Origin: Candidatus Hadarchaeota archaeon
GTDB lineage: Archaea; Hadarchaeota; Hadarchaeia; Hadarchaeales; JAGGTB01
DNA: 64,000 nt
Direction of reading: 5' to 3'
Assembly (NCBI GenBank): GCA_964384105.1
Contig: CAYLJV010000001.1
Coordinates: forward strand, 586,594-650,593
The notes beneath the pieces were generated by a model. That model was not told the origin of the DNA. It made no database searches and saw only the letters and a program-made list of their open reading frames with translations. Positions within the stretch are counted from its first letter, which is position 1. The number at the start of each line of letters is the position of its first letter. Below, piece by piece: positions 1-64,000 of this stretch. Both the position numbers and the translations under genes were made by a program.

Positions 1-242
1 AGTAGAAATAGTTTAAAAAATGGTTTTTTCCCAGTCCAAGCCATATAGAGTATATAGAAAATAATAATGTATGCCAAAAAGCCAGTGAAGCTTACGAAAT
101 TCATCGAAAGATCGAATACAAGGTATCCTATCGCCACCGCGGCTCCGTACATCAGGAGAGCCTTCATTGCGAATCGATAGGACGATATTCCGAAGGGTGT
201 GATGAGGAGGATGGCAAAGAGGAGGTGGTTCAGATTATCCAT
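1..242 (-). CDS. Partial membrane protein. N-terminal part only; the gene continues past the window start.
   Basis: The reverse strand has an ATG at 242 (+ strand 'ccatgg') and an open frame to position 1. The translation is hydrophobic (MDNLNHLLFAILLITPFGISSYRFAMKALLMYGAAVAIGYLVFDLSMNFVSF...). It is not in the ORF track because it has no stop inside the window. Confidence 0.35.
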   Translation of the reverse strand, partial: MDNLNHLLFAILLITPFGISSYRFAMKALLMYGAAVAIGYLVFDLSMNFVSFTGFLAYIIIFYILYMAWTGKKPFFKLFL

Positions 243-407
243 GGCAACTCGTTTGATCCTTTGAGATTCTAACGTTTTATTTTTGTGAGTTTTGCGCCTC
301 TTTGAGTGATTAATTTGATTTAATTTATTTCAGAAAGTTATTGGAAAAACTACCAATCGACTTTGATAATCTATTGGCCGTCTTTCGACTTTCTACAGCT
401 TCCTTGA

Positions 408-635
408 TTACATTACTATGTTTGTGGTAGTCTTTTTTACTCCGTCCGTTCCCCTAATTTTTTCGACGACTTCGTCTCTGAGTGTAGATATGTTTTCGGC
501 TTCGGCATGAACTATAATATCGTATGGTCCTGTGAGCATGTCTGTATCCTTCACGGACTTCAGTTTTCTAAGACTTTCGACGACTTCTCGCATTTTACCA
601 ACCTCGGTATTTATTAAAATATAGGCTCTAACCAA
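408..635 (-). CDS. Stand-alone Lrp/AsnC C-terminal (RAM) ligand-binding domain protein
   Basis: 75 aa. The 'AYILINTEVGK...V..L.......D..MLTGPYDIIVHAEAEN...L...V..KI....GV' pattern is typical of the AsnC-type RAM domain. It is a paralog of the ORF at 9518..9754. Confidence 0.6.
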   Translation of the reverse strand: MVRAYILINTEVGKMREVVESLRKLKSVKDTDMLTGPYDIIVHAEAENISTLRDEVVEKIRGTDGVKKTTTNIVM

Positions 636-809
636 TTGATACCCTCCACTTAATATTCGACAATCAACTCCTTATATTTTTGTAGTATTCCAATCTGTTT
701 TCTTAGTTAGTATTCTTCGAGTTTTGATATTTTTTCTTGAAATTGCCGTGAATTTAGTTTCGGCTATGAATAGAAATAGGATCTAAACTAGAAAATTACA
801 TTTACTCTT

Positions 810-1157
810 ATGAGAATAAACGAGTTGAAGTGGTGTAGCTTTGTGATCTGCGAGATGTGTAGTGGAAAGGTCCCAGAAGGTGCAAACTATTGTCCGAGTT
901 GTGGTGCCCGAGTAGACCTAGTAAGAAAAGAAAAAATTTTGGTCTCTGCAGACGATCTGGTGAGCGAGGTTAAAGAGTTAATACACGAGGGAAACGTTAC
1001 GAGGATCGTGATACGAGATGAAGGAGGAAAGGTACTTTTAGACATGCCTGTTACCGTCGGAGTCTTAGGTTTCATGCTAGCTCCTTGGCTCGCAGCGGTA
1101 GGGGCGGTAGCCGCATTGGCTACTAAATGCACTATAGTGGTAGAGAGACTGGAATGA
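810..1157 (+). CDS. Zinc-ribbon / DUF4342-like protein
   Basis: N-terminal CxxC...CPSC zinc ribbon. The C-terminal 'VTRIVIRDEGGKVLLDMPVTVGVLGFMLAPWLAAVGAVAALATKCTIVVER' matches my memory of the DUF4342 signature. Confidence 0.5.
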   Translation: MRINELKWCSFVICEMCSGKVPEGANYCPSCGARVDLVRKEKILVSADDLVSEVKELIHEGNVTRIVIRDEGGKVLLDMPVTVGVLGFMLAPWLAAVGAVAALATKCTIVVERLE

Positions 1158-1237
1158 CGTCTGTTGGGGGAGAAATATCACGTTATCTAACTGGGTTGGT
1201 CTCTGCTTTTCTCTGATTCTCACGATAAGATGGAGTT

Positions 1238-1480
1238 TTGTTTCATTATATCGTTAGGATTCTCTTTTTCACAGAGAAGTCTACCGCAGTATGGGCAGTA
1301 TTCCTGGGGCTCATCACAGTCTATTTCCCGTACTATTTTACCGCATTGGCATCTGTACTTCTTTCTAATTGGTATTTCCTGTTTATAAGGCAAAGAAACC
1401 CGCCTCCGAGACCTGCTTATTTCTATCTAGCCGGCATCCTGTTAAAAGGCTTTCCGGTTCTTACCATTCGGCTTATTTGA
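1238..1480 (+). CDS. Hypothetical small hydrophobic protein, possibly spurious
   Basis: 80-aa low-complexity hydrophobic ORF in an otherwise ORF-poor 500-bp gap. There is no recognisable motif and no obvious RBS. Confidence 0.15.
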   Translation: MFHYIVRILFFTEKSTAVWAVFLGLITVYFPYYFTALASVLLSNWYFLFIRQRNPPPRPAYFYLAGILLKGFPVLTIRLI

Positions 1481-1664
1481 ATTCGAGGTAGAGTTTTACT
1501 ACATAGATCTCTTTCTTATGTTTTTTATTTGAATGAATTGAATTAATCAAAAAAGAGTGTGACTGGGGCTTACTAATAATAGGTCTCTCAAGTTTTGAAC
1601 TGCTTATAAGATTGCATTAGAGCTCTCTTCACATGAGAATTTCGTAAAGAGAATTTTAGAGGAG

Positions 1665-2549
1665 GTGAAATTTGTGGAGTATAGTCCTTATCCTAAAGGG
1701 AAAGGAAAAGTAAAATGGGTTTCTACAGATTGGCTCGAAAAGAATCTAGAAGATAAAAATTTAATGGTTATGGACATTCAACCTGATATACACGATTATA
1801 TAACAGAACATATCCCAGAATCAGTATATTTTAACCAGCGTTTGCTTCGTGTGCCTATGAATGGAAGGCCCGGTGTTTACGTTCCTGAAAAGGTGATCGA
1901 ATCACTCTTTAATAGAATTGGTCTCGTGGCTGATACACCAGTTGTTGTTTATACAGGTGTGGGTGATTTCAGGGGGTGGGGCGATGGTTTGGAACAGACT
2001 ATGATGGCATATTCATTAGCCAGATTTGGACATGACAATATTTACGTTTTGGACGGTGGTCTCGATAAATGGAAAAATGAAGATAAAGAACTTACCAAAA
2101 AATTTCCGCAAATAAAAAAATCCGATTTTGATGTCGATGTACGCGAGAATTACAAGGCAGATATGAAAGAAGTTAAGGAAACAAAAGATGATGACGATGT
2201 AATCCTGCTGGATGCTAGGCCACCTGAGATGTATGAGCAACAGTCGATATGGCCAAAGCCTGGTCACATACCTGGAGCTGTGAATCTTCCTTGGAAGAGT
2301 CTTATGTCAGAAGATAATCCTAAGCTTCTGAAACCGGAGAATGAGCTAAAAGATATCCTCGATGAAAAAGAAGTAACAAAGGATAAGAAAATTATTTGTT
2401 CTTGTGGAACTGGAAGAGAAGCCACCAATGAGTTTATTTTACTCAGGTGGTATTTTGATTTTCAGGAAGTTAAGAACTACGAGGGTTCATTTACTGAGTG
2501 GGCTGCTTATCCCGAGAATCCGGTAGTTACTGGAAAGGAACCGTATTAG
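1665..2549 (+). CDS. Rhodanese-domain sulfurtransferase (thiosulfate/3-mercaptopyruvate sulfurtransferase-like, two rhodanese domains)
   Basis: 294 aa. It has the tandem rhodanese architecture and an active-site Cys loop 'CSCGTGREA' near the C-terminus. The start is GTG, immediately preceded by AGAGGAGG. Confidence 0.8.
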   Translation: MKFVEYSPYPKGKGKVKWVSTDWLEKNLEDKNLMVMDIQPDIHDYITEHIPESVYFNQRLLRVPMNGRPGVYVPEKVIESLFNRIGLVADTPVVVYTGVGDFRGWGDGLEQTMMAYSLARFGHDNIYVLDGGLDKWKNEDKELTKKFPQIKKSDFDVDVRENYKADMKEVKETKDDDDVILLDARPPEMYEQQSIWPKPGHIPGAVNLPWKSLMSEDNPKLLKPENELKDILDEKEVTKDKKIICSCGTGREATNEFILLRWYFDFQEVKNYEGSFTEWAAYPENPVVTGKEPY

Positions 2550-2590
2550 ATTGGTTAAAACTTTCAGACCTTTTCTTTTTTTATTTTTAA
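2550..2590 (+). terminator. Oligo-T tract (archaeal-type terminator candidate) after the rhodanese gene
   Basis: The sequence 'ccttttctttttttatttttaa' lies directly downstream of the stop. Archaeal termination commonly uses T-runs. Confidence 0.3.
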
Positions 2591-2631
2591 TAGATCGTAT
2601 GAGTTAAGTAGATTAATGAGAAGGTGAAAAT

Positions 2632-3267
2632 TTGGTAACAAAAATTTTGGTTACTTTCTACTCTTCTTACGGTCATATATACAAGCTTGCTCAGTCGGTG
2701 AAAGAGGGTGTCAATAAAGTAGAGGATACGAGGGTTAAAATGAGACGGATACCCGAGCTTCAAGAAGCTAAAAAGAGGTTGAGTGGTAATGAGGCTTATC
2801 AGAAGGCCCAGAAGGAACAGGCCGAAATACCCGAAGTATCCCTAGACGACCTCAGGGGGGCTGATGGTGTATGTTGGGGAACTCCAACTAGATATGGCAA
2901 TATGGCATCTCAGGTGAAACAATTCCTTGATTCTACTGGTGAGTTATGGCAGGAGGGCGCCCTTGAAGATAAGCCTGCTGGGATATTTACTTCCACGGCT
3001 ACTATTCACGGAGGACAGGAAACTACTATAATATCGTCTCTTATACCACTGATGCATTTAGGGATGGTAATAGTCGGAACACCCTACGGCCAGAATCCTC
3101 AGATAAGGACAATTGAGGCGATAGGTGGTTCTCCTTATGGACCCTCTACGATAGTAGGTCTCGATGGGAGTAGACAGCCTGTCGAAAAAGAATTGGAAAC
3201 AGCACGCAACTTAGGCACTCGAGTTGCAAAGGTAGCTAAAAACCTAAAAAAGATGCGAGAAAGTTAA
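2632..3267 (+). CDS. wrbA: NAD(P)H:quinone oxidoreductase, WrbA/flavodoxin-like
   Basis: 211 aa. The N-terminus 'ILVTFYSSYGHIYKLAQSVKEG' and the overall length match the WrbA type IV NQO family. The start is TTG, preceded by GAAGGTGAAAA. Confidence 0.75.
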   Translation: MVTKILVTFYSSYGHIYKLAQSVKEGVNKVEDTRVKMRRIPELQEAKKRLSGNEAYQKAQKEQAEIPEVSLDDLRGADGVCWGTPTRYGNMASQVKQFLDSTGELWQEGALEDKPAGIFTSTATIHGGQETTIISSLIPLMHLGMVIVGTPYGQNPQIRTIEAIGGSPYGPSTIVGLDGSRQPVEKELETARNLGTRVAKVAKNLKKMRES

Positions 3268-3327
3268 TTTATCTGTTTTTATGTTCTTATTTTAGAAATT
3301 AAGGACTTAGGACATAAATTTTAATTT

Positions 3328-3594
3328 TTAGAGTTTTGAACAAACACTTTCCATAAATTTCAAGGCTTTTATCATTTCTTTTCCTTTTTTTGTGACCCGA
3401 TAGCTTTCATCCCCCTTGTCGTTCTTACTTTCGTATTTTTCAATGTAACCATCTTCAATGAGAACGGAGAGGTATTTTTCTGCCATGTACCAATCGAGGT
3501 TGGCAAATCTGATAATTTGGGTTTTTTTGCAGTCTCTTTTTTCGTTAACAGTTTCAAAAATGTCTAACAGGATTTCGCAAGTGCTTCTAGTCAT
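3328..3594 (-). CDS. Small winged-helix DNA-binding protein (HTH_45-like)
   Basis: 88 aa. 'ILLDI...........I...ANL.W......L..L...G.IE' resembles archaeal wHTH (PF14947-like) proteins. It is a paralog of the ORF at 37124..37387. Confidence 0.55.
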   Translation of the reverse strand: MTRSTCEILLDIFETVNEKRDCKKTQIIRFANLDWYMAEKYLSVLIEDGYIEKYESKNDKGDESYRVTKKGKEMIKALKFMESVCSKL

Positions 3595-3602
3595 TTTTCT
3601 TG

Positions 3603-3634
3603 AATGTAGGCAAACTACATAGATTTCCTACATT
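3603..3634. promoter_or_regulatory. Perfect 8-bp inverted repeat AATGTAGG-N16-CCTACATT in a divergent promoter region
   Basis: It sits 9 nt upstream of the wHTH gene start (3594, minus strand) and about 160 nt upstream of the ATP-cone/sHSP gene. AT-rich TATA-like sequence follows at about 3636-3648. Confidence 0.4.
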
Positions 3635-3792
3635 TAGTATTATTAAGAAGTATCAAATATAAGAATTCAAGCGATCGGAGCTTATTTCGTCTAAAAGAAA
3701 AATTTCGGCCTTAATTGAGAAACAGTAACGATTACTAATCGCTAATCTATTGTTATTGGTTCGAATTAAATGAGAATTGAGGAGGTGAAAAA

Positions 3793-4320
3793 ATGGTTAT
3801 TAATGTAATTAAGAGGGATGGTGAGGAAGAACCTTTTGAGAAGAATAAGATAGTTGATTCTATAGTTAATGCAGGTGCGCCAAAGAAAGTTGCAAAAGAG
3901 ATAGCATCGGAAGTTGAGGATTCGGTTGGTGAGCTCGTATCTACTGAAGAAATAAGAAATATGGTGTTGGCTAGGCTTAAGAAGAGACATAAAAAGTCGG
4001 TTGAAGAGTGGATAAATTACGAAACGGAAGAAAAAGCTAGGGCAAACGTATGTCCTTTGGCTGATATTTATCATGACGGGGAAAAGTATACCTTCAGAAT
4101 AGATCTTCCTGGTGTTTCAAAGGATGAAATAGATTTCAAGATGACAGAAAATGCTTTTTGTCTTACTGCGCCGAAGAAGGCTACTAAGTATTGCGGTTGC
4201 TGGACCTTGCATCACAAGGTTGATATTGAGAAGGCCAAGGCTAAGTTCGAGGATGGAGAATTAACTGTTACAGTGCCTTTGGTTAAGTCCCTTGAAGGAA
4301 AGAAGATCGAGATCGAATAA
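3793..4320 (+). CDS. ATP-cone domain fused to small heat-shock protein (Hsp20/alpha-crystallin domain)
   Basis: 175 aa. Residues 1-80 (MVINVIKRDGEEEPFEKNKIVDSIVNAG...EEIRNMVLARL) match the ATP-cone (NrdR/RNR N-terminal) pattern. Residues about 95-175 (ADIYHDGEKYTFRIDLPGVSKDEIDFKMTENAFCLTAP...AKAKFEDGELTVTVP) match the alpha-crystallin domain. There is a strong SD, GAGGAGGTGAAAAA, before the ATG. Confidence 0.7.
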   Translation: MVINVIKRDGEEEPFEKNKIVDSIVNAGAPKKVAKEIASEVEDSVGELVSTEEIRNMVLARLKKRHKKSVEEWINYETEEKARANVCPLADIYHDGEKYTFRIDLPGVSKDEIDFKMTENAFCLTAPKKATKYCGCWTLHHKVDIEKAKAKFEDGELTVTVPLVKSLEGKKIEIE

Positions 4321-4408
4321 ATACTAATTTCTTGGATTAAGAAATTGGTATATAGTGGGGACCAAACCAGTTATCTTGGTTTTTTCTCTTTCTATTTTTC
4401 TAAATAGT

Positions 4409-5038
4409 CTAGAATATCGGTTTTCCAAGGCCATTTGAAGATGCCTCACATAGATTGTATTCAAGAACCAGTTCACCCGTCTTAGTATCATAAACTTCTA
4501 TTGTATCCTGGAAAACTACGTATTTTGGAACACCGCTTTCGTAATTTCCCATCAAGAATGGGTAAACATCACCTGCTGGATAAGCGCCTTCGTTACGATA
4601 CTCCCCCCATTTTTCTTGATTATTGCTTACTCTCATGATTTTGGCGGACTCCTTTATTCTATATCTAGTATCTGGATCAGTAGTTTGCTCATTCCATCCC
4701 GCTCTCGTTAGCCAACCGAATCTAGTCGTCACCTCATAATCATCGCTATACCAAGTGAAATGATTGAAGCACCATGCACCTATCGATGAGTCTCCTGTGG
4801 GGTTCCAGTCCTCGGACCATTTCATTACAAGCCAAGAATCCTGAGTTCCCGGAAGCCATCCTCCCTCTATCTCCATATCATAGTATCCTAGCCATCCGTT
4901 GAACAGTCTGGCCTTATAATTGAATCCGTATTCGTCGAAACCATTTCTATAATAAGTTGATTTTTCTGCTGTTGATGTTTCTATTCCTATTCCGGCAATT
5001 ACTATCAAAATTAGTCCCAGAACAAGGTATTTTTTCAT
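4409..5038 (-). CDS. Secreted or membrane-anchored hypothetical protein (Trp/Tyr-rich)
   Basis: 209 aa. The N-terminus has a hydrophobic signal/anchor (MKKYLVLGLILIVIAGIGIETSTA). I recognise no catalytic motif. Confidence 0.55.
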   Translation of the reverse strand: MKKYLVLGLILIVIAGIGIETSTAEKSTYYRNGFDEYGFNYKARLFNGWLGYYDMEIEGGWLPGTQDSWLVMKWSEDWNPTGDSSIGAWCFNHFTWYSDDYEVTTRFGWLTRAGWNEQTTDPDTRYRIKESAKIMRVSNNQEKWGEYRNEGAYPAGDVYPFLMGNYESGVPKYVVFQDTIEVYDTKTGELVLEYNLCEASSNGLGKPIF

Positions 5039-5226
5039 TTTTTACCTCTTTTAATCTCAGAAATCGGAATTGTTAGTGCACCTGTAAATTCTTTAACAGG
5101 TCTCTTTATAAATTTAGTAGAAATTGTAGTTCTTAACAAAAGTTATCCAAGTAATGTCTAAAAGAGATTAATTCATTCGATTTACTTAACTATATAAGTT
5201 CACTAAATCTTTCTTTAAAAGGTAAT

Positions 5227-5973
5227 ATGAAAATTTTGCACGTTGACGACGAAGCGGATATTCTAGAACAGTCGAAGATATATCTCGAGGCGGAGGACGA
5301 TCGACTGGACGTTAGGACAGCTATCTCTGCTGAAAAGGGTTTGAAGATGTTGGAGCGGGGAGATTTCGATGCGGTAATCTCGGATTATCAAATGCCCGGC
5401 TTAAATGGCCTGGAATTTTTGGATATTATTAGAAATCAGGAAAAGAGTGACATTCCTTTTATAGTGTTTACTGGAAGAGGCAGAGAGGAAGTTGCCATTA
5501 GAGCTCTTAATCTCGGTGCAAATAGGTATATTCAAAAAGGTGGGGACCCGAAGCCTCAGTTCGTTGTTTTGGCGCGGTCAGTTGTTCAGGAAGTAGAGAG
5601 CAGACTGATGAGAAGGAGATTCAAGGATTTCTTTGAGAATCTTCCCTATATGGCATTTATTATCAATAGTTCGGGAATAGTGGAGGAGTTGAATAATTCT
5701 TTTATTCAAAGTACTGGGTACAAGAAGGAAGAGATAGTAGGAAAACCGATGGTCAGGTTAGTAAATATAATACCGTTTAAAAGTTTACTAAAGTCTGTCC
5801 GTAAATTCTACGAATTTTTACAAAACAATGAGATCTCTCCCTTTGAAATAGAATACAAACATAAAAGTGGGGAGATCCGACGTCTAGAAATTAATGCTGT
5901 TAGTATGGGTAATGACAAGGAGTTAGATCGAGTAATCGGTGTTGCTCGAGATATAACCGATGATAATGAGTAA
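5227..5973 (+). CDS. Response regulator receiver (REC) domain + PAS domain protein
   Basis: 248 aa. 'MKILHVDDEADI...DAVISDYQMPGLNGLEFL' is a CheY-like REC domain. The C-terminal half (YMAFIINSSGIVEELNNSFIQSTGYKKEEIVGKP) is PAS-like. Confidence 0.8.
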   Translation: MKILHVDDEADILEQSKIYLEAEDDRLDVRTAISAEKGLKMLERGDFDAVISDYQMPGLNGLEFLDIIRNQEKSDIPFIVFTGRGREEVAIRALNLGANRYIQKGGDPKPQFVVLARSVVQEVESRLMRRRFKDFFENLPYMAFIINSSGIVEELNNSFIQSTGYKKEEIVGKPMVRLVNIIPFKSLLKSVRKFYEFLQNNEISPFEIEYKHKSGEIRRLEINAVSMGNDKELDRVIGVARDITDDNE

Positions 5974-5998
5974 GACTATTTTCCTCAGATTTTGGTCT

Positions 5999-7006
5999 TT
6001 ATTTCAACCCTTCACTTATGAGGTGAAATTTTAACCCGTATTCGAGGCCTTCTAAGTATGCGGCGATGTCCACCGATCTGACTTTAGGAGCAATTTCCTT
6101 TATTTCTTGGTATTTCTTTTCCCATTCCTCTAATAGATGGTTTCTGACTCCTGAACTTTCTATTTTATCGATATCTTTTTCTTTGATCTCTTCATGCAGG
6201 CTTTCGGGAGAGATAGTTCCATTAATGACAGCGTGTCCAAATATGCCGGAGCTATAATCTCTTTCTTTAAATTCTCTTTTCCAGGTGGTTAACCAGTTTC
6301 CGATCCTGGCCATGTATTGCGATCTCCAGACTATCTCTCGGAGGAGTGGTAAGTCTTGGACTTCGAAATCCGGAGATGACATTATATCAATATCGGTTTG
6401 AGGAAATAGAACCATGTTATGTCCTCCGTATATTTTGGATTCGGTAAGATTTAGCAGGAATGGGTTATTATTTACTAATATTGAGTGATAAAAGGAGTTA
6501 AAAACCTGTTTCATATCATAACGGAATATATTTTTGAATTCTCTAAATCTAGGTAATTTTTTTATCTTTCGTTCTATTTTATCCCATAATTTGGTAGTAA
6601 ACTCTATTTCCTTTTTTTCTAGCGCTTTTTTTGTGCCGATTCTTTTTTTCGGGGTTCCTAGCTGGAATCCTATTCCGCTTTCGAACAGTTCTTCTACTTT
6701 ATAGAGGTCAGCCAAATCGTCGAAAATCGAGACAAAAAGAACCAACATGGTTTTTAGTTCGCCTAGTTCCTGAGTATATTCATCGGGTACTACCGAAAGT
6801 ACGATCCCAGGGTTTCTTTCCGTAGTAAATGTATATACCCATTTCCAGAGGAATCGTTTTCTGTCACCACATTTATCCTCGTATTCGGCTATCAGATTTT
6901 CTAATTCTCCGGGAAGTTTTCTCTCCTTTATTTTATTAACTAGTTCATCTGCCCGTTTGGACTTGGCGAACCCAATTGTTTCTTCTATTGCTCTGCTTTC
7001 TATCAT
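5999..7006 (-). CDS. Class I terpene synthase-like protein (DDxxD + NSE/DTE-like motifs)
   Basis: 335 aa. 'FDDLAD' lies at residues 95-100. 'NWLTTWKRE' lies at residues 237-245 and fits N(D)xx(S/T)xxxE at positions 1, 5 and 9. The roughly 141-aa spacing and the total length match bacterial class I terpene cyclases. There is no second DDxxD, so it is not an isoprenyl diphosphate synthase. Confidence 0.5.
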   Translation of the reverse strand: MIESRAIEETIGFAKSKRADELVNKIKERKLPGELENLIAEYEDKCGDRKRFLWKWVYTFTTERNPGIVLSVVPDEYTQELGELKTMLVLFVSIFDDLADLYKVEELFESGIGFQLGTPKKRIGTKKALEKKEIEFTTKLWDKIERKIKKLPRFREFKNIFRYDMKQVFNSFYHSILVNNNPFLLNLTESKIYGGHNMVLFPQTDIDIMSSPDFEVQDLPLLREIVWRSQYMARIGNWLTTWKREFKERDYSSGIFGHAVINGTISPESLHEEIKEKDIDKIESSGVRNHLLEEWEKKYQEIKEIAPKVRSVDIAAYLEGLEYGLKFHLISEGLK

Positions 7007-7114
7007 TTTTGTCGATCTCTCTACCTACTTAGGGCTTTTTATTTGTAAAAGAGAGGGAAACATAAGTTCGTACATGGGGTAATGTTTTTTTAAGTAGGTG
7101 CTGTAATTTCTCTT

Positions 7115-7435
7115 GTGATAGATTTGTATTTGCAGTTTCTTCCTCACTTTGGAATCGCGATAGGAGCTCTTATTCTGTTGCCATTTATTTGGCTAATAAT
7201 CGGCATTATACTTAGTATTCTCGTCTATAAAGATGCGGAGTCGAGAGGAGAAAACGGTGCTCTATGGCTTTTAGTGGTTTTAATAACAGGAATAATTGGT
7301 TTGATAATTTGGTTAATTGTGAGGCCTAGAAAAAAGCCTATAGGAAGGGAGAAAGGGGTAAAATATTGCTCGGAATGCGGTAGTAGAGTGACCGTGGGCG
7401 ATAAGTATTGTAAGGAATGTGGGAACGAGTTATAG
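7115..7435 (+). CDS. Small membrane protein with C-terminal zinc ribbon
   Basis: 106 aa. It has two predicted TM helices and the C-terminus 'KYCSECGSRVTVGDKYCKECGNEL' (CxxC-x9-CxxC). Confidence 0.5.
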   Translation: MIDLYLQFLPHFGIAIGALILLPFIWLIIGIILSILVYKDAESRGENGALWLLVVLITGIIGLIIWLIVRPRKKPIGREKGVKYCSECGSRVTVGDKYCKECGNEL

Positions 7436-7490
7436 CACTATGGTAGGAAAAACTAAAACCTTATATTTATGCATCAGACTGAGACCATAG

Positions 7491-8873
7491 TTGAATTTGA
7501 TTGGTATTATGACCGAAAAATATGATTTTATCGTTTTTGGAGGCGGTACTGGGAATAAAGTTGCTTCTTATGCTTCAAAAAGAGGTAATAAGGTAGCTCT
7601 GATCGAGCCGGGTCCTCTCGGTGGCACTTGTATAAATCGGGGATGTAATCCTTCTAAAATGCTTATTCATCATGCAGATATTCTCGATACAATCTATAAT
7701 ACAAAAAAATTTCATATTGACGCTACTGTGAATAATGTCGATTTCGGCTCGATAACTGAGGAAATAAGTGAAACATTGGGGGAGGTTGCGAGACGAATAG
7801 GGGTCCGAAAGAAAGAGGATCCAAATCTGGACCTCTACAAAGAGGAAGGTCGTTTTACTTCTGATTTTGACGTTAGAGTTGGTAGAGAGGTTATATCCGG
7901 TGATAAGGTGATTATCGCTGCGGGAAGCAGACCATTCATCCCTCCTTCGATTAATGGATTAGATAAAATCGGTTATATTACTAGTTCTGAGGCGATGTTT
8001 CTGAATGAAAGACCAGAGGAGCTAATCATCCTGGGTGGTGGATACATCGCGGCCGAGCTGGGTTATTTCTTTGGAAGAATGGGGTCTAATGTTACCATTG
8101 TTCAGAGAAGTGATCATCTTTTGTCTAGAGAAGATCGGGAGATAGCGAAGGTTTTTACGAAGATATTCTCTGACCGGTACAGTGTTTTAACGGGGAGTTC
8201 CGTTGTAGGGGCGAGGGAGATGAAAGATGGATTTTCGATTAAAATCGTGAATCGCGCAGGAAATGAAGACATTATTGAGGGTGATGAGGTACTGGTGGCC
8301 CTGGGAAGGCGGCCTAATACTGATTTGTTGGGCCTTGAAAATACAGGAATTGAAACCGATCAGAAAGGATTTATCAAAACGGACAGTCGCTTGGAGACTA
8401 CTGTGAACAATGTTTGGGCCTTGGGTGATATTGCAGGTAATTTCATGTTTAAACATTCGGCTGACTATGAAGCTAAAGTGGTTATTGATAACGCTGTAGA
8501 AGGTAGAAATAGGGTGGCTAATTACAGTGGTGTTCCTCATGCTATCTTTGCTAACCCCCAAATAGGTGCCGTTGGTTCTACCGAACAGGAGCTTAAGGAA
8601 TCTGAAACTGATTATATCAAGGGTTACGCTAAATTTCGGGATATTGCTATGTCCAGAGCACAGAAGTTTGAGCACGGTTTCGTGAAAGTGTTGGTCAGTC
8701 CAGAAAATGGCGAGATTCTTGGATGTCATATCTTGGGACATAAGGCCTCGGTTTTGATTCACGAGATCAGTCTTGCGATAAGGAATGATCTAACTTTTGA
8801 AGAAGTTGCAGATTCGATCCATGTTCATCCTACTTTGAATAAAGTTATAGAAAAGGCCTTTGAGAACTTCTAA
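7491..8873 (+). CDS. FAD-dependent pyridine nucleotide-disulfide oxidoreductase (Lpd/mercuric-reductase-like, class I)
   Basis: 460 aa. It carries 'DFIVFGGGTGN' (FAD-binding), the redox-active disulfide 'GGTCINRGCNPSK' and a C-terminal dimerisation-domain pattern including 'HPT'. Confidence 0.8.
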   Translation: MNLIGIMTEKYDFIVFGGGTGNKVASYASKRGNKVALIEPGPLGGTCINRGCNPSKMLIHHADILDTIYNTKKFHIDATVNNVDFGSITEEISETLGEVARRIGVRKKEDPNLDLYKEEGRFTSDFDVRVGREVISGDKVIIAAGSRPFIPPSINGLDKIGYITSSEAMFLNERPEELIILGGGYIAAELGYFFGRMGSNVTIVQRSDHLLSREDREIAKVFTKIFSDRYSVLTGSSVVGAREMKDGFSIKIVNRAGNEDIIEGDEVLVALGRRPNTDLLGLENTGIETDQKGFIKTDSRLETTVNNVWALGDIAGNFMFKHSADYEAKVVIDNAVEGRNRVANYSGVPHAIFANPQIGAVGSTEQELKESETDYIKGYAKFRDIAMSRAQKFEHGFVKVLVSPENGEILGCHILGHKASVLIHEISLAIRNDLTFEEVADSIHVHPTLNKVIEKAFENF

Positions 8874-9448
8874 TATTTTTCAAGATACCTGATGAATCGG
8901 TCTATCGTCTTTTTTAGACTTTTAAAACCTTCGTTGTCTTTTATTACCCCTTCTTTTGAATCCTTGCTCCAGAATGTTGCACCCAGATTTGCTCCAAATG
9001 ACCCTCCACTGACGGGAATTATTCCATTCATGATGTAGAAGGCATGTATCTGTGTTAGTGCAGTTTCTTGCCCACCTATTCTATCACCACCAACGGCTAT
9101 TCCCATTCCAATTTTCCCTTCAAGTATCCTCTGATCTTTTGCTAGAAGAGCCCTCGTTCTATCCATTACGGCTTTGAGCTTGGCAGATATTCCATTGTTG
9201 TATACGGGAGTTGCGAGTACCAAACCCTTCGATTCTTCGAGAGCAGTAAGTATCGCATTCATCCCGTCGTTGAATGTGCATTCCTCATGTTCTAGACAAT
9301 AGTCACAATGTATGCAGAAGTTTATTTTTTCTTCTCTGAGATTTATTGTAGTCACGGGATGGTTTCGTTTTTCAATCATTTCCCGGGTCTTATCGATTAC
9401 ATATTTAGTAGCTTCTTCTCTTGGGCTACTGTCTATGCATAAGATCAT
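8870..9448 (-). CDS. Iron-sulfur flavoprotein (ISF) / NADPH-dependent FMN reductase family
   Basis: 192 aa. Flavodoxin-like fold with the compact cysteine motif 'CIHCDYCLEHEEC' (Cx2Cx2Cx5C) that is characteristic of archaeal ISF. Its 3' end overlaps the convergent gene by 4 nt. Confidence 0.75.
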   Translation of the reverse strand: MILCIDSSPREEATKYVIDKTREMIEKRNHPVTTINLREEKINFCIHCDYCLEHEECTFNDGMNAILTALEESKGLVLATPVYNNGISAKLKAVMDRTRALLAKDQRILEGKIGMGIAVGGDRIGGQETALTQIHAFYIMNGIIPVSGGSFGANLGATFWSKDSKEGVIKDNEGFKSLKKTIDRFIRYLEKY

Positions 9449-9517
9449 GTGTTTACTGATTTGAATTTCATAACTAAAATACTCGCTGCCTATAACGGGT
9501 ATTTGAAAATTCCTAGC

Positions 9518-9754
9518 TTATTCAATAATAACGCTTGTGTTGGTATCGGTGACTCCTTCAACTTTGCCTATTTCCTCTATTACCACGTTCATTAGTGTGG
9601 ACATATCACTGGCTTCCGCCATTACAATTAAGTCAAAAGGTCCCGTAACAATGTGAATGTTTTTTACTCCTTCGATTTCTTCAATGCTTTCTAGTACATT
9701 TCTTACTTTTCCTACACCGGTTGTGACTAATACATATGCTTCAACCATTTTCAT
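9518..9754 (-). CDS. Stand-alone Lrp/AsnC C-terminal (RAM) domain protein
   Basis: 78 aa. 'VEAYVLVTTGVGK...VTGPFDLIVMAEASDMSTL...V' is a paralog of 408..635. Confidence 0.6.
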   Translation of the reverse strand: MKMVEAYVLVTTGVGKVRNVLESIEEIEGVKNIHIVTGPFDLIVMAEASDMSTLMNVVIEEIGKVEGVTDTNTSVIIE

Positions 9755-9958
9755 TACCTATAGTTAAGGTTTGTTTTCATTCCTTATTATTTATGATTTT
9801 GTTTTTTAATTAGGTTGCATTTAATAATATCTTTCTATATCTTTAGCTTTTCTCAATTGGTTAATAAATTTCTCAGGGATATTCTTCGTTTTTCCAAAAA
9901 TTTAAGTGTCAGATGGAAGTTAAAATTTACCACGTCCTTTTGAGTTAGGGGGGATAAA

Positions 9959-10099
9959 TTGAATGGAAATGGTAGTTGGGAGAATTTTAGCACCGAGGCC
10001 CTTTTAAAGGAAATGAAAAAATATGGGGAGGAAATTAAGAATTTAAAGGCCAGCATTTACGCTATCAAGGCCGAACTGAAAAAGAGAGACGAAATATAA
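9959..10099 (+). CDS. Possible small charged/coiled-coil protein (46 aa). It is not in the ORF track.
   Basis: A TTG start 5 nt after 'GGGGGGAT'. The translation is LNGNGSWENFSTEALLKEMKKYGEEIKNLKASIYAIKAELKKRDEI. It looks more plausible than the low-complexity antisense ORF at 9853..10056. Confidence 0.2.
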   Translation: MNGNGSWENFSTEALLKEMKKYGEEIKNLKASIYAIKAELKKRDEI

Positions 10100-10148
10100 T
10101 TTTTCTTCTACCAATTATTCTAAGAAAATTCTATTTTCGAGATTTAGT

Positions 10149-10766
10149 CTAAATATTTAAATCGATTTCTTCGACCAGTTTCTTGTATCTCTTTCTTATT
10201 TTACTGTTTAAATTGAGGAAGAGCCCTCTTGCCTTCTTTCTCTTTTCTACTTCCAAAAATCTTTTCTTGATTTTATGGCAAGATTCCTCAGTTGGTAGGT
10301 TCCAAGTAAGGTCGTACAGGTCCCTAGCAGTTGGTATTTTTCTATATTGAATCGAGTGGTTAGTTGTGGTGTAAGGTACCCGAGATCCTATTTTCTTTAT
10401 AGTTTCATTCATCAAGATAAGAGACGGGCATTTTATCCCGCTAGCTCCTAAAACAGTTTTTAAAGGATATAGTCGGCAGGCGATTGGTCTCGCAGAATAT
10501 ATCTCACAATTGTTTTCTTTTGTTAGAAAGGGGCAGGGTGAAACATGTTTTTTATAACTTATTTCGTCTTTGTCTGCTTTTCCTTCCAGGTATTCTTTTA
10601 TGAATTCTATCGGCTCCTTTTTGAGGTATTTAGATGCTTTATCAATATCTCTAAGGGACCATTCGGTTCCTAAATTACTACAACACTCGCCGCATTTGCT
10701 ACAAACGAAGGGGATTATTACATCGCCCCAACTTTTGATCCAGAAATGCTGGATTTTGAATATCAT
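10149..10766 (-). CDS. YkgJ-family putative Zn/Fe-chelating protein (CxxCxxCC motif, UPF0153)
   Basis: 205 aa. It has 'CSKCGECC' near the N-terminus and further Cys at 'CPF...C..Y..RP..CRLYP', which is typical of the PF03692 family. Confidence 0.6.
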   Translation of the reverse strand: MIFKIQHFWIKSWGDVIIPFVCSKCGECCSNLGTEWSLRDIDKASKYLKKEPIEFIKEYLEGKADKDEISYKKHVSPCPFLTKENNCEIYSARPIACRLYPLKTVLGASGIKCPSLILMNETIKKIGSRVPYTTTNHSIQYRKIPTARDLYDLTWNLPTEESCHKIKKRFLEVEKRKKARGLFLNLNSKIRKRYKKLVEEIDLNI

Positions 10767-10936
10767 TTTAGGCTATTATTTTTGGTAATGAGGAGATTTT
10801 CTATACTTGGAGAAGGGTGGTATACTGTTCGTAAATCCTCCTCTCAGATACTATTTATCTTCATTATTATGTAGAGTTTTTGGCCAAATCGTGTCCATTA
10901 AACTTTATTAAAACATTTGATTAAATATTCAATTAT

Positions 10937-11221
10937 ATGATTGAGGACAAACTTCTGAAAAAAACTGGAGAAATGTTTAGGATTTTGGGGGACCCAACCC
11001 GGCTTAAGATTTTATTGAATATATCGGATGATGAGAAATGTGTTCATGAAATCGCCAAAGTAACTAAATCGAACATTTCTAACGTTTCGCATCATCTCAG
11101 GAAAATGAAAGACAAAGATCTAGTTGATTATCGGAAGGAGGGGCGTCACAAGTTCTACAAATTGAAGGATGATCATGTTCTCTCTATGATTCGTGAGGGA
11201 ATAGCACATGCAAGAGAATGA
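10937..11221 (+). CDS. ArsR/SmtB-family metalloregulator
   Basis: 94 aa. 'FRILGDPTRLKILLNI...CVHEIA.......SNVSHHLRKMKDKDLV' is the ArsR HTH signature. It overlaps the downstream P-type ATPase start by 14 nt. Confidence 0.8.
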   Translation: MIEDKLLKKTGEMFRILGDPTRLKILLNISDDEKCVHEIAKVTKSNISNVSHHLRKMKDKDLVDYRKEGRHKFYKLKDDHVLSMIREGIAHARE

Positions 11222-13310
11222 AACTGAATATGATTCGTGTCAAGTTTGCGATGATTCTGAAAGTTCAGGTATTTCGGGGAAACTTACGGTCGAATCGGCT
11301 AGAGACATTTGGAAGAGTGAAAGGGCAATTAAAAACTGGGTTGGGGGAGTGATATTAGGAATCGGTTTTATCTTTTTAATTTTCAGTAGTTTTAATGAAT
11401 CAGTTATAATCTTTAGAGGGGAAATATTTTCTATTTCAGATCTGCTTTTCGTTCTTAGCATGGGGGTTGGGGGTGGAACTATTTTGCGAAATGGGTACAT
11501 ATCATTAAAGAAAAGAAACCTTACAATAAGCCTTCTTATGAGTGTTGCTATTCTAAGTTCTATCGTAGTGAGCGTTTTTGGAGGAAGACATCTTTTTTTG
11601 GAAGGGGCCACTCTCGCTTTCCTATTTAATTTCGCCGAGCTCCTAGAAGATTATTCGATAGAAAAAGCCCGCGGTTCTCTGAAAGAGTTGATGGATCTTT
11701 CCCCGGATAAAGCGATCGTTAGAAGGAATGGCGAAAAGGTCGAAATTCCCGTTGAACAGGTTGAGAAAGGTGAGATTGTTGTAATAAAACCTGGAGATCG
11801 AATTGCAGTTGATGGAGAAATAATTGAAGGGAATAGTTCGGTAAATCAGGCTCCGGTTACCGGTGAAAGTATTCCTGTGGATAAACGGGTGGGTGACAAA
11901 GTTTATGCTGGTACGATTAATGAGCAGGGATACTTGGAGATAAAATCTGCCAGTACTGCTGCCGAAAGCACGATATCTAAGATAGTAGAGTTGGTTAGGG
12001 GAGCTGAAAGAAAGAGAACTGAACAGGAAAAGTTTATAGAAAAATTCTCTTCATATTACACTCCCTTTGTTGTGCTTATTGCTGTAGCAATTATTTTGAT
12101 TCCACCATTACTCTTGGGAAGTACTTGGTCTACTTGGTTTATTAGGGGTATTACTATGTTAGTTTTGGCATGTCCTTGCGCTTTTGTGATAAGCACTCCA
12201 GTTAGTGTAGTTTCGGGAATAACTAATGCTGCAAAAAATGGGGTTTTGATATCGGGGGGGAATAGTTTAGAGGCTATGGGAAATGTGTCAGTTATAGCTT
12301 TTGATAAGACGGGCACTCTTACAAAAGGGAAACTTAACGTAACGGATGTAATCCCTTTGAACGGTAGAACAGAGGAGGATGTGATTAAATGTGCATGTGG
12401 CGTAGAAGAGAGAAGTGATCATCCTATTGCAAGGGCTATTGTAAATCACGTGAAGAAGAGTCACGATATTAGCCACGAGCATGGTATTTCAGAGTTTGAA
12501 GAGCTTAGCGGCAAGGGAGTCACTGCGAATTTGGAAGGTAAAAAACACTATGCTGGCAAACCTTCCTTGATAGAAGAACTTGAATTTGACTTGTCTCATG
12601 TGCACCACTCTTCGGATGATGAGCGGATTAGGGATGAAGCAGAGTGGATGTGTGAAAAAGGAAAATGTTTGAATCTCCTTGAGGAGACTATTCCTAGACT
12701 CCAGAGAGAGGGAAAGACGGTTATCCTTGTCACTGCAGAAAACAAACTTGAGGGTATTATAGCTATTGCAGACGAAATTAGAGAGGAAGCGAAAGCTGTA
12801 GTTTCATGGTTTAATTCTAGAGGAATAAAAACCGTGATGTTAACTGGCGATAATGAACGGGCCGCCAAAGCGATTTCTGAAGAGATTGGAATCAAGGAAT
12901 ACAAAGCAGAATTGTTACCTGAAGATAAGGTTAATGAGCTGAAATTATTTTCCGAGAAATATGGAGTTGTCGCGATGGTTGGTGATGGGATAAATGATGC
13001 GCCGGCCTTAGCAGCGGCTGATGTGGGTATCGCAATGGGTGTTTCTGGGACAGATACTGCGGTCGAAACGGCGGATATAGCTCTCCTTCAAGACGATCTT
13101 TCTAAACTACCGTATCTACAAAGATTATCTCGGAAGGCAAATCGAGTTATTAGAAGTAATATCTATGCTAGTTTGGGTATCAAGGCTTTACTTGCGATAG
13201 GTGTGCCTCTGGGATATGTTTCAATTGCACTGGCAGTCCTTGCTGGAGATGCAGGTATGACTGTCGGCGTGACAGGAAATGCTTTAAGGCTTTCTAGATT
13301 GAAGCCTTGA
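11208..13310 (+). CDS. Heavy-metal-translocating P1B-type ATPase
   Basis: 700 aa. TM 'CPC' motif (LVLACPCAFVISTP), phosphorylation motif 'DKTGTLT' and 'GDGINDAPAL'. It has no ferredoxin-fold HMA domain. Instead it has an N-terminal Cys cluster (CQVCDD) and a His/Cys-rich insertion (SHVHHSSDDERIRDEAEWMCEKGKC) in the cytoplasmic domain. Confidence 0.9.
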   Translation: MQENETEYDSCQVCDDSESSGISGKLTVESARDIWKSERAIKNWVGGVILGIGFIFLIFSSFNESVIIFRGEIFSISDLLFVLSMGVGGGTILRNGYISLKKRNLTISLLMSVAILSSIVVSVFGGRHLFLEGATLAFLFNFAELLEDYSIEKARGSLKELMDLSPDKAIVRRNGEKVEIPVEQVEKGEIVVIKPGDRIAVDGEIIEGNSSVNQAPVTGESIPVDKRVGDKVYAGTINEQGYLEIKSASTAAESTISKIVELVRGAERKRTEQEKFIEKFSSYYTPFVVLIAVAIILIPPLLLGSTWSTWFIRGITMLVLACPCAFVISTPVSVVSGITNAAKNGVLISGGNSLEAMGNVSVIAFDKTGTLTKGKLNVTDVIPLNGRTEEDVIKCACGVEERSDHPIARAIVNHVKKSHDISHEHGISEFEELSGKGVTANLEGKKHYAGKPSLIEELEFDLSHVHHSSDDERIRDEAEWMCEKGKCLNLLEETIPRLQREGKTVILVTAENKLEGIIAIADEIREEAKAVVSWFNSRGIKTVMLTGDNERAAKAISEEIGIKEYKAELLPEDKVNELKLFSEKYGVVAMVGDGINDAPALAAADVGIAMGVSGTDTAVETADIALLQDDLSKLPYLQRLSRKANRVIRSNIYASLGIKALLAIGVPLGYVSIALAVLAGDAGMTVGVTGNALRLSRLKP

Positions 13311-13402
13311 AATCTCATAGATTTTAGAGGTATTGTAATTACTTAGTTTAGCAGTTACTATTTTTAGTTGTCTTATTTGCAAATTTCTGAAAATTATACT
13401 GA

Positions 13403-13687
13403 TTAACACGTGTCTACTGAGAGTTTTCTAATTTCTTCTAGGAATTCGGGTATTTCGGGAGTAGATAAACTGTAGATTATATTTCGTCCTTCCCTTCTTC
13501 TGCTTATTAATTTGCATTTTAGCAAGGCTTTTAGATGATGGGAAACCAGGGACTGTTCTTCTTCTAACTCTGCCATTATATCACTAACACATTTTTCTTC
13601 GTTCTCTAGTAGTTTGAGGATTTTGTATCTGATTTCATTTCCAACGCACTTAAGGAGTCTAATTTCGTCTTCTACATTTCCTTCCAC
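13403..13687 (-). CDS. arsR: ArsR-family transcriptional regulator
   Basis: 94 aa. 'KILKLLENEEKCVSDIMAEL...SLVSHHLKALLKCKLI' is the ArsR signature. It is divergent from the ACR3 gene. Confidence 0.8.
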   Translation of the reverse strand: MEGNVEDEIRLLKCVGNEIRYKILKLLENEEKCVSDIMAELEEEQSLVSHHLKALLKCKLISRRREGRNIIYSLSTPEIPEFLEEIRKLSVDTC

Positions 13688-13797
13688 TTTTTTACCCCCA
13701 CAATATTATCATTTCTAGTTCGATATAATTAGTTAATTATATATATGAATTATCCATCATATGAAAATAAAATCATATCTTTACAGGTAGTTGTATA

Positions 13798-14874
13798 ATG
13801 ACAGAAGATTCTCTTGGGGAAAGAGTACGGGAGGAAGGTGAAAGTTTAGAACATGGGCTTAGTTTCTTTGAAAAGTATCTCTCTGTCTGGGTGGCTCTTT
13901 GTATCGTGTTCGGGATAATTCTGGGAAGGGTCCTCCCGGTCGTTCCAGATACATTAAGTAAATTTGAATATGCACAAGTCAATATCCCTGTTGCTATCCT
14001 GATATGGTTTATGATATACCCAATGATGGTGGAAATAGATTTCCAAAGTATTTTGGAAGTGAGAGAAAAACCGAGAGGTCTTCTCGTAACGTGGGTTTCG
14101 AATTGGTTGATTAAACCTTTTAGCATGTACCTGATATTTTGGTTCTTTATGACGAGAGTTTTTGATTCGTTTATATCATCGGGATTGCAGAGTGAATATA
14201 TCGCAGGTGCTGTGTTACTTGGTGCTGCGCCTTGTACGGCTATGGTATTTGTGTGGAGTTATCTCTCAGATGGAGATTCCGCTTATACCTTGGTTCAGGT
14301 TGCAACAAATGATATAATACTTCTGTTTGCCTATGTTCCCATAGTTACATTTCTGTTGGGTATCGGTGGTATAGCAGTTCCCTACGATACTTTGATTCTT
14401 TCCGTGGTCTTGTTCATATTAATACCCCTAACAGCGGGTTACCTATCAAGAAAACACTTGATTAATAAGAATGGCAGAGACTGGTTTGAGAATAAATTCC
14501 TGAAAAAAATAGGGGATTTAACAATAATAGGTCTGCTCCTGACTTTGATTCTTCTCTTTTCGTTCCAGGGTGATGTGATAGTGAATAATCCGATCCATAT
14601 AGCACTGATTGCGGTCCCACTAATTATACAAACCTTTTTCATTTTCTCTATAGCCTATGGCTGGTCTTTCCTATGGAAGCTTGATCACGAAATAGCCGCT
14701 CCTGCATCGATGATTGGAGCTAGCAACTTTTTTGAGCTTGCAGTGGCCGTGGCAATTTCGGTTTTTGGAATAGCCTCTGGCGCGGCTCTCGCTACTGTGG
14801 TTGGTGTACTCGTGGAGGTTCCCTTAATGCTTTCGTTAGTTGGATTCGTAAACAAAACAAGGAAATATTTCTAG
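13798..14874 (+). CDS. acr3: Arsenite efflux transporter, ACR3 family
   Basis: 358 aa with about 10 TM segments. The N-terminus 'LSFFEKYLSVWVALCIVFGIILG' and the overall topology match ACR3/ArsB-type arsenical-resistance permeases. It is divergent from arsR. Confidence 0.8.
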   Translation: MTEDSLGERVREEGESLEHGLSFFEKYLSVWVALCIVFGIILGRVLPVVPDTLSKFEYAQVNIPVAILIWFMIYPMMVEIDFQSILEVREKPRGLLVTWVSNWLIKPFSMYLIFWFFMTRVFDSFISSGLQSEYIAGAVLLGAAPCTAMVFVWSYLSDGDSAYTLVQVATNDIILLFAYVPIVTFLLGIGGIAVPYDTLILSVVLFILIPLTAGYLSRKHLINKNGRDWFENKFLKKIGDLTIIGLLLTLILLFSFQGDVIVNNPIHIALIAVPLIIQTFFIFSIAYGWSFLWKLDHEIAAPASMIGASNFFELAVAVAISVFGIASGAALATVVGVLVEVPLMLSLVGFVNKTRKYF

Positions 14875-14964
14875 CATTGACGATTTGCTTTCGATTTTGA
14901 ATAAAAGGAAAATCTAAATAAGGGGTAATAAAAGGGTTTTTCCGGGTTCAATTGAGGGAGATTA

Positions 14965-15168
14965 TTATTCTTCCCAGCTTATTGCGTTTACGGGACAGCC
15001 ATCAATAGCCCTCTGGATGGTATCTTCGTCGGCCCCTTCTGGATCTTTTACAGTGGATATTCCTTCATCATCTAGTTCAAAAACTTCCGAAGCCAAGGCA
15101 ACACAAACTGCATGCCCCTGACATTTATCTCTATCGACTACAGGTTTTTTCAAAATTTCACCTCCCAT
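14965..15168 (-). CDS. Small ferredoxin (Pyrococcus-type single-cluster Fd)
   Basis: 67 aa. 'DRDKCQGHAVCVALASEVFELDDEG...DGCPVNAI' fits the CxxHxxC...CP pattern. Confidence 0.7.
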   Translation of the reverse strand: MGGEILKKPVVDRDKCQGHAVCVALASEVFELDDEGISTVKDPEGADEDTIQRAIDGCPVNAISWEE

Positions 15169-15274
15169 GAATTAATCTTTTCTATATCTATTCTATCTTT
15201 TGCAAAAAATAAAAAAGAAAGGTTGTGGGTTGAGGCTAGTTGACAAACGGTTTTCTAAGAGAATCGATTTCTCT

Positions 15275-17584
15275 TCAGTAATAAGCACTGGTGCTCTCTT
15301 TAACTTCTTGACCTATTCGTTTTCCCTGTTTCTTTTCGAATTCTTTGTAAGTGTCGACTATTTCTTCAGTGATCGAACCGTGTATCGATTTCAGGGCTTC
15401 TTCAAAGTTCTCCTTAGTGACCTTGTTGGCCTTTACATCGCTTCTTAGGGCAAGCATTCCGGCTTCTTTGCATACCGCCGCTATGTCCGCACCACTGTAC
15501 CCATCAGTTTTCTCTGCCAATTCCTCTAGATCTACGTCCGATGTCAGCGGCATTTTCTCGGTGTGGATTTCGAATATCTTTTTCCTAGCTTCCTTATCGG
15601 GTGCCGGGACCATCATGATTCGATCGAGTCTACCTGGTCTTAGTAAGGCTGAGTCAATCAGATCAGGTCTGTTTGTAGCACCGATTACCATTACGTTTTC
15701 TAATTCTTCCAGTCCGTCCATCTCAGTGAGAATTTGGCTGAGAACTCTTTCCCCTACTTGGGATCCACCTATGGACGTTCCTCGCTTTGGTACCATCGCG
15801 TCTATTTCGTCGAAGAATATTACAGTGGGTGCTGCCTGTCTTGCCTTCTTGAATGTTTCTCTGACCCCCTTCTCGGATTCACCGACCCACTTGGATAGTA
15901 ACTCGGGTCCTTTTATTGAGATGAAGTTTGCATTACTCTCCGTGGCCACCGCACGAGCCAACATTGTCTTACCCGTTCCAGGAGGTCCGTAGAGCAATAC
16001 ACCATTAGGAGCTTTTATTCCAAGATTGTCGAACATTTCTGGATTGTTCAGTGGCCACTCTACCGATTCACGAAGTTTTTGTTTCACTTCTTCTAAACCA
16101 CCAACATCATCCCAGTGGGTGTCTGGAACTTGGACTAGAACCTCCCTCATCGCCGAGGGTTCTACTTGTTGGAGGGATTTTCTGAAGTTCTCTCCAGTGA
16201 CCTCTAGTTTCTCCAGTGTTTCTGAGGGGATTCTCTTTTCCTCGAGGTCAATTTCGGGTAGTATATCTCTTAGCGCATCCATTGCTGCCTCTCTGGCCAG
16301 AGCGGCTAGATCGGCTCCGACGTATCCATGTGTGCTGTCAGTGATTTTGTCAAGATTAACGTCATCGCTCATTGGCATCCCCCGTGTGTGGATTTGGAGT
16401 ATCTCTTTACGACCTTCTCTGCTGGGGACTCCCACTTCTATTTCACGATCGAATCTGCCGGGTCGCCGTAGTGCGGGGTCGACAGCGTTTACCCTGTTAG
16501 TTGCGGCTATCACCACTATCTTGCCTCTGGCTTCAAGGCCGTCCATCAGGGAGAGTAGCTGTGAAACGACACGTTTTTCCACATCTCCGGTGGTCTCTTC
16601 TCGTTTTGTTGCTATCGCGTCGATTTCGTCTATGAATATTATGGATGGTGCATTCTTTTTGGCTTCCTCAAAGATCTCTCTTATCTTCTTCTCGGATTCG
16701 CCGTAGAATTTTGACATTATCTCGGGGCCAGCTACGGATTGGAAGTATGCATCCGATTCATTTGCCACAGCTTTTGCTATCAGGGTTTTTCCGGTTCCGG
16801 GTGGTCCATGGAGTAGAACTCCTTTTGGAGGTTCTATTCCCAGCCTGTCGAAGAGTTCAGGGTGTTTGAGAGGCAGTTCGACCATCTCTCGAACTCGCTG
16901 AATTTCTTTCTCTAGACCACCTATATCCTCATAAGTGACTGTGGGTGCTGCGGCTTCCTCGATTTCGACTGGTTTAGATGAAAGGTTTACCTTTGTTTGT
17001 CTTGTGACTAGTACGATATCGTCGGGTTTTGCGTTTGTTACTACGAATCGAATTTCGCCAAGTCCGAAGGAGGATGACGAAGGTGAGGCTTCTTTGAACA
17101 TGTCACCAAAGAATTGAGATATTATCGAGTCGGCTCCCCATTGAACTTTCTGTTGGAATCCTGTAGGTGTTATTAAGTCGCCTTTTGAGGCCGGTCGGCC
17201 TAAGAGACTCCTTTTGAGGGCTCTTCCCCCGCCTTGGATTCTAATATTTTTATCGGTGGGAGCTATTGTTATTCTTTCGGCCTCTTTTACATCTGCTTTT
17301 TTGACTGTTACTTTTTCACCGATAGAAGTGCCAGCGTTTTTTCTTTCCAAACCGTCAAGCCTTATGATGTCTAGGCCTTCGTCTTCTCTGTAACTCGATC
17401 TGATAATTGCTCCGGTTTTATTTGTTCCTTCTATCTCTACTATGTCGCCTTGCTTGATCCCTAATCTTTCCATTCCACTCCGGCTTATCCTTGCCACACT
17501 TCTTCCCACGTCTTGCTGTCTGCGTGCTTCTGCTACGGTAAGTCGTATTCCGTCTTTTTTATTATCTTCCGACATCTTTTTCAC
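15275..17584 (-). CDS. cdc48: CDC48/VCP-like AAA+ ATPase (VAT), two AAA domains
   Basis: 769 aa. It has the N-domain (VAEA...GRSVARI...GDIVEIEG), two Walker A sites ([18 protein letters not shown]), two Walker B sites ([18 protein letters not shown]) and second-region-of-homology (SRH) motifs. The several antisense ORFs inside it are spurious. Confidence 0.95.
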
Positions 17585-17591
17585 CTTTTAG

Positions 17592-17609
17592 TTGTTATAA
17601 TTATAACAA
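17592..17609. promoter_or_regulatory. Perfect 18-bp palindrome TTGTTATAATTATAACAA, 8 nt upstream of the cdc48 start
   Basis: Read directly from the sequence. It shares the form TTGTT-N8-AACAA with the two elements at 17626 and 17935. Confidence 0.4.
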
Positions 17610-17625
17610 ACCTTATTTAAAGTTT

Positions 17626-17643
17626 TTGTTGTATATATAACAA
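17626..17643. promoter_or_regulatory. 18-bp TATA-containing element TTGTTGTATATATAACAA in the cdc48 promoter region
   Basis: It is identical to the 18-mer at 17935..17952 upstream of the adjacent small ORF. Confidence 0.4.
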
Positions 17644-17649
17644 ATTTTT

Positions 17650-17922
17650 TTATTTTTCTTCTTTCACCACAAACTTCTTCCATTTTAAGTGTGAGTCGTA
17701 TTTCCTAAAGACTTTTATTACTTTTTTTGCGTGTTGTTCGTCCACTAGGAGAGCACTTCTACTAACGAAATCCCATACATCATTAGGAAGTTCGTCTAAG
17801 ACCCCCTCGCTGTGTCTTTTTCCCGACTTTGTCTTGTAATTATAGCCTCTGAGTTCTCTGTAAAATAGAGTCGCTGGAGACCCCCTGGATTTGACATCCC
17901 AGAGGAGAAGTATTTTTTTCAT
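17650..17922 (-). CDS. Hypothetical small basic protein (90 aa from the internal ATG)
   Basis: The ORF track starts it at 17952, but that start overlaps the TATA-like 18-mer. The likely start is therefore ATG 17922 (MKKILLLWDVKSRG...). I recognise no family. Confidence 0.45.
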   Translation of the reverse strand: MKKILLLWDVKSRGSPATLFYRELRGYNYKTKSGKRHSEGVLDELPNDVWDFVSRSALLVDEQHAKKVIKVFRKYDSHLKWKKFVVKEEK

Positions 17923-17934
17923 TTTCGATCCCAG

Positions 17935-17952
17935 TTGTTGTATATATAACAA
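17935..17952. promoter_or_regulatory. Second copy of TTGTTGTATATATAACAA, 13 nt upstream of the small-ORF start
   Basis: Exact 18/18 match to 17626..17643. Confidence 0.4.
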
Positions 17953-18058
17953 GCAATTATTAAAAATTTGACTTTTATTAACGACATGTTTTCACCTTAA
18001 GAAGTCCCTTACCAATAATATTTTGATGGAGGGGTTGACCTCTATTTAGGACGGTAGA

Positions 18059-18685
18059 GTGTTTACAGATTTTAATATGATAAAAATATGTAAAGTCGCT
18101 GTTATAACATTCTTGATTCTATCAGTGTCCATGACTCTTTTGTGGATTCACAGTTCTAACTTCGAGAACCCTCCTAATTATGAAGCCACGGCGGAGGTCC
18201 TTTGGATTTCGGACGGGGATACGGTTGGAGTTAGGATCTTAGAGATGGAAGAGTCATTTGCAACGGTAGATCCGGGGGAAGACATCGTCAGATTTGCTGG
18301 AATGGATACAGAGGAAATCCACAGAGAAGATGCGGTTTCTGAACATCCAGATGTTAAAGGACTTACCCAAGAAGAGTACGAAGAGACCGAATATTATGCT
18401 CGTGCTCTGAGATCCAAAAGAATAGTAGAGTCTCTTGTTCCGAAAGGTACGAGAGTGTATCTGGATATCGATGAAGGGTTAAAAGGAGGAAACTGCAGGG
18501 GCTATTTTGGAAGGTTGATCGCAGTTGTCTATACAAAGTATGAGAATAGATGGATAAATGTCAACGCTAGAGTATTGGCTCAGGAATATTCCATCTCAAA
18601 CGATAAGGACTATGGATTAATGACAGATTATCCTTCAGAATTCGACCCAAACGACTGGCTTTCAGAGGACTACCCCTATGTTTGA
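18059..18685 (+). CDS. Secreted or membrane-anchored staphylococcal-nuclease (SNase/thermonuclease)-like protein
   Basis: 208 aa. It has an N-terminal TM/signal. 'WISDGDTVGVRI' and 'VRFAGMDTEE' resemble the SNase Ca-binding and catalytic region, and 'YFGRLIAVVY' resembles the conserved SNase beta-strand. Confidence 0.65.
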   Translation: MFTDFNMIKICKVAVITFLILSVSMTLLWIHSSNFENPPNYEATAEVLWISDGDTVGVRILEMEESFATVDPGEDIVRFAGMDTEEIHREDAVSEHPDVKGLTQEEYEETEYYARALRSKRIVESLVPKGTRVYLDIDEGLKGGNCRGYFGRLIAVVYTKYENRWINVNARVLAQEYSISNDKDYGLMTDYPSEFDPNDWLSEDYPYV

Positions 18686-18778
18686 CATCGGTTAGCTGGA
18701 ACTTTAGTATGTATTTAGTTTTTCTGTTGGGGTACTTTTTGACTTGGTTTTATTGGATTTTTTTAACTGCTGGACTTT

Positions 18779-18796
18779 GTGAACTGGGGTGTTAAC
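18779..18796. repeat. Repeat R1: GTGAACTGGGGTGTTAAC
   Basis: One of four 18-bp GT(G/T)AAC-N-GGGGT-GTT(A/C)AC elements. Confidence 0.6.
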
Positions 18797-18840
18797 TTTT
18801 GTTTCATTTTTTTCTCTTTTTAAAAATAGTTTTCCACCGA

Positions 18841-18858
18841 GTGAACAGGGGTGTTAAC
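18841..18858. repeat. Repeat R2: GTGAACAGGGGTGTTAAC
   Basis: It lies 62 bp downstream of R1 in the same orientation. Confidence 0.6.
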
Positions 18859-18909
18859 ATTAGGAGCAAATTCGATGGTCTCGGTGAGTTTATAAGTCGG
18901 CGGGGACGA

Positions 18910-19143
18910 ATGAGGATTTTATATATACTCTTAGAGGAGCTGGAAACCCAGTCTGGGGTTGCTAGGAGATTAAAAATTACAAAAAATGCGGTTAACGGGT
19001 GGATAAAAGAGAAAAACAGGCATCCTAGCAATGAAAATATTTCAAAAATGTTAAAAATATTGAATGACAAAAATGAGAAGAAATTTAAGGAAATATTATT
19101 CAAAGAATTGCAAACTTTCCAAAAATTAATATTCGAATTTTGA
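18910..19143 (+). CDS. Small helix-turn-helix protein (77 aa)
   Basis: The internal ATG at 18910 is in frame with ORF 18799..19143. Upstream of it the frame translates across repeat R2, so that part is probably non-coding. 'SGVARRLKITKNAVNGWIKEK' is HTH-like. Confidence 0.4.
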   Translation: MRILYILLEELETQSGVARRLKITKNAVNGWIKEKNRHPSNENISKMLKILNDKNEKKFKEILFKELQTFQKLIFEF

Positions 19144-19156
19144 GGTTAAATCAAAA

Positions 19157-19174
19157 GTTAACCGGGGTGTTAAC
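19157..19174. repeat. Repeat R3: GTTAACCGGGGTGTTAAC
   Basis: It lies 14 nt after the HTH ORF stop. Confidence 0.6.
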
Positions 19175-19219
19175 ATTAATCCATTTCGTGTATCCTGCTT
19201 ACTAAATATCAACTCGATA

Positions 19220-19237
19220 GTTAACTGGGGTGTTCAC
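19220..19237. repeat. Repeat R4: GTTAACTGGGGTGTTCAC
   Basis: It lies 63 bp downstream of R3. Its half-sites mirror those of R1. Confidence 0.6.
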
Positions 19238-19272
19238 ACCTCCATGAACGCCAGCTAATGTAGGAGTAGCAA

Positions 19273-20109
19273 TTAAATGAGGGCTCCTGTGAGAAACGCG
19301 ATAAGTCCGAGTCCCATCGCAATCTTGTACAGTAGGGACGCTTTACTCGCAGACTCTTTCCTCTGATTTTTCCCTATTTTGATTATTCCCCATACGAATA
19401 CTACCACCGATGCTATTACTATCAAAAGATAATATTTTTCGAATAATCCCAGTTGATAAGGCAGGGGTGTCATAAGAATTGCTAGAACTGTGAATATTAT
19501 AGCGAGAATGGCAGCCTTTCTCTTTCCAAATTGTAGAGGAAATGATTCGGATCCTGATTTTTTATCCCCCCGAACATCTTCAATGTCTTTGATTAGCTCT
19601 CTCCCAGCTGTTGAAAAGGCAGCCATTGCGGCGAGAATTCCCACGGTTTCTAAACTGCCAGCTGCTAGCCCCCCAAATAGAAAAGTTGATCCAACAAGGT
19701 AGCTTACAGCAATGTTTCCAAAAAGCCCTTTTCGCTTTAAACTAGTTGCGTAGTAGGCTAGGAGCCCAGAATTGACAACGGCTAATAGTAGGCACGAAAC
19801 TTTCCTTATAAATATCGAGGAGATTATTCCAAAAACAAAGAGCAGTATGCTTACAATGAGTGCTCCTGATGGACTTATCTTACCTGATGGAATTGGCCTA
19901 TCTGGGTTGTTTATGGCATCTAGTTTTCTATCGGCGTAATCGTTTATCGCATTGCCCGCACCGGTTATCAGACCCGCTGCGATAAGAGCAAAGGTTATTC
20001 TCGGTGGAGGTATTCCACCGGCCGAGATTATCGCACCGATCAATACAGCAATAGCTGCAAATACACAGTTATGTGGCCTAATTAGGTTGAAAACAGCCTT
20101 TAATTTCAT
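19273..20109 (-). CDS. UbiA-family prenyltransferase, digeranylgeranylglyceryl phosphate (DGGGP) synthase-like
   Basis: 278 aa with about 8 TM segments. 'NDYADRKLDAINNPDRPIPSG' is the UbiA Asp-rich motif. The size and motifs are typical of archaeal DGGGP synthase. Confidence 0.75.
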   Translation of the reverse strand: MKLKAVFNLIRPHNCVFAAIAVLIGAIISAGGIPPPRITFALIAAGLITGAGNAINDYADRKLDAINNPDRPIPSGKISPSGALIVSILLFVFGIISSIFIRKVSCLLLAVVNSGLLAYYATSLKRKGLFGNIAVSYLVGSTFLFGGLAAGSLETVGILAAMAAFSTAGRELIKDIEDVRGDKKSGSESFPLQFGKRKAAILAIIFTVLAILMTPLPYQLGLFEKYYLLIVIASVVVFVWGIIKIGKNQRKESASKASLLYKIAMGLGLIAFLTGALI

Positions 20110-20402
20110 TTGATCACGAGTGTTAGCTACCCGTAGAGGGTTATTACATGGCTTTAAATTTTCTTTTCGGTTTTTCTATCTTGCCTTTTAATAAAAATTC
20201 AGTTAAATCTGCTTTCTTGTGATAAAATTCGGTTCACTTGGTCATTCTGGCGGTCTTTTAGTCCTCACAGTCATATTGGTAATTTAGAAAGAGTGGATGA
20301 TGGATTGGGGGATTATTATGCTTCTTCTTCTTTACTTTCACCTACCCCTCCCCGCTTTCCTTAAAAAGTCCTTTAAGTCCTTTAGAATGGAGGATGAAAT
20401 GA

Positions 20403-21578
20403 ATGATTTCCGCTACAAGGGGCCCTACTCTTTTGAGCGAACAGAATCCCTTGGAACATAAACTTGGTGAAATAGCGGAGAAGATAAGAGATCAGGGTAG
20501 AAAACGCCGTTTAATAGCTAAAGTACTCCGAAACGTAAAAAATGATCTTCGTTTACCCCTAGATGAGAGGGGACTGGGGATAGTAGAATCAGACCTAGTT
20601 TACAGGGTTGAAGATTGTGTTTTGGATGATATTGTAGTGGCGGGTATAGACGGCGGGGTTTTAAATAAACCTTTACATGGGCTTGACCTTATATTGGTTA
20701 GAGCATTGGCAGCCATTTTCTCCTACGAGGATGGAAAACTCTCTGATGTAGACTACCACCCGAGTGAGATGCCCACTCCAGATTTAGTAAATGTTCATGA
20801 ACCCCTAGATTCGAGGGAAATCGATATTTTAGTTGGTTTAAAGAGGCAGATTTCCGAGATTGATAGAGCTCGGGAAACCGCCCAAAAGAAGGATGTCGAT
20901 GTTATCATGCTAGATGGTTCCGTTGTTCCTCAGTACACTAATAATGTTAGAGGCGAAATGACTCGGGAGCTCTACAAAAAGCTGATCTATTCTTACAGGG
21001 ATTTATATCAACTATGCGAAAAAAAGGAGATTCTACTTCTTGGAGCGGTAAAAGATAGCAGAAGTGCCAGGTTAGCAAAGCTATTTCAAAAAAAGATTTT
21101 CCCGAAGCTTGTAGAGGAAATGGATCTTTCCGTTGATGAATTGGATTCTATAGATAGGAACAGTGATATACTTCTTATCTCGAGGGATACGGATTTCTTG
21201 GACTATTTATTGGATGCCAAAGAGAGAAGCTTCACGTTCAAATATTCAGAATCTTCTGCCCCTCTTCTGAATGATCTTGGTGAATGGAAGGAGAGTATAT
21301 ACGCTTTCTACGTTAAACCTGTGCCGTACGACTGCCCGGTTAGAGTGGAATTCGTTAGTGATCAAAAAAGCGTTTTAGAAAGTGCAGAAAAATCCGCTGC
21401 ACTTGTCAGCACTCTCTCGGCCAATCATGATGCTTGCGCGTTGCCATCTGTTTTGATAGAAGCGGATGCTCGGGCCGCCCTAGCTGAAGAGGAAATATCA
21501 ATACTCAGGGACAGTATCGTAGACAGGTTGGAACCGTCTACCCTGGTGGAACTGCGGAGAGAAAGGAGGCCTTTCTAA
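20403..21578 (+). CDS. nurA: NurA-like 5'-3' nuclease
   Basis: 391 aa. It has an 'IDGG' motif and a second 'MLDGS' motif typical of the NurA catalytic core. Its stop shares 1 nt with the herA start (TAATG). Confidence 0.6.
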   Translation: MISATRGPTLLSEQNPLEHKLGEIAEKIRDQGRKRRLIAKVLRNVKNDLRLPLDERGLGIVESDLVYRVEDCVLDDIVVAGIDGGVLNKPLHGLDLILVRALAAIFSYEDGKLSDVDYHPSEMPTPDLVNVHEPLDSREIDILVGLKRQISEIDRARETAQKKDVDVIMLDGSVVPQYTNNVRGEMTRELYKKLIYSYRDLYQLCEKKEILLLGAVKDSRSARLAKLFQKKIFPKLVEEMDLSVDELDSIDRNSDILLISRDTDFLDYLLDAKERSFTFKYSESSAPLLNDLGEWKESIYAFYVKPVPYDCPVRVEFVSDQKSVLESAEKSAALVSTLSANHDACALPSVLIEADARAALAEEEISILRDSIVDRLEPSTLVELRRERRPF

Positions 21579-23110
21579 TGGGTTCCGAGATCGGAACGGT
21601 TATATGCACGCCGGATGGACCTTCGGCTAACAAGTTTTCGTTTGTGGTAACCAATACTAATGGCGAAATTCCAGTTAGAAGGGGACAGTTTATCGAGTTA
21701 AAGAGTGCTGAGGGAAAGATGATCGCCCAGGTTCAGAATATAATGAAGACCAACCGGTATTTCATGCGCCCTGAATCCGTAAAGGAATATGAAAAGGGAA
21801 GAAATTCTTTAAATTCAATCTTCCCGGCGGACCGATGGGAGTATATAGTGGCAGATGCAAGGGCCTCAGGAATCCAAACGGAGACTGGCTTAGAACAGGT
21901 AACGTTTCCAACTGCTCCAGGTGATAAGGTCTACGAGGCCAGCAGAGAAACACTCTCTCGATTCCTCGGCATCGATGAGAATGGTGGTGTGGATTTGGGA
22001 AAACTTCGATACCATGATCTTCCCGCGAAGCTTGACCTAACGAAGCTCCTGAGAAAGCACGTGGCCGTTTTAGCTATGAGTGGTGCGGGTAAGAGCTATA
22101 GCGCTTCCGTCCTCATAGAGGAACTTCTCGAGAGAAGTAAGGAACGGGGGAGGGTAGCTACGATAGTTGCTGACGTTCATGGGGAGTATACATCTCTGGC
22201 AAAATCTAATTCCAGTGGTGTGGATTACTCGGACAAGGTGACTCTCATAAGGGGGGAGAACGTGAAGATCGGCGTTCCGAACATGAGTGCTTACCGCTTT
22301 AGAGAATTTACCCGGGATATGTCGGGAAGTCAGACCAGAGAACTGAACCGGGTTTTGGGTAAATTAAATTCCAAGATGAGATCCGGTGGTGGATTATATG
22401 ATCTGGATGACGTGATATCCAAGGTCGAGGAAAACGGCGAATCGAATAAGCAGTTGAGAAGAGCGTTGTTAGATAGACTTTACGATTTGAAGAACCTGAA
22501 TATTTTTGGTAACAGCGATTACCCCAGCTGGAAGGAACTAGCGAAGCCCGGTAGAGCGGCTATCTTGGACCTTAGCAGAATATTCAGTCTACGCAAGAAA
22601 AGAATAATCCTAACTTATTTTGCCAGGAAGCTTTTCAACAAAAGAAAGTCAGGACAAGCCCCACCCTTCGCATTCTTCGTAGAGGAAGCTCATCAATTTG
22701 CACCCTCTAAAAAATCGGTAATTTCCAGTTCGATCCTTAAGACCATCGCCAGGGAGGGTCGTAAGTTCTACGCGTCTCTTGTTTTGGTAAGTCAACGGCC
22801 CGTTCGGCTTTCTACCACGGTCCTTTCACAGGCCAATACCAACATAATTCTGAGAGTAACCAATCCTTACGATTTGGATCATATCAAAAAGTCCTCCGAG
22901 AGTATAACGAAGGATACGGCCGATATTATTTCCTCTCTTCCGGTAGGACAGGCTTTGGTTGTTGGTGAAGCGGTAAACCATCCTGTTTTCATAAAGGTTC
23001 GAAAAAGAAAATCCAAGGAAGCGGAACACGGAACTGGACTTGAAGAAGTTGCAAAAAGGTACGAGGAAAAGAGAGACCAGGAAAAAGAAGACGTTGATGC
23101 CTTCATGTGA
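21578..23110 (+). CDS. herA: HerA-like hexameric ATPase/helicase (FtsK-HerA superfamily)
   Basis: 510 aa. It has an N-terminal HAS-barrel-like region, Walker A 'AMSGAGKSYSAS', Walker B 'FFVEEAHQF' and 'LVSQRP...NTNIILRVTNPYD'. GGAGG lies 8 nt upstream of the ATG. Confidence 0.8.
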   Translation: MGSEIGTVICTPDGPSANKFSFVVTNTNGEIPVRRGQFIELKSAEGKMIAQVQNIMKTNRYFMRPESVKEYEKGRNSLNSIFPADRWEYIVADARASGIQTETGLEQVTFPTAPGDKVYEASRETLSRFLGIDENGGVDLGKLRYHDLPAKLDLTKLLRKHVAVLAMSGAGKSYSASVLIEELLERSKERGRVATIVADVHGEYTSLAKSNSSGVDYSDKVTLIRGENVKIGVPNMSAYRFREFTRDMSGSQTRELNRVLGKLNSKMRSGGGLYDLDDVISKVEENGESNKQLRRALLDRLYDLKNLNIFGNSDYPSWKELAKPGRAAILDLSRIFSLRKKRIILTYFARKLFNKRKSGQAPPFAFFVEEAHQFAPSKKSVISSSILKTIAREGRKFYASLVLVSQRPVRLSTTVLSQANTNIILRVTNPYDLDHIKKSSESITKDTADIISSLPVGQALVVGEAVNHPVFIKVRKRKSKEAEHGTGLEEVAKRYEEKRDQEKEDVDAFM

Positions 23111-23178
23111 TATTTTGGAGCTCTTTCGAGATTTTTAAGTGTGTCCGTTGATGTAAGTAAAGAATCCGGGATGTTACT

Positions 23179-23997
23179 GTGGATGATCGTAAAAACTCGG
23201 CTTTGAAGAAAGTTTCCATAATAATTATTATCCTAGTGGTCATTTTTGGGCTTTCTTGGTATTTTGGCCTATGGTGGGTTTTTCCGAGATCAGAGAATAT
23301 TCCGAATGAGGAGAACTCACTTTTGGACAATTTTGAAAATCGGTCCAGTCTTAGTGACGATACGGAAAATTTAAATTTGGGGGAAAATTCGATACTTTTC
23401 AAGTACGAGGCAGAGTTCACGTACCTCGGCTCCGAGGAGAATAAGCCTCTTCAAAAGTACGGTATTCTTTTTCCGTGTCCTACGGTTGACAACGAACCCG
23501 TTTGGCCAGAGCCAAACATCTCGAGTGAAAATTTAAAATGGCAGTTATGGGGCAGAACGAGCGAGGGAAACTTGGTTCTCGAAGTCGATGACGATAATAC
23601 AATTAGACCAGTCGGTGACAGAAAGTTAAACGGATTTCCCAATTATGATAAAATGGCTGGGAGACCCTTTCTGGGGCCAATTTATTATTCCTGGTTGAAT
23701 ACCACTTGGAAGATTAATATCCAGAATGATTGGGATAATTTGTATCCCAAAGAAACAATTCTAGTTGAAGGAAACTTTTCTGTAAGTATCGAGAATTCGG
23801 AAAAAGTAACTCTAAGAGAGCATTATGGTAGCGTATTTGGAGCGCAATCCTGGATTAACTCTTTTGGCCCTGTTGATACATCAATTAGTGTATCTTTGTT
23901 GAAATGGGAAAATGGGAAATACGAGAAATCAGATGAATATTCTAGTTCGAAAAACGATTCGGGGAAAGGAGACTTTGTAAGACTGTATCCGACTTAG
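23179..23997 (+). CDS. Membrane-anchored extracellular hypothetical protein
   Basis: 272 aa. It has an N-terminal TM (VSIIIIILVVIFGLSWYFGLWWVF), and the rest is rich in Asn/Ser/Trp with many N-x-S/T sequons. Confidence 0.5.
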   Translation: MDDRKNSALKKVSIIIIILVVIFGLSWYFGLWWVFPRSENIPNEENSLLDNFENRSSLSDDTENLNLGENSILFKYEAEFTYLGSEENKPLQKYGILFPCPTVDNEPVWPEPNISSENLKWQLWGRTSEGNLVLEVDDDNTIRPVGDRKLNGFPNYDKMAGRPFLGPIYYSWLNTTWKINIQNDWDNLYPKETILVEGNFSVSIENSEKVTLREHYGSVFGAQSWINSFGPVDTSISVSLLKWENGKYEKSDEYSSSKNDSGKGDFVRLYPT

Positions 23998-25392
23998 TTA
24001 TGGCCAAGAATATCTTTTGGTTAAAGAAAAATTAGCGGTAGCAGTTGAATCCGAATTTGAATCATCAGTTCGAGACTTTTTTTCAGATTCGAAATAACCG
24101 CTTTTTTCTGCCATCACACTGAACGTATGAGTCTGACCCGGCCATCTTTCGTGAGCGTAAACATAGGATCCATCCGACCTGCTTACACTAATTCCACCAG
24201 CTCCACCTTGCCCTGTTTTTTCTCCGGAGAAAGAAACACCGTCGACTGTCATTAGAGGTTCATATATTCCAGAACTTGTTTCAGAGTCTTTGACGTAACC
24301 ACCCACGCCTAGTAATTTTTTATAAACTGATTCACTGTCGTTTTCTTCGTTGGGTTTTACCTCACTGTCCCACTCGTTTATTACTTCATTCTCCTCTGGT
24401 GGCTTTTCTTTAGTTTCGAAGGATATTTCGTAGAATTTATTCTCTATTTTGGATCCATCTGATGCGGTTATTTCAATCGTTGAGTTAGCTTCAAGGAGGT
24501 CGAAAGGGGCATAAATGGTTACCTCGGTATTCACCTCGGAGGAGACACTAACCTTATCGTTTTCTATTTCCAGTTCTATTCGTTCGTCTTTTGCTTCCGT
24601 ATCGATATTGACGGTTCCTTCGTAGCCGTTTTCCCCTCTGATCGTTAAGGGTATCTTTAGGGAGGACCAGTTTTCGACCTCGTATTCCGTTATTCCATAA
24701 AGTGTATTGTGGTAAGCGGTGTATTCCTCAGTTACATAAACTGGGATTCTTTTCACCCCATCTTTGTAGAGAAAGTCGTAATAGTGGGGAACCCAGATGC
24801 TATAAGAATCAAAATAGTTTGGGTGTACTATGTGTACGTTCCAAAGTCCAAACCCTTGAAAGGCGCTCCACCCATAGTCTTTTCCTGCATCGGAAAATTC
24901 TGAGGTATCTTGGAACGAGTTCGGTTCTACTGTGACATTTGGCCAACTATTGCCCCAAAAGAAGTCTCTCCAAAATCCATCATCCCTGTTTCTTTCGAGA
25001 TGGTAGTACATGTAGGGATCTATGCTTTCCAAGTTCATGTTTGTGTAAGGCGTTATTTCTCCGCCAACTGTGTAGATCGGTTCGGTCTTGTAGTGGTCCA
25101 AAACTTCTCTGGTAGCGGTGAAAGGTTCTACTACTAGATGTTCATAAGTATTTTCTATCCAACCTCTAAGCAATATTCCTGAGTTTTCATCAATTGGTGT
25201 GAACTCGTCAGTTTCAGTGATAGGAGTTTCCAATTCTAAGACAAAGTCTTTGGATCCGAAGTTTTCAATTGATTTTTCGTATGTTACGTAATCTCGTTCG
25301 TACTTATCAGATTCGGCATGAGAAGCGGTGAAGGAAGCTAAAGAAAGAATCAACAATATCAATAAAAAAATCGAGAGGTTCGAATTTTTCAT
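23998..25392 (-). CDS. Secreted hypothetical protein (signal peptide, Tyr/Trp-rich, many N-glycosylation sequons)
   Basis: 464 aa. It has the signal peptide MKNSNLSIFLLILLILSLASFTASHA. Its stop abuts the stop of the convergent 23179..23997 gene. Confidence 0.55.
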   Translation of the reverse strand: MKNSNLSIFLLILLILSLASFTASHAESDKYERDYVTYEKSIENFGSKDFVLELETPITETDEFTPIDENSGILLRGWIENTYEHLVVEPFTATREVLDHYKTEPIYTVGGEITPYTNMNLESIDPYMYYHLERNRDDGFWRDFFWGNSWPNVTVEPNSFQDTSEFSDAGKDYGWSAFQGFGLWNVHIVHPNYFDSYSIWVPHYYDFLYKDGVKRIPVYVTEEYTAYHNTLYGITEYEVENWSSLKIPLTIRGENGYEGTVNIDTEAKDERIELEIENDKVSVSSEVNTEVTIYAPFDLLEANSTIEITASDGSKIENKFYEISFETKEKPPEENEVINEWDSEVKPNEENDSESVYKKLLGVGGYVKDSETSSGIYEPLMTVDGVSFSGEKTGQGGAGGISVSRSDGSYVYAHERWPGQTHTFSVMAEKSGYFESEKKSRTDDSNSDSTATANFSLTKRYSWP

Positions 25393-25490
25393 GATTTTAT
25401 CTTCCGGTTCTCTAACGAATAAAGTTCGCTAGAATTAATAAATCTTGGTAAAAAAAGTGGGTAAAATGCCCTTCAGGTTTTTTCTGTGGC

Positions 25491-26270
25491 TTATAGAGAC
25501 TTTTGAGGTTTTTGTTCGAATTCAATCGGTTTTGCCATTAATATTATGCTTCTTTCGCAGGCTTGTCGGAAAATTTCTTCTTGGAAAATTTTCTGTTCAT
25601 AGTATTCGTGGATACTGGGAAGGATATCCCAGACTACATATTTGAATTCCAATGTTTCGGGTTCGCCGTTGGTCTCGTTCATTTTTTCCATAGACTTTTC
25701 AGCAGTATTGAGGTTTTCCCTGCAAGACCTTTCGATTTCATTTACAGTTTCTTCGAAATCCAATCCATTTTCTAATTGTTTTAGGAATTTCTTCCCAGAT
25801 CTGAAGGAAATCTCTCTGTAGAGTCCCAGCAGCTCTCTTATATTGAGCCAGTTAGAATCGACCTCAAATCTTTGAATTATCTTGGTTCCTATTCTGTCCG
25901 AAATTCTTTCTAATAAATTGTCATCGAAAGTTAATATGGGGAGCTGGAGATGCGCTGCGAGAAGTAGACCCCTCAAGTCAGTTAATGCAACTTTGCGATT
26001 AGTTTCGAACATTATCTGTCGGCCTATTTCATCGTAGAGTTCGGGTAGATGTATTGGATATACGCTTCTTCGTCTGACCATCTGTTTTAGAAGGCTGTAT
26101 TTAACTGTCTGATTTCTTACCTGAATCAGTTTAGACCGGGATAACCAAGAATATGTAGAGCTTGGGATATACAATCCGGAGCACTGAAAGAATCTTTGAG
26201 CACCGTTCAATGATCTCCGATTTGTTAGAACGCTAGTGTCACAAACCGCACCGAAGTCTTTCGTGGGCAT
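25491..26270 (-). CDS. PIN-domain protein with about 125-aa C-terminal extension
   Basis: 259 aa. 'AVCDTSVL' holds the first PIN Asp, and 'TDLRGLLLAAHLQLPILTFDDN' holds the third and fourth acidic residues. The C-terminal half is acidic and helical and of unknown family. Confidence 0.55.
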   Translation of the reverse strand: MPTKDFGAVCDTSVLTNRRSLNGAQRFFQCSGLYIPSSTYSWLSRSKLIQVRNQTVKYSLLKQMVRRRSVYPIHLPELYDEIGRQIMFETNRKVALTDLRGLLLAAHLQLPILTFDDNLLERISDRIGTKIIQRFEVDSNWLNIRELLGLYREISFRSGKKFLKQLENGLDFEETVNEIERSCRENLNTAEKSMEKMNETNGEPETLEFKYVVWDILPSIHEYYEQKIFQEEIFRQACERSIILMAKPIEFEQKPQKSL

Positions 26271-26352
26271 TTTACTTCCCGGGTTTAATTTGAGTGAAGG
26301 TCTTTTTTAAGGAGAAAATAATTTCAACCTATCGATCCGGATTAAAAGAAGT

Positions 26353-26766
26353 ATGGAGTTCACATTTTTAAGAAAAGATTCAAAACTCCAAACAGGTGGA
26401 AATGTGCCAAGGAAAATCACTATCTCTGCTTCTAACTTCGAGGTGGAGGCAGAGCTTTTAGAGGAAGAAAATCCTAGAACCTGCGACGAGATATGGGCGG
26501 CCTTACCATTTGGTGGGGAGGCTAAGCTTTACTTGAAGGAAATTTATTTTGATATTCCTGCTGATATTGAACCAGAAAATCCGACAACAGAAACTACGAA
26601 GGGAGATGTGTCCTACTGGCTAGAACAGCCCGTTTTCTGCATTTTCTTTGGGGAATCTCAGCCGGTTAGTGAGGTAAATACCTTCGCTAAAATTGATAAA
26701 GAAGAGGTAGAGAGGCTCAAAAACGTGGGATCTGGAGAAAAAATAGAAGTAAGTAGGTCGGAATAA
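26353..26766 (+). CDS. Cyclophilin-like superfamily protein (PF04126/DUF369-like)
   Basis: 137 aa. 'KITISASNFEVEAELLEEENPRTCDEIWAALPFGGEAKLYLKEIYFDIP...GDVSYWLEQPVFCIFFGESQPVS' matches the archaeal cyclophilin-like family pattern. Confidence 0.6.
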   Translation: MEFTFLRKDSKLQTGGNVPRKITISASNFEVEAELLEEENPRTCDEIWAALPFGGEAKLYLKEIYFDIPADIEPENPTTETTKGDVSYWLEQPVFCIFFGESQPVSEVNTFAKIDKEEVERLKNVGSGEKIEVSRSE

Positions 26767-26831
26767 ATTCCTAGATTTCTTTCGAGTAGAATTTTATATT
26801 TTGTTTTAGAAGCAATCTAGAGGAGTTTTGA

Positions 26832-27677
26832 TTGAATAAACCAAAAAATCTGCAAGAGGCTTTGAAGGATAAGCTATCGGAAGAAGAATTGAGTGAACTT
26901 GGAACTTCTTTTGACATAGTTGGAGATATAGGGGTGATCAAGCTCCCCGATTCCCTATTGGAAAAGAAGAGGATAATAGGGGAGGCCCTGTTGAGTGTTC
27001 ATACTCATCTGAGTACCGTTCTTCTCCAAACCAGTCCTGTAAGTGGAGAATTTAGGACTAGGGATTTGGAGGTTATTGCGGGTGAAGAAAAGACAGAGAC
27101 TGCGCATAAAGAATATGGGTGCACTTTCAAAGTAGATCTGAGCAAGGTTTATTTTTCACCGAGACTATCAAATGAGAGGTACAGGATTGCTAAATTGGTT
27201 AATTCTGGCGAGATAGTTACTAATATGTTTTCGGGAGTGGGTTGCTATTCTATAGTAATGGCTAAACATTCTGATCCAGAAAAGGTGTATTCTATAGACA
27301 AGAATAGACATGCGGTCGAGTATATGGAGGAAAATGTTCGGATTAACAAGGTCGGAGGGGCGGTTGTTCCGGTTCTAGGGGATGCAGAAGAGGTTATTAA
27401 CAAACATCTCAGAGGGAAGTCAGATCGAGTTTTGATGCCTTTACCTGATTTCGCTCGAGATTTTTTGGATTCTGCTCTTCTTACCTTAAAACCGACTGGT
27501 GGGGTTATTCATTTTTATGATCTTGGAGAAGAACCAAATGTTTTTGATCCCTCTCTTGATTTTGTAGAAAATTTTGTGTCAGGTAGAGAAATTGAACTGA
27601 AGAATAAACGGATCGTTCGGTCCTATGCTCCGAATTTGTATCACGTAGTCTTAGATTTGGAAGTCAAGAGTCTTTAG
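26832..27677 (+). CDS. tRNA methyltransferase of the Trm5/TYW2 (Met-10+) family
   Basis: 281 aa. 'FDIVGDIGVIKLP' and 'YFSPRLSNERYRIAKLV..GEIVTNMFSGVGCYSI' match the Met-10+ class I SAM-MTase family. The start is TTG after GGAGT. Confidence 0.75.
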   Translation: MNKPKNLQEALKDKLSEEELSELGTSFDIVGDIGVIKLPDSLLEKKRIIGEALLSVHTHLSTVLLQTSPVSGEFRTRDLEVIAGEEKTETAHKEYGCTFKVDLSKVYFSPRLSNERYRIAKLVNSGEIVTNMFSGVGCYSIVMAKHSDPEKVYSIDKNRHAVEYMEENVRINKVGGAVVPVLGDAEEVINKHLRGKSDRVLMPLPDFARDFLDSALLTLKPTGGVIHFYDLGEEPNVFDPSLDFVENFVSGREIELKNKRIVRSYAPNLYHVVLDLEVKSL

Positions 27678-27756
27678 ATTAATAATTTATTCTCCCGAGA
27701 AACTTTAGTTATATTTTTAAAGCAAAACCTCAGAGATAATACGTAGAGGCGAAAAG

Positions 27757-28029
27757 ATGTCTAGAATCCTTGCTAGCAGTTTACGCGACATGAGAATTTT
27801 AACAGATAGAGGACTTCGTGTTGGTAACATTTACGATTTGGGTGTTGATGAGGAGACAGGGAAGATTGAAACTCTCATAATTCAGCCAGAATCACAGGAA
27901 GTTGCGCAGAATTTGACTATGGATGAAGAGGGTAATGCTCTAGTTCCTTACAGCTCTGTTATAGCGATAAGAGATTATATAGTAATAAGCGAGAAGAGTT
28001 TAGCTGTTCAACAATTAAAGAACCGTTAG
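27757..28029 (+). CDS. PRC-barrel domain protein
   Basis: 90 aa. 'MRILTDRGLRVGNIYDLGVDEETGKIETLII....VPYSSV.AI.DYIVI' is the typical archaeal PRC-barrel pattern. Confidence 0.55.
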   Translation: MSRILASSLRDMRILTDRGLRVGNIYDLGVDEETGKIETLIIQPESQEVAQNLTMDEEGNALVPYSSVIAIRDYIVISEKSLAVQQLKNR

Positions 28030-28226
28030 AAGTTGACTAATTAAGCGTAAAAGAAAGTTTTCGGTGTCTAGTTTCCGAAGTCCCTTTTTTTAATTTCTAG
28101 AGTTTAGGATATGCTCCAAAATTCTGGAGAAACGGAATATAAGCCTATTTTGGTAGCTGTATCAAATCTATATGAATAATTATCTTTTTTTATTAGACCA
28201 ATGCCAATTTTTTATTTTTTGTGCTA

Positions 28227-28916
28227 TTACCAACCGAAATGTAATCTTGTGCCAAATTCTTCAGGTAGTTCGGCTTCCTTTATCTTTTTCTCAGTTTCGT
28301 CTACATCGTATGAGACCCTTTTCTGTGTAATTTCTATGTCTTCCCCCAGTTCTAACAACTTATAACTGGCTTTTGGGTTTCTGTCCCGGGGCTGACCTAC
28401 GGCTCCGGGGTTAATAACTAACTTTCCTTGAATAACCTGTTCTAGTGGAACATGAGTGTGCCCGAGTAATATTACATCTGCTTTAGCCTCTTGGGTCATT
28501 TTGAGTAATGCTCGTTTTGAGGTACTTGGATAGAGATATTCCTTTAGAGGATTCCTTGGAGTTCCATGAGATATGAAGATTTTATACTCATCTATTTTTA
28601 GTTGAAGTTTTTCATCCAAGCCTTTCAAGAAATTTAAATTGCTTTTATTTAGTGTCTTTTTGGTCCAGATAGCAGCTTTTCTAGCATCTTCTGACAAAAA
28701 ACTAAAATTATCAGTGGCTACAGCGTGATCGTGATTCCCAATGCAAGAAACGACATCGTTTGATTTCACCAAATCTATTGTTTCGTTAGGTTGGGGACCG
28801 TATCCAACTAAATCTCCCGCACATAGTATTTTATCTACTTCACCCATATCTTCTAAAACGGCTTTGAGAGCTGCTAAGTTGGAGTGAGGATCTGCTATGA
28901 GACCTATTTTTTTCAT
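28227..28916 (-). CDS. Metallophosphoesterase (calcineurin-like, YfcE/MJ0936 family)
   Basis: 229 aa. It has the motifs 'GLIADPH', 'CAGDLVGYG', 'GNHDH' and 'LGHTHVP'. Confidence 0.8.
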   Translation of the reverse strand: MKKIGLIADPHSNLAALKAVLEDMGEVDKILCAGDLVGYGPQPNETIDLVKSNDVVSCIGNHDHAVATDNFSFLSEDARKAAIWTKKTLNKSNLNFLKGLDEKLQLKIDEYKIFISHGTPRNPLKEYLYPSTSKRALLKMTQEAKADVILLGHTHVPLEQVIQGKLVINPGAVGQPRDRNPKASYKLLELGEDIEITQKRVSYDVDETEKKIKEAELPEEFGTRLHFGW

Positions 28917-28936
28917 AGAAACAGCCTTGTGCAGGT

Positions 28937-31900
28937 TTATTCTAATCTACTAATAGATAATTCGAACTTTTTATCATTGATATTCCATTCTTTACTGTAT
29001 CTCCGTTTTACTACTTCGTCTCGATGCCCTATTTCAAGATTTTTTATTCGGACTTCCTGTTTGAGGTAATCTTCTTGATTTTTCAGATATTCTATACTTT
29101 TATCGTGGTTTACCCCGATCGATACGTTTACTCTTTCTTCCATCTCTAAATCCATATCTTTTCTCATTTTCTGGAGTCTTCTTACTACGTCTCGAGTCAA
29201 ACGTTCAGACTCTAATTCGGAATCTACTTTAGTATCTATTATTACATCGCCGTAAGCTGATTCTGCTCTTACCAGTTCTGGGGGGAGCTGATTCAGAGTT
29301 AGGTTATTCAAGCCTATTCTTATCTTCTCACCTTGAACTGTGAGTCCTACAAAGCCTTGTGATTCTACTTGCTGACGTATTTGTTCCATATCCATATGGT
29401 GTATTGTCTCGCTTATCGAACTTGTTAGTTCTCCGAATTGTTCTTCTATAGAGTCAAGATCCACTTCACAGACAAGATCGATTTTTTCCGAGAACTCTTC
29501 TTCGGTCAGTGGTTCTATTTTTTTGCAGTTTAGTTGGTTTAAGAGAATCTTTTCTAGTCTTTTGATGGACTTTTTTACTTCTTCGCTTTCTACTTTTATC
29601 ATAACCCTCTTCACGGGCCAACGTCTTTTTAGATCTGCCTTTTGTCTTCCTTTTGCTCCGGCTTCGACTATTTTTTGAATAATCTCCATGTCTATTTCGA
29701 GCTGGTCGTCTATTTTTTCTTCCTCTATTCCTGGCCAGCTAAGTTGATGCACACTTTGTGGGTTGGAAGGTTTAGAATCTCTAAGCATTTTTTGATACAT
29801 TTCCTCGGAAGCATAAGGCATGAAAGGAGCCAAGATTCTAGTTAATACATCAAAGATTTTGTAAAGGGTTTCATAAGCTACAGTTTTCTTGGGGTCGTCC
29901 TTTTCTATCCAGGTCCTCCTTCTTATCAGCTTTATGTACCATCTACTCAGGTCCTCGAGTACGAATGATTCGATAGCCCTCGTAGCCTTGTGAAAGTGTT
30001 TTTCTTCCAGCTTTTCCGTTACTTCTTTTACGGTCCCGTTCAACCTGGAAAGTATCCATTTGTCTTCTATCTCAAGATTATCATCAATTTTTTGTTGTTC
30101 AATGGTATTTGGTTCGAAATCGTCCAGGCTCATATAGGTGGTAGTGAAGACTAGACTATTCCATAGAACCTTGAGGAACCGGTTTGCTACTTCTACCTCA
30201 TCCCAGTTGAATCTAAGATCTTCCCAGACCGGGCTTGTGTGGAGCATATAGAATCTTAATACATCTGCACCGTGTTTCTCTATGATTTCTGATGGTTCCA
30301 CTACGTTTCCCAGAGACTTTGACATCTTCCTGCCCTCTTCGTCCAGAGTGAAACCGTGCATCAAGGCCTCTCTGTAGGGCAGGTCCTCGAAGGTGATTAT
30401 CGAAGCGGCCTGTTGCCCATAGAACCAGTTCGTAACCTGGTCTTCACCCTCCGTTATGAAATCGCTAGGCCAGTATCTCTCTAGTTTTTCCTTTTCTTTT
30501 GGGAATCCTAGCGTTGCCCAAGGTGCGATACTGGAGTCGAACCAGACATCGAGAACGTCTGGTATCCTGTTCATTTTTCCACCACAGTGAGGACATTCAA
30601 TTTTTACGTTGTCTATATCTGGTCTGTGTAGGTCAATATTTTGGTGTTCTCCAGTAGACTTCTGGAAGAGTTCTGTTTTACTCCCTATGATTTCCCTATG
30701 ATCACAGTTATTACATACCCAGATGGGGAGTGGAATTCCCCAGTATCTTTGTCTGGAGATACACCAGTCTCCTACCGATTCTACTCCATCGTTGTATCTT
30801 TTTTTGGCCCATTCTGGTATCCAATGAACTTTCTCGTTATTTTGTTCGATGATTTGGGGTTTTATTTTGCCAATATTCAGAAACCATTGTTTTGTAGCTC
30901 GGAATATTAGAGGTGTGTCGCATCTCCAACAGTGAGGGTAAGAGTGCCGAATGAGACCTTTTTTCATCAGGATTTCCTTATTTTCTAGATCATTCATGAT
31001 CACTTCGTTGGCGTCCTTGACGTACATTCCGGCATACCTTCCAGCTTCCTCGGTAAATTTTCCATCATCTCCAACCGGACTGAAAACGGGAAGATCATAC
31101 TTTTTTCCTATCTCAAAGTCCTCTTCTCCATGTCCAGGTGCTGTATGGACACAGCCTGTACCTTCTTCGATAGTTACGTGTTCTCCTGTGATCACTCTAT
31201 GGGTGGATTTGAAGTCATTCTGTTTTGGGACCTCTTCGAGGAGTGGGTGTTCGTATCTTAATCCTTCCAGTTCTTTCCCTTTAACGAGATCAACTCTTTT
31301 GTAGTCGTATATATTGAGTTCTTTCATTACTTTTGATACGAGCGCTTCGGCTATTATGTAGGTATCATTTCCCACTTCTACCTTTGCATAATACAAATCG
31401 GGATGGACACAGACTGCTACGTTCGCAGGAATTGTCCAAGGAGTAGTAGTCCAAACGAGTAAGTATTCGTTTGTTGTGTATGTGAGCTTGAATCGAGCGT
31501 ATATTGAGGGATCCTTTACTTGTCTATATTCCCCTCTAACTTCATGTTGGGCTAGAGCTGTTTCACAGCGGGGACACCATTGAATAACCTGCGCTCTTTT
31601 TTCCATAAGGTTTTTCTCGTCAGCTTTTTTGAGGGTCCACCAAGCTGATTCGAGATAATCATTTTCAAAAGTTAGGTACGGATCGTCCCAGTCCATCCAG
31701 ACTCCGAGCCTCTTAAACTGCTCGGTCATAATGTCTACATGTTCAGTGGCCCACTTCTTACACTCATCGATGAATTGTTTGATTCCTATTTTTTCTTCTA
31801 TGTCTTTCTTCGATTTCACTCCTATTTTTTCTTCAACCTTGACTTCTATTGGCAAGCCGTGACAATCCCAGCCTGGTTGTCTCCTGACGTTGAACCCTCG

Positions 31901-32122
31901 CATAGTCTTAAATCGTAAAACAGTATCTTTGATGAGTTTATTCCATGCTGTACCCAAGTGAATACTACCACTAGCATAAGGAGGACCATCCAAGAAATAC
32001 CAATCTGGATCATTTTGGTGGTCTTCTTTCACTTTTTCATAAATTTGTTCGGATTCCCACCAATTTTTGATTTCATCTTCTCTTTGCTTTGCAGTATATT
32101 CTTTTGGAGCTTCTACAACCAT
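28937..32122 (-). CDS. ileS: Isoleucyl-tRNA synthetase (archaeal/eukaryotic-type)
   Basis: 1061 aa. It is a class I enzyme with the HIGH-type motif 'PYASGSIHLGTAWN', 'KMSKSLGN', the editing (CP1) domain, 'WCISRQRYWGIPLPIW' and Zn-binding CxxC pairs. The length fits archaeal IleRS. Confidence 0.95.
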   Translation of the reverse strand: MVVEAPKEYTAKQREDEIKNWWESEQIYEKVKEDHQNDPDWYFLDGPPYASGSIHLGTAWNKLIKDTVLRFKTMRGFNVRRQPGWDCHGLPIEVKVEEKIGVKSKKDIEEKIGIKQFIDECKKWATEHVDIMTEQFKRLGVWMDWDDPYLTFENDYLESAWWTLKKADEKNLMEKRAQVIQWCPRCETALAQHEVRGEYRQVKDPSIYARFKLTYTTNEYLLVWTTTPWTIPANVAVCVHPDLYYAKVEVGNDTYIIAEALVSKVMKELNIYDYKRVDLVKGKELEGLRYEHPLLEEVPKQNDFKSTHRVITGEHVTIEEGTGCVHTAPGHGEEDFEIGKKYDLPVFSPVGDDGKFTEEAGRYAGMYVKDANEVIMNDLENKEILMKKGLIRHSYPHCWRCDTPLIFRATKQWFLNIGKIKPQIIEQNNEKVHWIPEWAKKRYNDGVESVGDWCISRQRYWGIPLPIWVCNNCDHREIIGSKTELFQKSTGEHQNIDLHRPDIDNVKIECPHCGGKMNRIPDVLDVWFDSSIAPWATLGFPKEKEKLERYWPSDFITEGEDQVTNWFYGQQAASIITFEDLPYREALMHGFTLDEEGRKMSKSLGNVVEPSEIIEKHGADVLRFYMLHTSPVWEDLRFNWDEVEVANRFLKVLWNSLVFTTTYMSLDDFEPNTIEQQKIDDNLEIEDKWILSRLNGTVKEVTEKLEEKHFHKATRAIESFVLEDLSRWYIKLIRRRTWIEKDDPKKTVAYETLYKIFDVLTRILAPFMPYASEEMYQKMLRDSKPSNPQSVHQLSWPGIEEEKIDDQLEIDMEIIQKIVEAGAKGRQKADLKRRWPVKRVMIKVESEEVKKSIKRLEKILLNQLNCKKIEPLTEEEFSEKIDLVCEVDLDSIEEQFGELTSSISETIHHMDMEQIRQQVESQGFVGLTVQGEKIRIGLNNLTLNQLPPELVRAESAYGDVIIDTKVDSELESERLTRDVVRRLQKMRKDMDLEMEERVNVSIGVNHDKSIEYLKNQEDYLKQEVRIKNLEIGHRDEVVKRRYSKEWNINDKKFELSISRLE

Positions 32123-32310
32123 AATTTCACCATTTGATTTTTTGTTGATTCACAAGATAACTAAAAAATACCTATAAAAAAAGGTATCCCTGAGCAATCT
32201 TTCTTAGTAGTTTGTTAAATTAATATTGATTATTTAGGTTATTATTTTCAACTAATTCTCCCAAAGCTTTTCTAAGAAGTTAAGAGTTTCAGATTTGGGG
32301 GTAGGGATAG

Positions 32311-33456
32311 ATCGTTGAGAATTTTGTAATTATCGGAGCGGGTGTTGCAGGGGTATCTGCGGCCAAGGAGATAAAGAATAACAGTGATGCAGATGTTATT
32401 GTTCTAAGTAACGAGAATGTGCCATTTTATAGTAGACCCCAATTGATTGAGTATATCTCTGGTAAGGTATCTTTGGAAGAGATAATAATCCACGATGAAA
32501 GCTGGTTTAAAGAAGAGGAAATTGGATTAAAGCTAGATGAACCCGCTATGGGGATAAATCCGGGGAAGAAGATGGTATTTACTTCTGAGAGGAGATATTA
32601 TTATGATCGTCTTCTTATAACCACCGGCGCACAACCTTTTTTACCACCTGTAATGGATAATGAAGAGAAAAATATTTTCACTCTAAGGGATATTGAGGAT
32701 GTCGAGTCTATCAGACAAAAGGCAGAAAATTCTAACAAAGCAGTAGTAATAGGTGGGGGAGTACTTGGAGTGGAGTCGGCTTTTAGTCTTAGAAAACTTG
32801 GTTTAGATGTAGTAGTAATAGCAATTTCTGACCATTTAATGCCAAAACAGTTAGATGAACGGGGTAGTGCGATACTGCAGAACTATCTTGAAGAAGAAGG
32901 ATTAGAGTTCTTCCTTAATTCAAGAGTTTCGGAATTTAGTGGGAATCAGGAATTAGAGTCTGTTAGATTCGACGATGGGTCCGACCTACCGGCGGATATG
33001 GCTTTGCTTTGTGCGGGGGTCAGGCCAAATACGGAGCTAGTAGAGAATCTGGGGTTACTAGTTGATAATGGAATTGTTGTGGATGAGTACATGAGGACGT
33101 CTTTTGAAGGAGTATACGCTGCAGGTGATGTTGCTGAATATAACGGTCGGATTTACGGTCTCTGGGAGGAGGCGAGAGTTCAAGGAGAAACAGCGGGGGC
33201 CAATATGAGTGGACAAGTGAAAAAATTTTCTGATTTTATTCCAATCTGTAGACTCAAAATTCCAGGAATTAAGGTGATTTCCGGCGGTGAGGTACGGGGC
33301 CACGATAAACAAGATTCGGAAGTTGAAGAAAGAGCTAATTCTTATAAGAAAATCATCAGGAACGCCGAAGATAAAATTTCAGGATTTATAATCATCGGAG
33401 AAGAGTTCCTCAAGGATATGAATAGTATATTGAGAGAAATGAGGGATAGTAATTGA
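32311..33456 (+). CDS. FAD/NAD(P)-dependent oxidoreductase (nitrite-reductase / rubredoxin-reductase-like, class II pyridine nucleotide-disulfide oxidoreductase)
   Basis: The ORF track starts at GTG 32419. The open frame extends 5' to 32311 and encodes the Rossmann motif 'IVIIGAGVAGVSAAKEIK' that such enzymes need. There is no ATG/GTG/TTG in frame between the stop at 32308 and the GxGxxG, so the start is non-canonical (ATC/ATT) or a sequence error. A second NAD motif, 'AVVIGGGVLGVE', is also present. Confidence 0.65.
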   Translation: MVENFVIIGAGVAGVSAAKEIKNNSDADVIVLSNENVPFYSRPQLIEYISGKVSLEEIIIHDESWFKEEEIGLKLDEPAMGINPGKKMVFTSERRYYYDRLLITTGAQPFLPPVMDNEEKNIFTLRDIEDVESIRQKAENSNKAVVIGGGVLGVESAFSLRKLGLDVVVIAISDHLMPKQLDERGSAILQNYLEEEGLEFFLNSRVSEFSGNQELESVRFDDGSDLPADMALLCAGVRPNTELVENLGLLVDNGIVVDEYMRTSFEGVYAAGDVAEYNGRIYGLWEEARVQGETAGANMSGQVKKFSDFIPICRLKIPGIKVISGGEVRGHDKQDSEVEERANSYKKIIRNAEDKISGFIIIGEEFLKDMNSILREMRDSN

Positions 33457-33539
33457 AAATTTGCGGAAATTCTGGTGAGAACAGAAGAGGGTGTAGTTTA
33501 CAGTATCTGAATTTATCCATTAGGTCTACTAATAACCTT

Positions 33540-33725
33540 TCATTTGTTTGCTTTTAAACCGAGATCAAAGACGGAAGAACAGTTTGGACAAATAAATTTC
33601 CACTTAAGCTCGTCAGTATCTTTTATCTTTTCAAACATAGAGTGAAAACCGTCTTTATATCCACATTCCGGGCAATTTTTGAAAGAGTTTTCGATTTCAA
33701 TTTTTTTAGTATCTTTTTCACTCAT
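33540..33725 (-). CDS. Small zinc-ribbon protein
   Basis: 61 aa. CPECG...CPNC four-Cys ribbon. Confidence 0.45.
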   Translation of the reverse strand: MSEKDTKKIEIENSFKNCPECGYKDGFHSMFEKIKDTDELKWKFICPNCSSVFDLGLKANK

Positions 33726-33995
33726 CGATTCTGCTTGTTTAGTTGAGCTTTTAAGAATTTTTCCAATTTTTGTGGTTAGAGCTTAGTTTTGATTCAAAAT
33801 GCTAGCAATCCGAAATTTTGTAGGTATTTCCCCTTTGCTAAAATAGATAACAAGCAGAATAAACACTAAGATAAGAGCCACTATTACAACATAGGAAAAA
33901 TATTTCCTTAAATTTTCCTTCTCTTTCAATCCAGCATCACTTAGATTGTACTATTTCTTCGCCATTTTATTATTTTTAGAAATTTTCGAAGAAAT

Positions 33996-34676
33996 TTATC
34001 CCTCGTCTTCAGGTGGGCCGGTTACTATAATACCCTCGTCTGTTATTTCCAATGGACACATCCGGTCTGTATGCCGAGAACCTCGCATTTTAATGACTTC
34101 GATTGCTCGAGTTTTCTCTATATCGCCATCGTAGTGAAGTATTATTATCCCGTCTACTACCTCTTCTATCCCTATTCCCGGTTTTGAGGTCATTACAGAT
34201 GTTACTTTGTTTTCACAGAGTTCGCTCCGTAACTTAGAGATTGCTGCTTTGAAGTCTCGTTTATTGTCGAATAGTTCCGAGAACTCATCTATTCCATCGA
34301 TCGCTAGTCTTTCTGCTCCCGTTTCTTTAATTTTCTCTATTAGTTCATCGACGATTTCGTTTGTTTTGTTTATTCCAGTACTAAATCCTTCTAGTCGACC
34401 TGGTGACCCACCTAGTATAGTCAGGGTTCCTTCGTTCTCGAGTCGCTTCGTCTGCCAATTGAATTGCTTGGCATATCTATGGATACTTTTTCGGTCATCC
34501 ACAAAACTCACTAATATTCCGGGTTCGCCTTGATTGGCTATGCCGCTTACTAGGTATTGGAGGGAAAATATTGTTTTTCCCGTTCCATAGTTTCCTATTA
34601 AGAGTATTGAATTACCCTGTGGAATTCCTCCATCTACAAGTTTTCCTAGATTTTCTATACCTACATCTATCCTCAT
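33996..34676 (-). CDS. KaiC-like / RadA-paralog RecA-superfamily ATPase (single domain)
   Basis: 226 aa. 'LVDGGIPQGNSILLIGNYGTGKTIFSLQYL' is the KaiC-type Walker A context, and the Walker B region is 'ERLAIDGIDE'. Confidence 0.7.
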   Translation of the reverse strand: MRIDVGIENLGKLVDGGIPQGNSILLIGNYGTGKTIFSLQYLVSGIANQGEPGILVSFVDDRKSIHRYAKQFNWQTKRLENEGTLTILGGSPGRLEGFSTGINKTNEIVDELIEKIKETGAERLAIDGIDEFSELFDNKRDFKAAISKLRSELCENKVTSVMTSKPGIGIEEVVDGIIILHYDGDIEKTRAIEVIKMRGSRHTDRMCPLEITDEGIIVTGPPEDEG

Positions 34677-34842
34677 CCGAGAACACCACCGGTTTTTAAG
34701 AAAAAAGCTTTGGCTTTGGGGTCTTTTTTACGATTTTTTGATTTCTCATACATTTTAATCATTTTTTTATTTATCCAATATTTTATTCTGTCAAGGATTG
34801 TTTATTCAAATTTTTCGTGGTTTCCTGTATTGTTTTCGGAGT

Positions 34843-35004
34843 TTATTGTGCCGCAATTTCTAAAGTATCTGCGAGTTGGTGTTGTGCCTTGATTAGTATT
34901 GATTCTACTTTCCAATCGCCGTATTTCTGGCAAGTTTTTATCTTGCCCTCTAAATCCTCAATCTGGTTTTCAATTTCAACTTCAAATTCTCTCTTTGTTT
35001 CCAT
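34843..35004 (-). CDS. Possible small coiled-coil protein (53 aa). It is not in the ORF track.
   Basis: An ATG at 35004 (minus strand) gives METKREFEVEIENQIEDLEGKIKTCQKYGDWKVESILIKAQHQLADTLEIAAQ. It looks more protein-like than the Ser/Cys/Phe-rich + strand ORFs that overlap it. Confidence 0.2.
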   Translation of the reverse strand: METKREFEVEIENQIEDLEGKIKTCQKYGDWKVESILIKAQHQLADTLEIAAQ

Positions 35005-35273
35005 ATTGTTACCTTGCTTTGAGTTCTTTCTAGCCCACTATCAGTTAAGTGAACAATAAAAAGGTTAGCTGACGCGTTTTGTGATTGATTCACGAAAAAA
35101 GTGAACGTACGCCGTTTTTTCGAAAATAGAGAACCAATCTGAAATACGAATATAATCTTTAGGAACTAGAACAGTACAATTTATTAGTACCATTAGTAAG
35201 TACTAATTTGGGGTTGGCTGGAACCGAGGTGTATCTTCTAAAAGGGGGAGTGATAGGAGCGAGGTTGAAATAG

Positions 35274-36170
35274 ATGGATTATAAACGTCTTTTAAGAATT
35301 TTCCTAGTGCCCGGCCTGCTTTTAAAGTCGCGTGTTCGGGTGATTGTGGGGTTTACCTCTTATGCTTTGTTGGGATTAGTCATAACGATATTAGTCGGAA
35401 ATAACCTATCTTTATCTAGTATCTGGATAAATGTTCTGTTTTTAGGAATTGCGTGGGTCTTTCTTTCTGCTGGAGTTTATGTATTAAATGATATCTGTGA
35501 TATTAGCCTAGATAAGATAAGTGAATCTGAGCGGCCGCTTGTTACTAACGATATAACCAAAAATGAAGCTATTGTTGCAGTTATCGCGTTTCTCTCCTTG
35601 TCTTTTATCTTCTCTGCTCAATTAGGTCTCTTAACACTGCTTATATTCCTGACTTGTATGGGATTGGGTATAGTTTACTCCATTCCTCCAATTCACCTTA
35701 AAAGGAGGATATTTGGTAAACAACTTACTCTCGGTATAAGTGCAGCTCTTTCGATACTTGCTGGTGGAAGCGCTTTTGGGTATTTCCCCTCGGTTCTTAT
35801 CTATGCTATTCTAGTTATATTTCCGTTCATGTCGATATCCACGGTAATTGCGGATCTGAAAGATATAAAGGCCGATACTTCGGCAGATTATAGAACTCTT
35901 GCAATTGCTTTAGGAGCTAAGAAATCAATAGATTTGGCCATATATGGACTAGTAGCTATGATTGGGTTAGCAGTTCCTGGTGTTATCTACTTTAACTTAA
36001 ATCCAGCCTTTCTTTTGATAATCCTCCCTCTTTTAGGGTTAAATCTCAAGAGATACTTAGAATTTCGGAATTCTAATGTTGATTGGGGTGAATATAAGAA
36101 ACTACTAATGTTGCATAAAATTTCGGGACCACTCTTCCAATTAGGGATAGTAATTGGTTTGATCTTTTGA
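35274..36170 (+). CDS. UbiA-family prenyltransferase (second paralog)
   Basis: 298 aa with about 8-9 TM segments. 'VYVLNDICDISLDKISESERPLV' is the UbiA Asp-rich motif NDxxDxxxD. Confidence 0.7.
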   Translation: MDYKRLLRIFLVPGLLLKSRVRVIVGFTSYALLGLVITILVGNNLSLSSIWINVLFLGIAWVFLSAGVYVLNDICDISLDKISESERPLVTNDITKNEAIVAVIAFLSLSFIFSAQLGLLTLLIFLTCMGLGIVYSIPPIHLKRRIFGKQLTLGISAALSILAGGSAFGYFPSVLIYAILVIFPFMSISTVIADLKDIKADTSADYRTLAIALGAKKSIDLAIYGLVAMIGLAVPGVIYFNLNPAFLLIILPLLGLNLKRYLEFRNSNVDWGEYKKLLMLHKISGPLFQLGIVIGLIF

Positions 36171-36176
36171 ATTATC

Positions 36177-36998
36177 CTACTCGTTTGGGCAAATATCTAG
36201 AATATGGGGATCTATCTGGTTGTATGGTATTTGGGGTTTTTCTGCCATATCATACAGTTCGTGGAATAGCTCTCTGAGTTTTTCGCTCAATTTCTCATTC
36301 TCTAGAACAATTGCAAAGAAGAATTCGTTTGGATGGAGAGGATCCAGTACTTCTAGGAATGATACTTTCTTGTCTTGTACTCCAAAGGAAAATGGCAGAT
36401 TTGGAACTACTCTACCTTTATTTCTTGTAAATTCTACTAGCTTCTTCAGTCTATTTAGGGGAAATATGGCTCTCGATAGTTCAAAAGTGTCTGAAAGCGT
36501 CAGCTTCCTAGTAATACCTTTTATTTCTATTTCATCTGAGCGTTCTACAATAGTATTTAAAACGGGGTGATCAATATATCGTGAAGCGATCAGGAGTTCA
36601 TCTTCTGCACTTTCTATCAGGGTTTTTACTTTTTTAATTGATTTTCTGTGATCTGTAACAATGTCTGATTTTATTTTCTTTCCTTCAAAGTTCATAAAGG
36701 AGGAATCTTCTTTGGATTCATTCATAGAGTTCATGATTTTACTAGCTAGATGATATAGTTTGTCTCCTTTTTCGGTTCTAACATATCCTTCACCCTCTTT
36801 TCTTATTACACCAAGGTTCTTCAGTTCTCTTAGTCTAGAATAATACTGTCTTTTTGTTAATCCAAGTTCCGCATGCGTTCCTCTTTTTGAGGTTAGTTTG
36901 GAGCTCGCTTCTTTGAGTATGGTAAGGGAACCTTCTCTTGAAAGTGCGGAGAGTATCTTCCTATCAGAATTAGTGAATTTTTTTTCCCCTTCAAGCAT
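36177..36998 (-). CDS. TrmB-like transcriptional regulator (N-terminal wHTH + C-terminal domain)
   Basis: 273 aa. The N-terminus 'RKILSALSREGSLTILKEAS...LTKRQYYSRLRELKNLGVIRKEGEGYVRT' is a wHTH. The C-terminal domain is TrmB-like by size. Confidence 0.5.
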   Translation of the reverse strand: MLEGEKKFTNSDRKILSALSREGSLTILKEASSKLTSKRGTHAELGLTKRQYYSRLRELKNLGVIRKEGEGYVRTEKGDKLYHLASKIMNSMNESKEDSSFMNFEGKKIKSDIVTDHRKSIKKVKTLIESAEDELLIASRYIDHPVLNTIVERSDEIEIKGITRKLTLSDTFELSRAIFPLNRLKKLVEFTRNKGRVVPNLPFSFGVQDKKVSFLEVLDPLHPNEFFFAIVLENEKLSEKLRELFHELYDMAEKPQIPYNQIDPHILDICPNE

Positions 36999-37123
36999 CT
37001 ATTAGCACCTAGGAGGGCCCTTGAGAAATTATAATGTTTCAGCCTTTTTAAATAAGCAGAAATTATTGTACGTACTAATAGTATGATCAGCTCAATATAA
37101 TTTTAGAGATGTGACCTGATGAT

Positions 37124-37387
37124 TTATCGAGGTATTAGGTCTCTTATAGAATTATATTTTTTCAAAAAGTTCTTACCCTTTTCAGTGATGGTCCATGCGA
37201 GGGGTGAATGACTTCTTACTTCCACCAGGCCATTTTCACGTAGGGTAGTGAGATACTTTTTGCATCTCTTGAAATTCAAATTCGCTTTATAAACAATGTG
37301 CGTTTTCCTGGATTTTTCTCCGACTGCTTTTAGTATGTCGGCGTAGACATCCATCCTGGTTCGTCTATCCCTCCCCATTTTGGGCAC
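37124..37387 (-). CDS. Small winged-helix protein (HTH_45-like)
   Basis: 87 aa. 'MDVYADILKAVGEKSRKTHIVYKANLNFKRCKKYLTTLRENGLVEV' is a paralog of 3328..3594. Confidence 0.55.
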   Translation of the reverse strand: MPKMGRDRRTRMDVYADILKAVGEKSRKTHIVYKANLNFKRCKKYLTTLRENGLVEVRSHSPLAWTITEKGKNFLKKYNSIRDLIPR

Positions 37388-37495
37388 CTTGATAGTTTAT
37401 GGTATTACTGTTTTTAAAGCCTTTCTATGTTACTAATTAGAAATCCGGACTTGAAGTAACCTTTTGTTCTTTAAGTTGCATTTAAGAGTAGGTAA

Positions 37496-39340
37496 TTAAG
37501 CCGGTCTTTTCAAATGCGATCCAAGATTTCCAATCCCAAGTTCTTCCAATTTTTCTTCAGTTGGCCCGAAATTATCCCAACCTCTAATTTTGTAATATTC
37601 TTCTATCTTTTCCTTCAACTTTTTATTTGGAATACTTTCTCCCGAACTAGCTCCTTCCTGCAATGGCTCCTCGAACCTATTGGGAAGTTTATCCTCCTTC
37701 CGGGAGATTTTACTACGCATTGCCAGTATTTTCAATAGGTTGAAGTTTCGTTCTCCTATGATTAGCATTTTTTCGGAGTTTATTTCCATTCCTGTGGCTG
37801 CTTCTATCGCTTTACGAATCTCGGGATATGTATAGGCAGCGTTTCTATGGGCTATCCAACTGGTGAATGCACATTGAATTGAGGAATTAGTAAAAGAGAC
37901 TAGATCTTCATAAATTTTACAATAAAATGGCTTTTTTTCTATATCAAGTCGATTAATCGAACCTTTGATAGGTAGTTCTGAGGGGTGGTTATTGATCGTA
38001 TCATGCAGTATCTCCATGTGATTTGCTCCGCGTGGACTGACTGAATAGCTTATAGCTAGAGCTTTTTTCCCTCTTGGTTCATGCATAGGTATTTCCTGAC
38101 CTTTTACCTGCATTGCAAAGTCGGCTTCAAGTTCTTCTGCAAGTTCGTCAATACCCTTAGCTAGGCGTTTGCCAATTCCTTCCTTTTTAGCTATCTTTTC
38201 TATAATTTCCAATATTTTTCCAGAATTTCCCCAGTCGATACCATCGTCGATTAGTCCCTTTTCGGTTGCCTCCATCGTGAAGGCTATTGTGTTCCCCGTG
38301 CTTATCGTGTCCAGCCCATACATATTGCATTTTTGATTCGCTAGGGCTATAGATTTTAAGTTGTTGTTTAAGCAAAGAGAGCCAAAAGCTGCCAAAGTTT
38401 CATATTCTGGCCCACCATATTCCTCCTTTACCTTTTCACCCTCAAATTCAGTCTTTACTATGTGTTTACATCTCACTGGACACCCTGTACAACTATCCCG
38501 GTTTACCTGAATCTTTTCGAACATAGCTTCCCCGCTGATATCTTCTGCATTGTCAAAAAATCCTTTTTGAAAATTTTTAGTGGGGAGAATCCCTAGTTCG
38601 TTTAGGCCCAGTAATGTTCCAGTAGTTCCGTATTTGCCCCAACTTTTTACAGGTGATTTGATTAATTTGCTCACCAGGTTTGATCGAGCTTTTTTCAAGG
38701 CCTTTTCATCGAATAAAGGCTTTTCAGAGCTACCTTTAACTATTATCGCTTTCAGTTTCTTACTTCCCATCACTGCTCCAAATCCGGGTCGTCCTGCTGC
38801 TCTATTTCGGTCATTTATTATACAAGAAAACTTTACCAAGTTTTCGCCTGCTATACCAATGGCAGAAACTTTGCCCCCCTCGTATTCTTCTTTGAGCCTA
38901 TTATCCACAACTCCTACCGGTTCGCTCCAGAGGTCATTAGCGTTCTGTATATTAGCCTCTCCGTCTATTAGAGCCAGATATTTAGGACTTTTCGCTTGTC
39001 CTCTGACAATTATTCCATCGTATCCTGATGTCCCTAGTTCCTGAGCAAAAAATCCGCCCGCGTAGGAGTCACTTATGCTTTTTGTCTTCGGCGAAATGCT
39101 CATTACTACATGTCGCCCTGCTCCTGCGGTACGGGTTCCTTGGAGTGGCCCAGTTCCGAATATAAGTATATTCTCGGGGCCTAGTGGGTCTTCTCGGCCT
39201 TTGGTTTCCTCTAGTAGAATTCTTGCTCCAATGCCTCTTCCACCGAGATATTTTTCTATCCAGTTGTTGGGTATTTTATAATCGGTGATTGTTTCTTTAG
39301 ATAGATCCACATCAAGAAATTTTCCAAAAAAACCATCCAT
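37496..39340 (-). CDS. aor: Aldehyde:ferredoxin oxidoreductase (AOR family, tungstopterin type)
   Basis: 614 aa. It has the canonical N-terminus 'MDGFFGKFLDVDLSKETITDYKIP...YLGGRGIGARILLEE' and Cys ligands in the 'DSCTGCPVRCKH' region. Confidence 0.9.
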   Translation of the reverse strand: MDGFFGKFLDVDLSKETITDYKIPNNWIEKYLGGRGIGARILLEETKGREDPLGPENILIFGTGPLQGTRTAGAGRHVVMSISPKTKSISDSYAGGFFAQELGTSGYDGIIVRGQAKSPKYLALIDGEANIQNANDLWSEPVGVVDNRLKEEYEGGKVSAIGIAGENLVKFSCIINDRNRAAGRPGFGAVMGSKKLKAIIVKGSSEKPLFDEKALKKARSNLVSKLIKSPVKSWGKYGTTGTLLGLNELGILPTKNFQKGFFDNAEDISGEAMFEKIQVNRDSCTGCPVRCKHIVKTEFEGEKVKEEYGGPEYETLAAFGSLCLNNNLKSIALANQKCNMYGLDTISTGNTIAFTMEATEKGLIDDGIDWGNSGKILEIIEKIAKKEGIGKRLAKGIDELAEELEADFAMQVKGQEIPMHEPRGKKALAISYSVSPRGANHMEILHDTINNHPSELPIKGSINRLDIEKKPFYCKIYEDLVSFTNSSIQCAFTSWIAHRNAAYTYPEIRKAIEAATGMEINSEKMLIIGERNFNLLKILAMRSKISRKEDKLPNRFEEPLQEGASSGESIPNKKLKEKIEEYYKIRGWDNFGPTEEKLEELGIGNLGSHLKRPA

Positions 39341-39471
39341 TATTTCACAATTAAGAGTGATGATGCATTAATCAAAAATTTTTACATTCTATTTTTTAGT
39401 TTCCTTAGCTCAAAGACCGAGATTTGATAAATATCTAAGAATAATTAATTCTAGTCTGTTTTGGTGAAAGT

Positions 39472-40701
39472 ATGTTGGAAAATGAGGCGATATGGGAGTT
39501 TAATACCGCAGGCAAGATAAAGTTCGGCGAAGGTTCGTCTAGGGAATTGGAATCTGATATAAGAGAGCTTGGTAAAAGTTCTGCTTTGATCTTTACAGAT
39601 GAAGGCATAGAAAAGACAGGTATTCTCGATTCAATAGTTGAAAATTTTAAAGAAACTGACTTTGAAGTTTTTTCAAAAGTTAAACCCGGTCCGTCGCTAG
39701 AAGTATTTGAGCAAGCACTAGATTTCGCTCATAAGGTAAATCCTGGTGTAATTGTTGGTCTGAGTGGTGGAAGTTCTATTGATGTTGCTAAATCGACTGG
39801 CGTCCTTTTTGAAAAAAATGGGGGGATATTAGATTACGCTTCTCCACCGTTTGGAAAAGGGGAGCCCTTAGGCCCATCAAACCTACCGGTTATAGCTATT
39901 CCTACCTCTGCAGGAACTGGTTCAGAAACTTCTCCAGTTTCTGTGATATCCTTACCAGATGAAAAATCAAGGACTGCAATTTCCAGTAAATATCAATATC
40001 CCGACCTTGCTATCGTTGACCCCTTATTAACGATATCTTTACCACCGAGACAAACGGCTTCTACGGGCATTGATGCGCTCTCACACGCTATAGAAGCATA
40101 TGTTACTCGTAGATACGATTGGAAAAAGCGGCCAGAAAAACCAGTGGATAGGCCGGTTTACGGGGGTAGAACTGCTTTAACAGACCAGTTTGCAAGGATG
40201 GGGATAGACCTTATCTCCAATAACCTCAGACGAGCTTACAACAATGGACATGACATTGAAGCTCGTAGAAACATGTCCTTAGGTAGTCTTGTGGCGGGAA
40301 TTGCTTTCACAAACGCTGGTTTGGGAGTGGCACACGCTATAGCTCTGGTATTAGGCTCGGAATATCACATTCCACATGGGATGGCTGTTGCAGGTGTTTT
40401 GCCTGAAGTGATGAGATTCAACGCACATGCTGATTATCGAAGGTATATGGAACTGGCGAGTATTATGGGAGTGGATGTTTCTGCCTTTGATATGAATGTG
40501 GCTGCCCTTAAAGCTGCAGATTCAGTTCAGAATCTTATTTTGGATCTCGAAACACTTTCTGGTTTAAAGGAGATTGGTGTGGATGAAAAGGTCATACCCA
40601 AATTGGTCGAAAAGACTATTCGCTTACAAAGGCTTATTGAAGGAAATCCCCGGAGAGTAGACCAGCAGGATATAAGAAAAATTTTAATAGACTCTCTGTA
40701 A
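39472..40701 (+). CDS. Iron-containing alcohol dehydrogenase (Fe-ADH family)
   Basis: 409 aa. It has 'GGGSSIDVAK' and His-rich metal-site motifs (GVAHAIALVLGSEYHIPHGMAV). Confidence 0.85.
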   Translation: MLENEAIWEFNTAGKIKFGEGSSRELESDIRELGKSSALIFTDEGIEKTGILDSIVENFKETDFEVFSKVKPGPSLEVFEQALDFAHKVNPGVIVGLSGGSSIDVAKSTGVLFEKNGGILDYASPPFGKGEPLGPSNLPVIAIPTSAGTGSETSPVSVISLPDEKSRTAISSKYQYPDLAIVDPLLTISLPPRQTASTGIDALSHAIEAYVTRRYDWKKRPEKPVDRPVYGGRTALTDQFARMGIDLISNNLRRAYNNGHDIEARRNMSLGSLVAGIAFTNAGLGVAHAIALVLGSEYHIPHGMAVAGVLPEVMRFNAHADYRRYMELASIMGVDVSAFDMNVAALKAADSVQNLILDLETLSGLKEIGVDEKVIPKLVEKTIRLQRLIEGNPRRVDQQDIRKILIDSL

Positions 40702-40867
40702 GTTCTGTTTTTTACTCTTTTATTAAAAGTACACGTTTTCTAGAGAAACCTTACTACTAGTACTAAATAATGGTTAGAGCTGCTTAAAAATGGGTTCTTA
40801 CAAACGATAACCACGGAGCCTTGGGTTTCAGAAATATTTTGTTTCAATGGATTGTGGAGGTATGAAT

Positions 40868-41518
40868 TTGAGTCAGATATTGGTTGTGGATGATGAACCT
40901 GATCTTTGTGAGCTAGTTGAAGTAACTCTGAAAAGAAAAAAATATAGTGTATCCGCTGCTTGTAGTGGTGAAAAAGCATTAGAAATGCTGGAAGATGAAA
41001 CACCTGATCTAATTCTATTAGATGTAGGACTACCAGGCCTAAACGGCTGGGAGGTTCTAAAGGAGATGGCTGGGAGGAGTACTATAGAAAAGGTTCCAGT
41101 GGCAATGTTTACGGGGGAGAAACTTACTTTGACGGAGATACTCCGGAAGGATATAGAAAATTTAGTCGGATACATCGAGAAGCCATTCAATAGTTCAGAT
41201 CTTTTAAGTACAGTAGAAAAAATCCTAGAGAGAACTAGGCGGATATACCGTATAAAAGAGGAAATAGCGAACTGCCCGAATGGTGGAGAGGATTTATCCC
41301 GAGCGTTTCTTGCTTGGAATAGAACCCAAATGATACATGAGAGGCTCTTGGAGAAGCTGAAGGAACTAAGATGGGAATATGTTGACGATGACAAGCTTGC
41401 TAGAATCGATGATTTGATAGAGGGAGAAAAACAGACCATACAAGAATCCAAATTGAAAAAAACAGAAATACTTAGGTTAGCGGGTCTTGAAGATTTGGTT
41501 TGCCCAAAAGTTTCTTAA
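40868..41518 (+). CDS. Response regulator receiver protein with uncharacterised C-terminal domain
   Basis: The probable start is TTG 40868 (MSQILVVDDEPD), 7 nt after GGAGG. The ORF-track ATG at 40847 gives a 7-aa extension. The REC domain is 'DLILLDVGLPGLNGWEVL', and the roughly 100-aa C-terminus is of unknown family. Confidence 0.7.
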   Translation: MSQILVVDDEPDLCELVEVTLKRKKYSVSAACSGEKALEMLEDETPDLILLDVGLPGLNGWEVLKEMAGRSTIEKVPVAMFTGEKLTLTEILRKDIENLVGYIEKPFNSSDLLSTVEKILERTRRIYRIKEEIANCPNGGEDLSRAFLAWNRTQMIHERLLEKLKELRWEYVDDDKLARIDDLIEGEKQTIQESKLKKTEILRLAGLEDLVCPKVS

Positions 41519-41701
41519 TGTTTTTAGGAACTTCACCGATTCCAAAATCTTATTTTTGCGATAAGTTTGATTTAGAGGTAAACGTAAATGGGTTATTGTG
41601 TTCTTGGGGTTGTTCCTACAGTTAATTGATGGCTTGCTGAGTCTTGGAGAAAGATATTCAAGGCTTAAGAATATTTTATTTACTGGACATGAGGGATTTG
41701 A

Positions 41702-42523
41702 TTGGAAATATTCTCTATATCTCGTTTAAGGAAATTTGAGGAATGTCCACGAGCTTATAAATTTAGGTATATAGAGAAACCCGAGGTAGAGAGAATTCAG
41801 AATATATACGGTTTTTTGGGTTCTAGAGTTCATGAAACACTTGAAAAGCACTACACCGATCTGATGGATGGATTTTGTAATTCTATCGATGATCTTCTTG
41901 GCTACTACAATAAGATTTGGAGTGAAAACTGGTCAGAGGATATTCTAGTTTACGGTAACCGTTCAGTTGAGGAGTACAAAGAGGACGGAAAAAACTGTAT
42001 CACAAATTATTATTCTTGTAACGAACCATTTGAGGAAGATACAACGATAGACACGGAACTTAATCTTCGTTGTTCTTTGGAGGCCTATGGAGAAAATTAC
42101 GATTTTCAAGGGTATATTGACAGGCTTTCTAAGGGGTCAAACGGGTCCTACGAAATTCATGATTATAAAACTTCTAAGAATATACCATCTCATGGAGAGC
42201 TAGAGGAGAATCGTCAGCTAGGTCTTTACCAGATTGCGGTTCAACAGAACTATCCAGATGCTGAAGAAATTGAATTGGTTTGGCATTATGTTAGATATGG
42301 TGAAGAATTTAGATTTAAAAAAACCGAAGAAAATCTCAGAAGACTTAAAATAAATTTAGTTAGGACGGTCAGAAAAGTAGAGAGAGCAAAGAAAAGAGAT
42401 ATTTTTCCTGCAAAGAGATTTAACGGTGCTAGATGTGATTGGTGTGACTACCAGCATTTATGTGAAGCATGGTCTAAGGATAGGAATGCGAAAATAAAAA
42501 GAAAGTTAGAAGATTTTCTTTAA
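41702..42523 (+). CDS. Cas4-like / RecB-family PD-(D/E)xK exonuclease with 4Fe-4S cluster (stand-alone)
   Basis: 273 aa. It has an N-terminal Cys ('EECPRAYKFRY'), a nuclease core 'GYIDRL...YEIHDYKTSK' and a C-terminal Cys triad 'CDWCDYQHLC'. This is the classic Cas4/AddB Fe-S arrangement. The start is TTG. Confidence 0.65.
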   Translation: MEIFSISRLRKFEECPRAYKFRYIEKPEVERIQNIYGFLGSRVHETLEKHYTDLMDGFCNSIDDLLGYYNKIWSENWSEDILVYGNRSVEEYKEDGKNCITNYYSCNEPFEEDTTIDTELNLRCSLEAYGENYDFQGYIDRLSKGSNGSYEIHDYKTSKNIPSHGELEENRQLGLYQIAVQQNYPDAEEIELVWHYVRYGEEFRFKKTEENLRRLKINLVRTVRKVERAKKRDIFPAKRFNGARCDWCDYQHLCEAWSKDRNAKIKRKLEDFL

Positions 42524-42644
42524 ATATTCGTTCCCAAAAATTTCGAACCTTGTGTTTTATTTTTTTGGACGGAATTAGAAAAAAGATATCATAGAAAACA
42601 ATAATTTTTAAACTCTCTCGTTCATTATTGGGTCTGGGGATAAT

Positions 42645-43100
42645 TTGGACAGCGATAGAATATTAGGTGCAGGGATAATAATTGCCTGTATATTAGCCGC
42701 CGTTCTCTATTTCGGTTTCATCTATCTTGGTTTTGCCGAAGAAGTGCTTCTAGTAATTGTATCTATTGCGTTCTTACTCATCCTCGGAATAGGGGGCTGG
42801 ATTGGCTGGACTATGGCTAGTACCCCGTCCCCGGAACCAATAGAGGATTTGGACGTTCAAGATACGTCTCCGGAAGCTATCGAGGATGTTGATTTCGAAG
42901 AAAGTTCGGAAGAATCTGAAGAGGAATTCAGAGAGAAAATAAGTTCTATTGATGGGATGACTGAAAGGAGAGTGAATGCATTGATAGAAGGTGGATATGA
43001 TTCCATTGATTCACTTAAACAGGTAGATGAATCTGATTTGACGGAAGTAAAAGGTATCGGATCAACTTTGGCTAAGAGAATAAAATCTAAGTATAGGTAA
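42645..43100 (+). CDS. Membrane-anchored helix-hairpin-helix (HhH) DNA-binding protein (ComEA-like architecture)
   Basis: 151 aa. It has two N-terminal TM helices, an acidic linker and a C-terminal HhH 'RVNALIEGGYDSIDSLKQVDESDLTEVKGIGSTLAKRI'. Confidence 0.5.
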   Translation: MDSDRILGAGIIIACILAAVLYFGFIYLGFAEEVLLVIVSIAFLLILGIGGWIGWTMASTPSPEPIEDLDVQDTSPEAIEDVDFEESSEESEEEFREKISSIDGMTERRVNALIEGGYDSIDSLKQVDESDLTEVKGIGSTLAKRIKSKYR

Positions 43101-43109
43101 TTGATCTCT

Positions 43110-44189
43110 TTAATGCGAGTGAAGGATATTAACCGACAATTTTTCTAGAGCGCTTAGTCTCTTCTTTATACTCGGGTGTGTCGAAAATATTTCCATAAGT
43201 TTTTCTTTGAATGTTAACTTCTGCTTACTATACATCTCTACGAGTTCTTGGTCTGTTAGTTCTTCTTTTTCCGGTCTATATGAAGTGTCCGGGTCTGAGA
43301 TGAAAAGCGGTTTTAGTGACATTCCCAGGCTCCCTGTTTCATTTCTACTTGGTTTTCTTTGCTCCGGGCCCTTAACGTATACTCGACGTCCTGATGAGTC
43401 GTGAGCTATGTAAACGGTCTGATTTCTTCCTCTGAAATTCATTTCGCTTCTCTTTTCTTCTTTCATTCTCTCCGTCCTGTGGCTTATTTTTGCTAGACCT
43501 TCTGACAGTTTTCTCGCGCCGTCGGGGACATTTTCTGCAGAAAATCTGTCTGCGAAGAATTCTCGTGTTCTGCTAAAGTTCATAATGCAGAGATTCAAAA
43601 CGAGATATATTCCCATTGAGACTCCAGCGATGGCCATCAGCGGGAGACCATTCCTTCTTCCCCCACCTCCAAAAAATCCGGAGAGTAGGAATACTCGGCC
43701 TATCATCAAAAAAATCGCTGGTAGTACAGATAGAAACATCATTGCTCTTCCGTCTCCGTGTTTGTGATGCCCCATTTCATGTCCTATTACGGCTTCTACT
43801 TCTTCGAATTCAAGTGAGTCTAAGAGTCCTTTAGTAACTGCAATTTTTTTCCCTGACCACATGTTTCCATAAGCAAACGCATTTGGAATTTTCGTCTTGG
43901 CTATCATAAGCTGTGGTTTTTCCATTTTCGAAACCTTCGCAATTTCTTCTAGTGCTTTATGGAGTTGGGGATATTCCTCTTCTGAAGCAGGTTCTACTTT
44001 GTGAGCCCTCTCAATTATCTGAGGAGCAAATCTCCACTGAAGTACGAAGAGGGGGATAACTATTACGAGTACTATCATACTGGGTATAGACGTAAAGAAC
44101 CCGATTAGAAAAGCTAATGCTAGTGTTACTACCGCAATCATGGCTGCTATAGAGCCGTACATGGAAAATTTTAGTTTCAAGTAATTCAT
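43110..44189 (-). CDS. htpX: M48-family zinc metalloprotease HtpX homolog with C-terminal extension
   Basis: 359 aa. It has the 'HEMGHHKHGD' HExxH motif, flanking TM helices and the downstream 'EFFADRFSAE'-type motif. Confidence 0.8.
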   Translation of the reverse strand: MNYLKLKFSMYGSIAAMIAVVTLALAFLIGFFTSIPSMIVLVIVIPLFVLQWRFAPQIIERAHKVEPASEEEYPQLHKALEEIAKVSKMEKPQLMIAKTKIPNAFAYGNMWSGKKIAVTKGLLDSLEFEEVEAVIGHEMGHHKHGDGRAMMFLSVLPAIFLMIGRVFLLSGFFGGGGRRNGLPLMAIAGVSMGIYLVLNLCIMNFSRTREFFADRFSAENVPDGARKLSEGLAKISHRTERMKEEKRSEMNFRGRNQTVYIAHDSSGRRVYVKGPEQRKPSRNETGSLGMSLKPLFISDPDTSYRPEKEELTDQELVEMYSKQKLTFKEKLMEIFSTHPSIKKRLSALEKLSVNILHSH

Positions 44190-44358
44190 TGGTTTCCCAT
44201 CTCTTCTTAACTTACCTTAAAAGTTATTGTATGTTTTCTCGTTTAACTTCAGTTTTTCTTTTTTGGTATTTACTGATGTGGCTTATTGATGCTAAATGAG
44301 TCGACTTCCGTAAGAGCGATTAAGGAGATGTTACATAATATTAGAGGGAGGGAGAAAT

Positions 44359-44814
44359 TTGCTATTTGTTAGAAGGTATAATGATTTGAAAACAGAGCTG
44401 GATTCTTTTTATAGAGATATAGTCGACGAACTCAAGAAGGAAAAGGGGCTGAGAATAGTCAATGAGCTTTGTGGCTGTTTGAGTAATGAAAGAGAGTTCA
44501 AGAGTGTTACTGCGGTAAAGGCGAGTATTCCTAGAAGATTAACAGGCACATTAAGAGAATTAACTATTACAGTTGCAGGTGACTCTGATGATTTTTTCGT
44601 AGAAATTCACATTGGAACTTGGCTGAAGGGAACTATTTCAAAAGATGGTTCCCTGGATAAAGAAAAATCTATAGTAGAAAAATTAGCTAGGAGAGTTGGG
44701 TACACTCCTCTCTTGGACTATAGAAGTGAACTAATCAAAAGGATTGATGAGCTAGTTAGGAAACATAGCGAGAAAGAGCTTACTTCTAAAAAGATAGAAG
44801 CGGTCCATGCGTAG
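44359..44814 (+). CDS. Hypothetical protein
   Basis: 151 aa. It has a TTG start after GGAGGGAG and no recognisable motif. Confidence 0.45.
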   Translation: MLFVRRYNDLKTELDSFYRDIVDELKKEKGLRIVNELCGCLSNEREFKSVTAVKASIPRRLTGTLRELTITVAGDSDDFFVEIHIGTWLKGTISKDGSLDKEKSIVEKLARRVGYTPLLDYRSELIKRIDELVRKHSEKELTSKKIEAVHA

Positions 44815-44864
44815 AATTTAAGTCTCATCTACACAAACTTTTTCTTTCGATATATCTTGAAAAT

Positions 44865-46550
44865 ATGGTGTGTAGAATGACTTCACCTTCCCCAAATAGA
44901 CGGAAATACGCTTATTTCAGCATGGAGATTGGAATTGATCCCCGAATGCATACCTACAGCGGGGGGCTAGGAGTTCTGGCGGGGGATACTATAAAATCCT
45001 TTGCTAAGTTGGAGATTCCAGTTGTGGGAATTACCCAGCTAAATAAAAAAGGTTATTGTAGACAGGAATTAGACGAAAATGGAAATCAAATTGACTATTC
45101 GAATGAATGGGGTCCGGATGAATTCCTTGAGCCAATCTCGGTGGATACGAAAGTCAAGATTGAAGGTAAAGATGTTAAATTGGGTGTTTGGAAGAAAGAG
45201 ATTAAATCACCGTTTAGCGAATTTTTCGTTCCAATATTCTTTTTAGATACGGATCTTCCGGAAAACGAGGAGCGATATAAGGATATCACCGATAGATTAT
45301 ATTTGGGTGATCGTAGATATCGTTTTTTTCAAGAAGTTGTATTAGGAATTGGTGGTTTTAGAGTTCTTAGAGAATTAGGATTTAATAATATTCAAAAATA
45401 TCATTTGAACGAGAGCCATTCAAGCTTGTTAACTTTAGAATTGCTGAAAGAGAATGAATGGGATTTAGAGAAGGTACGAAGGTTATGTACTTTTACTACT
45501 CACACTCCTGAAAAAAGCGGACACGATGTTTTTTCTTACGAACTAGTGTCAGACGTTTTGAAGGATTATATTTCCATACCTGAACTGAAGAAATTAAGTA
45601 AAGAAGAAAGTTTGGACATGACGTTGTTAGCCCTAGCTATTAGTGGTTATGCAAATGCTGTTTCAAAGAAACATAGAGAGATATCTAATAAGATGTTTCC
45701 AGATTATCAAATAGATTCCATTACTAATGGTGTTTATGTTCCAGGATGGGTTTCTGAAGAATTTGAAAATATTTATGACCGATACCTATCCGGATGGAGG
45801 AAAGTTCCGTATAAGCTGCGACAGGCTGTCGAAATACCAAAAGGAGAAGTCTGGGATGCGCATCAGAAAGAGAAAGAGAAATTAATAGATTATGTTAATT
45901 CGAACACTTCCCAGAAAATGAACGAGCAAACTTTCACAGTAGGTTTCGCTAGAAGAGCTACTCCTTATAAACGAGCGGATTTAATATTTAGCGACCTAGA
46001 TAGGTTGGAGGAGGTTGCTAAGACTACTGGCCCGTTCCAGATTATATTCGGTGGTAAGGCCCACCCACACGACTTCGGTGGTAAGGAAATAATCAACGAG
46101 ATATTTGAAAATAAGAGGAAATTAGAAAATGATATCAAAGTAGTATATCTTGAAAATTACGAAATGGATTTGGCGAAACTACTTACTTCAGGAGTGGATG
46201 TCTGGTTGAACACTCCTGAAAGGGGACGAGAAGCATGTGGGACTTCTGGTATGAAAGCTGCTTGTAATGGGATCCCTCAACTTAGCACTTTGGACGGGTG
46301 GTGGATAGAGGGACACATAGAAGATTTCACTGGTTGGAAGATTGGTCCAGAGCCCTCTGAAGAAGTTGAGAACTCGGCTGAAAGAGATTCATTTGATTTA
46401 TATAAGAAATTGAAGGATGTAATAATCCCATGTTTCTATTCTGAAAGAGAGAAGTGGACAGAAATAATGCTCAATTCCATCTCTGTAAATGCTTCTTATT
46501 TTCATACAGACCGAATGGTTGAGGAATACGTGCGAAATTCTTATTCTTGA
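44865..46550 (+). CDS. Alpha-glucan (glycogen/maltodextrin) phosphorylase, GT35 short archaeal form
   Basis: 561 aa. 'YFSMEIGIDPRMHTYSGGLGVLAGDTIKSFAKLEIPVVGI' is the conserved N-terminal signature of alpha-glucan-family phosphorylases. 'GTSGMKAACNG' contains the pyridoxal-Lys region. Confidence 0.75.
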   Translation: MVCRMTSPSPNRRKYAYFSMEIGIDPRMHTYSGGLGVLAGDTIKSFAKLEIPVVGITQLNKKGYCRQELDENGNQIDYSNEWGPDEFLEPISVDTKVKIEGKDVKLGVWKKEIKSPFSEFFVPIFFLDTDLPENEERYKDITDRLYLGDRRYRFFQEVVLGIGGFRVLRELGFNNIQKYHLNESHSSLLTLELLKENEWDLEKVRRLCTFTTHTPEKSGHDVFSYELVSDVLKDYISIPELKKLSKEESLDMTLLALAISGYANAVSKKHREISNKMFPDYQIDSITNGVYVPGWVSEEFENIYDRYLSGWRKVPYKLRQAVEIPKGEVWDAHQKEKEKLIDYVNSNTSQKMNEQTFTVGFARRATPYKRADLIFSDLDRLEEVAKTTGPFQIIFGGKAHPHDFGGKEIINEIFENKRKLENDIKVVYLENYEMDLAKLLTSGVDVWLNTPERGREACGTSGMKAACNGIPQLSTLDGWWIEGHIEDFTGWKIGPEPSEEVENSAERDSFDLYKKLKDVIIPCFYSEREKWTEIMLNSISVNASYFHTDRMVEEYVRNSYS

Positions 46551-46629
46551 ATTAGCTAGGTTTTTTTAAGAAGGAAAGTTCTACCTAAAAACAGAGTGTC
46601 CCTGGTTTCAAGGATGATGGGGTGGGATT

Positions 46630-47049
46630 TTGAGACTTGAAGTTGTAGATATTGAGCGATGTGTAGGATGTCAATTGTGCATGTTTGCTTGCTCTAGACG
46701 ATGGGGTAGTGAGGGTAGTGGTCTCTCGGATTCAAGTATCGGTGTGACCTCGGTTGGTGGAACGGAAAGAGGATTTAAGGTGATTGTTTGCAGAGCTTGC
46801 GATAACCCACCATGTGCAAGGGCCTGTCCCACTGAGGCTCTGGAACCGAGAGAAGAAGGTGGTGGAGTTAATTTCGATTTTTCCAAGTGTACTGGATGTG
46901 GCCAGTGTGTAGACGCTTGCATTATTGGTGCTGTCTTTTGGAATGAGGAGGAAAACAAGCCAATGATTTGTAAGTATTGTGGATATTGTGCGGATTTTTG
47001 TCCACATGGAGTTTTAGAGTTTGGAGAGGGAAAAAATGCTAGAAAATGA
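46630..47049 (+). CDS. Polyferredoxin-like 4Fe-4S protein (four CxxCxxCxxxC(P) motifs), AOR partner
   Basis: 139 aa with four Cys clusters (CVGCQLCMFAC, CRACDNPPCARACP, CTGCGQCVDAC, CKYCGYCADFCP). Its 3' end overlaps the start of the downstream AOR gene. Confidence 0.8.
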   Translation: MRLEVVDIERCVGCQLCMFACSRRWGSEGSGLSDSSIGVTSVGGTERGFKVIVCRACDNPPCARACPTEALEPREEGGGVNFDFSKCTGCGQCVDACIIGAVFWNEEENKPMICKYCGYCADFCPHGVLEFGEGKNARK

Positions 47050-48805
47050 TCCAATTGCGAATGTACTTTATGTAGACCTTTCCGAAAAGCGAGCCCACTG
47101 TGAGAGACGAGAGGATCTCTTTAGCTCGAGATTGGGTGGTACGGGCGTTGCAATTAGACTACTACACGAAGAATGTCCAGAAGGGATAGATCCCTTGGAC
47201 CCTGAAAATCCAATAATTTTTGCTGTAGGACCTCTTAATGGGATTTATCCCATAGCATCGAAGACAGTTGCGATGTTTAAGTCACCCCATACAGGAGACT
47301 TGGGTGAGAGTCATTGTGGTGGTAGAAGTGCCACGTCTATCAGAATGGCTGGTTATGGAGCTATAGTAATAAAAGGATCCAGCGAACTTCCGTTATACTT
47401 AACCATTCATGATAACGATGTCTATTTCCGCGATGCTTCTACTCTGTGGGGGATGGAAAGTAGTTACACAGTGGGCAGGGTGATTAGGGAAAGAGAAAAG
47501 GGTTCGGGAGTAAGAACGATTATGAGAATTGGAAGAGCAGGGGAGAAACTCGTACCCTTTGCAAATGTAATTACGGAGACTTATAGACACTTCGGGAGAC
47601 TTGGACTTGGTGCGGTTTTTGGAAGTAAAAAATTAAAGGCGATTCTTGTTTCTGGCAAGGGGTCTCTTTCTGTAGGTGATAAGAAGAGATACAGGAAACT
47701 GTATGATGATATTTATGAAAAATCTACAGCTTCTCCCGCGATGGAGAAGTATCATGATATAGGAACTCCCGTAAATGTTGATCCTTTAAACGAGATTGGT
47801 GCTCTTCCCACTCGAAACTTGCAGTCCTCAAAATTCGAAGACGCTTCTAAAATCTCCGGGGAGTCTTTTGCCGAGGGGTATCTGGGTAGACGACTTGCAT
47901 GTGCGCACTGCCCTGTTGGTTGCATTCATATAGCAGCTCTCAGAGAACCTTATGAAGACGAATCGTATTTCTACAAAACTTCTTTCATCTCCTATGATTA
48001 TGAACCTATCTTTGCTTTGGCATCTATGTTGGGAGGATCCGACACTGTTGGATTTCTTAAATTATTGGATAGGATAGAAGACTTTGGCCTAGACGCTATG
48101 AGCACGGGAGTTGTTTTAGGTTGGGCTACTGAGGCTCAGGAAAAAGGGATTATCTCGGAGAAAGAGACTTTGGGTATTAAATTAAGCTGGGGTGATTATC
48201 CGAATTATATTGAAGCGGTTCAAAATCTAGTTAATCAGCCGAACACTTTCTATAGGGATCTCGCTCAGGGCGTGGAGAAGGTTTCTTCCAAATACGGAGG
48301 AGAAGATTTTGCTTTGTCCTTTGGTGGAAACGAAATGGCCGGCTATCATACTGGCCATGCCAACTACGTGGGCCTCTCGATTGGTGCAAGACATAGTCAC
48401 CTTGATAATGCGGGATATAGTTTAGACCAGAAACTTCCTAAAGATAGAGAGGTTACTCCCGAAGAGCTTACAGAAAAGTTGGTTAAGGAGGAACGCTGGC
48501 GTCAGATCCTATCGAGTCTAGTTGTATGTTTCTTTGCGAGGGATATCTATAGCCCAGAGATTGTTTCTCAAGCTCTTGATACAATGGGTTTCGAATTCAC
48601 TCCGGAGGACTTGAGCTTGCTGGGAAAAGAGATCCATGAAGACAAATACGATTTTAAGTTTAGGGAAGGTTTCTCTCTCGAAAAATTAAGATTGCCAAAG
48701 AGAATATTCGAGACCTCAACTCCCCAGGGCGAGCTCAATGAGACGTATATAAGAAATATGATTGACCACTTTGGAAAAATAATTAGGGGAGAGAAAGTTG
48801 TCTAA
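47021..48805 (+). CDS. Aldehyde:ferredoxin oxidoreductase family enzyme (second paralog)
   Basis: 594 aa. It has the AOR N-domain pattern (YVDLSEK...GGTGVAIRLL), Cys ligands at 'CAHCPVGC' and AOR C-terminal domains. Confidence 0.9.
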   Translation: MEREKMLENDPIANVLYVDLSEKRAHCERREDLFSSRLGGTGVAIRLLHEECPEGIDPLDPENPIIFAVGPLNGIYPIASKTVAMFKSPHTGDLGESHCGGRSATSIRMAGYGAIVIKGSSELPLYLTIHDNDVYFRDASTLWGMESSYTVGRVIREREKGSGVRTIMRIGRAGEKLVPFANVITETYRHFGRLGLGAVFGSKKLKAILVSGKGSLSVGDKKRYRKLYDDIYEKSTASPAMEKYHDIGTPVNVDPLNEIGALPTRNLQSSKFEDASKISGESFAEGYLGRRLACAHCPVGCIHIAALREPYEDESYFYKTSFISYDYEPIFALASMLGGSDTVGFLKLLDRIEDFGLDAMSTGVVLGWATEAQEKGIISEKETLGIKLSWGDYPNYIEAVQNLVNQPNTFYRDLAQGVEKVSSKYGGEDFALSFGGNEMAGYHTGHANYVGLSIGARHSHLDNAGYSLDQKLPKDREVTPEELTEKLVKEERWRQILSSLVVCFFARDIYSPEIVSQALDTMGFEFTPEDLSLLGKEIHEDKYDFKFREGFSLEKLRLPKRIFETSTPQGELNETYIRNMIDHFGKIIRGEKVV

Positions 48806-48923
48806 TTTTTCTTTTTTCGAAATTTTATTAATTGAATGATAATCATTCTCTGATTATTGGCTGATATATCGGCTGAAATGACATATTAATGCTTCTAGGT
48901 ATATTTTAGGATGTTGTGATTCT

Positions 48924-49670
48924 ATGATCAATTTAGTTCTTTCGGGAATAGCAGTGATTGGAGTAATTATTGCAACCTTTACAGATCTTCGGAGTAATAT
49001 CATCCCCAATAATTTAACTTATTCAATGATTTTAATGGGGGTCTTACTCCATCTAGGTTTTTATCTTTATCGAGGTGGTCTTTTCAGAGCTTTTTATGGC
49101 ATTTTAGGAGGTTCAATAGCTTTTGGAATTGGTCTACTTCTTTATATCATAGGTGGTTGGGCAGGTGGTGACGTGAAGCTTTTGGCAGCTCTTGGTGCAC
49201 TGCTTCCAACTTCTTCATCCCCGATTTTTTCGACTTCTGGTACCACACTTTTTTCAAGATTTCCTTTATTCCCCTTGACAATAATCCTAAATGGTTTGAT
49301 TATCGTTGCGCCTTTTATCATTGCGTATATGATTTGGTGCTTTGCCAAAGGTGAGGGGATAACGTCCACTGATATTTCTATTTCTGAATTGAAACCGGGT
49401 TCTGTTCCAGCAGAAGCTATTTGGGAGGAGAGTGGAGATATTAAGAAGGGTGGTTCTCTACCCCAAAATTATGATAAGTGTTATCTGAACCCCCGTAGGT
49501 TAGAGGAGATCGATGAAAAACAGTTAGAAAAACTTCAGAAATTTTATGAACAGGGGAGGATAAGAGCGGTCAAGATTAGACGAATATTTCCTTTTGCGCC
49601 TGTGATCGCTGCAGGTACAATCTCAGGGATGTTGCTCGGTAACATTTATTGGGTTCTTATTTTTTTATAG
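48924..49670 (+). CDS. Type IV prepilin / preflagellin peptidase (A24 family)
   Basis: 248 aa and polytopic. 'GGWAGGDVKLLAALGALLP' is the A24B active-site motif. Confidence 0.7.
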   Translation: MINLVLSGIAVIGVIIATFTDLRSNIIPNNLTYSMILMGVLLHLGFYLYRGGLFRAFYGILGGSIAFGIGLLLYIIGGWAGGDVKLLAALGALLPTSSSPIFSTSGTTLFSRFPLFPLTIILNGLIIVAPFIIAYMIWCFAKGEGITSTDISISELKPGSVPAEAIWEESGDIKKGGSLPQNYDKCYLNPRRLEEIDEKQLEKLQKFYEQGRIRAVKIRRIFPFAPVIAAGTISGMLLGNIYWVLIFL

Positions 49671-49701
49671 ATCCTATTCTGTCAAATTGGCTTGTAAGTT
49701 C

Positions 49702-50823
49702 CTATCTTCTATAATGGTCTAGTATTTTCGCTGCAGTGAGTCCCATTAAAAAACCTACACCGATATTTGTGAGTAGGGAGAGAATTGCCGTTATGAGAGT
49801 AACGGTCCAAGATTCGGTTTCTTTTCCTGCGAGTCCTAACTCAAGGGCTACGAAAATTAAGAGAGCGCCTAATATCGAGAAAGGGAAGAAGCCTAAAAAC
49901 TCGGCTGAGCCTGCTAAGAATGCTATTCCCAAGTAAATCGAGCCAAGGATTATGTTCGAACCACCAGTCCTTGCTCCGAACCTGTATTGACCCGCTAGAC
50001 CTCCTGATCCGTGACACATGGGGAATCCACCAAAGACACTAGAGGTGATGCACATTATACCCATAGAACCGGAGATTTTGTCGGGATCCACCTTCTGATT
50101 TAGAAGATCTTTGAAGAGTAGAGAAGTAGCAAGTACAGCGTTCCCTGCAGTAAGAAAGAACTGAGGCAGGACTCCATGTATCAGGGCGTCTGGCAAGCTA
50201 CTAATTGCTGGAATTTGGATAGAGGGGGTTGTCATTAGAACTATTGGTGGGAATCCGTTTGAATATATTCCGTAGATTATCCCAATTAGAATAACTACGA
50301 ATGCAGCTATGTTCGGGAAGTCTCTTTTACTTTTCAAGATCAAAAATAGGACTACAACAATTATTCCAAGAAGCGCCAACCATATATGATTCCCAATGTA
50401 GCCTATTGAAGTTTGAAGTAATATAAGGGCTAATCCCAGCTGGATGCCTCTTACTACGCTTTTTGGCACGAACTTATCGATCTTTTTCATTAGTCCAGTA
50501 ATCCCAGAAATCAGAAGTAATACTCCTAACAAGATTCCACTTAGTACAAGACCAGAGTGACTGAGACTTCCCGCTATCGCTACCGCTGCTAAACCTTTCA
50601 TTGGCTCCACGGGCATTGGCAATTTGTAATATAGTCCCGAGGCAATCTGAAATATACCAAAGAATAGTAGCATGTGAGATAGACTAAATCCCGCAGTTAG
50701 AGCTATACCTATTATCAGGGGGACTACAGTTAGGGAATCACCGAGAGCTCCCGAAAATTCTTCTAAGGTAAATCTAAATCCGCCGTCGCTTTTTTTGGTT
50801 TTTAATTCCGCCATAATGACCAT
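49702..50823 (-). CDS. Anion permease of the sulfate-permease/MOT1-like superfamily (no STAS domain)
   Basis: 373 aa with about 10 TM segments. The N-terminus 'FSGALGDSLTVVPLIIGIAL' has the motif flavour of SulP/molybdate-transporter families. The substrate is unknown. Confidence 0.5.
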   Translation of the reverse strand: MVIMAELKTKKSDGGFRFTLEEFSGALGDSLTVVPLIIGIALTAGFSLSHMLLFFGIFQIASGLYYKLPMPVEPMKGLAAVAIAGSLSHSGLVLSGILLGVLLLISGITGLMKKIDKFVPKSVVRGIQLGLALILLQTSIGYIGNHIWLALLGIIVVVLFLILKSKRDFPNIAAFVVILIGIIYGIYSNGFPPIVLMTTPSIQIPAISSLPDALIHGVLPQFFLTAGNAVLATSLLFKDLLNQKVDPDKISGSMGIMCITSSVFGGFPMCHGSGGLAGQYRFGARTGGSNIILGSIYLGIAFLAGSAEFLGFFPFSILGALLIFVALELGLAGKETESWTVTLITAILSLLTNIGVGFLMGLTAAKILDHYRR

Positions 50824-50932
50824 TTCATATGTGGACTCAATTTTCTAAAAGGGTAGCTCCTGATTTTTATTGAGTAAATATAAAAATACGGTTTTGTTAG
50901 TAATGCTAAAACATCCAATGGGAGGTGATAGT

Positions 50933-51475
50933 TTGCATGAAATGACTGAAACGAATTTACATAATGCATTTGCTGGAGAAAGTCAAGCTCACATGAGGTA
51001 CCAGATATATGCAAAAGTTGCAGAGAAAGAGGACTATCCTAACGTAGCTAGATTGTTCCGTGCGATATCGTTTGCCGAAAAGGTTCACGCATCTAATCAT
51101 CTTGAGAGAATGCCTAAGAAAGAAGGTTCCTTTGCAGGAGCCAATCCATATGGGCTCGGCGATACTTCTGAGAACCTTCAAGCTGGAATAGATGGGGAGA
51201 CTTTTGAAATCGAGGAGATGTACCCAGTATATAAACGAGTAGCGGAATTTCAAGAAGAGACTAGTGCAATTCAAACATTTGACTGGGCTCTGAATGCCGA
51301 GAAAATACATGCTAGCATGTATCGAGAGGCTAAGGAGAATGTTGATGTCGGTCAGGATATAGAGCTAGATAAATTACAAATTTGTAGTGTCTGCGGGTAT
51401 ACTAAAGAGGGAACAGCTCCGGATAAGTGTCCAATCTGTGGGGCTAAAAAGAAAGAATTTAGAGAGTTTGATTAA
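50933..51475 (+). CDS. rbr: Rubrerythrin (ferritin-like diiron domain + C-terminal rubredoxin-like CxxC...CxxC)
   Basis: It has 'NLHNAFAGESQAHMRYQIYAKVAEKEDY' with E...ExxH diiron ligands and the C-terminus 'CSVCGY...CPICGA'. The start is assigned to TTG 50933 after GGAGGTGA. The ORF track starts at ATG 50870, and ATG 50942 is an alternative. Confidence 0.8.
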   Translation: MHEMTETNLHNAFAGESQAHMRYQIYAKVAEKEDYPNVARLFRAISFAEKVHASNHLERMPKKEGSFAGANPYGLGDTSENLQAGIDGETFEIEEMYPVYKRVAEFQEETSAIQTFDWALNAEKIHASMYREAKENVDVGQDIELDKLQICSVCGYTKEGTAPDKCPICGAKKKEFREFD

Positions 51476-51504
51476 AAATGACTGGTAGTAAACTTCGTTT
51501 TCTT

Positions 51505-51921
51505 TTATTTTTTCGATTTCACGAATTTTTCATAGGCTTTTAAATCTAGGAGGTTTTCAAGCTCTCCTAGATCAGAGGGTTCCAGTACGCAGATCCATCC
51601 TTCTCCGTAGGGGTCCTCGTTAATTAGCTCTGGTTTCATTTCTAAGTCTTCGTTTACTTCTGTAACTTTTCCACTAACGGGTGAGTAAACTTCGGAAGTG
51701 GATTTGATAGATTCTACAGTGGCCACCTCAGAACCTTCAGAGTCGTTTTCTATGATTTGCTTAACTTCTTTTTCGATTTCCGGAAGTTCCACAAATTCTA
51801 TATCTCCCAGCTCCTCTTGAGCATGGTCACTAATCCCGATTTTTATCTTGTCTCCGATTTTCTTAGCCCATGCATGCTCTTTGTTGAAGTATATAGTTTG
51901 AGATTCTATTTTTCTTGGCAA
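51505..51921 (-). CDS. gcvH: Glycine-cleavage-system H protein (lipoyl carrier)
   Basis: 138 aa. It has 'YFNKEHAWAK...IGISDHAQEELGDIEFVELPE' and the lipoyl-Lys context 'VESIKSTSEVYSPVSGKV'. Confidence 0.8.
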   Translation of the reverse strand: MPRKIESQTIYFNKEHAWAKKIGDKIKIGISDHAQEELGDIEFVELPEIEKEVKQIIENDSEGSEVATVESIKSTSEVYSPVSGKVTEVNEDLEMKPELINEDPYGEGWICVLEPSDLGELENLLDLKAYEKFVKSKK

Positions 51922-51939
51922 TTTACCTCTCCCGAATTT

Positions 51940-53286
51940 TTAGATAGATGATGGTGAAAAATCTCCAGCGTTTTCAGCGGCTTTTAGGATTCCTTCGCTT
52001 ACGGTTGGGTGTACATGAACGGTTCTTATTAACCCCTCAATAGAGAGTTCGTTTTGAACCGCAAGGCTTATTTCATGAATTATTTCACTCGCTTCGGGTC
52101 CAACTATCTGGCCCGCCTTTATTATCCCACTATCATCGATAGCTATTTGTACAACACCCTCTGCCTTGTTTTTAGTATATGCTGCCCCTATTGCTTTGAA
52201 GGATGCTCGACCAACATTATACTCTTCTTTGAATTCTCCAATTTTTGCAAGCTGAGGATCTGTAAATACGACCTCCGGTATTTTTGAGTGTCTTGAAGTC
52301 TTACCCAATATTGAGTCTACTGCTATTACTGCATCCCTGTATGCTTTGTGTGCTAACATTTTCCCCCCAATAACGTCACCTATAGCATAGATGTCTTTCT
52401 CATTTGTCCTGAGGTTTTCATCTGTTTTTATGAAGCCCTTTTTGTCTAGTTCTACTGATGTTTTATCTAGTCCCAGTCCCTCGGTATTGGGTTTTCTGCC
52501 GATTGATACCAGGCATTGGTCCCCGGAAAAACTTATTTCTTCTGAGTTTTTGTCCTTCGCAATGACTGTTACCTTATCTTCTGTTTTTATTTCTGTGATT
52601 TTTGATCCGAGATGTATGTCGATTCCCATCTTTTTTGCATTTTGTGATATTGGGAAGATTACTCTTCTGTCAAAATTTGGGAGAATTTGTTCCATCATCT
52701 CAATTATTGTAACGTTCGATCCTAACTTAGAGCAGATTGTTCCCAGTTCCATTCCTATATAACCTGCTCCGACTATTATCAGATCTTTTGGTAACGAAGT
52801 TAGATTAAAGAAGTCATTTGAGTCTAGAACTTTTTCATGATCAACCGGAATATTAGGTATTTCAGTGGGTTCAGATCCAGTGGCTATGATCGCTTTGCCG
52901 AAATTTAAGGATTCATCCCCAATTCGGGCTTCCTTGGGGGAACTTAGAGTCGCCTCTGTATTTTTAACAGTAACTCCGGCCAGTTCGAGGCTTTTTTCTG
53001 TATTTGATATAAGCTTATCAGTATTACTCCTTGACCATTCTACAATTTTTTTATAATCTATTTCGACCTCTGCTTTTATGCCTAATTCTTGGCTTTTCTT
53101 TGGGTAATATGCTAGATTAGCTGCGGTGACCAGTGATTTTGAGGGTATACATCCCTTATTGAGGCATACTCCACCGATTTTCTCTTTTTCTGCCAAAACT
53201 ACATCTAGACCGCTTTCGGCTGCCCTTAAAGCAGCGGTTAGGCCCCCAGGACCACCGCCTATAACAAGTAAGTCTTTTGATTCCAT
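51940..53286 (-). CDS. lpdA: Dihydrolipoamide dehydrogenase (E3 / L-protein)
   Basis: 448 aa. It has 'LLVIGGGPGGLTAALRAAESG', the redox disulfide 'GGVCLNKGCIPSK', the NAD motif 'IVGAGYIGMELG' and the C-terminal 'HVHPTVSE'. Confidence 0.9.
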   Translation of the reverse strand: MESKDLLVIGGGPGGLTAALRAAESGLDVVLAEKEKIGGVCLNKGCIPSKSLVTAANLAYYPKKSQELGIKAEVEIDYKKIVEWSRSNTDKLISNTEKSLELAGVTVKNTEATLSSPKEARIGDESLNFGKAIIATGSEPTEIPNIPVDHEKVLDSNDFFNLTSLPKDLIIVGAGYIGMELGTICSKLGSNVTIIEMMEQILPNFDRRVIFPISQNAKKMGIDIHLGSKITEIKTEDKVTVIAKDKNSEEISFSGDQCLVSIGRKPNTEGLGLDKTSVELDKKGFIKTDENLRTNEKDIYAIGDVIGGKMLAHKAYRDAVIAVDSILGKTSRHSKIPEVVFTDPQLAKIGEFKEEYNVGRASFKAIGAAYTKNKAEGVVQIAIDDSGIIKAGQIVGPEASEIIHEISLAVQNELSIEGLIRTVHVHPTVSEGILKAAENAGDFSPSSI

Positions 53287-53429
53287 CTCTTTGGATTATT
53301 TAATTTGACTCTTTAATGTTTTTTGTAAGAAATTGTAGTTGCTTATATGTTATCTAAGAGACTAGTAATTCTCATGTCCTGTCCCTATTTTGCGTCTATA
53401 AATGCGTTAAAATTTACTCAAAGTTTTTC

Positions 53430-53654
53430 TCATGATTTTCTAATTTCTACCTCAACTTCACCGCCGTGAATTTTTAGTATTCCTGCTTCAGCCTCTATTT
53501 CTGAATGCTTGTCTTTGAATTCTTCTGGGAGTCCTCTGTATTCTTTAGGCGTAATAATAATCTTTATATCCTCTCTTTCGAATCCAGAGTCGAATAAAAG
53601 CTTTAAAGTTTCTTTTAAATTGCTTATATCTCCTAACTCTAGCTCTATCCTCAA
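53430..53654 (-). CDS. Hypothetical small protein
   Basis: 74 aa and charged. I recognise no motif. Confidence 0.35.
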   Translation of the reverse strand: MRIELELGDISNLKETLKLLFDSGFEREDIKIIITPKEYRGLPEEFKDKHSEIEAEAGILKIHGGEVEVEIRKS

Positions 53655-53899
53655 AAAATCACCTCTTGGTTATTGTTTATCTTTCCCATCCTTAATCATA
53701 TTTCTGCAAGGATGAGGTTATAGGGATATGACTAATCATCAATCTGCCTTTGTTTTGTGAAGGGTATCTCCTAACGGCTTTTAATTAAAAATGTAAAAAA
53801 TGGGTTTAGAAATTGCAAATAATTTGGGGTCTCTATGGCATAAACTAAAGCGTTAGACTGTAGGAAATAAAAGAAAAAAGTTTTGAGTGATGTTTTACT

Positions 53900-54250
53900 T
53901 CATTTAGACCCAAACTCTTCTAAAGCTTCTTTAAGTTTGGTTGAGTAGGCGAGGGCGGGTCCACCACCCATCAAAGTGGCTACTGTGGCTACTTCAGTTA
54001 TCTCATCTTCGGTAGCTCCAGCATCTAGCGCCTTTTTTGTATGAAGACTGATGCAGTATTTGCACCTTGCTGAGATTCCTATGCCTAGAGCGATGAGCTC
54101 CTTGGTCTTTGTGTCAAGAGCACCTTCTTCTAAAACAGAATCCATAAAAGCCTTGAACTTTTTCATTGGATCTTTTTTCTTTTTCGTTAAAAATTTGAAA
54201 CACTCATGGAATTCATCTATGCATTCTTTTGCTTCTCCCAAGAGAAACAC
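53900..54250 (-). CDS. Carboxymuconolactone decarboxylase / AhpD-like family protein
   Basis: 116 aa. 'ALGIGISARCKYCISLHTKKALDAGATEDEI...VATLMGGGPA' matches the CMD family signature with a Cys pair. Confidence 0.7.
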   Translation of the reverse strand: MFLLGEAKECIDEFHECFKFLTKKKKDPMKKFKAFMDSVLEEGALDTKTKELIALGIGISARCKYCISLHTKKALDAGATEDEITEVATVATLMGGGPALAYSTKLKEALEEFGSK

Positions 54251-54412
54251 CTCCTTTTATCTATTGGTATAAGATTGGTATGTCATTACCATCTGTTAAA
54301 GTATTCGGAGATTAGAATATTTTAATATTCAGTTTCCTATAAGAGGTTTACCGGAACAAATAAAGGGGTGTAATTAAGCTAAAAATTAGGAAAGGAGAGC
54401 TGGATTGATATA

Positions 54413-55198
54413 ATGAATAGAGGTTTAGACGAATCTGAGATTACACGAATAATTCTGGAAGAATTTGTGGATGAATTCGGAAAAAAAGTTGAGGTAGATG
54501 TAGCCATAGTTGGGGCGGGGCCGTCTGGGATGACTGCAGCTAGATATCTTGCAAGAGATGGCTATAATGTAGTCATTTTAGAAAGAAAACTTAGTATTGG
54601 TGGTGGGATGTGGGGTGGTGGAATGGCTTTCCCTGTTGCCGTGATACAGCCAAAAGCAAAGGAAATAGTCGAGGAGAACGGAGTGAGACTAAAGGAGAGA
54701 GACGGCTACTATGTTGTGGATTGTATTGAAATGGCGGCTAAAGTCGCAGCGACTACTACCGATGCTGGAGCAAAAATTTTCAATAATATAACCGTGGAGG
54801 ATGTTATGATTAGAGAAGACGATCGGGTGAATGGGGTAGTGATAAATTGGTCCTCAGTTTTATTGGCAGGACTTCATGTTGACCCTCTCTCAATTAAGTC
54901 GGATGTAGTAATTGACTCTTCAGGTCATGATGCCGAATTACTTAGAGTTATACGGAAAAAAATCCCTGATGCAGAATCAAAATTTCAGATTAGTTATCCT
55001 GGAGTAGAGAGATCGATGTGGGCAGATAGGGGAGAGGAAGAGGTTGTTAAGAATACTAGAGAGGTTTATCCTGGGGTTATAGTGTCAGGTATGGCTGCAA
55101 ATGCGGCTTTTAGATCTCCAAGAATGGGTCCTATATTCGGTGGAATGTTTTTGTCCGGGAAGAAAGCGGCAGAGGAAGCAAAAAAACTGCTGGAATAA
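54413..55198 (+). CDS. thi4: Thiazole synthase Thi4 (archaeal type)
   Basis: 261 aa. 'VAIVGAGPSGMTAARYLARDGYNVVILERKLSIGGGMWGGGM' is the diagnostic Thi4 N-terminal region. Confidence 0.85.
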   Translation: MNRGLDESEITRIILEEFVDEFGKKVEVDVAIVGAGPSGMTAARYLARDGYNVVILERKLSIGGGMWGGGMAFPVAVIQPKAKEIVEENGVRLKERDGYYVVDCIEMAAKVAATTTDAGAKIFNNITVEDVMIREDDRVNGVVINWSSVLLAGLHVDPLSIKSDVVIDSSGHDAELLRVIRKKIPDAESKFQISYPGVERSMWADRGEEEVVKNTREVYPGVIVSGMAANAAFRSPRMGPIFGGMFLSGKKAAEEAKKLLE

Positions 55199-55225
55199 GA
55201 ATAGTAGAATAAGATCATAATTAGA

Positions 55226-56206
55226 GTGTCGAAATTGACTATTGAACATGGTATCTGGGTTGAAAAGTATCGTCCACAAAAACTGGAGGATATAGTAGGA
55301 CAAGACCCGATAGTGGAAAGGCTAAAAACTTTCGTGGAGGAACAATCGCTTCCACATCTTCTTTTCGCTGGCCCACCGGGGAACGGAAAGACAACTGCAG
55401 CGTTATGTATAGCAAAGGAATTATTTGGTAAGGGATGGAAACAGAATTTTTTAGAACTTAACGCTTCTGATGAGCGTGGGATTGACACTGTCAGAACTAG
55501 GATAAAAGATTACGCTAGAACCCGGCCAGTTGGTGATGTTCCATATAAACTAATATATTTAGATGAATCGGACGCTTTGACTTCTCAAGCGCAGCATGCT
55601 TTAAGGAGAACAATGGAAATGTATTCAAAAACTTGTCGATTCATCCTGGCCTGTAATTATTCGAGTAAGATCATCGAGCCGATACAATCAAGGTGTGCTG
55701 TCTTTAGATTTAGAAGGCTAGGAAAGGATGGAATTGCGGAAGTCCTAAAAAAGATTGCAAAAAACGAGGATTTGAATCTAAAAGAGAGCGGGATAGATGC
55801 GATTATATACGTTTCTGAAGGTGACATGCGAAGAGCAATAAATGTTCTACAAGCTGCGGCTGCTTTAAGAGAAGAGATCAATGAAGACGTAATCTATCAG
55901 GTTAGTGCCACTGCTAGTCCAGGTGAGGTTAAAGAAATGATGAGATTAGCTTTGGATGGAAATTTTGAGGATGCAAGAAAAAAGCTAAACGATCTTACTA
56001 TCAATCAGGGGCTTGCTGGGGATGATATCTTACAACAGATACATCGAGAGATTTTTGACATGGAGATACCTGAGCCGATGAAAGTGAATCTTATAGATAA
56101 AATTGGTGAATACGATTTTAGGTTGGTGGAGGGTGCAAATGAGAGAATTCAGTTAGAAGCTGCTTTAGCTTATCTAGCAAGAATTGGGAATAGAATGAAA
56201 ACTTAA
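55226..56206 (+). CDS. rfcS: Replication factor C small subunit
   Basis: 326 aa. It has 'WVEKYRPQKLEDIVGQ', the Walker A 'GPPGNGKTT', the DEAD-like 'IYLDESDAL' and the 'SRC' motif (IQSRCAVFRF). Confidence 0.9.
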   Translation: MSKLTIEHGIWVEKYRPQKLEDIVGQDPIVERLKTFVEEQSLPHLLFAGPPGNGKTTAALCIAKELFGKGWKQNFLELNASDERGIDTVRTRIKDYARTRPVGDVPYKLIYLDESDALTSQAQHALRRTMEMYSKTCRFILACNYSSKIIEPIQSRCAVFRFRRLGKDGIAEVLKKIAKNEDLNLKESGIDAIIYVSEGDMRRAINVLQAAAALREEINEDVIYQVSATASPGEVKEMMRLALDGNFEDARKKLNDLTINQGLAGDDILQQIHREIFDMEIPEPMKVNLIDKIGEYDFRLVEGANERIQLEAALAYLARIGNRMKT

Positions 56207-56988
56207 TTGCTCGAATAGTACTGGATTAGATTGACTGTTTCATAGCCATCTAGATTCGCTAGATGCGCTGCTTTGTTTAGTGCATCTTGATAGTTTCCTA
56301 GATTGTCGATCAGATTTAATTGAAGCGCTTCTGATCCATATACTACCGATCCATCTTTTAGAGATTCTACATAGGGTTCTATTTGTGGTCTATTATTCTC
56401 AATTCTTGAGAATAATTGGTCTGATAGGTCTTCAATCATTTTTTGTATTTTTTCGTTTTCTTCTGGGGTCGGGCTCCTCCAAGGGGCATAGGTATCCTTT
56501 TGCTCTCCGCTTTTCCATACGAAGAATTCTATCCCGATGTTTTCGTAATACTTTTCGTAACTGACCCATACGGAGATGACTCCAAGTCCTCCCGTAACTG
56601 TTTGATCCCAAGCATAAAGATAGTCAGAGGCTGAGGCTATTAGGTAGGCGCCAGATGCTCCATACTCTTCCAAGTTTGCAACTACCGGTTTTTCTTCCTT
56701 TAGTCTAGATATTGATGATTCGGCTTGGAAACAACCTGTTACTGCGCCACCCGGGCTGTTTATCCTAAGAACCACTGCTTTTATGGAAGAATCATCTCTT
56801 GCTTTTTCTATTAGGTTTGCATATCGAAAATCTGTGATTTCTCCTGTTATATTTATTACACCGACTTTTGGTTCTTCTTTAAATTTTGCTATATAGACAG
56901 AAGTGGCCCCGATTATGATCACGATAAGTACTATCGCCACCAACGCAAATTTTTTAGTATTGCTTCTTTTTCTTTTCATCTTTACCAA
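56203..56988 (-). CDS. sppA: Signal peptide peptidase SppA (S49 family, 36K type)
   Basis: 261 aa. It has an N-terminal TM, 'AVVLRINSPGGAVTGC' with the catalytic Ser context, and a Lys dyad region. Confidence 0.75.
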   Translation of the reverse strand: MVKMKRKRSNTKKFALVAIVLIVIIIGATSVYIAKFKEEPKVGVINITGEITDFRYANLIEKARDDSSIKAVVLRINSPGGAVTGCFQAESSISRLKEEKPVVANLEEYGASGAYLIASASDYLYAWDQTVTGGLGVISVWVSYEKYYENIGIEFFVWKSGEQKDTYAPWRSPTPEENEKIQKMIEDLSDQLFSRIENNRPQIEPYVESLKDGSVVYGSEALQLNLIDNLGNYQDALNKAAHLANLDGYETVNLIQYYSSN

Positions 56989-57063
56989 TAAAACATTTCT
57001 AGAAACTATTTAATGAATTCTTTATTTTTTCGGTTAGTGAAGCATTTGTAGTTTATAAGTGGA

Positions 57064-57441
57064 CTAAGTACTGGTCTTTAGTGCTTTTCCAATTCTTTCT
57101 ACTAAGTCTTCGGAATTGAATGGTTTATGAATGAAATCTGATATTTTTAGTTTTTCTAGCTTATCCTTTTCGATCTCACGCTTTTTTGCAATAGTCAAAA
57201 ATATTATTTTAATGTCTTTTAGACCTAGTTCTTTTCTGATCTTTTGGGCAAGTTCTAGTCCACTCGTTTCTGGCATAAAGACATCAATCAGCAGTAGATC
57301 TATATCCTGTTTTTTGACTATTTTCAAAGCTTCGTCGCTGCTATTTGCAGTTGTGACCTTATATTCTTTTGATTCGAGTATTTTACACACTACTTTTAGG
57401 ATACCAGGAACATCGTCTACAACTAAAATATGACCATTCAT
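57064..57441 (-). CDS. Stand-alone response regulator receiver (CheY-like)
   Basis: 125 aa. It has 'ILVVDDVPGI' and 'DLLLIDVFMPETSGLEL' and a conserved Lys region. Confidence 0.8.
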   Translation of the reverse strand: MNGHILVVDDVPGILKVVCKILESKEYKVTTANSSDEALKIVKKQDIDLLLIDVFMPETSGLELAQKIRKELGLKDIKIIFLTIAKKREIEKDKLEKLKISDFIHKPFNSEDLVERIGKALKTST

Positions 57442-57449
57442 GAACTCAA

Positions 57450-59054
57450 CTATTTTGGGGGAAGAGTAAAATAAAAGGTTGTTCCCTTCTTGTCGTTGGA
57501 TTCAACCCATATTTCTCCATCATGTGCTTCTATGAGTGATTTGCAGATATTTAGACCTAAACCGCATCCTTCTTGTGAATGGTCGATCTGGTGAAATTTT
57601 TGGAAAATCCTTTTCGTTTCTTTTTTCGGAATTTTATTCCCTGGATTATTTATCGAAAATTTGATTTTCCCTGACTTTTCCTCTAAAAAAATTCTTATTT
57701 TTTTGTTTTCTGATCTGTATTGTATCGCGTTGTCTATTAGTTCACTTAAAACAAATCTTATTTTTTCTTTATCAGCCTTTATTTTAGAGCTCTTCTCTAT
57801 TTCTGTTTCGAGTTCGATTTTTTTGCTTTTTTCTTCTAATATTTCTTGAATTAGTTTCGATAGATCAACGTTAGTTTTTTCTAGTTTCAAAGATCCAGAT
57901 TCGATTCTGGAAGCCTCGAGTATCTTCTCCACTGATTTTTCTTGTCTTCTGATAGCCAGCTCTATCTCTTGTAGGAGATCTCTGTTATCCTCATTTAATT
58001 CTTCAGATAAATTCTGGAGAAGGAGGTCTATGTTTGCCCTCATTACTGTAATGGGTGTTTTCAACTCATGAGCACTCATCGCAATAAAGTTGTCTTTCAT
58101 TTCGTCTAGTTCTTTTAGTTCTTCGTAGGCTTTTCTTAGTTCTGCAGTTCTCTCTTTGACTTTTTGCTCCAGTTCTTCTCTACTTAGCAATTTTAGTTTT
58201 TCTTTTTCTAGAGTCTCTTCAGGCGTTGATTTTATTATCTCCTTAAAGTTTGACAACAGTTCTTCTTCTTTTACTATACCGCTTTTTCGAAAGTATTGAA
58301 AATTTTTTTCTATGGTATCTTTGATTGACGTTCGATCAATGTTTTTTTTAAAGATGGAAATACAGCGTTCCACAACTCTTGAAAGCTCTAATCTGACCTG
58401 TTCAGTAATTTCTTTTTCAGGTAGATTTTTGGTCTTTAGATATATTTCTCTGAAATCTATTTCTTTATCTTTTAGTGATATTTCGAAGGTTTCTATGTCT
58501 GTTTTTTTCAGTGCACTCTGAATGTTCTCAATATTTTTCTCTGTGCTTTTATCGAGAAGGGAGTCTATTATTTTTTTAGAAAGTAAAAATGCTACATTCC
58601 GATATTTGATAGTTCTAGCTTTTTTGTCCTCTAAGTAATCTATAACTTTATTTTGAATTACTAGTTTACGATGTTTTGCTGTTATCTTTTTTAACCAATT
58701 TATGGCTCTTTTTTCACCTTCATGTTTCTTTAGGATCTCGTACGTATTAACAAAAACTTCTTTAAACGAATCTATTTTCTGTATTTCTATTTCCTGTTTT
58801 TTGATATACTCGAGTGCGGAGGTGAGGGGGGAGAAGGATAGTAAGGGTTCAGAATTTCCTGTAGTTATTTTTACATCTTTTCCGTCGAATTTTGTTATCT
58901 TTCTGATTCCAGCATTTTCTAAAAAGTTTTTATACTCTATGATTCCTTGTCCTAATTCTTTTCCGGATGAAGAATCCCATAATTCGTTTAGAAAAGTCTG
59001 CCAATGTTTTATAATCTCTGATTTTTGATGAATCGAGTTCGATTCCTTCTTCAT
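57450..59054 (-). CDS. Sensor histidine kinase (soluble; HisKA + HATPase_c) with uncharacterised about 290-aa N-terminal region
   Basis: 534 aa. It has the H-box 'MSAHELKTPITVM', an N-box and G-boxes ('DNAIQY', 'GCGLGLNICKSLIEAHDGEIWVES'), and no TM helices. Confidence 0.85.
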   Translation of the reverse strand: MKKESNSIHQKSEIIKHWQTFLNELWDSSSGKELGQGIIEYKNFLENAGIRKITKFDGKDVKITTGNSEPLLSFSPLTSALEYIKKQEIEIQKIDSFKEVFVNTYEILKKHEGEKRAINWLKKITAKHRKLVIQNKVIDYLEDKKARTIKYRNVAFLLSKKIIDSLLDKSTEKNIENIQSALKKTDIETFEISLKDKEIDFREIYLKTKNLPEKEITEQVRLELSRVVERCISIFKKNIDRTSIKDTIEKNFQYFRKSGIVKEEELLSNFKEIIKSTPEETLEKEKLKLLSREELEQKVKERTAELRKAYEELKELDEMKDNFIAMSAHELKTPITVMRANIDLLLQNLSEELNEDNRDLLQEIELAIRRQEKSVEKILEASRIESGSLKLEKTNVDLSKLIQEILEEKSKKIELETEIEKSSKIKADKEKIRFVLSELIDNAIQYRSENKKIRIFLEEKSGKIKFSINNPGNKIPKKETKRIFQKFHQIDHSQEGCGLGLNICKSLIEAHDGEIWVESNDKKGTTFYFTLPPK

Positions 59055-59064
59055 TTTTCTACCT

Positions 59065-59718
59065 TCACAGGGAGATAGCTCTTGCTATAAAAATGAATTT
59101 GACCATTGCGAGCCAACCTGCAAAGGGGGGAAATTCAGGGTTTTTAATGAGGATTAGATTAGTAAAAAATATTCCAATTGTGAAAATTAATATTCCTGTT
59201 CCGATAAGTTTGTATTTCCTTCTAAGCAATTTTAGTTCTAGGTGCTCTTTTAGAAAATAAAAGATGATTCCCAATATTAAAAATAGGTATAGAAATATTG
59301 TCCCAAAGAATACGGTAAAGTTTATTGTAGAGGCATCGTAGCTCCAACCCCATTTACTCCAGGAGATTATTGGATCAAGGAAATAAACTGAAATTACTGA
59401 GGGTATTGATAATAATAGGGTAGCTAAATATTGGTTTTTCCATTTGCGAATAGATAGAATCGACAGAAGAAGTAATGGAAAAGCAAAAGTACCTAAATAT
59501 AAACTATTTTTGAAAAACAGAGAAGAAAGATGGGCAGTGGCGGCATTTCTATGTAAAAAGATAAGTGAGAGCCAGAGTATAATACAGATTCCATAACCTG
59601 AGAAAAATAAGTGAGTTTTGCTCCTTGGATTTTTATGTAGTAGATATACTGTGAGGGCCAGTGAAACAATTGCACCAATTATATATTGAAGCGTCCAAGG
59701 GGTAAAATACCATGCCAT
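59065..59718 (-). CDS. Polytopic membrane protein (7TM-type sensor module candidate) upstream of the histidine kinase
   Basis: 217 aa with about 6-7 TM helices. It ends 10 nt before the HK start. Its architecture resembles the 7TMR/HisKA_7TM input modules that are normally fused to kinases. Confidence 0.55.
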   Translation of the reverse strand: MAWYFTPWTLQYIIGAIVSLALTVYLLHKNPRSKTHLFFSGYGICIILWLSLIFLHRNAATAHLSSLFFKNSLYLGTFAFPLLLLSILSIRKWKNQYLATLLLSIPSVISVYFLDPIISWSKWGWSYDASTINFTVFFGTIFLYLFLILGIIFYFLKEHLELKLLRRKYKLIGTGILIFTIGIFFTNLILIKNPEFPPFAGWLAMVKFIFIARAISL

Positions 59719-59721
59719 TTC

Positions 59722-61242
59722 TTAAAGTGACCTCAAAGTTTTTGCGATATCTTTATTTTTAGGTGGGATGATCCGAGGTGGTTTCATCTGTCCAATCGGT
59801 ACCCCCTCTTTTTCTCGAATGGCCGAATACTTTGCGAAGGCTCCTTGACTTAGATATTCTACATGTATTGCTTCCTCGGGCTCTTTTATTCCAAAGTCGG
59901 TAACATAATTTTCGAAGTCCTGTGAGGTCTCCTTTAATGATTTGAACAAAGCTTCTGAGGCTTCTTGTTCAGTTAGATTCCAATTTTCTTCTTCGGTCAT
60001 GAATATCAACCGTTCTTTTTCTCCATAGCTTTCCTTCGCGACTGCCCAGTTGGTAGCATTATTTAATCCTGCGTTTTTGATTGTTTGAGAGGCCATACGT
60101 TTTGATAATCTGAAATAGCCGTATAGGTTGATTAACTCCTTTTTTCTACCTTCGAATTCGAAATAAGGCATTCCATTACTGTCGAAATCTACTACTCTTA
60201 ATAGATCACCTGGTCGGTATCTCATCAACATTTCGTTAAAGGGGCTTACAACGACTTCGTAGACTTTATCTTTCTTCAATTCATCGATCTTTTTGATTTC
60301 ATTGTCTTCATCTATAAATTCAAAATAACATGCTTTTAGACAGGGTATCAGCTTTTCTTTTCTTTCAGGCGTTCCAATCATTAAAATGCCAGCTTCCGAG
60401 TTGGCATACAGGTTGAGGGGAGTTAAATTCAGTTTCTTTTCGAAGAATTTTAGATAAGGTGCAGGGTCAGATCCAGATGTAAATATTCCTTTTAATTTAG
60501 ATATTTCGTTTATTTTTCTCCCACTTTTTTCTTCCAGTTTTTCAATAATGAATTTGAGTAGAGACGGAACACCAGCTGCTATGTGGATATTTTTTTCCAA
60601 AATAGTTTTGCTTATGATTTTAATTTTCTCCCTCATATCGTTTGTTTTTTCTATAGTCTCTGGAGAGGGAACCAATTCAAAGAGATTCTTCCAAGTTGCC
60701 ATAAAGAAGCTTCCTCCATACGGGGGTGGAGCGCCTAAAAATAGTATCCTATCTCCTTCTTCGGCTTCCGTATTCCCTTTTCCTGAACTACAGCCTATGA
60801 GAACACTCGCAATCGATAGCTCGGTATAATTTTCCATTGCTTCCTTGGTGTGAATAGACCATTTTGGTTCTCCCGTTGTACCAGAGGTTTTAAGTGGAAA
60901 GTCGAATTCACCAGGGAGCCATTCATTAATTGATGGATAAGCTTCGAGCGATATTCTGGAATAGTAATTCCATAAATTCTCATCTTCTTCTTGTTTTGTG
61001 TTCTCTATAACTTCCTCTATTCTATTTCCAAAATTTTCCAACAGGGGATAATCTGAATATTCTGTTAAGGGCACGTCTTCTATGCTTTGAGGTTCTTTTT
61101 CGCACAGATGTTTTGCAGTTTTAGTATTTTTCCATTTTCTAAAATGATCTTCTAATCTTTTCTTGTTGTACTTGCATTGTTCTTGGAAGGATTTTTCAAA
61201 AAAATGATAATATTTCTCCCAAAGTTCCTCATTTGTGTTCAT
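59722..61242 (-). CDS. Adenylate-forming enzyme of the ANL superfamily, GH3 / PaaK (F390-synthetase)-like
   Basis: 506 aa. It has the 'TSGTTGEPK' AMP-binding motif at about residue 120 and a GH3-like length. It lies 3 nt downstream of the 7TM gene and may be co-transcribed with it. Confidence 0.55.
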   Translation of the reverse strand: MNTNEELWEKYYHFFEKSFQEQCKYNKKRLEDHFRKWKNTKTAKHLCEKEPQSIEDVPLTEYSDYPLLENFGNRIEEVIENTKQEEDENLWNYYSRISLEAYPSINEWLPGEFDFPLKTSGTTGEPKWSIHTKEAMENYTELSIASVLIGCSSGKGNTEAEEGDRILFLGAPPPYGGSFFMATWKNLFELVPSPETIEKTNDMREKIKIISKTILEKNIHIAAGVPSLLKFIIEKLEEKSGRKINEISKLKGIFTSGSDPAPYLKFFEKKLNLTPLNLYANSEAGILMIGTPERKEKLIPCLKACYFEFIDEDNEIKKIDELKKDKVYEVVVSPFNEMLMRYRPGDLLRVVDFDSNGMPYFEFEGRKKELINLYGYFRLSKRMASQTIKNAGLNNATNWAVAKESYGEKERLIFMTEEENWNLTEQEASEALFKSLKETSQDFENYVTDFGIKEPEEAIHVEYLSQGAFAKYSAIREKEGVPIGQMKPPRIIPPKNKDIAKTLRSL

Positions 61243-61351
61243 CTAAATACTCTCCAGGGGGCTTGGATATTAAAGGTAGTTCTCACTTTTATTATTACTT
61301 ATCGAATTGGAAATTTTGTGTCTTTGATGTGGTTTTTCTAAAGAATTTTCC

Positions 61352-61909
61352 TTACTCCAAGTTATCGGAAAGCTCTTTGTATATCTCAAAAAGACTGCTT
61401 TTGCTTACTCCAGCTGCCTGAGAAATTTCTACTTCGCTACGCCATTCTCCGCAATCAATCGCAGCCATGTATATGGCAGCTGCAAGTATACCAGCTGGCT
61501 TTTTCCCATAAGCAATCCCAAGATTCTCAGCTTTTTTTATTATGTTTATAGCTCTTCTTTGGCAAGTTTCTGAAAGGTTTAAATCTTCAGCTAATTGGGG
61601 AACTTGAGTGGATAAAATCCTGTCAAGGCCTGATTTTATCACTTTTTTTCCGGAGCCTAGCATTTCGCTAAATAGTTTGTCTGACCAGTCATCTTCTAGT
61701 TTATAATTCTCTTTGGAATACTTTCTCAAAATATCCAAAGCTATTTTTTCTGGTTTTTTGTCAGGGCTATCTATTCTCTTTAATTTCCGCTCTAGCTCGT
61801 CGATCTCTTGTCTCAGCTCTTCATATTCATTTTTTCTATTAAGGTATTCTAGTGCTACTCCTATGTTTTTTCTGTTGTAAGATTCATCTTTGTTGTTCTT
61901 GTCATTCAT
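61352..61909 (-). CDS. TFIIB (TFB) cyclin-fold-only paralog lacking Zn ribbon and B-reader
   Basis: 185 aa. The C-terminal 'ETCQRRAINIIKKAENLGIAYGKKPAGILAAAIYMAAIDCGEWRSEVEISQAAGVSKSSLFEIYKEL' matches a TFIIB cyclin repeat. The N-terminal 90 aa is a charged coiled coil without CxxC. Confidence 0.55.
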   Translation of the reverse strand: MNDKNNKDESYNRKNIGVALEYLNRKNEYEELRQEIDELERKLKRIDSPDKKPEKIALDILRKYSKENYKLEDDWSDKLFSEMLGSGKKVIKSGLDRILSTQVPQLAEDLNLSETCQRRAINIIKKAENLGIAYGKKPAGILAAAIYMAAIDCGEWRSEVEISQAAGVSKSSLFEIYKELSDNLE

Positions 61910-61989
61910 AGTTTTCCCTCTAAAATGCTAGTAGAAGTATTCTTTTTGATACTTAGTAAATTCGAAGTAATATTTTGTGAATATTTTAT

Positions 61990-64000
61990 TTACCTGAGAC
62001 GAAGTGTAGCGCGAACAGTGTCTTCATCTTCCTTCTCGATTTCGAAACCTAGCTTTCTACAAAGATTTATCATTGGTGTGTTGTTTTTCAGTATGGTTCC
62101 CCATATTTTTTCCAGCTTTTTGTCTTCGGCTACTCCGATAATAGAGTCAGTCAATTTTTCTCCTAATCCTTTTCCTTGCCATGGGTCGCCGATTAAGACG
62201 GCAAACTCTCCATCATTTTTTTCTGGATTTGTTATCAACCTACCAACTCCAATCATCTTTTTCTTACTTCCATCTCTAACTATCCCGACTATGGCCATTT
62301 CTCTTCTATAGTCTATATTCGTGAATCTTACCATATCTTCGTGAGTGACGTCTTTCACCGGTCCAAAGAACCTATATCGCCAGGATTCTTTTGAAAGAGT
62401 ATCAAATAGTTCGAATTCCAATGGTTCATCTTCCGGTTTGATAGGTCTGAGAGTTATTGGAGTTCCATCATCTAGTTCCCACTCTTCAACATATTCCCGG
62501 GGATAAGGTTTTATCACAAGAAATTCTTCAGGGTCTGGTTCTTTTAGGGCCAAATCTTTGTCTATTTTTACTAATCCATCTAGAGCCATTAGTTGATCAC
62601 CTACAAAAGAAACGGGATTTACATCTAATTCGATTATTTCTGGGAAATCGATAATAAGTTGAGAGAGGCTTATGAGCGATTTTTCGAGAGTTTTAGTCAT
62701 TTTTGCCGAATTTTCATCTTCTTTAATTTGATCATAAATCTTAGTTTCATCCATTAATAAGCGAGCAAGAGTCTGATTTAGGGGAGGGAATCCAATCGCG
62801 GTATCTTCGAAGAACTCGACCTCTGTCCCGCCTCTTCCGAACATCAGAGTGGAACCAAATATTGGGTCTCTTTTTGAGCCTAGAATAAGTTCGTACTTTG
62901 AATCATTTATCATCTTTTGGACAGTTATACCTTCTATTTTTGCAGATGGATATTTCTTTTCCACTTGTTCCATAATCTTTTTGTATTTTTCACGAACTTC
63001 TTCTTTAGAATTAATATTGAGGGCTACACCTCCAACTTTAGCTTTGTGAGTTATTTCTGGAGATTGAACTTTCATTACTACTGGAAACCCGATTTTAGAG
63101 GCAAGTTTCTCAGCCTCATCTACATTTTCTGCAAGGTGTATTTCTGGACTAGGTATCCCGTAAGTTCTTAGCATCTTCTTTGATTCGGTCTCGGTTAGAA
63201 CTTCTCGCCCCTCTCTCGCGATGCGTCTGACCATTGCTTTCAAGTTGTATTTAGGAGGTGATTCATCCACTGGTAGTTCTTCAGGTGTTTCTAACAATCT
63301 TTCAAGGTTTCGAGCGTATCGATTCAAATACATGTACGCTTTAACGGACTGTTCCGGAGCTGTTTGGACTGAAAATCCGTGCTCTCTTAATATTTTCTGC
63401 CCTTTTTGGATCTTTTCCCCTCCCATTAAGCACGTCAGAATTGGTTTTTTGATATCTTTCGTTTCTACGAGCGCTTTTGCTAATTCCTCGGGGGTTAGAG
63501 TTCCAAGAGGTGTATAAAGACAGATTATACCATTAACGTTCTCGTCTTTTGCGCATATTTTCACAGCATTTTTGTATTCCTCGTCATTTGCACCCCCTGT
63601 GACATCTACTGGGTTGATGAGACTAGATGGAGCGGGAAGTGCTTCTTTTAATTCTTCAATTGTGGATTCCGAAAGCTCGGCCATTTCTCCCCCTTGATCA
63701 ATGATGAAATCAGTAGTCATTGCGCCTGGTCCCCCTGCGTTGGTTACTAATGCGAGTTTAGGTCCTTTTGGTGGTCTTTGTTTTGCTAGAGTTTCTGAGC
63801 ACGCAAATAGATCCTCGATAGTATCGACACGAGTTATACCGGCCCTTCTGAATGCACCATCATAGACTTCATCAGACCCCGCCAAGGACCCGGTGTGTGA
63901 AGCAACAGCTTTTGCCCCTTCCTTATGTTTTCCTGATTTAACTGCCATTATTGGCTTTGTTCTGGCAAAGCTTCTGGCTGCACTCATGAATTTTTTGGAA
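61990..64000 (-). CDS. Partial NDP-forming acyl-CoA synthetase (ACD alpha-beta fusion) with C-terminal GNAT acetyltransferase domain (Pat-like). The N-terminus lies beyond the window end.
   Basis: There are 665+ aa in the window. They include a succinyl-CoA-synthetase-like CoA-ligase domain, an ATP-grasp beta region (KKMLRTYGIPSP...GFPVVMKVQSPEITHKAKVGG) and a C-terminal GNAT (FAVLIGDPWQGKGLGEKL; R/Q-x-x-G-x-G/A-type acetyl-CoA motif). The ORF-track Met at 63987 is internal. Confidence 0.75.
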   Translation of the reverse strand, partial: SKKFMSAARSFARTKPIMAVKSGKHKEGAKAVASHTGSLAGSDEVYDGAFRRAGITRVDTIEDLFACSETLAKQRPPKGPKLALVTNAGGPGAMTTDFIIDQGGEMAELSESTIEELKEALPAPSSLINPVDVTGGANDEEYKNAVKICAKDENVNGIICLYTPLGTLTPEELAKALVETKDIKKPILTCLMGGEKIQKGQKILREHGFSVQTAPEQSVKAYMYLNRYARNLERLLETPEELPVDESPPKYNLKAMVRRIAREGREVLTETESKKMLRTYGIPSPEIHLAENVDEAEKLASKIGFPVVMKVQSPEITHKAKVGGVALNINSKEEVREKYKKIMEQVEKKYPSAKIEGITVQKMINDSKYELILGSKRDPIFGSTLMFGRGGTEVEFFEDTAIGFPPLNQTLARLLMDETKIYDQIKEDENSAKMTKTLEKSLISLSQLIIDFPEIIELDVNPVSFVGDQLMALDGLVKIDKDLALKEPDPEEFLVIKPYPREYVEEWELDDGTPITLRPIKPEDEPLEFELFDTLSKESWRYRFFGPVKDVTHEDMVRFTNIDYRREMAIVGIVRDGSKKKMIGVGRLITNPEKNDGEFAVLIGDPWQGKGLGEKLTDSIIGVAEDKKLEKIWGTILKNNTPMINLCRKLGFEIEKEDEDTVRATLRLR

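Follow-up and report, generated by a model that had tools for sequence, protein, structure and literature searches.

A folded ATP-cone at the position of the N-terminal arm in a minimal small heat-shock protein from a Hadarchaeota archaeon

The activity of small heat-shock proteins (sHSPs) depends on oligomer dynamics that are set by the N-terminal arm and the C-terminal I-x-I tail, and their usual activation triggers are temperature, pH, phosphorylation and client load. To our knowledge, sHSPs are defined as ATP-independent and contain no nucleotide-binding domain, and all ATP-cones characterised so far act on ribonucleotide reductases (RNRs) or on the repressor NrdR. In sHSPs the I/V-x-I/V tail docks on neighbouring domains for oligomer assembly (PMC9133787). 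In RNRs and NrdR the cones turn ATP/dATP occupancy into a change of quaternary structure through cone-cone contacts (PMC9110341, PMC11226230).

The stretch of Candidatus Hadarchaeota DNA analysed here (the window, 64,000 nucleotides) encodes a 175-aa protein at 3793..4320 (+ strand; stop codon TAA at 4318-4320) that brings these two modules together. It is a genuine two-domain archaeal protein: a minimal sHSP whose flexible N-terminal arm is replaced by a complete ATP-cone. With archaeal sHSPs (Hsp20.1, 4RZK; Hsp14.1; Hsp16.5) it shares the alpha-crystallin beta-sandwich as well as the LPGV, A-x-x-x-x-G-x-L and I-x-I tail motifs (ending ...IEIE). However, where those proteins have a variable and disordered N-terminal arm, that region is absent from the fusion and a folded ATP-cone stands in its place. 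Classical archaeal sHSPs also dimerise via a beta6 strand-swap loop, whereas the corresponding loop of the fusion has 6 residues and lacks beta6, and the crystallin domain of the fusion is rich in Cys and His (H94/C123/C136/H141), unlike that of archaeal sHSPs.

The closer relatives of each half are small stand-alone proteins. The mini-ACD (alpha-crystallin domain) proteins of anaerobic archaea (~97-100 aa; P0002) share the short loop, the His-Cys-Cys-His residues and the I-x-I motif with the fusion, but have only ~10 residues ahead of the first strand and no ATP-cone; P0003 (annotated as Methanobacterium sp.) and the cluster of P0004 (Halobacteriota/Bathyarchaeia) are further stand-alone examples. 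Stand-alone archaeal ATP-cones (P0033, P0037) share the pattern VxKRDG...F...KI...T..IR...W..Y and match residues 1-83 of the fusion over their entire length. They stop in a short basic tail (KKR), whereas the fusion runs on into the crystallin domain. One of these stand-alone cones bears the JGI label 'NrdR family' although the Zn-ribbon is absent. The N-terminal ATP-cones of RNRs (PaNrdA, 5IM3; LbNrdB, 5OLK; PcNrdD, 8P28) and of NrdR (7P37) have the same fold as that of the fusion (TMq 0.74-0.86), which shares with these proteins the architectural logic of a portable cone attached to an effector, the oligomeric state being set in the known systems by cone-cone contacts (PMC9110341, PMC11226230). 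What differs is the effector: an RNR subunit or a DNA-binding Zn-ribbon in the known systems, and a chaperone domain with no link to dNTP metabolism in the fusion.

The initial annotation, made from the DNA sequence, had assigned the N-terminal ~80 aa to an ATP-cone and the C-terminal ~80 aa to an alpha-crystallin domain, and both assignments are borne out. Pfam places an ATP-cone (PF03477) at residues 3-77 (3799..4023, + strand) at an E-value of 1.4e-13 and 51.6 bits against a gathering cut-off of 25.8, and the last helix extends to about residue 82; profile comparison with the PDB and Foldseek agree. The conserved pattern reads V5-x-K7-R8-D9-G10...F15...K19-I20...T51-x-x-I54-R55...W73..Y76. 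Several NCBIfam models for RNRs and 2-phosphoglycerate kinase align to the N-terminal cone only, as does the NrdR model TIGR00244 (E 0.0018). An identity as NrdR was rejected: the cone begins at residue 3, with no Zn-ribbon carrying two CxxC motifs before it.

A profile built from the cone alignment (A2) matched the ATP-cones of NrdD, NrdR and NrdB in the PDB, including Prevotella copri NrdD (8p23) at E 3e-6. This comparison puts K7, R8 and D9 opposite Lys7, Arg8 and Asp9 of P. copri NrdD, with Y76 opposite Tyr83. In the P. copri enzyme, which binds two nucleotides, the triphosphate is coordinated by Lys7 and Arg8, and Tyr83 stacks on the outer nucleotide (PMC11226230). Conservation among the 34 aligned stand-alone cones is high at K7, F15 and I54 (32/34 each), complete at K19 (34/34) and somewhat lower at Y76 (27/34). 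The triphosphate-neutralising residues Arg11, Arg87 and Arg91 of P. copri NrdD are unmatched by position, being replaced by E11, E80 and A84; the basic residues K81 and R83 lie near these positions and not at them. The affinity and stoichiometry of nucleotide binding by this cone are therefore uncertain.

The cone was also recognised from its predicted structure. In the AlphaFold2 (AF2) model a beta-hairpin (strands 4-6 and 12-14) forms a 'roof' over a four-helix bundle (helices 17-26, 31-44, 51-65 and 67-82/84; pLDDT 91-95), and a separate model of residues 1-85 reached a pLDDT of 90.7. When this separate model was compared with the PDB using Foldseek, all 27 matches with E <= 0.001 were to NrdD, NrdB, NrdA or NrdR, with TMq values of up to 0.86. 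The leading matches were cones that bind two nucleotides (9d3x, 5olk, 8p28, 5im3 and 7p37), the top folds being those of S. thermophilus and P. copri NrdD, L. blandensis NrdB, P. aeruginosa NrdA and NrdR. Given that its fold is closest to that of cones binding two nucleotides (NrdD, NrdB, NrdR) and that the stacking tyrosine is kept, the cone may be expected to bind ATP and/or dATP.

The alpha-crystallin (Hsp20) domain with its C-terminal extension spans residues 92-174 (4066..4314, + strand; PF00011, E 4.7e-8, 33.5 bits, gathering cut-off 20.8). An NCBIfam model of archaeal Hsp20 aligns to residues 61-175 and reaches its own C-terminal end at E 1.2e-16, a score below the equivalog cut-off. 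The C-terminal half matched 4rzk in a PDB sequence search, and the same structure, the crystallin domain of S. solfataricus Hsp20.1, was its best Foldseek match (E 3e-8, TM 0.85, rmsd 1.5 A, 30% identity), followed by Hsp14.1, S. pombe Hsp16.0, M. jannaschii Hsp16.5 and wheat Hsp16.9. All of the top 14 structural matches were sHSPs, with CS domains ranking lower. AF2 predicts crystallin strands at residues 84-86, 90-94, 98-104, 114-117, 121-127, 131-138, 149-153 and 156-163, and the half contains the LPGV motif together with A150-x-F-x-x-G155-x-L157.

The loop between beta5 and beta7 is short, with 6 residues between A126 and Y133 and no beta6 swap loop; in the model, strands 121-127 and 131-138 are joined by a 3-residue turn. 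The protein ends in ...G-K-K-I172-E-I174-E, with E175 the last residue, so that I172-E173-I174 (4306..4314, + strand) corresponds to the I/V-x-I/V oligomer-assembly motif of sHSPs. Isoleucine or valine occupies the two columns of this motif in 39/47 and 43/47 of the mini-ACD relatives. A putative His-Cys-Cys-His tetrad (H94/C123/C136/H141) is kept, according to the sequence alignment, in 26/47 family members.

Between the two domains, the junction covers residues 78-91 (4024..4065, + strand), as delimited by alignments A2, A3 and A4 and by the secondary structure of the AF2 model. In the alignments the junction matches the C-terminal tails of stand-alone cones and the N-termini of stand-alone mini-sHSPs: the segment ...W73-I-N-Y76-E-T-E-E-K-A... 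corresponds to the W..Y(D/E)...KKR tail of the cone family, and E-E-K-A-R-A-N-V-C-P88 corresponds to the mini-ACD N-terminus M-x-E-E-x-x-K-x-P-V-x-P. Judged from these alignments, the fusion links two kinds of archaeal protein that otherwise occur alone, in a nearly end-to-start manner. Alignment A4, with 25 stand-alone cones and 6 stand-alone ACDs correctly placed, was the basis of the full-length AF2 model; the combined alignments A1 and A5 were set aside, as ATP-cones had fallen on the ACD half. The model has a mean pLDDT of 95.1 and a pTM of 0.71, with block means of 91-92 over residues 71-90, which span the junction. Helix 67-82 passes directly into crystallin strand 84-86 and a disordered linker is absent. 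Since the last cone helix is continuous with the first crystallin strand, the cone is predicted to take the place of the usual disordered N-terminal arm.

Drawing on what the two modules do elsewhere, the most economical reading is that the protein is a nucleotide-gated sHSP, because the cone is N-terminal and, in the model, rigidly tied to the crystallin domain; we put the probability of this reading at roughly 0.5. Under this proposal the crystallin domains would assemble by docking of the I-x-I tail on neighbouring domains, as in other sHSPs, while the cones would bind ATP and/or dATP and would associate or separate depending on which nucleotide is bound, like those of RNRs and NrdR. Pairing of the cones could then shift the oligomer between storage and client-binding forms, such that holdase activity would track the adenylate/dATP status of the cell, for example by being active at low ATP levels, when ATP-dependent chaperones stall. 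The initial annotation had likewise suggested gating by ATP/dATP, which is consistent with the conserved nucleotide-contact residues and the retained I-x-I motif, with the location of the cone at the regulatory N-terminal arm position of sHSPs, and with a rigid junction that is predicted with high confidence. Counted against a nucleotide-gated sHSP are its singleton status, the missing beta6 dimerisation swap loop and the unmatched arginine positions of P. copri NrdD.

A natural sHSP with a nucleotide sensor as its arm would suggest a new control logic, with a holdase tied to energy or dNTP status, and a working cone on an unrelated effector would show the ATP-cone to be an assembly switch of general use that responds to nucleotides. 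Specialists would be surprised to see an 'ATP-independent' chaperone carry a nucleotide sensor. With 175 aa and a confidently predicted fold, the protein is directly testable in vitro and could serve as a design template for nucleotide-switchable assemblies. It is, however, a singleton known from one uncultured archaeon, and may matter biologically only there.

The distribution of the fusion, which the initial annotation had proposed to survey, was assessed with phmmer, run exhaustively against 1.84 billion protein cluster representatives. This returned 794 hits at E <= 0.001, and among the best 150 of these (down to ~44 bits) none besides the protein itself matched both halves, leaving the fusion a singleton within that set. 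A fusion with ~25 bits on each half would rank inside the best 150, and more distant fusions lie beyond this reach. A word-indexed protein search with the full protein, an insensitive method, found only the protein itself, and pattern and single-protein scans of GTDB genomes, JGI metagenomes and viral contigs yielded stand-alone ACD relatives and no fusion. Among the matches listed, the best for residues 79-175 were stand-alone proteins of 97-100 aa with up to 55% identity (the named sources being Methanobacterium, Halobacteriota and Bathyarchaeia), and the best for residues 1-83 were stand-alone ATP-cones of ~85 aa with 45-49% identity. Two listed hits close to the fusion in length, P0142 (175 aa) and P0103 (186 aa), proved to be ordinary sHSPs with charged N-termini, and listed hits with two matched stretches turned out to be double ATP-cones or ACDs interrupted by the beta6 loop. 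In the literature searched we found no report of an ATP-cone combined with Hsp20, a small heat-shock protein or a crystallin domain. Within the protein collections searched the domain architecture is unique, a new and singleton combination of two well-known modules.

The genes of the two families were also compared for linkage. An HMM scan of 35 loci found cone and ACD genes together only in the window's own copy, and the idea that the fusion is a Rosetta stone for genes adjacent elsewhere was rejected, the contexts of P0002, P0152, P0033 and P0037 being without a partner gene. In the nearest genome found (GCA_964510375.1), WrbA is 74% identical and is followed by dCTP deaminase and not by the fusion locus. 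The locus of the fusion gene and its winged-helix neighbour is likewise absent beside WrbA in two JGI contigs, which have other downstream genes. With a singleton architecture, unlinked families and absence at the syntenic position, the comparative data give no sign that selection acts on the combination.

The main alternative is that the fusion is recent and lineage-specific, real but neutral or degenerate in function. A deletion or insertion would have joined a stand-alone cone gene to a stand-alone mini-sHSP gene, and the product would be a mini-sHSP or a cone protein with a passenger domain and no nucleotide control. We consider this somewhat unlikely. Points in its favour are the singleton architecture, the lack of conserved linkage between the cone and mini-sHSP families, the absence of the locus in the relative with 74% WrbA identity, and the fact that the two halves align end to end with the 85-aa and 100-aa stand-alone proteins, with few terminal residues lost. 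Furthermore, members of the same cone clade are joined to unrelated partners (P0047, P0052, P0058), so such fusions arise readily. However, all family-conserved residues are kept in both domains, including the nucleotide-contact and I-x-I motifs, the Shine-Dalgarno site is optimal, and the junction is modelled as a continuous, well-packed helix-strand transition and not as a scar. ATP-cone fusions elsewhere have also repeatedly given rise to working allosteric switches, the NrdB fusion 5olk being one example.

A further alternative is that the crystallin half acts not as a holdase but as an interaction module of the CS/p23 type (PF04969, PF18201). The protein could then be a nucleotide-sensing adaptor (of Cdc48 or the thermosome), or a metal or redox factor acting through the His-Cys-Cys-His residues. 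PIH1_CS does pass its Pfam cut-off (26.5 bits against 23.3), while CS scores 18.9 against a cut-off of 21.3, and the Foldseek matches include the CS domains of Sgt1, USP19 and PIH1D1. In lacking an N-terminal arm and in having a short beta5-beta7 loop, the minimal domain resembles CS domains; the H94/C123/C136/H141 tetrad is retained in 26/47 relatives, and redox and metal genes abound in the neighbourhood, with a Cdc48 gene 11 kb off. Nevertheless, the stronger Pfam match is to HSP20, the archaeal Hsp20 model of NCBIfam aligns up to the C-terminus, the 14 best structural matches are all sHSPs, and the C-terminal I-x-I tail marks sHSPs and not CS domains. We regard a CS-like module as unlikely.

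The cysteine and histidine residues also enter an extended form of the nucleotide-gated sHSP, a two-input stress chaperone in which the cone would read the adenylate/dATP pool and the His-Cys-Cys-His site would read redox or metal status, both setting the oligomer and its holdase activity. Such a combined sensor seems doubtful on present evidence. If true, it would be the first nucleotide-allosteric sHSP, with the cone as a transplantable oligomerisation switch outside dNTP metabolism.

The gene itself is well supported. The open reading frame at 3793-4320 is uninterrupted and encodes 175 aa, in exact agreement between the ORF list and the sequence, and the peptides that the initial annotation had quoted (IDLPGVSKDEI... 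and AKAKFEDGELTVTVP) both occur in it. ATG 3793 is the sole start codon in frame, the stop-to-stop frame opening at 3781, and it is preceded at a distance of 4 nt by a Shine-Dalgarno sequence, AGGAGGTGA (3780-3788, + strand), as strong as had been described. A hidden frameshift splitting two separate genes would have undone the original assignment; none was found, and the ATP-cone and Hsp20 halves lie in a single frame with zero stops or frameshifts between them. No remnant start, stop or ribosome-binding (Shine-Dalgarno) site was found in a search of the junction sequence, and the GC contents of the two halves of the gene are close (0.38 and 0.41). The same protein (P0001) is present in NCBI, on a 717-kb contig, and in Logan, where a 3,382-bp contig (L001; run SRR7048220) is 100% identical to window positions 3282-6663. 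L001 reproduces the junction exactly, which makes an assembly artefact unlikely. Although the fusion gene is known from a single genome or sample, the chance that a chimeric contig or an indel error fused two distinct genes is close to negligible, given independent NCBI and Logan assemblies identical across 3.4 kb, halves of similar GC, a junction free of leftover signals, and the great improbability of a seamless in-frame chimera with a confidently folded junction.

Upstream, the divergent winged-helix gene that had been proposed to share a promoter with the fusion gene is real: it encodes an 88-aa HTH_45 protein (3328..3594, - strand; PF14947, E 8.6e-17), a possible local regulator. No homologue of this protein was found beside other mini-ACD or ATP-cone loci. 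The 198-bp intergenic region between the two genes (3595..3792) contains a 15-nt inverted repeat (3603-3617/3620-3634) beside the winged-helix start, as well as direct 11-mers, TTAATTGAGAA (3711-3721) and TTAAATGAGAA (3766-3776). The inverted repeat and the 11-mers are candidate operator or promoter elements. A scan for sigma-70-like promoters gave nothing; this is a bacterial model, and in an archaeal host a BRE/TATA promoter is expected.

Downstream, the flank between the fusion gene and a convergent gene of 209 aa (4409-5038, - strand) extends over 4326..4399. It contains a hairpin, AATTTCTT-ggatt-AAGAAATT (4326-4346), and T-runs at 4380-4385 and 4395-4399. A terminator scan of bacterial type was negative, the host being archaeal, and the flank is likely an archaeal oligo-T termination zone, so the fusion gene is probably monocistronic. 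An Rfam search of the window gave zero matches.

The wider neighbourhood encodes a rhodanese, WrbA, a pyridine-nucleotide disulfide oxidoreductase and an FMN reductase, along with a CxxCxxCC protein, a P-type ATPase and an ACR3-like transporter, and is in this sense redox- and metal-rich; the Cdc48 gene lies 11 kb from the fusion gene. NurA/HerA and AFOR genes are also present in the window, and together with the Cdc48 and isoleucyl-tRNA synthetase genes they mark the host as an uncultured archaeon of MSBL1/Hadarchaeia-like affinity. The isoleucyl-tRNA synthetase shares 71% identity with its counterpart in an MSBL1 single-cell genome and 70% with the one from a Hadarchaeia MAG.

Within the crystallin half of the ATP-cone-Hsp20 fusion, residues H94, C123, C136 and H141 (window 4072-4215) form a conserved tetrad that is shared with the mini-ACDs, the stand-alone alpha-crystallin proteins most closely related to this half (alignment A3). 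The full His-Cys-Cys-His tetrad was present in 26 of the 47 aligned sequences. Its conservation, together with the placement of C123 and C136 on adjacent strands and the tendency of aligned family members to lose both cysteines jointly, suggests a putative metal-binding or redox-sensitive site, one not shared by small heat-shock proteins at large. Among relatives of the mini-ACD family, P0034 (609 aa), P0100 (590 aa) and P0074 (305 aa) contain three or four alpha-crystallin domains in tandem.

The fusion gene sits within a redox/metal/stress gene cluster (window 1665-17584) encoding a rhodanese (1665-2549), a WrbA-type NAD(P)H:quinone oxidoreductase (2632-3267), a pyridine-nucleotide disulfide oxidoreductase (7491-8873), an FMN reductase (8870-9448), a CxxCxxCC protein (10149-10766), a P-type ATPase (11208-13310), an SBF/ACR3-like transporter (13798-14874) and a Cdc48 AAA+ protein (15275-17584). 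In the nearest genome found (GCA_964510375.1), the WrbA orthologue is not followed by one part of this region, the block at 3300-7006, which looks like lineage-specific or variable DNA. The block contains the divergent winged-helix (wHTH) gene, the fusion, a 209-aa protein (4409-5038 (-)), a response-regulator/PAS gene (5227-5973) and a 335-aa protein (5999-7006 (-)). Neither the 209-aa nor the 335-aa protein was matched by Pfam, nor was a 464-aa protein encoded at 23998-25392 (-); the N-terminal segment of the 209-aa product (MKKYLVLGLILIVIAGIGI...) is signal-peptide-like or transmembrane. Besides the response-regulator/PAS gene near the fusion, response-regulator-like ORFs occur in a JGI metagenome contig (592-1032 and 2465-2911), immediately preceding a gene for a stand-alone mini-ACD (2947-3300).

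Two intergenic repeats are possible operator or promoter elements: a 15-nt inverted repeat (3603-3634; 87% complementary, 2-nt spacer) directly upstream of the wHTH start codon, and an 11-mer that occurs twice ahead of the fusion gene, at a distance of 55 nt (TTAATTGAGAA at 3711-3721, TTAAATGAGAA at 3766-3776). Elsewhere in the window, NurA and HerA, an archaeal DNA end-resection module, are encoded by a nuclease/helicase gene pair (20403-21578 and 21578-23110) whose abutting ORFs have base 21578 in common.

The small archaeal ATP-cone clade to which the fusion belongs also includes proteins with other partners, in none of which Pfam recognises a partner domain: an ATP-cone with a multi-pass membrane tail (P0047), one attached to a membrane protein's C-terminus (P0052), one joined to an uncharacterised 100-aa domain (P0058) and, in the 678-aa protein P0108, a pair of cones. 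P0033 is an 87-aa stand-alone ATP-cone labelled by JGI as a 'transcriptional regulator NrdR family protein'; it lacks a Zn-ribbon, and this label is probably an over-annotation that is propagating in databases.

Follow-up and report, generated by a model that had tools for sequence, protein, structure and literature searches.

The protein described here is built like the bacterial class I terpene synthases (PF19086), among them selinadiene synthase (4OKM), 10-epi-cubebol synthase (7ZRN) and hydropyrene synthase (8B4L). The shared plan is one alpha domain of ca. 300 to 340 aa in which a DDxx(D/E) motif precedes an NxxxTxx(R/K)E triad by ca. 140 residues. Two other kinds of known proteins are relevant. 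Fungal prenyltransferase-cyclase fusions, e.g., fusicoccadiene synthase, couple precursor supply to cyclization, and some response regulators have enzymatic outputs, as in the REC-GGDEF protein PleD and the REC-methylesterase CheB. Among archaea, three single-domain synthases with DDXXD and NTLNTWPRE-type motifs (A0A0E3NXY0, A0A537EJD0 and the beta-bisabolol synthase A0A5E4I9B1) have been verified as active in yeast and in vitro, and terpene synthases have been predicted in 1,646 to 2,867 archaeal taxa (Samusevich et al., doi 10.1101/2024.01.29.577750). The last of the three uses R24, located 43 residues ahead of its DDXXD. Archaeal terpene cyclases are thus no longer "poorly described," as a preliminary description of this locus had put it. 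Haloarchaeal members of the family presented here (IGNWLTTWERE) are found among the uncharacterized sequences with terpene synthase signatures in the same study.

The terpene-synthase-like gene and its motifs

The window, i.e., the whole 64,000-nucleotide stretch of Hadarchaeota DNA that was analyzed, has an archaeal gene content (RFC small subunit [510 bits], a DGGGP-synthase-like UbiA, CDC48, HerA and Thi4), and no tRNA or Rfam matches were found in it. The gene of interest, its motifs and its immediate neighbors are listed in Table 1.

Table 1. Positions, within the window, of the terpene-synthase-like gene, its motifs and adjacent features
Feature	Location	Strand	Remarks
Response regulator, receiver plus PAS (REC-PAS), 248 aa	5227..5973	+	Pfam Response_reg 4.3e-22, PAS_9 3e-13
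Terpene-synthase-like gene	5999..7006	-	ATG start, 335 aa; single alpha domain, no fused partner
NWLTTWKRE (NSE-type triad N237, T241, E245, plus R244)	residues 237-245, nt 6272-6298	-	Predicted helix 216-247
DDLAD (Asp-rich motif)	residues 96-100, nt 6707-6721	-	Sequence; within predicted helix 75-102
RKRFLWKW (N-terminal Arg/Trp box)	residues 49-56, nt 6839..6862	-	47 residues ahead of the DD motif
Presumed promoter region, divergent intergenic, 108 bp	7007..7114	.	Borders zinc-ribbon membrane-protein gene; sequence and gene content
Disulfide oxidoreductase, 460 aa, adjacent	7491..8873		

The DDxxD and NSE-like motifs of the preliminary description are present in the translation at the residues given there, and the spacing, put at roughly 140 residues, is 141. 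The protein contains a single DD dipeptide, so that a second DDxxD is indeed absent. DDLAD is a predicted Mg2+ ligand site (MgA/MgC in known enzymes), the NSE-type triad plus R244 would bind MgB and the diphosphate, and the RKRFLWKW box may be a counterpart of the N-terminal Arg or RxR element of plant-type synthases. The intergenic region upstream, a putative promoter by its sequence, has an AT-rich, TATA-like stretch (ttttacaaataaaaa) ca. 30 to 48 nt 5' of the ATG.

The shape of the family motif, N-x-L-x-(S/T)-aromatic-x-(R/K)-E, is that of the bacterial NDLFSYQRE-type motifs. However, identity to the bacterial enzymes is only 6 to 12%, and the second NSE residue, canonically Asp, is Trp or Leu in this family. 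The RY pair found at the C terminus of the bacterial enzymes is missing; the sole RY of the window protein (residues 162-163) comes ahead of the NSE motif. Their Arg sensor, 46 residues before the NSE, is missing too, with no Arg conserved around residue 191. In their place, R49, R223, D164 and D250 are invariant in the family, and a G-L-K is conserved at the C terminus. Like the window protein, the verified archaeal synthases have a single alpha domain and fall below the standard Pfam/InterPro thresholds. Comparing motif strings only, their NTLNTWPRE and the NWLTTWKRE of the window protein share N, L, T, W, R and E, and in both cases there is an N-terminal Arg (functional in the verified enzymes) ca. 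43 to 47 residues before the DD motif, whereas the distance from DD to NSE is 154 residues in theirs. With that motif string as the query, in place of the full sequences, a protein search returned known family members only, and a degenerate DNA pattern gave no match in metagenome contigs.

The motifs alone would be a poor guide. In 50,000 shuffles of the window protein, DDxx[DE] appeared in 12.5% and a loose [ND]xxx[ST]xxxE in 29.7%, while both were found 120 to 160 residues apart in 0.3%, so that such a pair is expected by chance a few times per genome. We consider the motifs real on account of their near-invariance among 182 relatives and of the predicted fold.

Fold, family and conservation of the active site

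Structure prediction gave the all-alpha class I terpenoid synthase alpha fold, in agreement with the preliminary description, and terpene synthases came out best in both fold searches, above isoprenyl diphosphate and squalene/phytoene-type synthases. At the level of sequence, the expected match to the Pfam terpene synthase models failed for the window protein itself, with none even at E <= 10, but was found for its homologs. Searches of the window protein against Pfam, NCBIfam and PDB sequences gave noise only, with no better match to another family, and so did a 30-sequence family profile against PDB sequences. Among these 30 homologs, however, 23 matched PF19086 (Terpene_syn_C_2) at E <= 0.1 and nine matched PF03936. 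Three passed the PF19086 cut-off of 23.7 bits (P0027, 33.5; P0020, 27.9; P0011, 27.6), aligning to positions 4 to 191 of the 199 in the model with both motifs in register. As the window protein stays below the Pfam cut-off that three of its homologs exceed, its membership among terpene synthases holds at the family level, by transitivity. Neither the window protein nor the 30 homologs matched polyprenyl_synt or SQS_PSY. The first reading, a class I terpene-synthase-like protein, is supported, with catalysis as a prediction from sequence and fold model.

By its sequence, the window protein falls into a deeply conserved clade whose signature is RDRFLWKW ... DDxx(D/E) ... IGN(W/L)xxTWxRE. The clade comprises 822 cluster representatives at E <= 1e-3, 490 of them at E <= 1e-30, and a profile word-index search added three further members (P0030-P0033) and no distant relatives. 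The closest genomic relative, in a Methanohalobium MAG, has 45% identity. Hosts include the cultured haloarchaea Haloarcula, Halorubrum and Natrinema.

Conservation was counted over 182 representatives from archaea and bacteria with pairwise identities of <=50%. The DD and NSE residues, which might have varied among orthologs, are kept by 180 to 182 of them: D96 in 181, D97 in all, D/E100 in 180, N237 in all, and T/S241 and E245 in 181 each. The surrounding positions are nearly as constant (R244 in 178, W242 in 177), as is the N-terminal box, with consensus RDRFLWKW (R49 in 181, W54 in 177, W56 in 170), and the NSE region of the alignment reads IGN[WL][LIV][ST]TWxRE. Each of the six metal ligands and three arginines is retained by 178 to 182 representatives, and a basic residue corresponding to K335 by 134. 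In this the family departs from the bacterial class I enzymes, its pocket being nearly invariant across phyla. No assayed member of the clade was found in the literature searched, and that on planctomycete, Patescibacteria and haloarchaeal terpene synthases yielded nothing on this family.

Linkage to signaling genes

The redox and two-component context noted in the preliminary description was recovered, as flavin/redox genes and the REC-PAS gene flank the ORF. The two-component neighbor, treated there as mere background, turned out to be a conserved feature of the family. A signaling protein lies within 1.5 kb of the family gene in 64 of 80 genomes, and the share of signaling genes among the flanks is 41% in the adjacent position versus 2 to 3% at 4.5 to 7.5 kb. 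They code for Bat-like regulators, PAS histidine kinases and REC-PAS proteins. The contexts of P0012 and P0033 have no signaling neighbor, so the link is frequent rather than universal. Bacterial class I terpene synthases, in contrast, are associated with P450 or tailoring clusters. Operons of some relatives contain IspH and GGR-like reductases, the latter adjoining the family gene in several lineages, and in a single locus (Methanohalobium, L001) the neighbor is a DUF92 membrane protein.

Within the window, the REC-PAS protein is probably the regulatory partner of the terpene-synthase-like protein. Judged from its sequence, the receiver retains the acidic pair D7-D8, the phospho-acceptor D53, T81 and K103. 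Full-length homologs (30 to 35% identity) directly adjoin terpene-synthase-like genes in three haloarchaeal loci (L011, L014 and L029), and others are found ca. 1.5 kb downstream (L073) and ca. 5 kb upstream on the opposite strand (L005). The two genes of the window are convergent, with 25 bp between their stop codons, and therefore not cotranscribed. The adjacent disulfide oxidoreductase was discarded as a conserved partner, having a single weak match among the loci of relatives (L043). The two UbiA prenyltransferases of the preliminary description do exist, but they are 12 and 28 kb from the ORF, and one of them is a housekeeping enzyme of lipid synthesis, similar to DGGGP synthase; hence they do not speak for a gene cluster. 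Neither a prenyl-diphosphate synthase nor a tailoring gene adjoins the ORF.

Fusion proteins

About a third of the family representatives listed are fusions, with DXS-like domains (mostly degenerate), receiver domains, geranylgeranyl reductase or HMG-CoA reductase as partners. The N-terminal part groups with receiver domains in nine of the 54 fusion proteins, with REC detected by Pfam in five of the nine. These fusions, which include REC, REC-PilZ and REC-HalX ahead of the synthase domain, are found in kinase operons and have the synthase domain at the C-terminal, output position. This is the architecture of a phosphorylation-controlled enzyme, as in PleD and CheB, although the window protein has no receiver domain in its own polypeptide and the receiver next to it is a separate, convergent gene. 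The literature searched contained nothing on receiver-terpene-synthase fusions or on terpene-synthase-fold output domains.

The second type of fusion recalls fusicoccadiene synthase in that a terpene-synthase-fold domain is joined to an upstream isoprenoid enzyme (DXS, HMG-CoA reductase or geranylgeranyl reductase). Here, however, the place of the prenyltransferase is taken by an enzyme from the very beginning of the MEP or mevalonate pathway, or by a reductase, and the window protein is unfused. Furthermore, when the DXS-like domains were aligned with one intact example (P0097), 18 of 18 had lost the cofactor and catalytic motifs (GDG..N, AEQH, DRAG..DGPTH). These degenerate fusions are located directly upstream of HAMP kinases. 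Across the 54 fusion proteins, the motif positions of the synthase domain are invariant or at least 90% conserved. The signaling neighbors and the fusions of this terpene-synthase-like family are new here, and Samusevich et al. make no mention of either.

Possible function and alternatives

From the ORF, its motifs and their conservation, the fold, the neighborhoods and the fusions, we infer a scheme of binding, catalysis, product type and regulatory coupling that we consider slightly better than an even bet, in which the protein is a Mg-dependent, prenyl-diphosphate-ionizing enzyme working under signaling control. It would be a soluble single-domain protein in which three Mg2+ ions are held by six residues, three from one helix (D96, D97 and D100) and three from the helix facing it (N237, T241 and E245). 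Together with R49, R223 and R244, the ions would grip the diphosphate group of the substrate, a prenyl diphosphate for which the farnesyl or geranylgeranyl compound is the most plausible candidate in an archaeon. Ionization would generate an allylic carbocation within a Trp/Tyr-lined pocket (W54, W56, W141, W242 and W295), and cyclization or quenching of this cation would yield a single defined terpene or terpene alcohol. Catalysis would be kept in step with signal transduction, here probably through the adjacent REC-PAS response regulator; in relatives, this part would fall to a Bat-like regulator, to a histidine kinase of the PAS or HAMP type or to an N-terminally fused receiver domain. More tentatively, and with the balance of probability against it, the terpene-synthase-fold domain may be an unrecognized prokaryotic signaling module of archaea, candidate-phyla bacteria and planctomycetes. 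As an output, under the control of a response regulator or kinase, it would synthesize a dedicated terpenoid that serves as a messenger or modulates the membrane; as an input, it would sense prenyl diphosphates and so link two-component and Bat-type regulation with the isoprenoid status of the cell. The REC-PAS and synthase-like pair of the window could then be a split archaeal version of the module.

An enzyme is suggested by the PF19086/PF03936 matches of the homologs and by active-site residues retained across archaea and bacteria, even in fusions in which the DXS-like domain has lost its own motifs. The fusions to intact DXS, HMG-CoA reductase and geranylgeranyl reductase and the IspH/GGR-like operons give it an isoprenoid link, the neighbors in 64 of 80 genomes and the output position in receiver fusions fit its regulation, and the three active archaeal single-domain enzymes (doi 10.1101/2024.01.29.577750) set a precedent. 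Against it count the window protein's lack of a Pfam or NCBIfam match, the Trp/Leu in the NSE, the missing RY pair and upstream Arg, the convergent REC-PAS gene and the lack of an adjoining prenyl-diphosphate synthase or tailoring gene. Moreover, a near-frozen active site is unusual, as terpene synthase pockets normally diversify, and would fit a single housekeeping or sensing role equally well. The dead DXS-like partners in kinase operons also suit a sensor, which would bind an isoprenoid diphosphate (IPP/DMAPP, FPP or GGPP) through the Mg-binding motifs without turnover and pass isoprenoid status to REC-PAS proteins, kinases, Bat-like regulators or fused domains, resulting in feedback on isoprenoid or lipid synthesis. 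We regard this as rather unlikely, yet it accounts for the tight and widespread linkage with kinases and regulators, the 18 pseudo-enzymes directly upstream of HAMP kinases, the fusions to DXS and HMG-CoA reductase, which control the flux through the two precursor pathways, and the uniform pocket, and binding would require the same conserved residues as catalysis. It is at odds with the C-terminal, output rather than input, place of the domain in receiver fusions, with GGR-like reductases and IspH that resemble biosynthetic partners and with a full set of ionization residues in about 99% of members, showing no drift; to our knowledge, there is no terpene-synthase-fold sensor.

It is fairly improbable that the prenyl cation reacts with some nucleophile outside its own chain, either in a prenyltransferase resembling DabA, which N-prenylates glutamate, or in a diphosphatase releasing an acyclic prenol, e.g., farnesol or geranylgeraniol. 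The DUF92 neighbor, from the family of the plant phytyl-phosphate kinase VTE6, and the GGR-like reductases would fit a cycle of prenol release, reduction and re-phosphorylation, and farnesol reportedly regulates isoprenoid synthesis in a haloarchaeon, but no acceptor-binding feature could be identified and DUF92 is present in one locus only. A chain-elongating isoprenyl diphosphate synthase, or one of squalene/phytoene type, is very unlikely, even though archaea require such enzymes. FPP/GGPP synthases (polyprenyl_synt) have two DDxxD motifs and no NSE, and the missing second DDxxD, replaced here by the invariant NSE triad, argues against chain elongation. We rejected it on these features and on the fold search ranking; the lack of polyprenyl_synt or SQS_PSY matches points the same way. 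Chance motifs in an unrelated helical protein could be proposed from the shuffling result and from the missing direct Pfam match, but the probability is negligible, being refuted by the in-register, above-cut-off PF19086 matches of homologs, the fold search and the near-invariance in 182 relatives.

Implications

Experimental evidence for terpene cyclization in archaea, organisms with membranes that are isoprenoid in any case, comes from a single recent preprint. Here, a large clade with a near-frozen active site reaches across two domains of life. It is tied again and again to kinases, receiver domains, PilZ domains (which bind c-di-GMP) and regulators of the Bat type, and fusions join it to the enzymes controlling entry into the two pathways that supply isoprenoid precursors. 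If the members of the clade are sensors, they would be the first terpene-synthase-fold receptors and provide a feedback mechanism for isoprenoid flux. If they are enzymes, they would add a novel type of output domain to those of response regulators, and their regulated, conserved terpenoid product might serve as a messenger or as a stress lipid.

Conservation and predicted fold of the terpene synthase-like protein

The preliminary description had recognized a class I terpene synthase-like protein by a DDxxD and an NSE-like motif, with no second DDxxD. Both motifs were found at the residues that it had named (DDLAD and NWLTTWKRE), and a sequence scan detected a single DD dipeptide in the 335 aa, so there is indeed no second DDxxD. 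Among 50,000 composition-preserving shuffles of the protein, DDxx[DE] was present in 12.5%, the loose N/D-x3-S/T-x3-E in 29.7%, and both motifs spaced 120 to 160 residues in 0.3%, i.e., a chance expectation of a few proteins per genome. The motif pair by itself needs backing from conservation and fold.

No match above noise was obtained for the protein in Pfam, NCBIfam, or PDB sequences. A search of 5.8 billion proteins provided 29 relatives (31 to 43% identity) from metagenomes, haloarchaea (Natronomonas, Natrinema, and Salinilacihabitans), and one “Candidatus Berkelbacteria” genome, one of them annotated at NCBI as “terpene synthase family protein.” The closest genomic relative belongs to a Methanohalobium MAG (45% identity). 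When a profile was run against 1.84 billion cluster representatives, 822 family members were recovered at an E value of ≤1e-3 (490 at ≤1e-30). The alignment of the protein with 181 of them (182 sequences) shows a complete, strongly conserved residue set that corresponds to the Mg3-diphosphate site of known synthases. Of the key positions, D97 and N237 are kept in all 182, D96, T/S241, E245, R49, and R223 in 181, D/E100 and D250 in 180, D164 in 179, R244 in 178, W54 and W242 in 177, and W295 in 176. The family signature reads RDRFLWKW ... DDxx(D/E) ... IGN(W/L)xxTWxRE ... C-terminal G-L-K. The HMM check that had been proposed succeeded at the level of the family, with PF19086 (Terpene_syn_C_2) matched by 23 of 30 aligned members (best E value, 4.5e-8) and PF03936 by 9. 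Three of the 30 pass the PF19086 gathering cut-off, aligning to profile positions 4 to 191 of 199 with both motifs covered in register, but the window protein, tested directly, falls below it. By sequence, it is best described as a divergent member of an uncurated clade.

The AlphaFold2 model (from a 30-sequence alignment) is all-helical, with a mean pLDDT of 89.9 and a pTM of 0.89. All 50 matches listed by Foldseek against the PDB are class I terpene synthases, including hydropyrene, 10-epi-cubebol, aristolochene, epi-isozizaene, 2-methylisoborneol, and taxadiene synthases. The predicted structure thus shows the class I terpene synthase fold expected from the motifs.

Terpene cyclases had been considered poorly described in archaea, a view that no longer holds. 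Samusevich et al. (bioRxiv 10.1101/2024.01.29.577750) described three archaeal terpene synthases that are active, the first ones, and predicted such enzymes in 1,646 to 2,867 archaeal taxa, so a protein of this type is not without precedent among archaea. Haloarchaeal members of this family are in their list of uncharacterized signature-bearing sequences. Within the literature searched, we found nothing on the signature of this clade, its signaling linkage, or its receiver and pseudo-DXS fusions.

Genomic context in the window

The window is archaeal, judging from the replication factor C (RFC) small subunit (510 bits; cut-off, 303), a DGGGP synthase-like UbiA, CDC48, HerA, and a sulfide-dependent thiazole synthase. 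The redox and two-component surroundings noted earlier are real: near the gene there are a REC-PAS response regulator with an intact receiver (D7-D8, D53, T81, and K103), a 460-aa pyridine nucleotide-disulfide oxidoreductase, and FMN reductases, together with a rhodanese protein and an ATP-cone-Hsp20 protein. The latter shows an unusual pairing of domains, which would equip a small heat shock protein with a nucleotide-sensing module. The two UbiA prenyltransferases that had been pointed out are both present, but lie 12 and 28 kb away, which rules out a cluster with the synthase-like gene; the nearer one is probably a membrane lipid enzyme. Elsewhere, the gene of a HerA-like ATPase, which scores far under equivalog cut-offs, overlaps the preceding gene, whose product has no match in NCBIfam; the pair may be NurA/HerA-type or defense associated.

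Features of the window and of loci carrying relatives (L numbers)
Feature	Position	Strand	Remarks
ATP-cone-Hsp20 protein	3793–4320	+	175 aa; ATP-cone, residues 3–77; Hsp20/alpha-crystallin, residues 92–174
209-aa protein	4409–5038	−	Signal peptide-like N terminus; rich in Trp/Tyr/Gly; no Pfam family
REC-PAS response regulator	5227–5973	+	Convergent with synthase-like gene; 25 bp between stop codons
Synthase-like gene	5999–7006	−	ATG start; 335 aa
NWLTTWKRE	6272–6298	−	Residues 237–245
DDLAD	6707–6721	−	Residues 96–100
106-aa membrane protein	7115–7435	+	Two hydrophobic segments, C-terminal zinc ribbon; divergent from synthase-like gene; AT-rich 108-bp spacer
DGGGP synthase-like UbiA	19273–20109	−	NF009521, 290 bits (cut-off, 296)
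391-aa protein and 510-aa HerA-like ATPase	20403–23110	+
Second UbiA	35274–36170	+	Generic UbiA models only, 84 bits
DUF92 protein, L001	3175–4554	−	459 aa
HalOD1 protein, L031	7239–7535		Equivalent positions in other Haloarcula-type loci
Contractile-tail gene set, L085	1–5988
Pseudo-DXS example, L086	8001–10586

Fusions and operons

An N-terminal extension was found in 54 of the ca. 150 representatives listed, always with the synthase-like domain at the C terminus, its motif positions being invariant or ≥90% conserved. The partner is DXS/transketolase-like in 38 and of the receiver group (REC, REC-PilZ, or REC-HalX) in 9, with REC detected by Pfam in 5 of these; one each carries a geranylgeranyl reductase (GGR)-like part (P0046), an HMG-CoA reductase fragment (P0137), and a DHBP synthase (P0094), and four have no family assignment. 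By Pfam, no more than 3 of the 54 contain a full DXS domain. The DXS part is fully recognizable in the Phycisphaerae protein P0097/P0182 (GenBank HUU98814.1, several contigs). Aligned to P0097, 18 of 18 other DXS-like fusions (including P0125, P0154, and P0135) have lost the GDG...N thiamine-diphosphate, AEQH, and DRAG..DGPTH motifs, and are thus pseudo-enzymes, although not shortened and still with the transketolase fold at the C terminus. They make up a pseudo-DXS family located upstream of HAMP hybrid kinases.

Among bacterial loci, the Phycisphaerae operon L083 encodes, in order, a weak-GGDEF protein, DXS::synthase-like, an FAD oxidoreductase, IspH (LytB), a HAMP kinase, and REC-HATPase. 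L086 has pseudo-DXS::synthase-like, a HAMP hybrid kinase (1,035 aa), REC-HATPase, and REC-kinase-REC, followed by IspH on the opposite strand, and L081 has REC, REC::PilZ::synthase-like, a HAMP hybrid kinase (1,030 aa), REC-HATPase, and an FAD oxidoreductase. Loci L081 and L073, the latter with a haloarchaeal REC-HalX fusion, share a second FAD protein. The synthase-like gene is overlapped by a GGR-like reductase gene in two MAGs, one of Methanosarcinales (L065) and one of Saccharibacteria (L077). The closest genomic homolog, in the Methanohalobium MAG (L001), has as a divergent neighbor the gene of a membrane protein with a C-terminal DUF92, the family of the plant phytyl-phosphate kinase VTE6, and 230 N-terminal residues without an assigned family. 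On a metagenomic contig with a REC::synthase-like fusion, a contractile-tail set (sheath, two T4 gp19-like tube proteins, and a P2 gpI-like baseplate protein) lies directly upstream.

Link to signal transduction

We analyzed 80 loci from GTDB species genomes, mostly Halobacteria, with Methanosarcinales, Thermoplasmata, Nanoarchaeota, Anaerolineae, and Patescibacteria (Paceibacterota, Saccharibacteria, and Berkelbacteria). A signaling protein lies ≤1.5 kb from the synthase-like gene in 64 of them, a count that includes related genomes and is not phylogenetically independent. Such proteins fill 41 to 42% of the flank segments at 0 to 3 kb versus 2 to 3% at 4.5 to 7.5 kb. Among 43 neighbors called as ORFs, 29 are Bat-like regulators (PAS-GAF-BAT-HTH_10) and 13 or 14 are PAS-HisKA-HATPase kinases, 7 with a 7TM sensor region. 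In Haloarcula-type genomes, the Bat-like regulator and the synthase-like gene share the strand, with a ca. 100-aa HalOD1 (halobacterial output domain 1) protein between them in at least 10 loci. The signaling neighbor is divergent in Halorubrum-type genomes; in Patescibacteria a kinase gene overlaps by 1 to 4 nt, in Methanohalobium a kinase lies 194 nt downstream, and in an unclassified archaeon a FIST sensor protein gene overlaps. This variation among lineages argues against simple inherited synteny, and the differing arrangements across phyla, together with the fusions, supply independent support for the link. Full-length homologs of the REC-PAS protein (30 to 35% identity) directly adjoin the synthase-like gene in three loci of haloarchaea, L011 (as REC-PAS-HisKA-HATPase), L014, and L029; another is ca. 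1.5 kb downstream in L073, whereas the one in L005, which is on the opposite strand and ca. 5 kb upstream, is not adjacent. The link is frequent, not universal.

Possible function

We lean toward catalysis for four reasons. In the receiver fusions, the synthase-like domain is placed where an output domain would be; IspH and the GGR-type reductases have the appearance of partners for supply and tailoring; every ionization residue is kept while the fused DXS decays; and very similar motifs occur in single-domain synthases of archaea that are active. A prenyl-diphosphate sensor, which sequence cannot separate from a catalyst, seems less likely to us; it would account equally well for the kinase operons, for DXS partners that are dead, for fusion to enzymes controlling flux, and for a pocket that is frozen. 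An enzyme transferring a prenyl group or releasing a prenol, as suggested by the match to DabA, a terpene synthase-fold enzyme that N-prenylates glutamate, and by the DUF92 and GGR neighbors, is less probable still. A chain-elongating synthase is effectively excluded, and chance coincidence of the motifs even more firmly so.

The family shows recurrent physical and genomic coupling to isoprenoid pathway enzymes and signaling proteins. As a catalyst, the window protein would bind a prenyl diphosphate, FPP or GGPP being the obvious archaeal candidates, ionize it, and release a single conserved terpenoid. Two-component or Bat-type control, here through the adjacent REC-PAS protein, would act on its activity or its expression.

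Follow-up and report, generated by a model that had tools for sequence, protein, structure and literature searches.

A putative autoregulated helix-turn-helix cassette bracketed by candidate operators in MSBL1 and Hadarchaeota archaea

Four copies of an 18-bp repeat surround a small helix-turn-helix (HTH) gene in the 64-kb stretch of Hadarchaeota DNA analysed here (the window), and on balance we favor the reading that these repeats (R1 to R4) are the cognate operators of the XRE/Cro-like HTH protein encoded between them. Together they would form an autoregulated cassette of about 460 bp, conserved in MSBL1 and Hadarchaeota but found at a different position in each genome. The operator reading is supported by the confinement of the motif, in the sequence read, to genes of this HTH family, by its variation together with the protein, and by the placement of R2 at the promoter. 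Literature searches found no description of such a module.

Results

The features of the locus, read along the window, are:

18059-18685, plus strand: SNase-like gene (208 aa), convergent with the UbiA gene
18686..19272, no strand: lineage-specific intergenic segment of 587 bp between the stop codons of the two convergent housekeeping genes, with the whole cassette inside it
18779..18796, plus strand: R1, GTGAACTGGGGTGTTAAC, upstream site; its end lies 21 nt before the TATA-like element
18810..18828, plus strand: BRE/TATA-like promoter element, TTTTCTCTTTTTAAAAATA, a conserved block in the 8-locus alignment
18841..18858, plus strand: R2, GTGAACAGGGGTGTTAAC, between the TATA box and the start codon
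18859..19143, plus strand: HTH gene, 94 codons plus stop; probable start ATT at 18859
19157..19174, plus strand: R3, GTTAACCGGGGTGTTAAC, 13 nt past the HTH stop codon
19220..19237, plus strand: R4, GTTAACTGGGGTGTTCAC, second downstream site, 63 bp beyond R3
19273-20109, minus strand: UbiA/DGGGP-synthase-like gene, convergent with the SNase-like gene

The repeat, GTKAACNGGGGTGTTMAC, occurs in four copies starting at 18779, 18841, 19157 and 19220, all on the plus strand, which confirms the four direct 18-mers reported in the preliminary description of this DNA. They are the sole matches to the 18-mer at up to two mismatches on both strands of the 64-kb window, where 0.02 would be expected by chance and where four copies were reached in 0/100 shuffles; the 12-nt core AACNGGGGTGTT, with one mismatch allowed, finds the same four sites only. 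The start-to-start spacings are 62, 316 and 63 bp (the two pairs had been described as 62-63 bp apart, and this is what we measured), and beyond a unit of 18-20 bp the flanks of the repeats are barely alike. Neither a second cassette copy nor a solo site was found in the 64-kb window or the other loci read, and the window yielded no tRNA, no Rfam family and, with Tandem Repeats Finder, no tandem array.

The outer half-sites of R1 and R4 had been singled out as reverse complements of each other; this observation carries little weight, because GTGAAC is also found in R2 and in the R1/R2 equivalents elsewhere. An attL/attR-hybrid reading of these outer halves was rejected on the same grounds, GTGAAC being the left half of R2 as well and of R1/R2 in other genomes. 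Helical phasing was likewise rejected: the spacings of 62, 316 and 63 bp come to about 6, 30 and 6 turns in the window, but across loci the Rayleigh p is 0.37 at 10.5 bp.

When 1.84 billion representatives were searched exhaustively with phmmer, 20 relatives of the protein came out at E <= 1e-3 (seven of these below 1e-10); clustered at 50%, the family has about 20 representatives. A word-indexed search recovered nothing beyond the protein, and named MSBL1 proteins of 94 aa (67% identity) were added by a profile search. Protein-pattern scans of JGI metagenomes and IMG/VR found no relatives, and tblastn against phage and plasmid collections gave no match. Two archaeal matches (L083 and L085) were discarded as not being family members, and a 133-aa HTH gene upstream of the L126 cassette, considered as a paralogue, shows generic HTH similarity only.

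Nine independent loci were compared: the window (= L120), L124, L125, L126 (= L107, L127), L128, L129, L135 (MSBL1 259A05), L097 (a Hadarchaeota MAG) and the distant L136-L138 (35% identity, 59% GC). Across about 140 kb in total of flanking sequence from related loci, the motif occurs solely around genes of the HTH family, and it is absent from three related loci without the HTH gene (L121-L123). When the 18-mer was followed into relatives to ask whether it accompanies the HTH gene, as had been proposed earlier, the motif tracked the HTH family at every locus read. A scan of GTDB genomes for the 18-mer listed at least 119 matches, mostly single, nearly all bacterial and at about chance frequency; among those listed, the only real ones are L097 and L107, both from Hadarchaeota. 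Two looser DNA patterns gave only candidates that were rejected: R2...R3 had five matches in JGI metagenomes, all internal repeats of unrelated coding genes, and the paired-site pattern had one match in IMG/VR, a GC-rich bacterial phage-like element (= L080) that is unrelated.

The layout of the cassette is constant: one to three upstream sites, a site abutting the start codon (in the main subfamily), a gene of about 94 aa, and a site behind the stop codon. This last site lies 0-20 nt past the stop codon, or overlaps it, at every locus including the distant L136. Upstream sites of the R1 type lie 56-130 bp before the R2 equivalent in L125, L126, L128, L129, L135 and L097. An R4 equivalent is present in L125 (62 bp) and L097 (64 bp) and degenerate in L124, and none was found in L126, L128, L129 or L135. 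L136 has one site before its TATA box and one on its stop codon, with none over the transcription start. In all loci the bracketing sites point the same way as the gene. At the nucleotide level, the loci are homologous from the promoter or the outermost upstream site up to R3/R4 and no further; the identity of the HTH proteins between relatives is 56-67%, compared with 63-70% for UbiA.

The genes on either side differ everywhere, and no recurrent partner gene was found among the nine loci. Examples are:

L124: NUDIX, cassette, SufBD
L126: HTH_3 gene, cassette, aminotransferase
L128: DUF4443 protein, cassette, aIF5B-like GTPase
L135: HEPN/MNT and MazE/PIN pairs, cassette, Glucodextran_B-domain protein
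L136: acylphosphatase, cassette, Lhr helicase
L097: cas7-cas3-cas4, cassette (minus strand), cas1

L097 carries two additional sites in the divergent intergenic region, pointing toward cas1. In L125, the apparent 5' end of a tRNA gene lies about 130 bp past the R4 equivalent.

In the window, the neighbors are a CDC48-like ATPase, a 100-aa ORF, the 208-aa SNase-like gene (plus strand), the HTH gene (plus strand), the UbiA-family prenyltransferase (minus strand), NurA and HerA. The best named relatives of the UbiA protein come from MSBL1 single-cell genomes (70% and 64% identity) and from Hadarchaeota MAGs, which places the window in this MSBL1/Hadarchaeota group. The intergenic segment has a GC content of 0.348 against 0.392 for the window, and the HTH gene has the lowest GC among the neighboring genes. 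One relative (L121, MSBL1 SCGC-AAA382F02) keeps the order HerA-NurA-UbiA-208 aa-small ORF-CDC48, with the stop codons of the UbiA and 208-aa genes directly adjacent (0 bp gap) and no cassette; another (L123, MSBL1 SCGC-AAA259E19) has the orthologous gene pair with a 32-bp gap, again with no cassette. The 208-aa proteins are orthologous and can be aligned to their C-termini (52% and 46% identity). Since only 0 and 32 bp separate these gene pairs, the 587-bp segment has either been inserted here or been lost from the relatives. The presence/absence comparison suggested in the preliminary description thus found the segment missing at the syntenic site in both. In GCA_964510375.1, a different gene follows UbiA (L122) and the cassette lies on another contig (L097).

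The HTH open reading frame described earlier at 18910..19143 is indeed present, and its 77-aa form reaches 23.4 bits with Pfam HTH_3 (PF01381; cut-off 23). The protein is, however, probably about 94 aa long and starts at 18859 rather than at the internal ATG at 18910 (the start of the 77-aa form), because the codons ahead of this ATG are conserved as protein and the methionine at 18910 is not: it is not kept in distant family members and falls within a helix of the AF2 model. Between loci, codons 2-17 differ at rates of 0.21, 0.15 and 0.54 by codon position, with 208 synonymous against 92 non-synonymous codon pairs, and the 16 codons after the start read xxxFDGLSEFISRRGR in all loci; by this pattern, the 17 codons before the ATG are coding and under purifying selection at the protein level. 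The view that the 5' extension of the frame is non-coding must accordingly be given up for the 17 codons that follow R2 and precede the ATG, but it stands for R2 and everything further upstream. At the position directly behind R2, the start codon is ATG in L128, L129, L135 and L097, TTG in L125 and L126, and ATT in the window and L124. An ATT start is unusual, and the window copy may be weakly translated, may be translated as a truncated form from the internal ATG, or may be at the beginning of decay; the L124 copy is clearly decayed, lacking a TATA and a canonical start and having lost its stop codon.

The 94-aa form scores 22.7 bits with PF01381, just under the cut-off; the model is matched at E <= 0.1 by 9 of 12 family members (best 1.4e-7), and several homologues carry a precomputed match to it. 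With HTH_3 the protein is a borderline case, and it scores about as high with many other HTH models. Pfam, NCBIfam, PHROGs and PADLOC gave generic, mostly sub-threshold HTH matches; those below threshold in the latter three include transposase, excisionase and CasR-type HTH models. A sequence search of the PDB with the protein found nothing significant. The AF2 model (pLDDT 90.1) has six helices, and its top Foldseek matches in the PDB are XRE regulators (rank 1 is the putative XRE regulator 2o38), restriction-modification (R-M) controller proteins (C.Esp1396I, C.BclI), HipB, SinR and Cro, with TM values of 0.44-0.62 and probabilities up to 0.98, yet all at E >= 0.18.

The element at 18810..18828 is one that we take to be the promoter by archaeal consensus. 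In the alignment of eight loci, the conserved block TTTCTCYTTWAAAA lies about 12 nt before the R2 equivalent; this TATA-like block, combined with a start codon 0-1 nt behind the R2 equivalent, is found in 7/8 loci, and the core AACAGGGGTGTT is identical at the R2 position in all eight main-subfamily loci. In archaea, transcription usually begins some 26 nt past the center of the TATA box, which puts the predicted start at about 18847-18849, inside R2. R2 would then be placed like a repressor operator, with bound protein covering the predicted transcription start. The GGGGTG in R2, 5 nt before the start codon, is also Shine-Dalgarno-like and could pair with the 3' end of 16S.

An alignment of 32 sites from loci of the HTH family shows positions A4, A5, G8-G11, T14 and T15 to be invariant and C6, T12, G13 and C18 nearly so; the consensus is tGTTAAC(A)GGGGTGTTAACa, with AAC-N-GGGG-T-GTT invariant or nearly invariant and a central GGGG that is asymmetric and never varies. 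The outer half-sites change symmetrically: they read GATAAC..GTTATC in L129 (and partly in L128), and in the distant L136 they read GTCAAG..CTTGAC, again changed on both arms. When the arms are paired, 85% of the arm cells are complementary and 14.6% are unpaired; slid registers of the arms give a complementarity of just 25-61%. Nine cells are changed on both arms, against 2.9 +/- 1.5 in column shuffles (9 was reached in 0/500), counts that include related sequences, with a shuffle control blind to kinship and few independent events behind them.

The half-site variant also tracks residue 2 of the recognition helix (residues 42-50, as predicted from the AF2 model). Asparagine at this residue (TKNAV/SRNAV) goes with the GTTAAC half-site, threonine (TRTAV/ARTAV) with GATAAC..GTTATC in L128 and L129, alanine (SRAAV) with GTTAAC/GTAAAC, and glutamine (TRQAI) with GTCAAG..CTTGAC in L136.

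Discussion

The mechanism that we propose is one of negative autoregulation. A dimer of the protein would recognize two dyad-related half-sites (xxxAAC ... GTTAAC) around the invariant asymmetric GGGG. Since R2 is situated downstream of the TATA box and upstream of the start codon, where transcription is predicted to begin, its occupancy would block recruitment of RNA polymerase. R1 (before the BRE/TATA) and R3/R4 (past the stop codon) would be additional sites that could bind cooperatively, and sites that bracket the gene may act as a loop or as a roadblock or insulator; such a role of the 3' sites is plausible. The cas1-facing sites of L097 fit a transcription factor that is able to act on a neighboring gene.

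Several points count against this proposal. The asymmetric, invariant GGGG is not explained by a simple symmetric dimer, a factor with detectable sites only around its own gene has no obvious purpose, and a conserved site past the stop codon is superfluous for autoregulation at the promoter. Because L136 has no site over its transcription start, what is conserved family-wide is the bracketing of the gene rather than occlusion of the start site. The unusual ATT start of the window copy and the small number of independent events behind the co-variation also weigh against the proposal.

The preliminary description had left open two possibilities: operators for the HTH protein, or recombination or attachment sites bounding a tiny cassette. 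The operator half is supported by the co-variation of motif and protein and by the position of R2 between TATA and start; the word cassette holds insofar as the unit is absent at syntenic sites and varies in context; the recombination or attachment half finds no recombinase, no duplication and no solo sites, and terminal inverted repeats only at chance level. If the repeats are nevertheless the ends or recombination sites of a tiny mobile cassette, the recombinase or transposase would act in trans and the HTH protein would serve as a site-recognition or directionality subunit. We regard this as unlikely, although several observations speak for it: two relatives lack the 587-bp segment where synteny would place it, GCA_964510375.1 carries the module but not at its UbiA locus, the context differs in each genome (including a cas operon in L097 and toxin-antitoxin neighbors in L135), homology between loci starts at the outermost upstream site and stops at R3/R4, all bracketing sites are in direct orientation, the HTH gene has the lowest GC among its neighbors, and several members weakly match transposase- or excisionase-type HTH models. 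Mobility of this kind is compatible with the sites doubling as operators. On the other hand, there is no recombinase or transposase in or beside any module and no evident target-site duplication; the sole terminal inverted repeat (TTAGCTGG/CCAGCTAA, 8 bp) was equalled in 120/2000 shuffles and is not common to the other loci; no second copy or solo site occurs in the 64 kb or in other loci; and relatives are missing from IMG/VR and from the phage and plasmid collections. Moreover, the HTH proteins diverge much as housekeeping proteins do, so that vertical descent with rearrangement or loss also fits, and loci would in any case be expected to stop being homologous at the outermost functional element. 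A bolder variant, to which we give decidedly little credence, is a minimal archaeal mobile element of a new kind, with its own HTH binding sites as ends, moved by a host or helper recombinase and self-insulated by its protein-bound ends; if it did exist, such an element could land between or inside operons (cas4/cas1) at little cost.

The same sites can also be read as RNA or single-stranded DNA hairpins (stem GUUAAC/GUUAAC, loop NGGGGU), either as 5'/3' UTR elements or as ends of the IS200/IS605 or REP type. Symmetric changes of the arms are equally expected of a conserved stem, the asymmetric GGGG and constant strand orientation suit a loop read on one strand, and R3 alone folds precisely so; yet folding z-scores run only from +0.15 to -1.35, the minimum-energy folds of R1, R2 and R4 differ, 14.6% of arm cells are unpaired (many R1/R2 copies break the stem, as in GTGAAC..GTTAAC and ACAAAC..GTTAAC), R1 lies upstream of the promoter and hence outside the transcript, and there is neither an HUH/Y1 transposase nor an Rfam match, all of which makes hairpins very improbable. 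No more credible are sites bound by some other host factor, with the HTH gene as a passenger, at a replication origin, a partition or centromere-like site, or a chromatin boundary. In favor of such a factor, a dyad next to a G-rich string is also a feature of archaeal ORB elements, iterons and centromere-like sites typically consist of direct repeats in clusters, and a bacterial phage-like contig, itself unrelated, has a similar motif as iterons within a gene. Here, however, all sites are direct, with a coding gene and its promoter between them and no AT-rich unwinding element; no orc1/cdc6 was found (no Orc1/Cdc6 domain among the HTH neighbors and 20 other window ORFs tested), and the cumulative GC skew does not change direction at 19 kb; the segment is absent at the syntenic place and sits in a cas operon elsewhere, unlike an origin; and the sites co-vary with the locally encoded protein. 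As for a degenerate or miniature CRISPR-like array of two repeat pairs with 'spacers' of about 45 bp, the period of the paired sites (62-66 bp) resembles a CRISPR period and one family member lies between cas4 and cas1, but the repeat measures just 18-20 bp with flanks that are barely similar, the R1-R2 'spacer' is the conserved promoter, the spacing is irregular (62/316/63 here, 56-130 elsewhere), Tandem Repeats Finder reports no array in the window, and the repeat is conserved with the gene across genomes at only 56-67% protein identity, unlike CRISPR repeats. This reading is effectively refuted, and the preliminary description was correct to dismiss it, given the irregular spacing and the gene and conserved promoter between the repeats.

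If the operator reading holds, the locus provides a protein and its operators, predicted from sequence alone, in Hadarchaeota/MSBL1 archaea, which are almost entirely uncultured; we know of no transcription factor from these lineages with a known binding site. The N, T and Q recognition helices, with GTTAAC, GATAAC and GTCAAG half-sites, would be natural specificity variants testable in vitro, and the pair could serve archaeal genetics as an orthogonal repressor-operator part. The site past the stop codon and the changing position raise the question of whether the unit loops or insulates itself or is a mobile cassette. The gene model is also corrected, to 94 aa with a probable ATT start in place of 77 aa.

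Comparison with known systems

Several established classes were considered and set aside. A CRISPR array has at least three regular repeats of about 23-50 bp, whereas here the core is 18 bp and the spacing irregular. An archaeal replication origin has inverted ORB boxes and orc1/cdc6; these sites are direct and none of the 20 ORFs tested encodes Orc1/Cdc6. For an insertion sequence or MITE, the terminal inverted repeat is at chance level and no target duplication is evident; for an IS200/IS605 or REP/RAYT element, there is no HUH-family match and the hairpin z-scores are +0.15 to -1.35. A type II toxin-antitoxin system (HigA/HipB-like) would need a conserved partner ORF, and the unit has none, the homology consisting of promoter, gene and sites. 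Nor is this an R-M controller system: the neighbors are SNase-like and UbiA genes and the boxes are non-contiguous.

In its architecture, the unit shares with IS3-family OrfA-like and MITE-like elements a protein of about 95 aa in which long C-terminal helices come after the HTH, matches to transposase HTH models below threshold, a variable position, and boundaries formed by what are presumably its own binding sites; it differs from them in having no transposase ORF, terminal inverted repeats or target duplication, and in being single copy in the sequence available. Csa3a-type regulators control CRISPR adaptation genes in Sulfolobus type I-A systems. The L097 member recalls them in being divergent from cas1 with two sites in the shared intergenic region, and a few family members faintly match Csa3/CasR HTH models (far below threshold), but the protein has no CARF domain and the cassette is cas-associated in only 1/9 loci, the window locus not among them.

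Among archaeal autoregulators, Ss-LrpB of Sulfolobus binds regularly spaced palindromic boxes in its own control region. The two are alike in being archaeal factors with several similar boxes upstream of their own gene, set apart in Ss-LrpB by whole helical turns. The cassette protein is XRE-like rather than of the Lrp/AsnC fold, helical phasing is not conserved in the cassette, and Ss-LrpB has no box downstream of its gene. The R-M controller (C) proteins C.Esp1396I and C.BclI are among the top structural matches (TM 0.5-0.6), and C proteins are autoregulatory XRE-fold dimers of about 80-100 aa that act on paired palindromic boxes at their own promoter. The cassette has an extra site behind the gene, its boxes lie 56-130 bp apart rather than contiguously, R-M genes are missing next to all nine loci, and the similarity in sequence to C proteins does not reach significance (Foldseek E > 0.1).

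Like the Cro/CI (XRE) repressors, the cassette has a small HTH protein, predicted to be all-helical, and would have several dyad operators of 17-18 bp around its own promoter, one of them over the predicted transcription start; the looping of lambda CI between OL and OR offers a parallel for operators that flank the repressor gene and may cooperate at a distance. The cassette differs from Cro/CI in its archaeal host and BRE/TATA promoter, its asymmetric GGGG core and single orientation of all sites, and its second set of sites right behind the stop codon of a single-gene unit, with no phage or cargo attached. As far as sequence comparison allows us to judge, the cassette would be a previously undescribed member of a familiar class: small autoregulatory HTH proteins with dyad operators. 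Less usual are the sites on both sides of a one-gene unit, its variable position and, in one case, its location inside a cas operon.

The cassette in a cas locus

A copy of the cassette (the XRE/Cro-like HTH gene with its predicted operator sites) lies within a Type I-B-like cas locus:

L097, positions 1-8000: locus with the HTH cassette on its minus strand, in a Hadarchaeota MAG (GCA_964510375.1, contig CAZEBR010000012.1)

This locus runs from a 629-aa ORF (no Pfam hit) through cas7, split cas5-like ORFs and cas3 to cas4 (6421-6933), with the cassette placed between cas4 and cas1 (from 7670); its cas8-cas3 portion appears far more AT-rich than cas4/cas1. Two extra sites, at 7442 and 7508, point toward cas1. 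The placement of the cassette and these cas1-facing sites suggest either that the adaptation genes are regulated or that the operon was split by insertion.

A decayed copy and the start codon

Another copy (L124, 9880-10460) seems to have decayed: a deletion has removed the TATA block, R1 is absent, R4 is degenerate, and the conserved N-terminal peptide has no canonical start codon before it. Further, the HTH gene has lost its stop codon, so that the ORF runs on through R3. The codon that serves as an ATG or TTG start in other family members is ATT both in this copy and in the window (18859-18861); this would be either a rare near-cognate archaeal start or a sign of lowered expression.

Segment ends and neighboring genes

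The two ends of the lineage-specific segment each carry one arm of an 8-bp inverted repeat (TTAGCTGG / CCAGCTAA, at 18693-18700 and 19252-19259). The repeat is no better than expected by chance, since 120 of 2000 shuffles do as well, and was not seen in the other loci. A possible relic of a fifth site (TTCTGTTGGGGTACTTTT, 18722-18739) lies 57 bp upstream of R1; because it retains GGGGT alone, this candidate is indistinguishable from chance. In MSBL1 genomes the adjacent 208-aa protein (18059-18685) is conserved as a neighbor of UbiA; it had no Pfam hit at E <= 0.01, and its DGDT motif is, as we read it, reminiscent of staphylococcal-nuclease-like proteins. Several sizeable ORFs of the window (272, 464, 335, and 259 aa; 23179-25392, 5999-7006, 25491-26270) likewise matched no Pfam model under the cut-offs applied.

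Two regions of one MSBL1 locus (L135, SCGC-AAA259A05) hold further genes:

L135, 541-4104 and 7836-9665: PEP-utilising enzyme gene bearing an intein (Intein_splicing plus LAGLIDADG), and HEPN/nucleotidyltransferase and MazE/PIN pairs

These pairs lie directly upstream of the cassette. The L125 contig ends in an apparent 5' half of a tRNA gene (886-913, GGGCCCGTAGCTCAGCTGGATAGAGCG), some 130 bp beyond the last site of its cassette on the downstream side.

Similar motifs without the HTH gene

Motif searches also reached an intergenic cluster of GTGAAC/GTTCAC palindromes (GGTGTTCACCTGGGTGAACAGGGGTGTTCAC ... GTGTTCACTGAGTGAACAC) in an Archaeoglobaceae MAG (L085, 880-980); no family HTH gene is nearby, and the palindromes are therefore probably a different set of operators.

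A single GC-rich (about 60%), bacterial phage-like element was found twice, in a Bacteroidota-labelled MAG contig (L080, 2780-2960) and in IMG/VR UViG_3300009707_000107 (L139, 1590-1800). Its cluster of GTTAACTGG(G)GTG repeats includes two perfect matches to the 18-mer, the repeat unit common to R1-R4. Considered as kin of the archaeal cassette, the element appears unrelated and the likeness of motif convergent; its repeats lie inside the gene for a 450-aa HNH-motif protein and resemble in-gene replication iterons.
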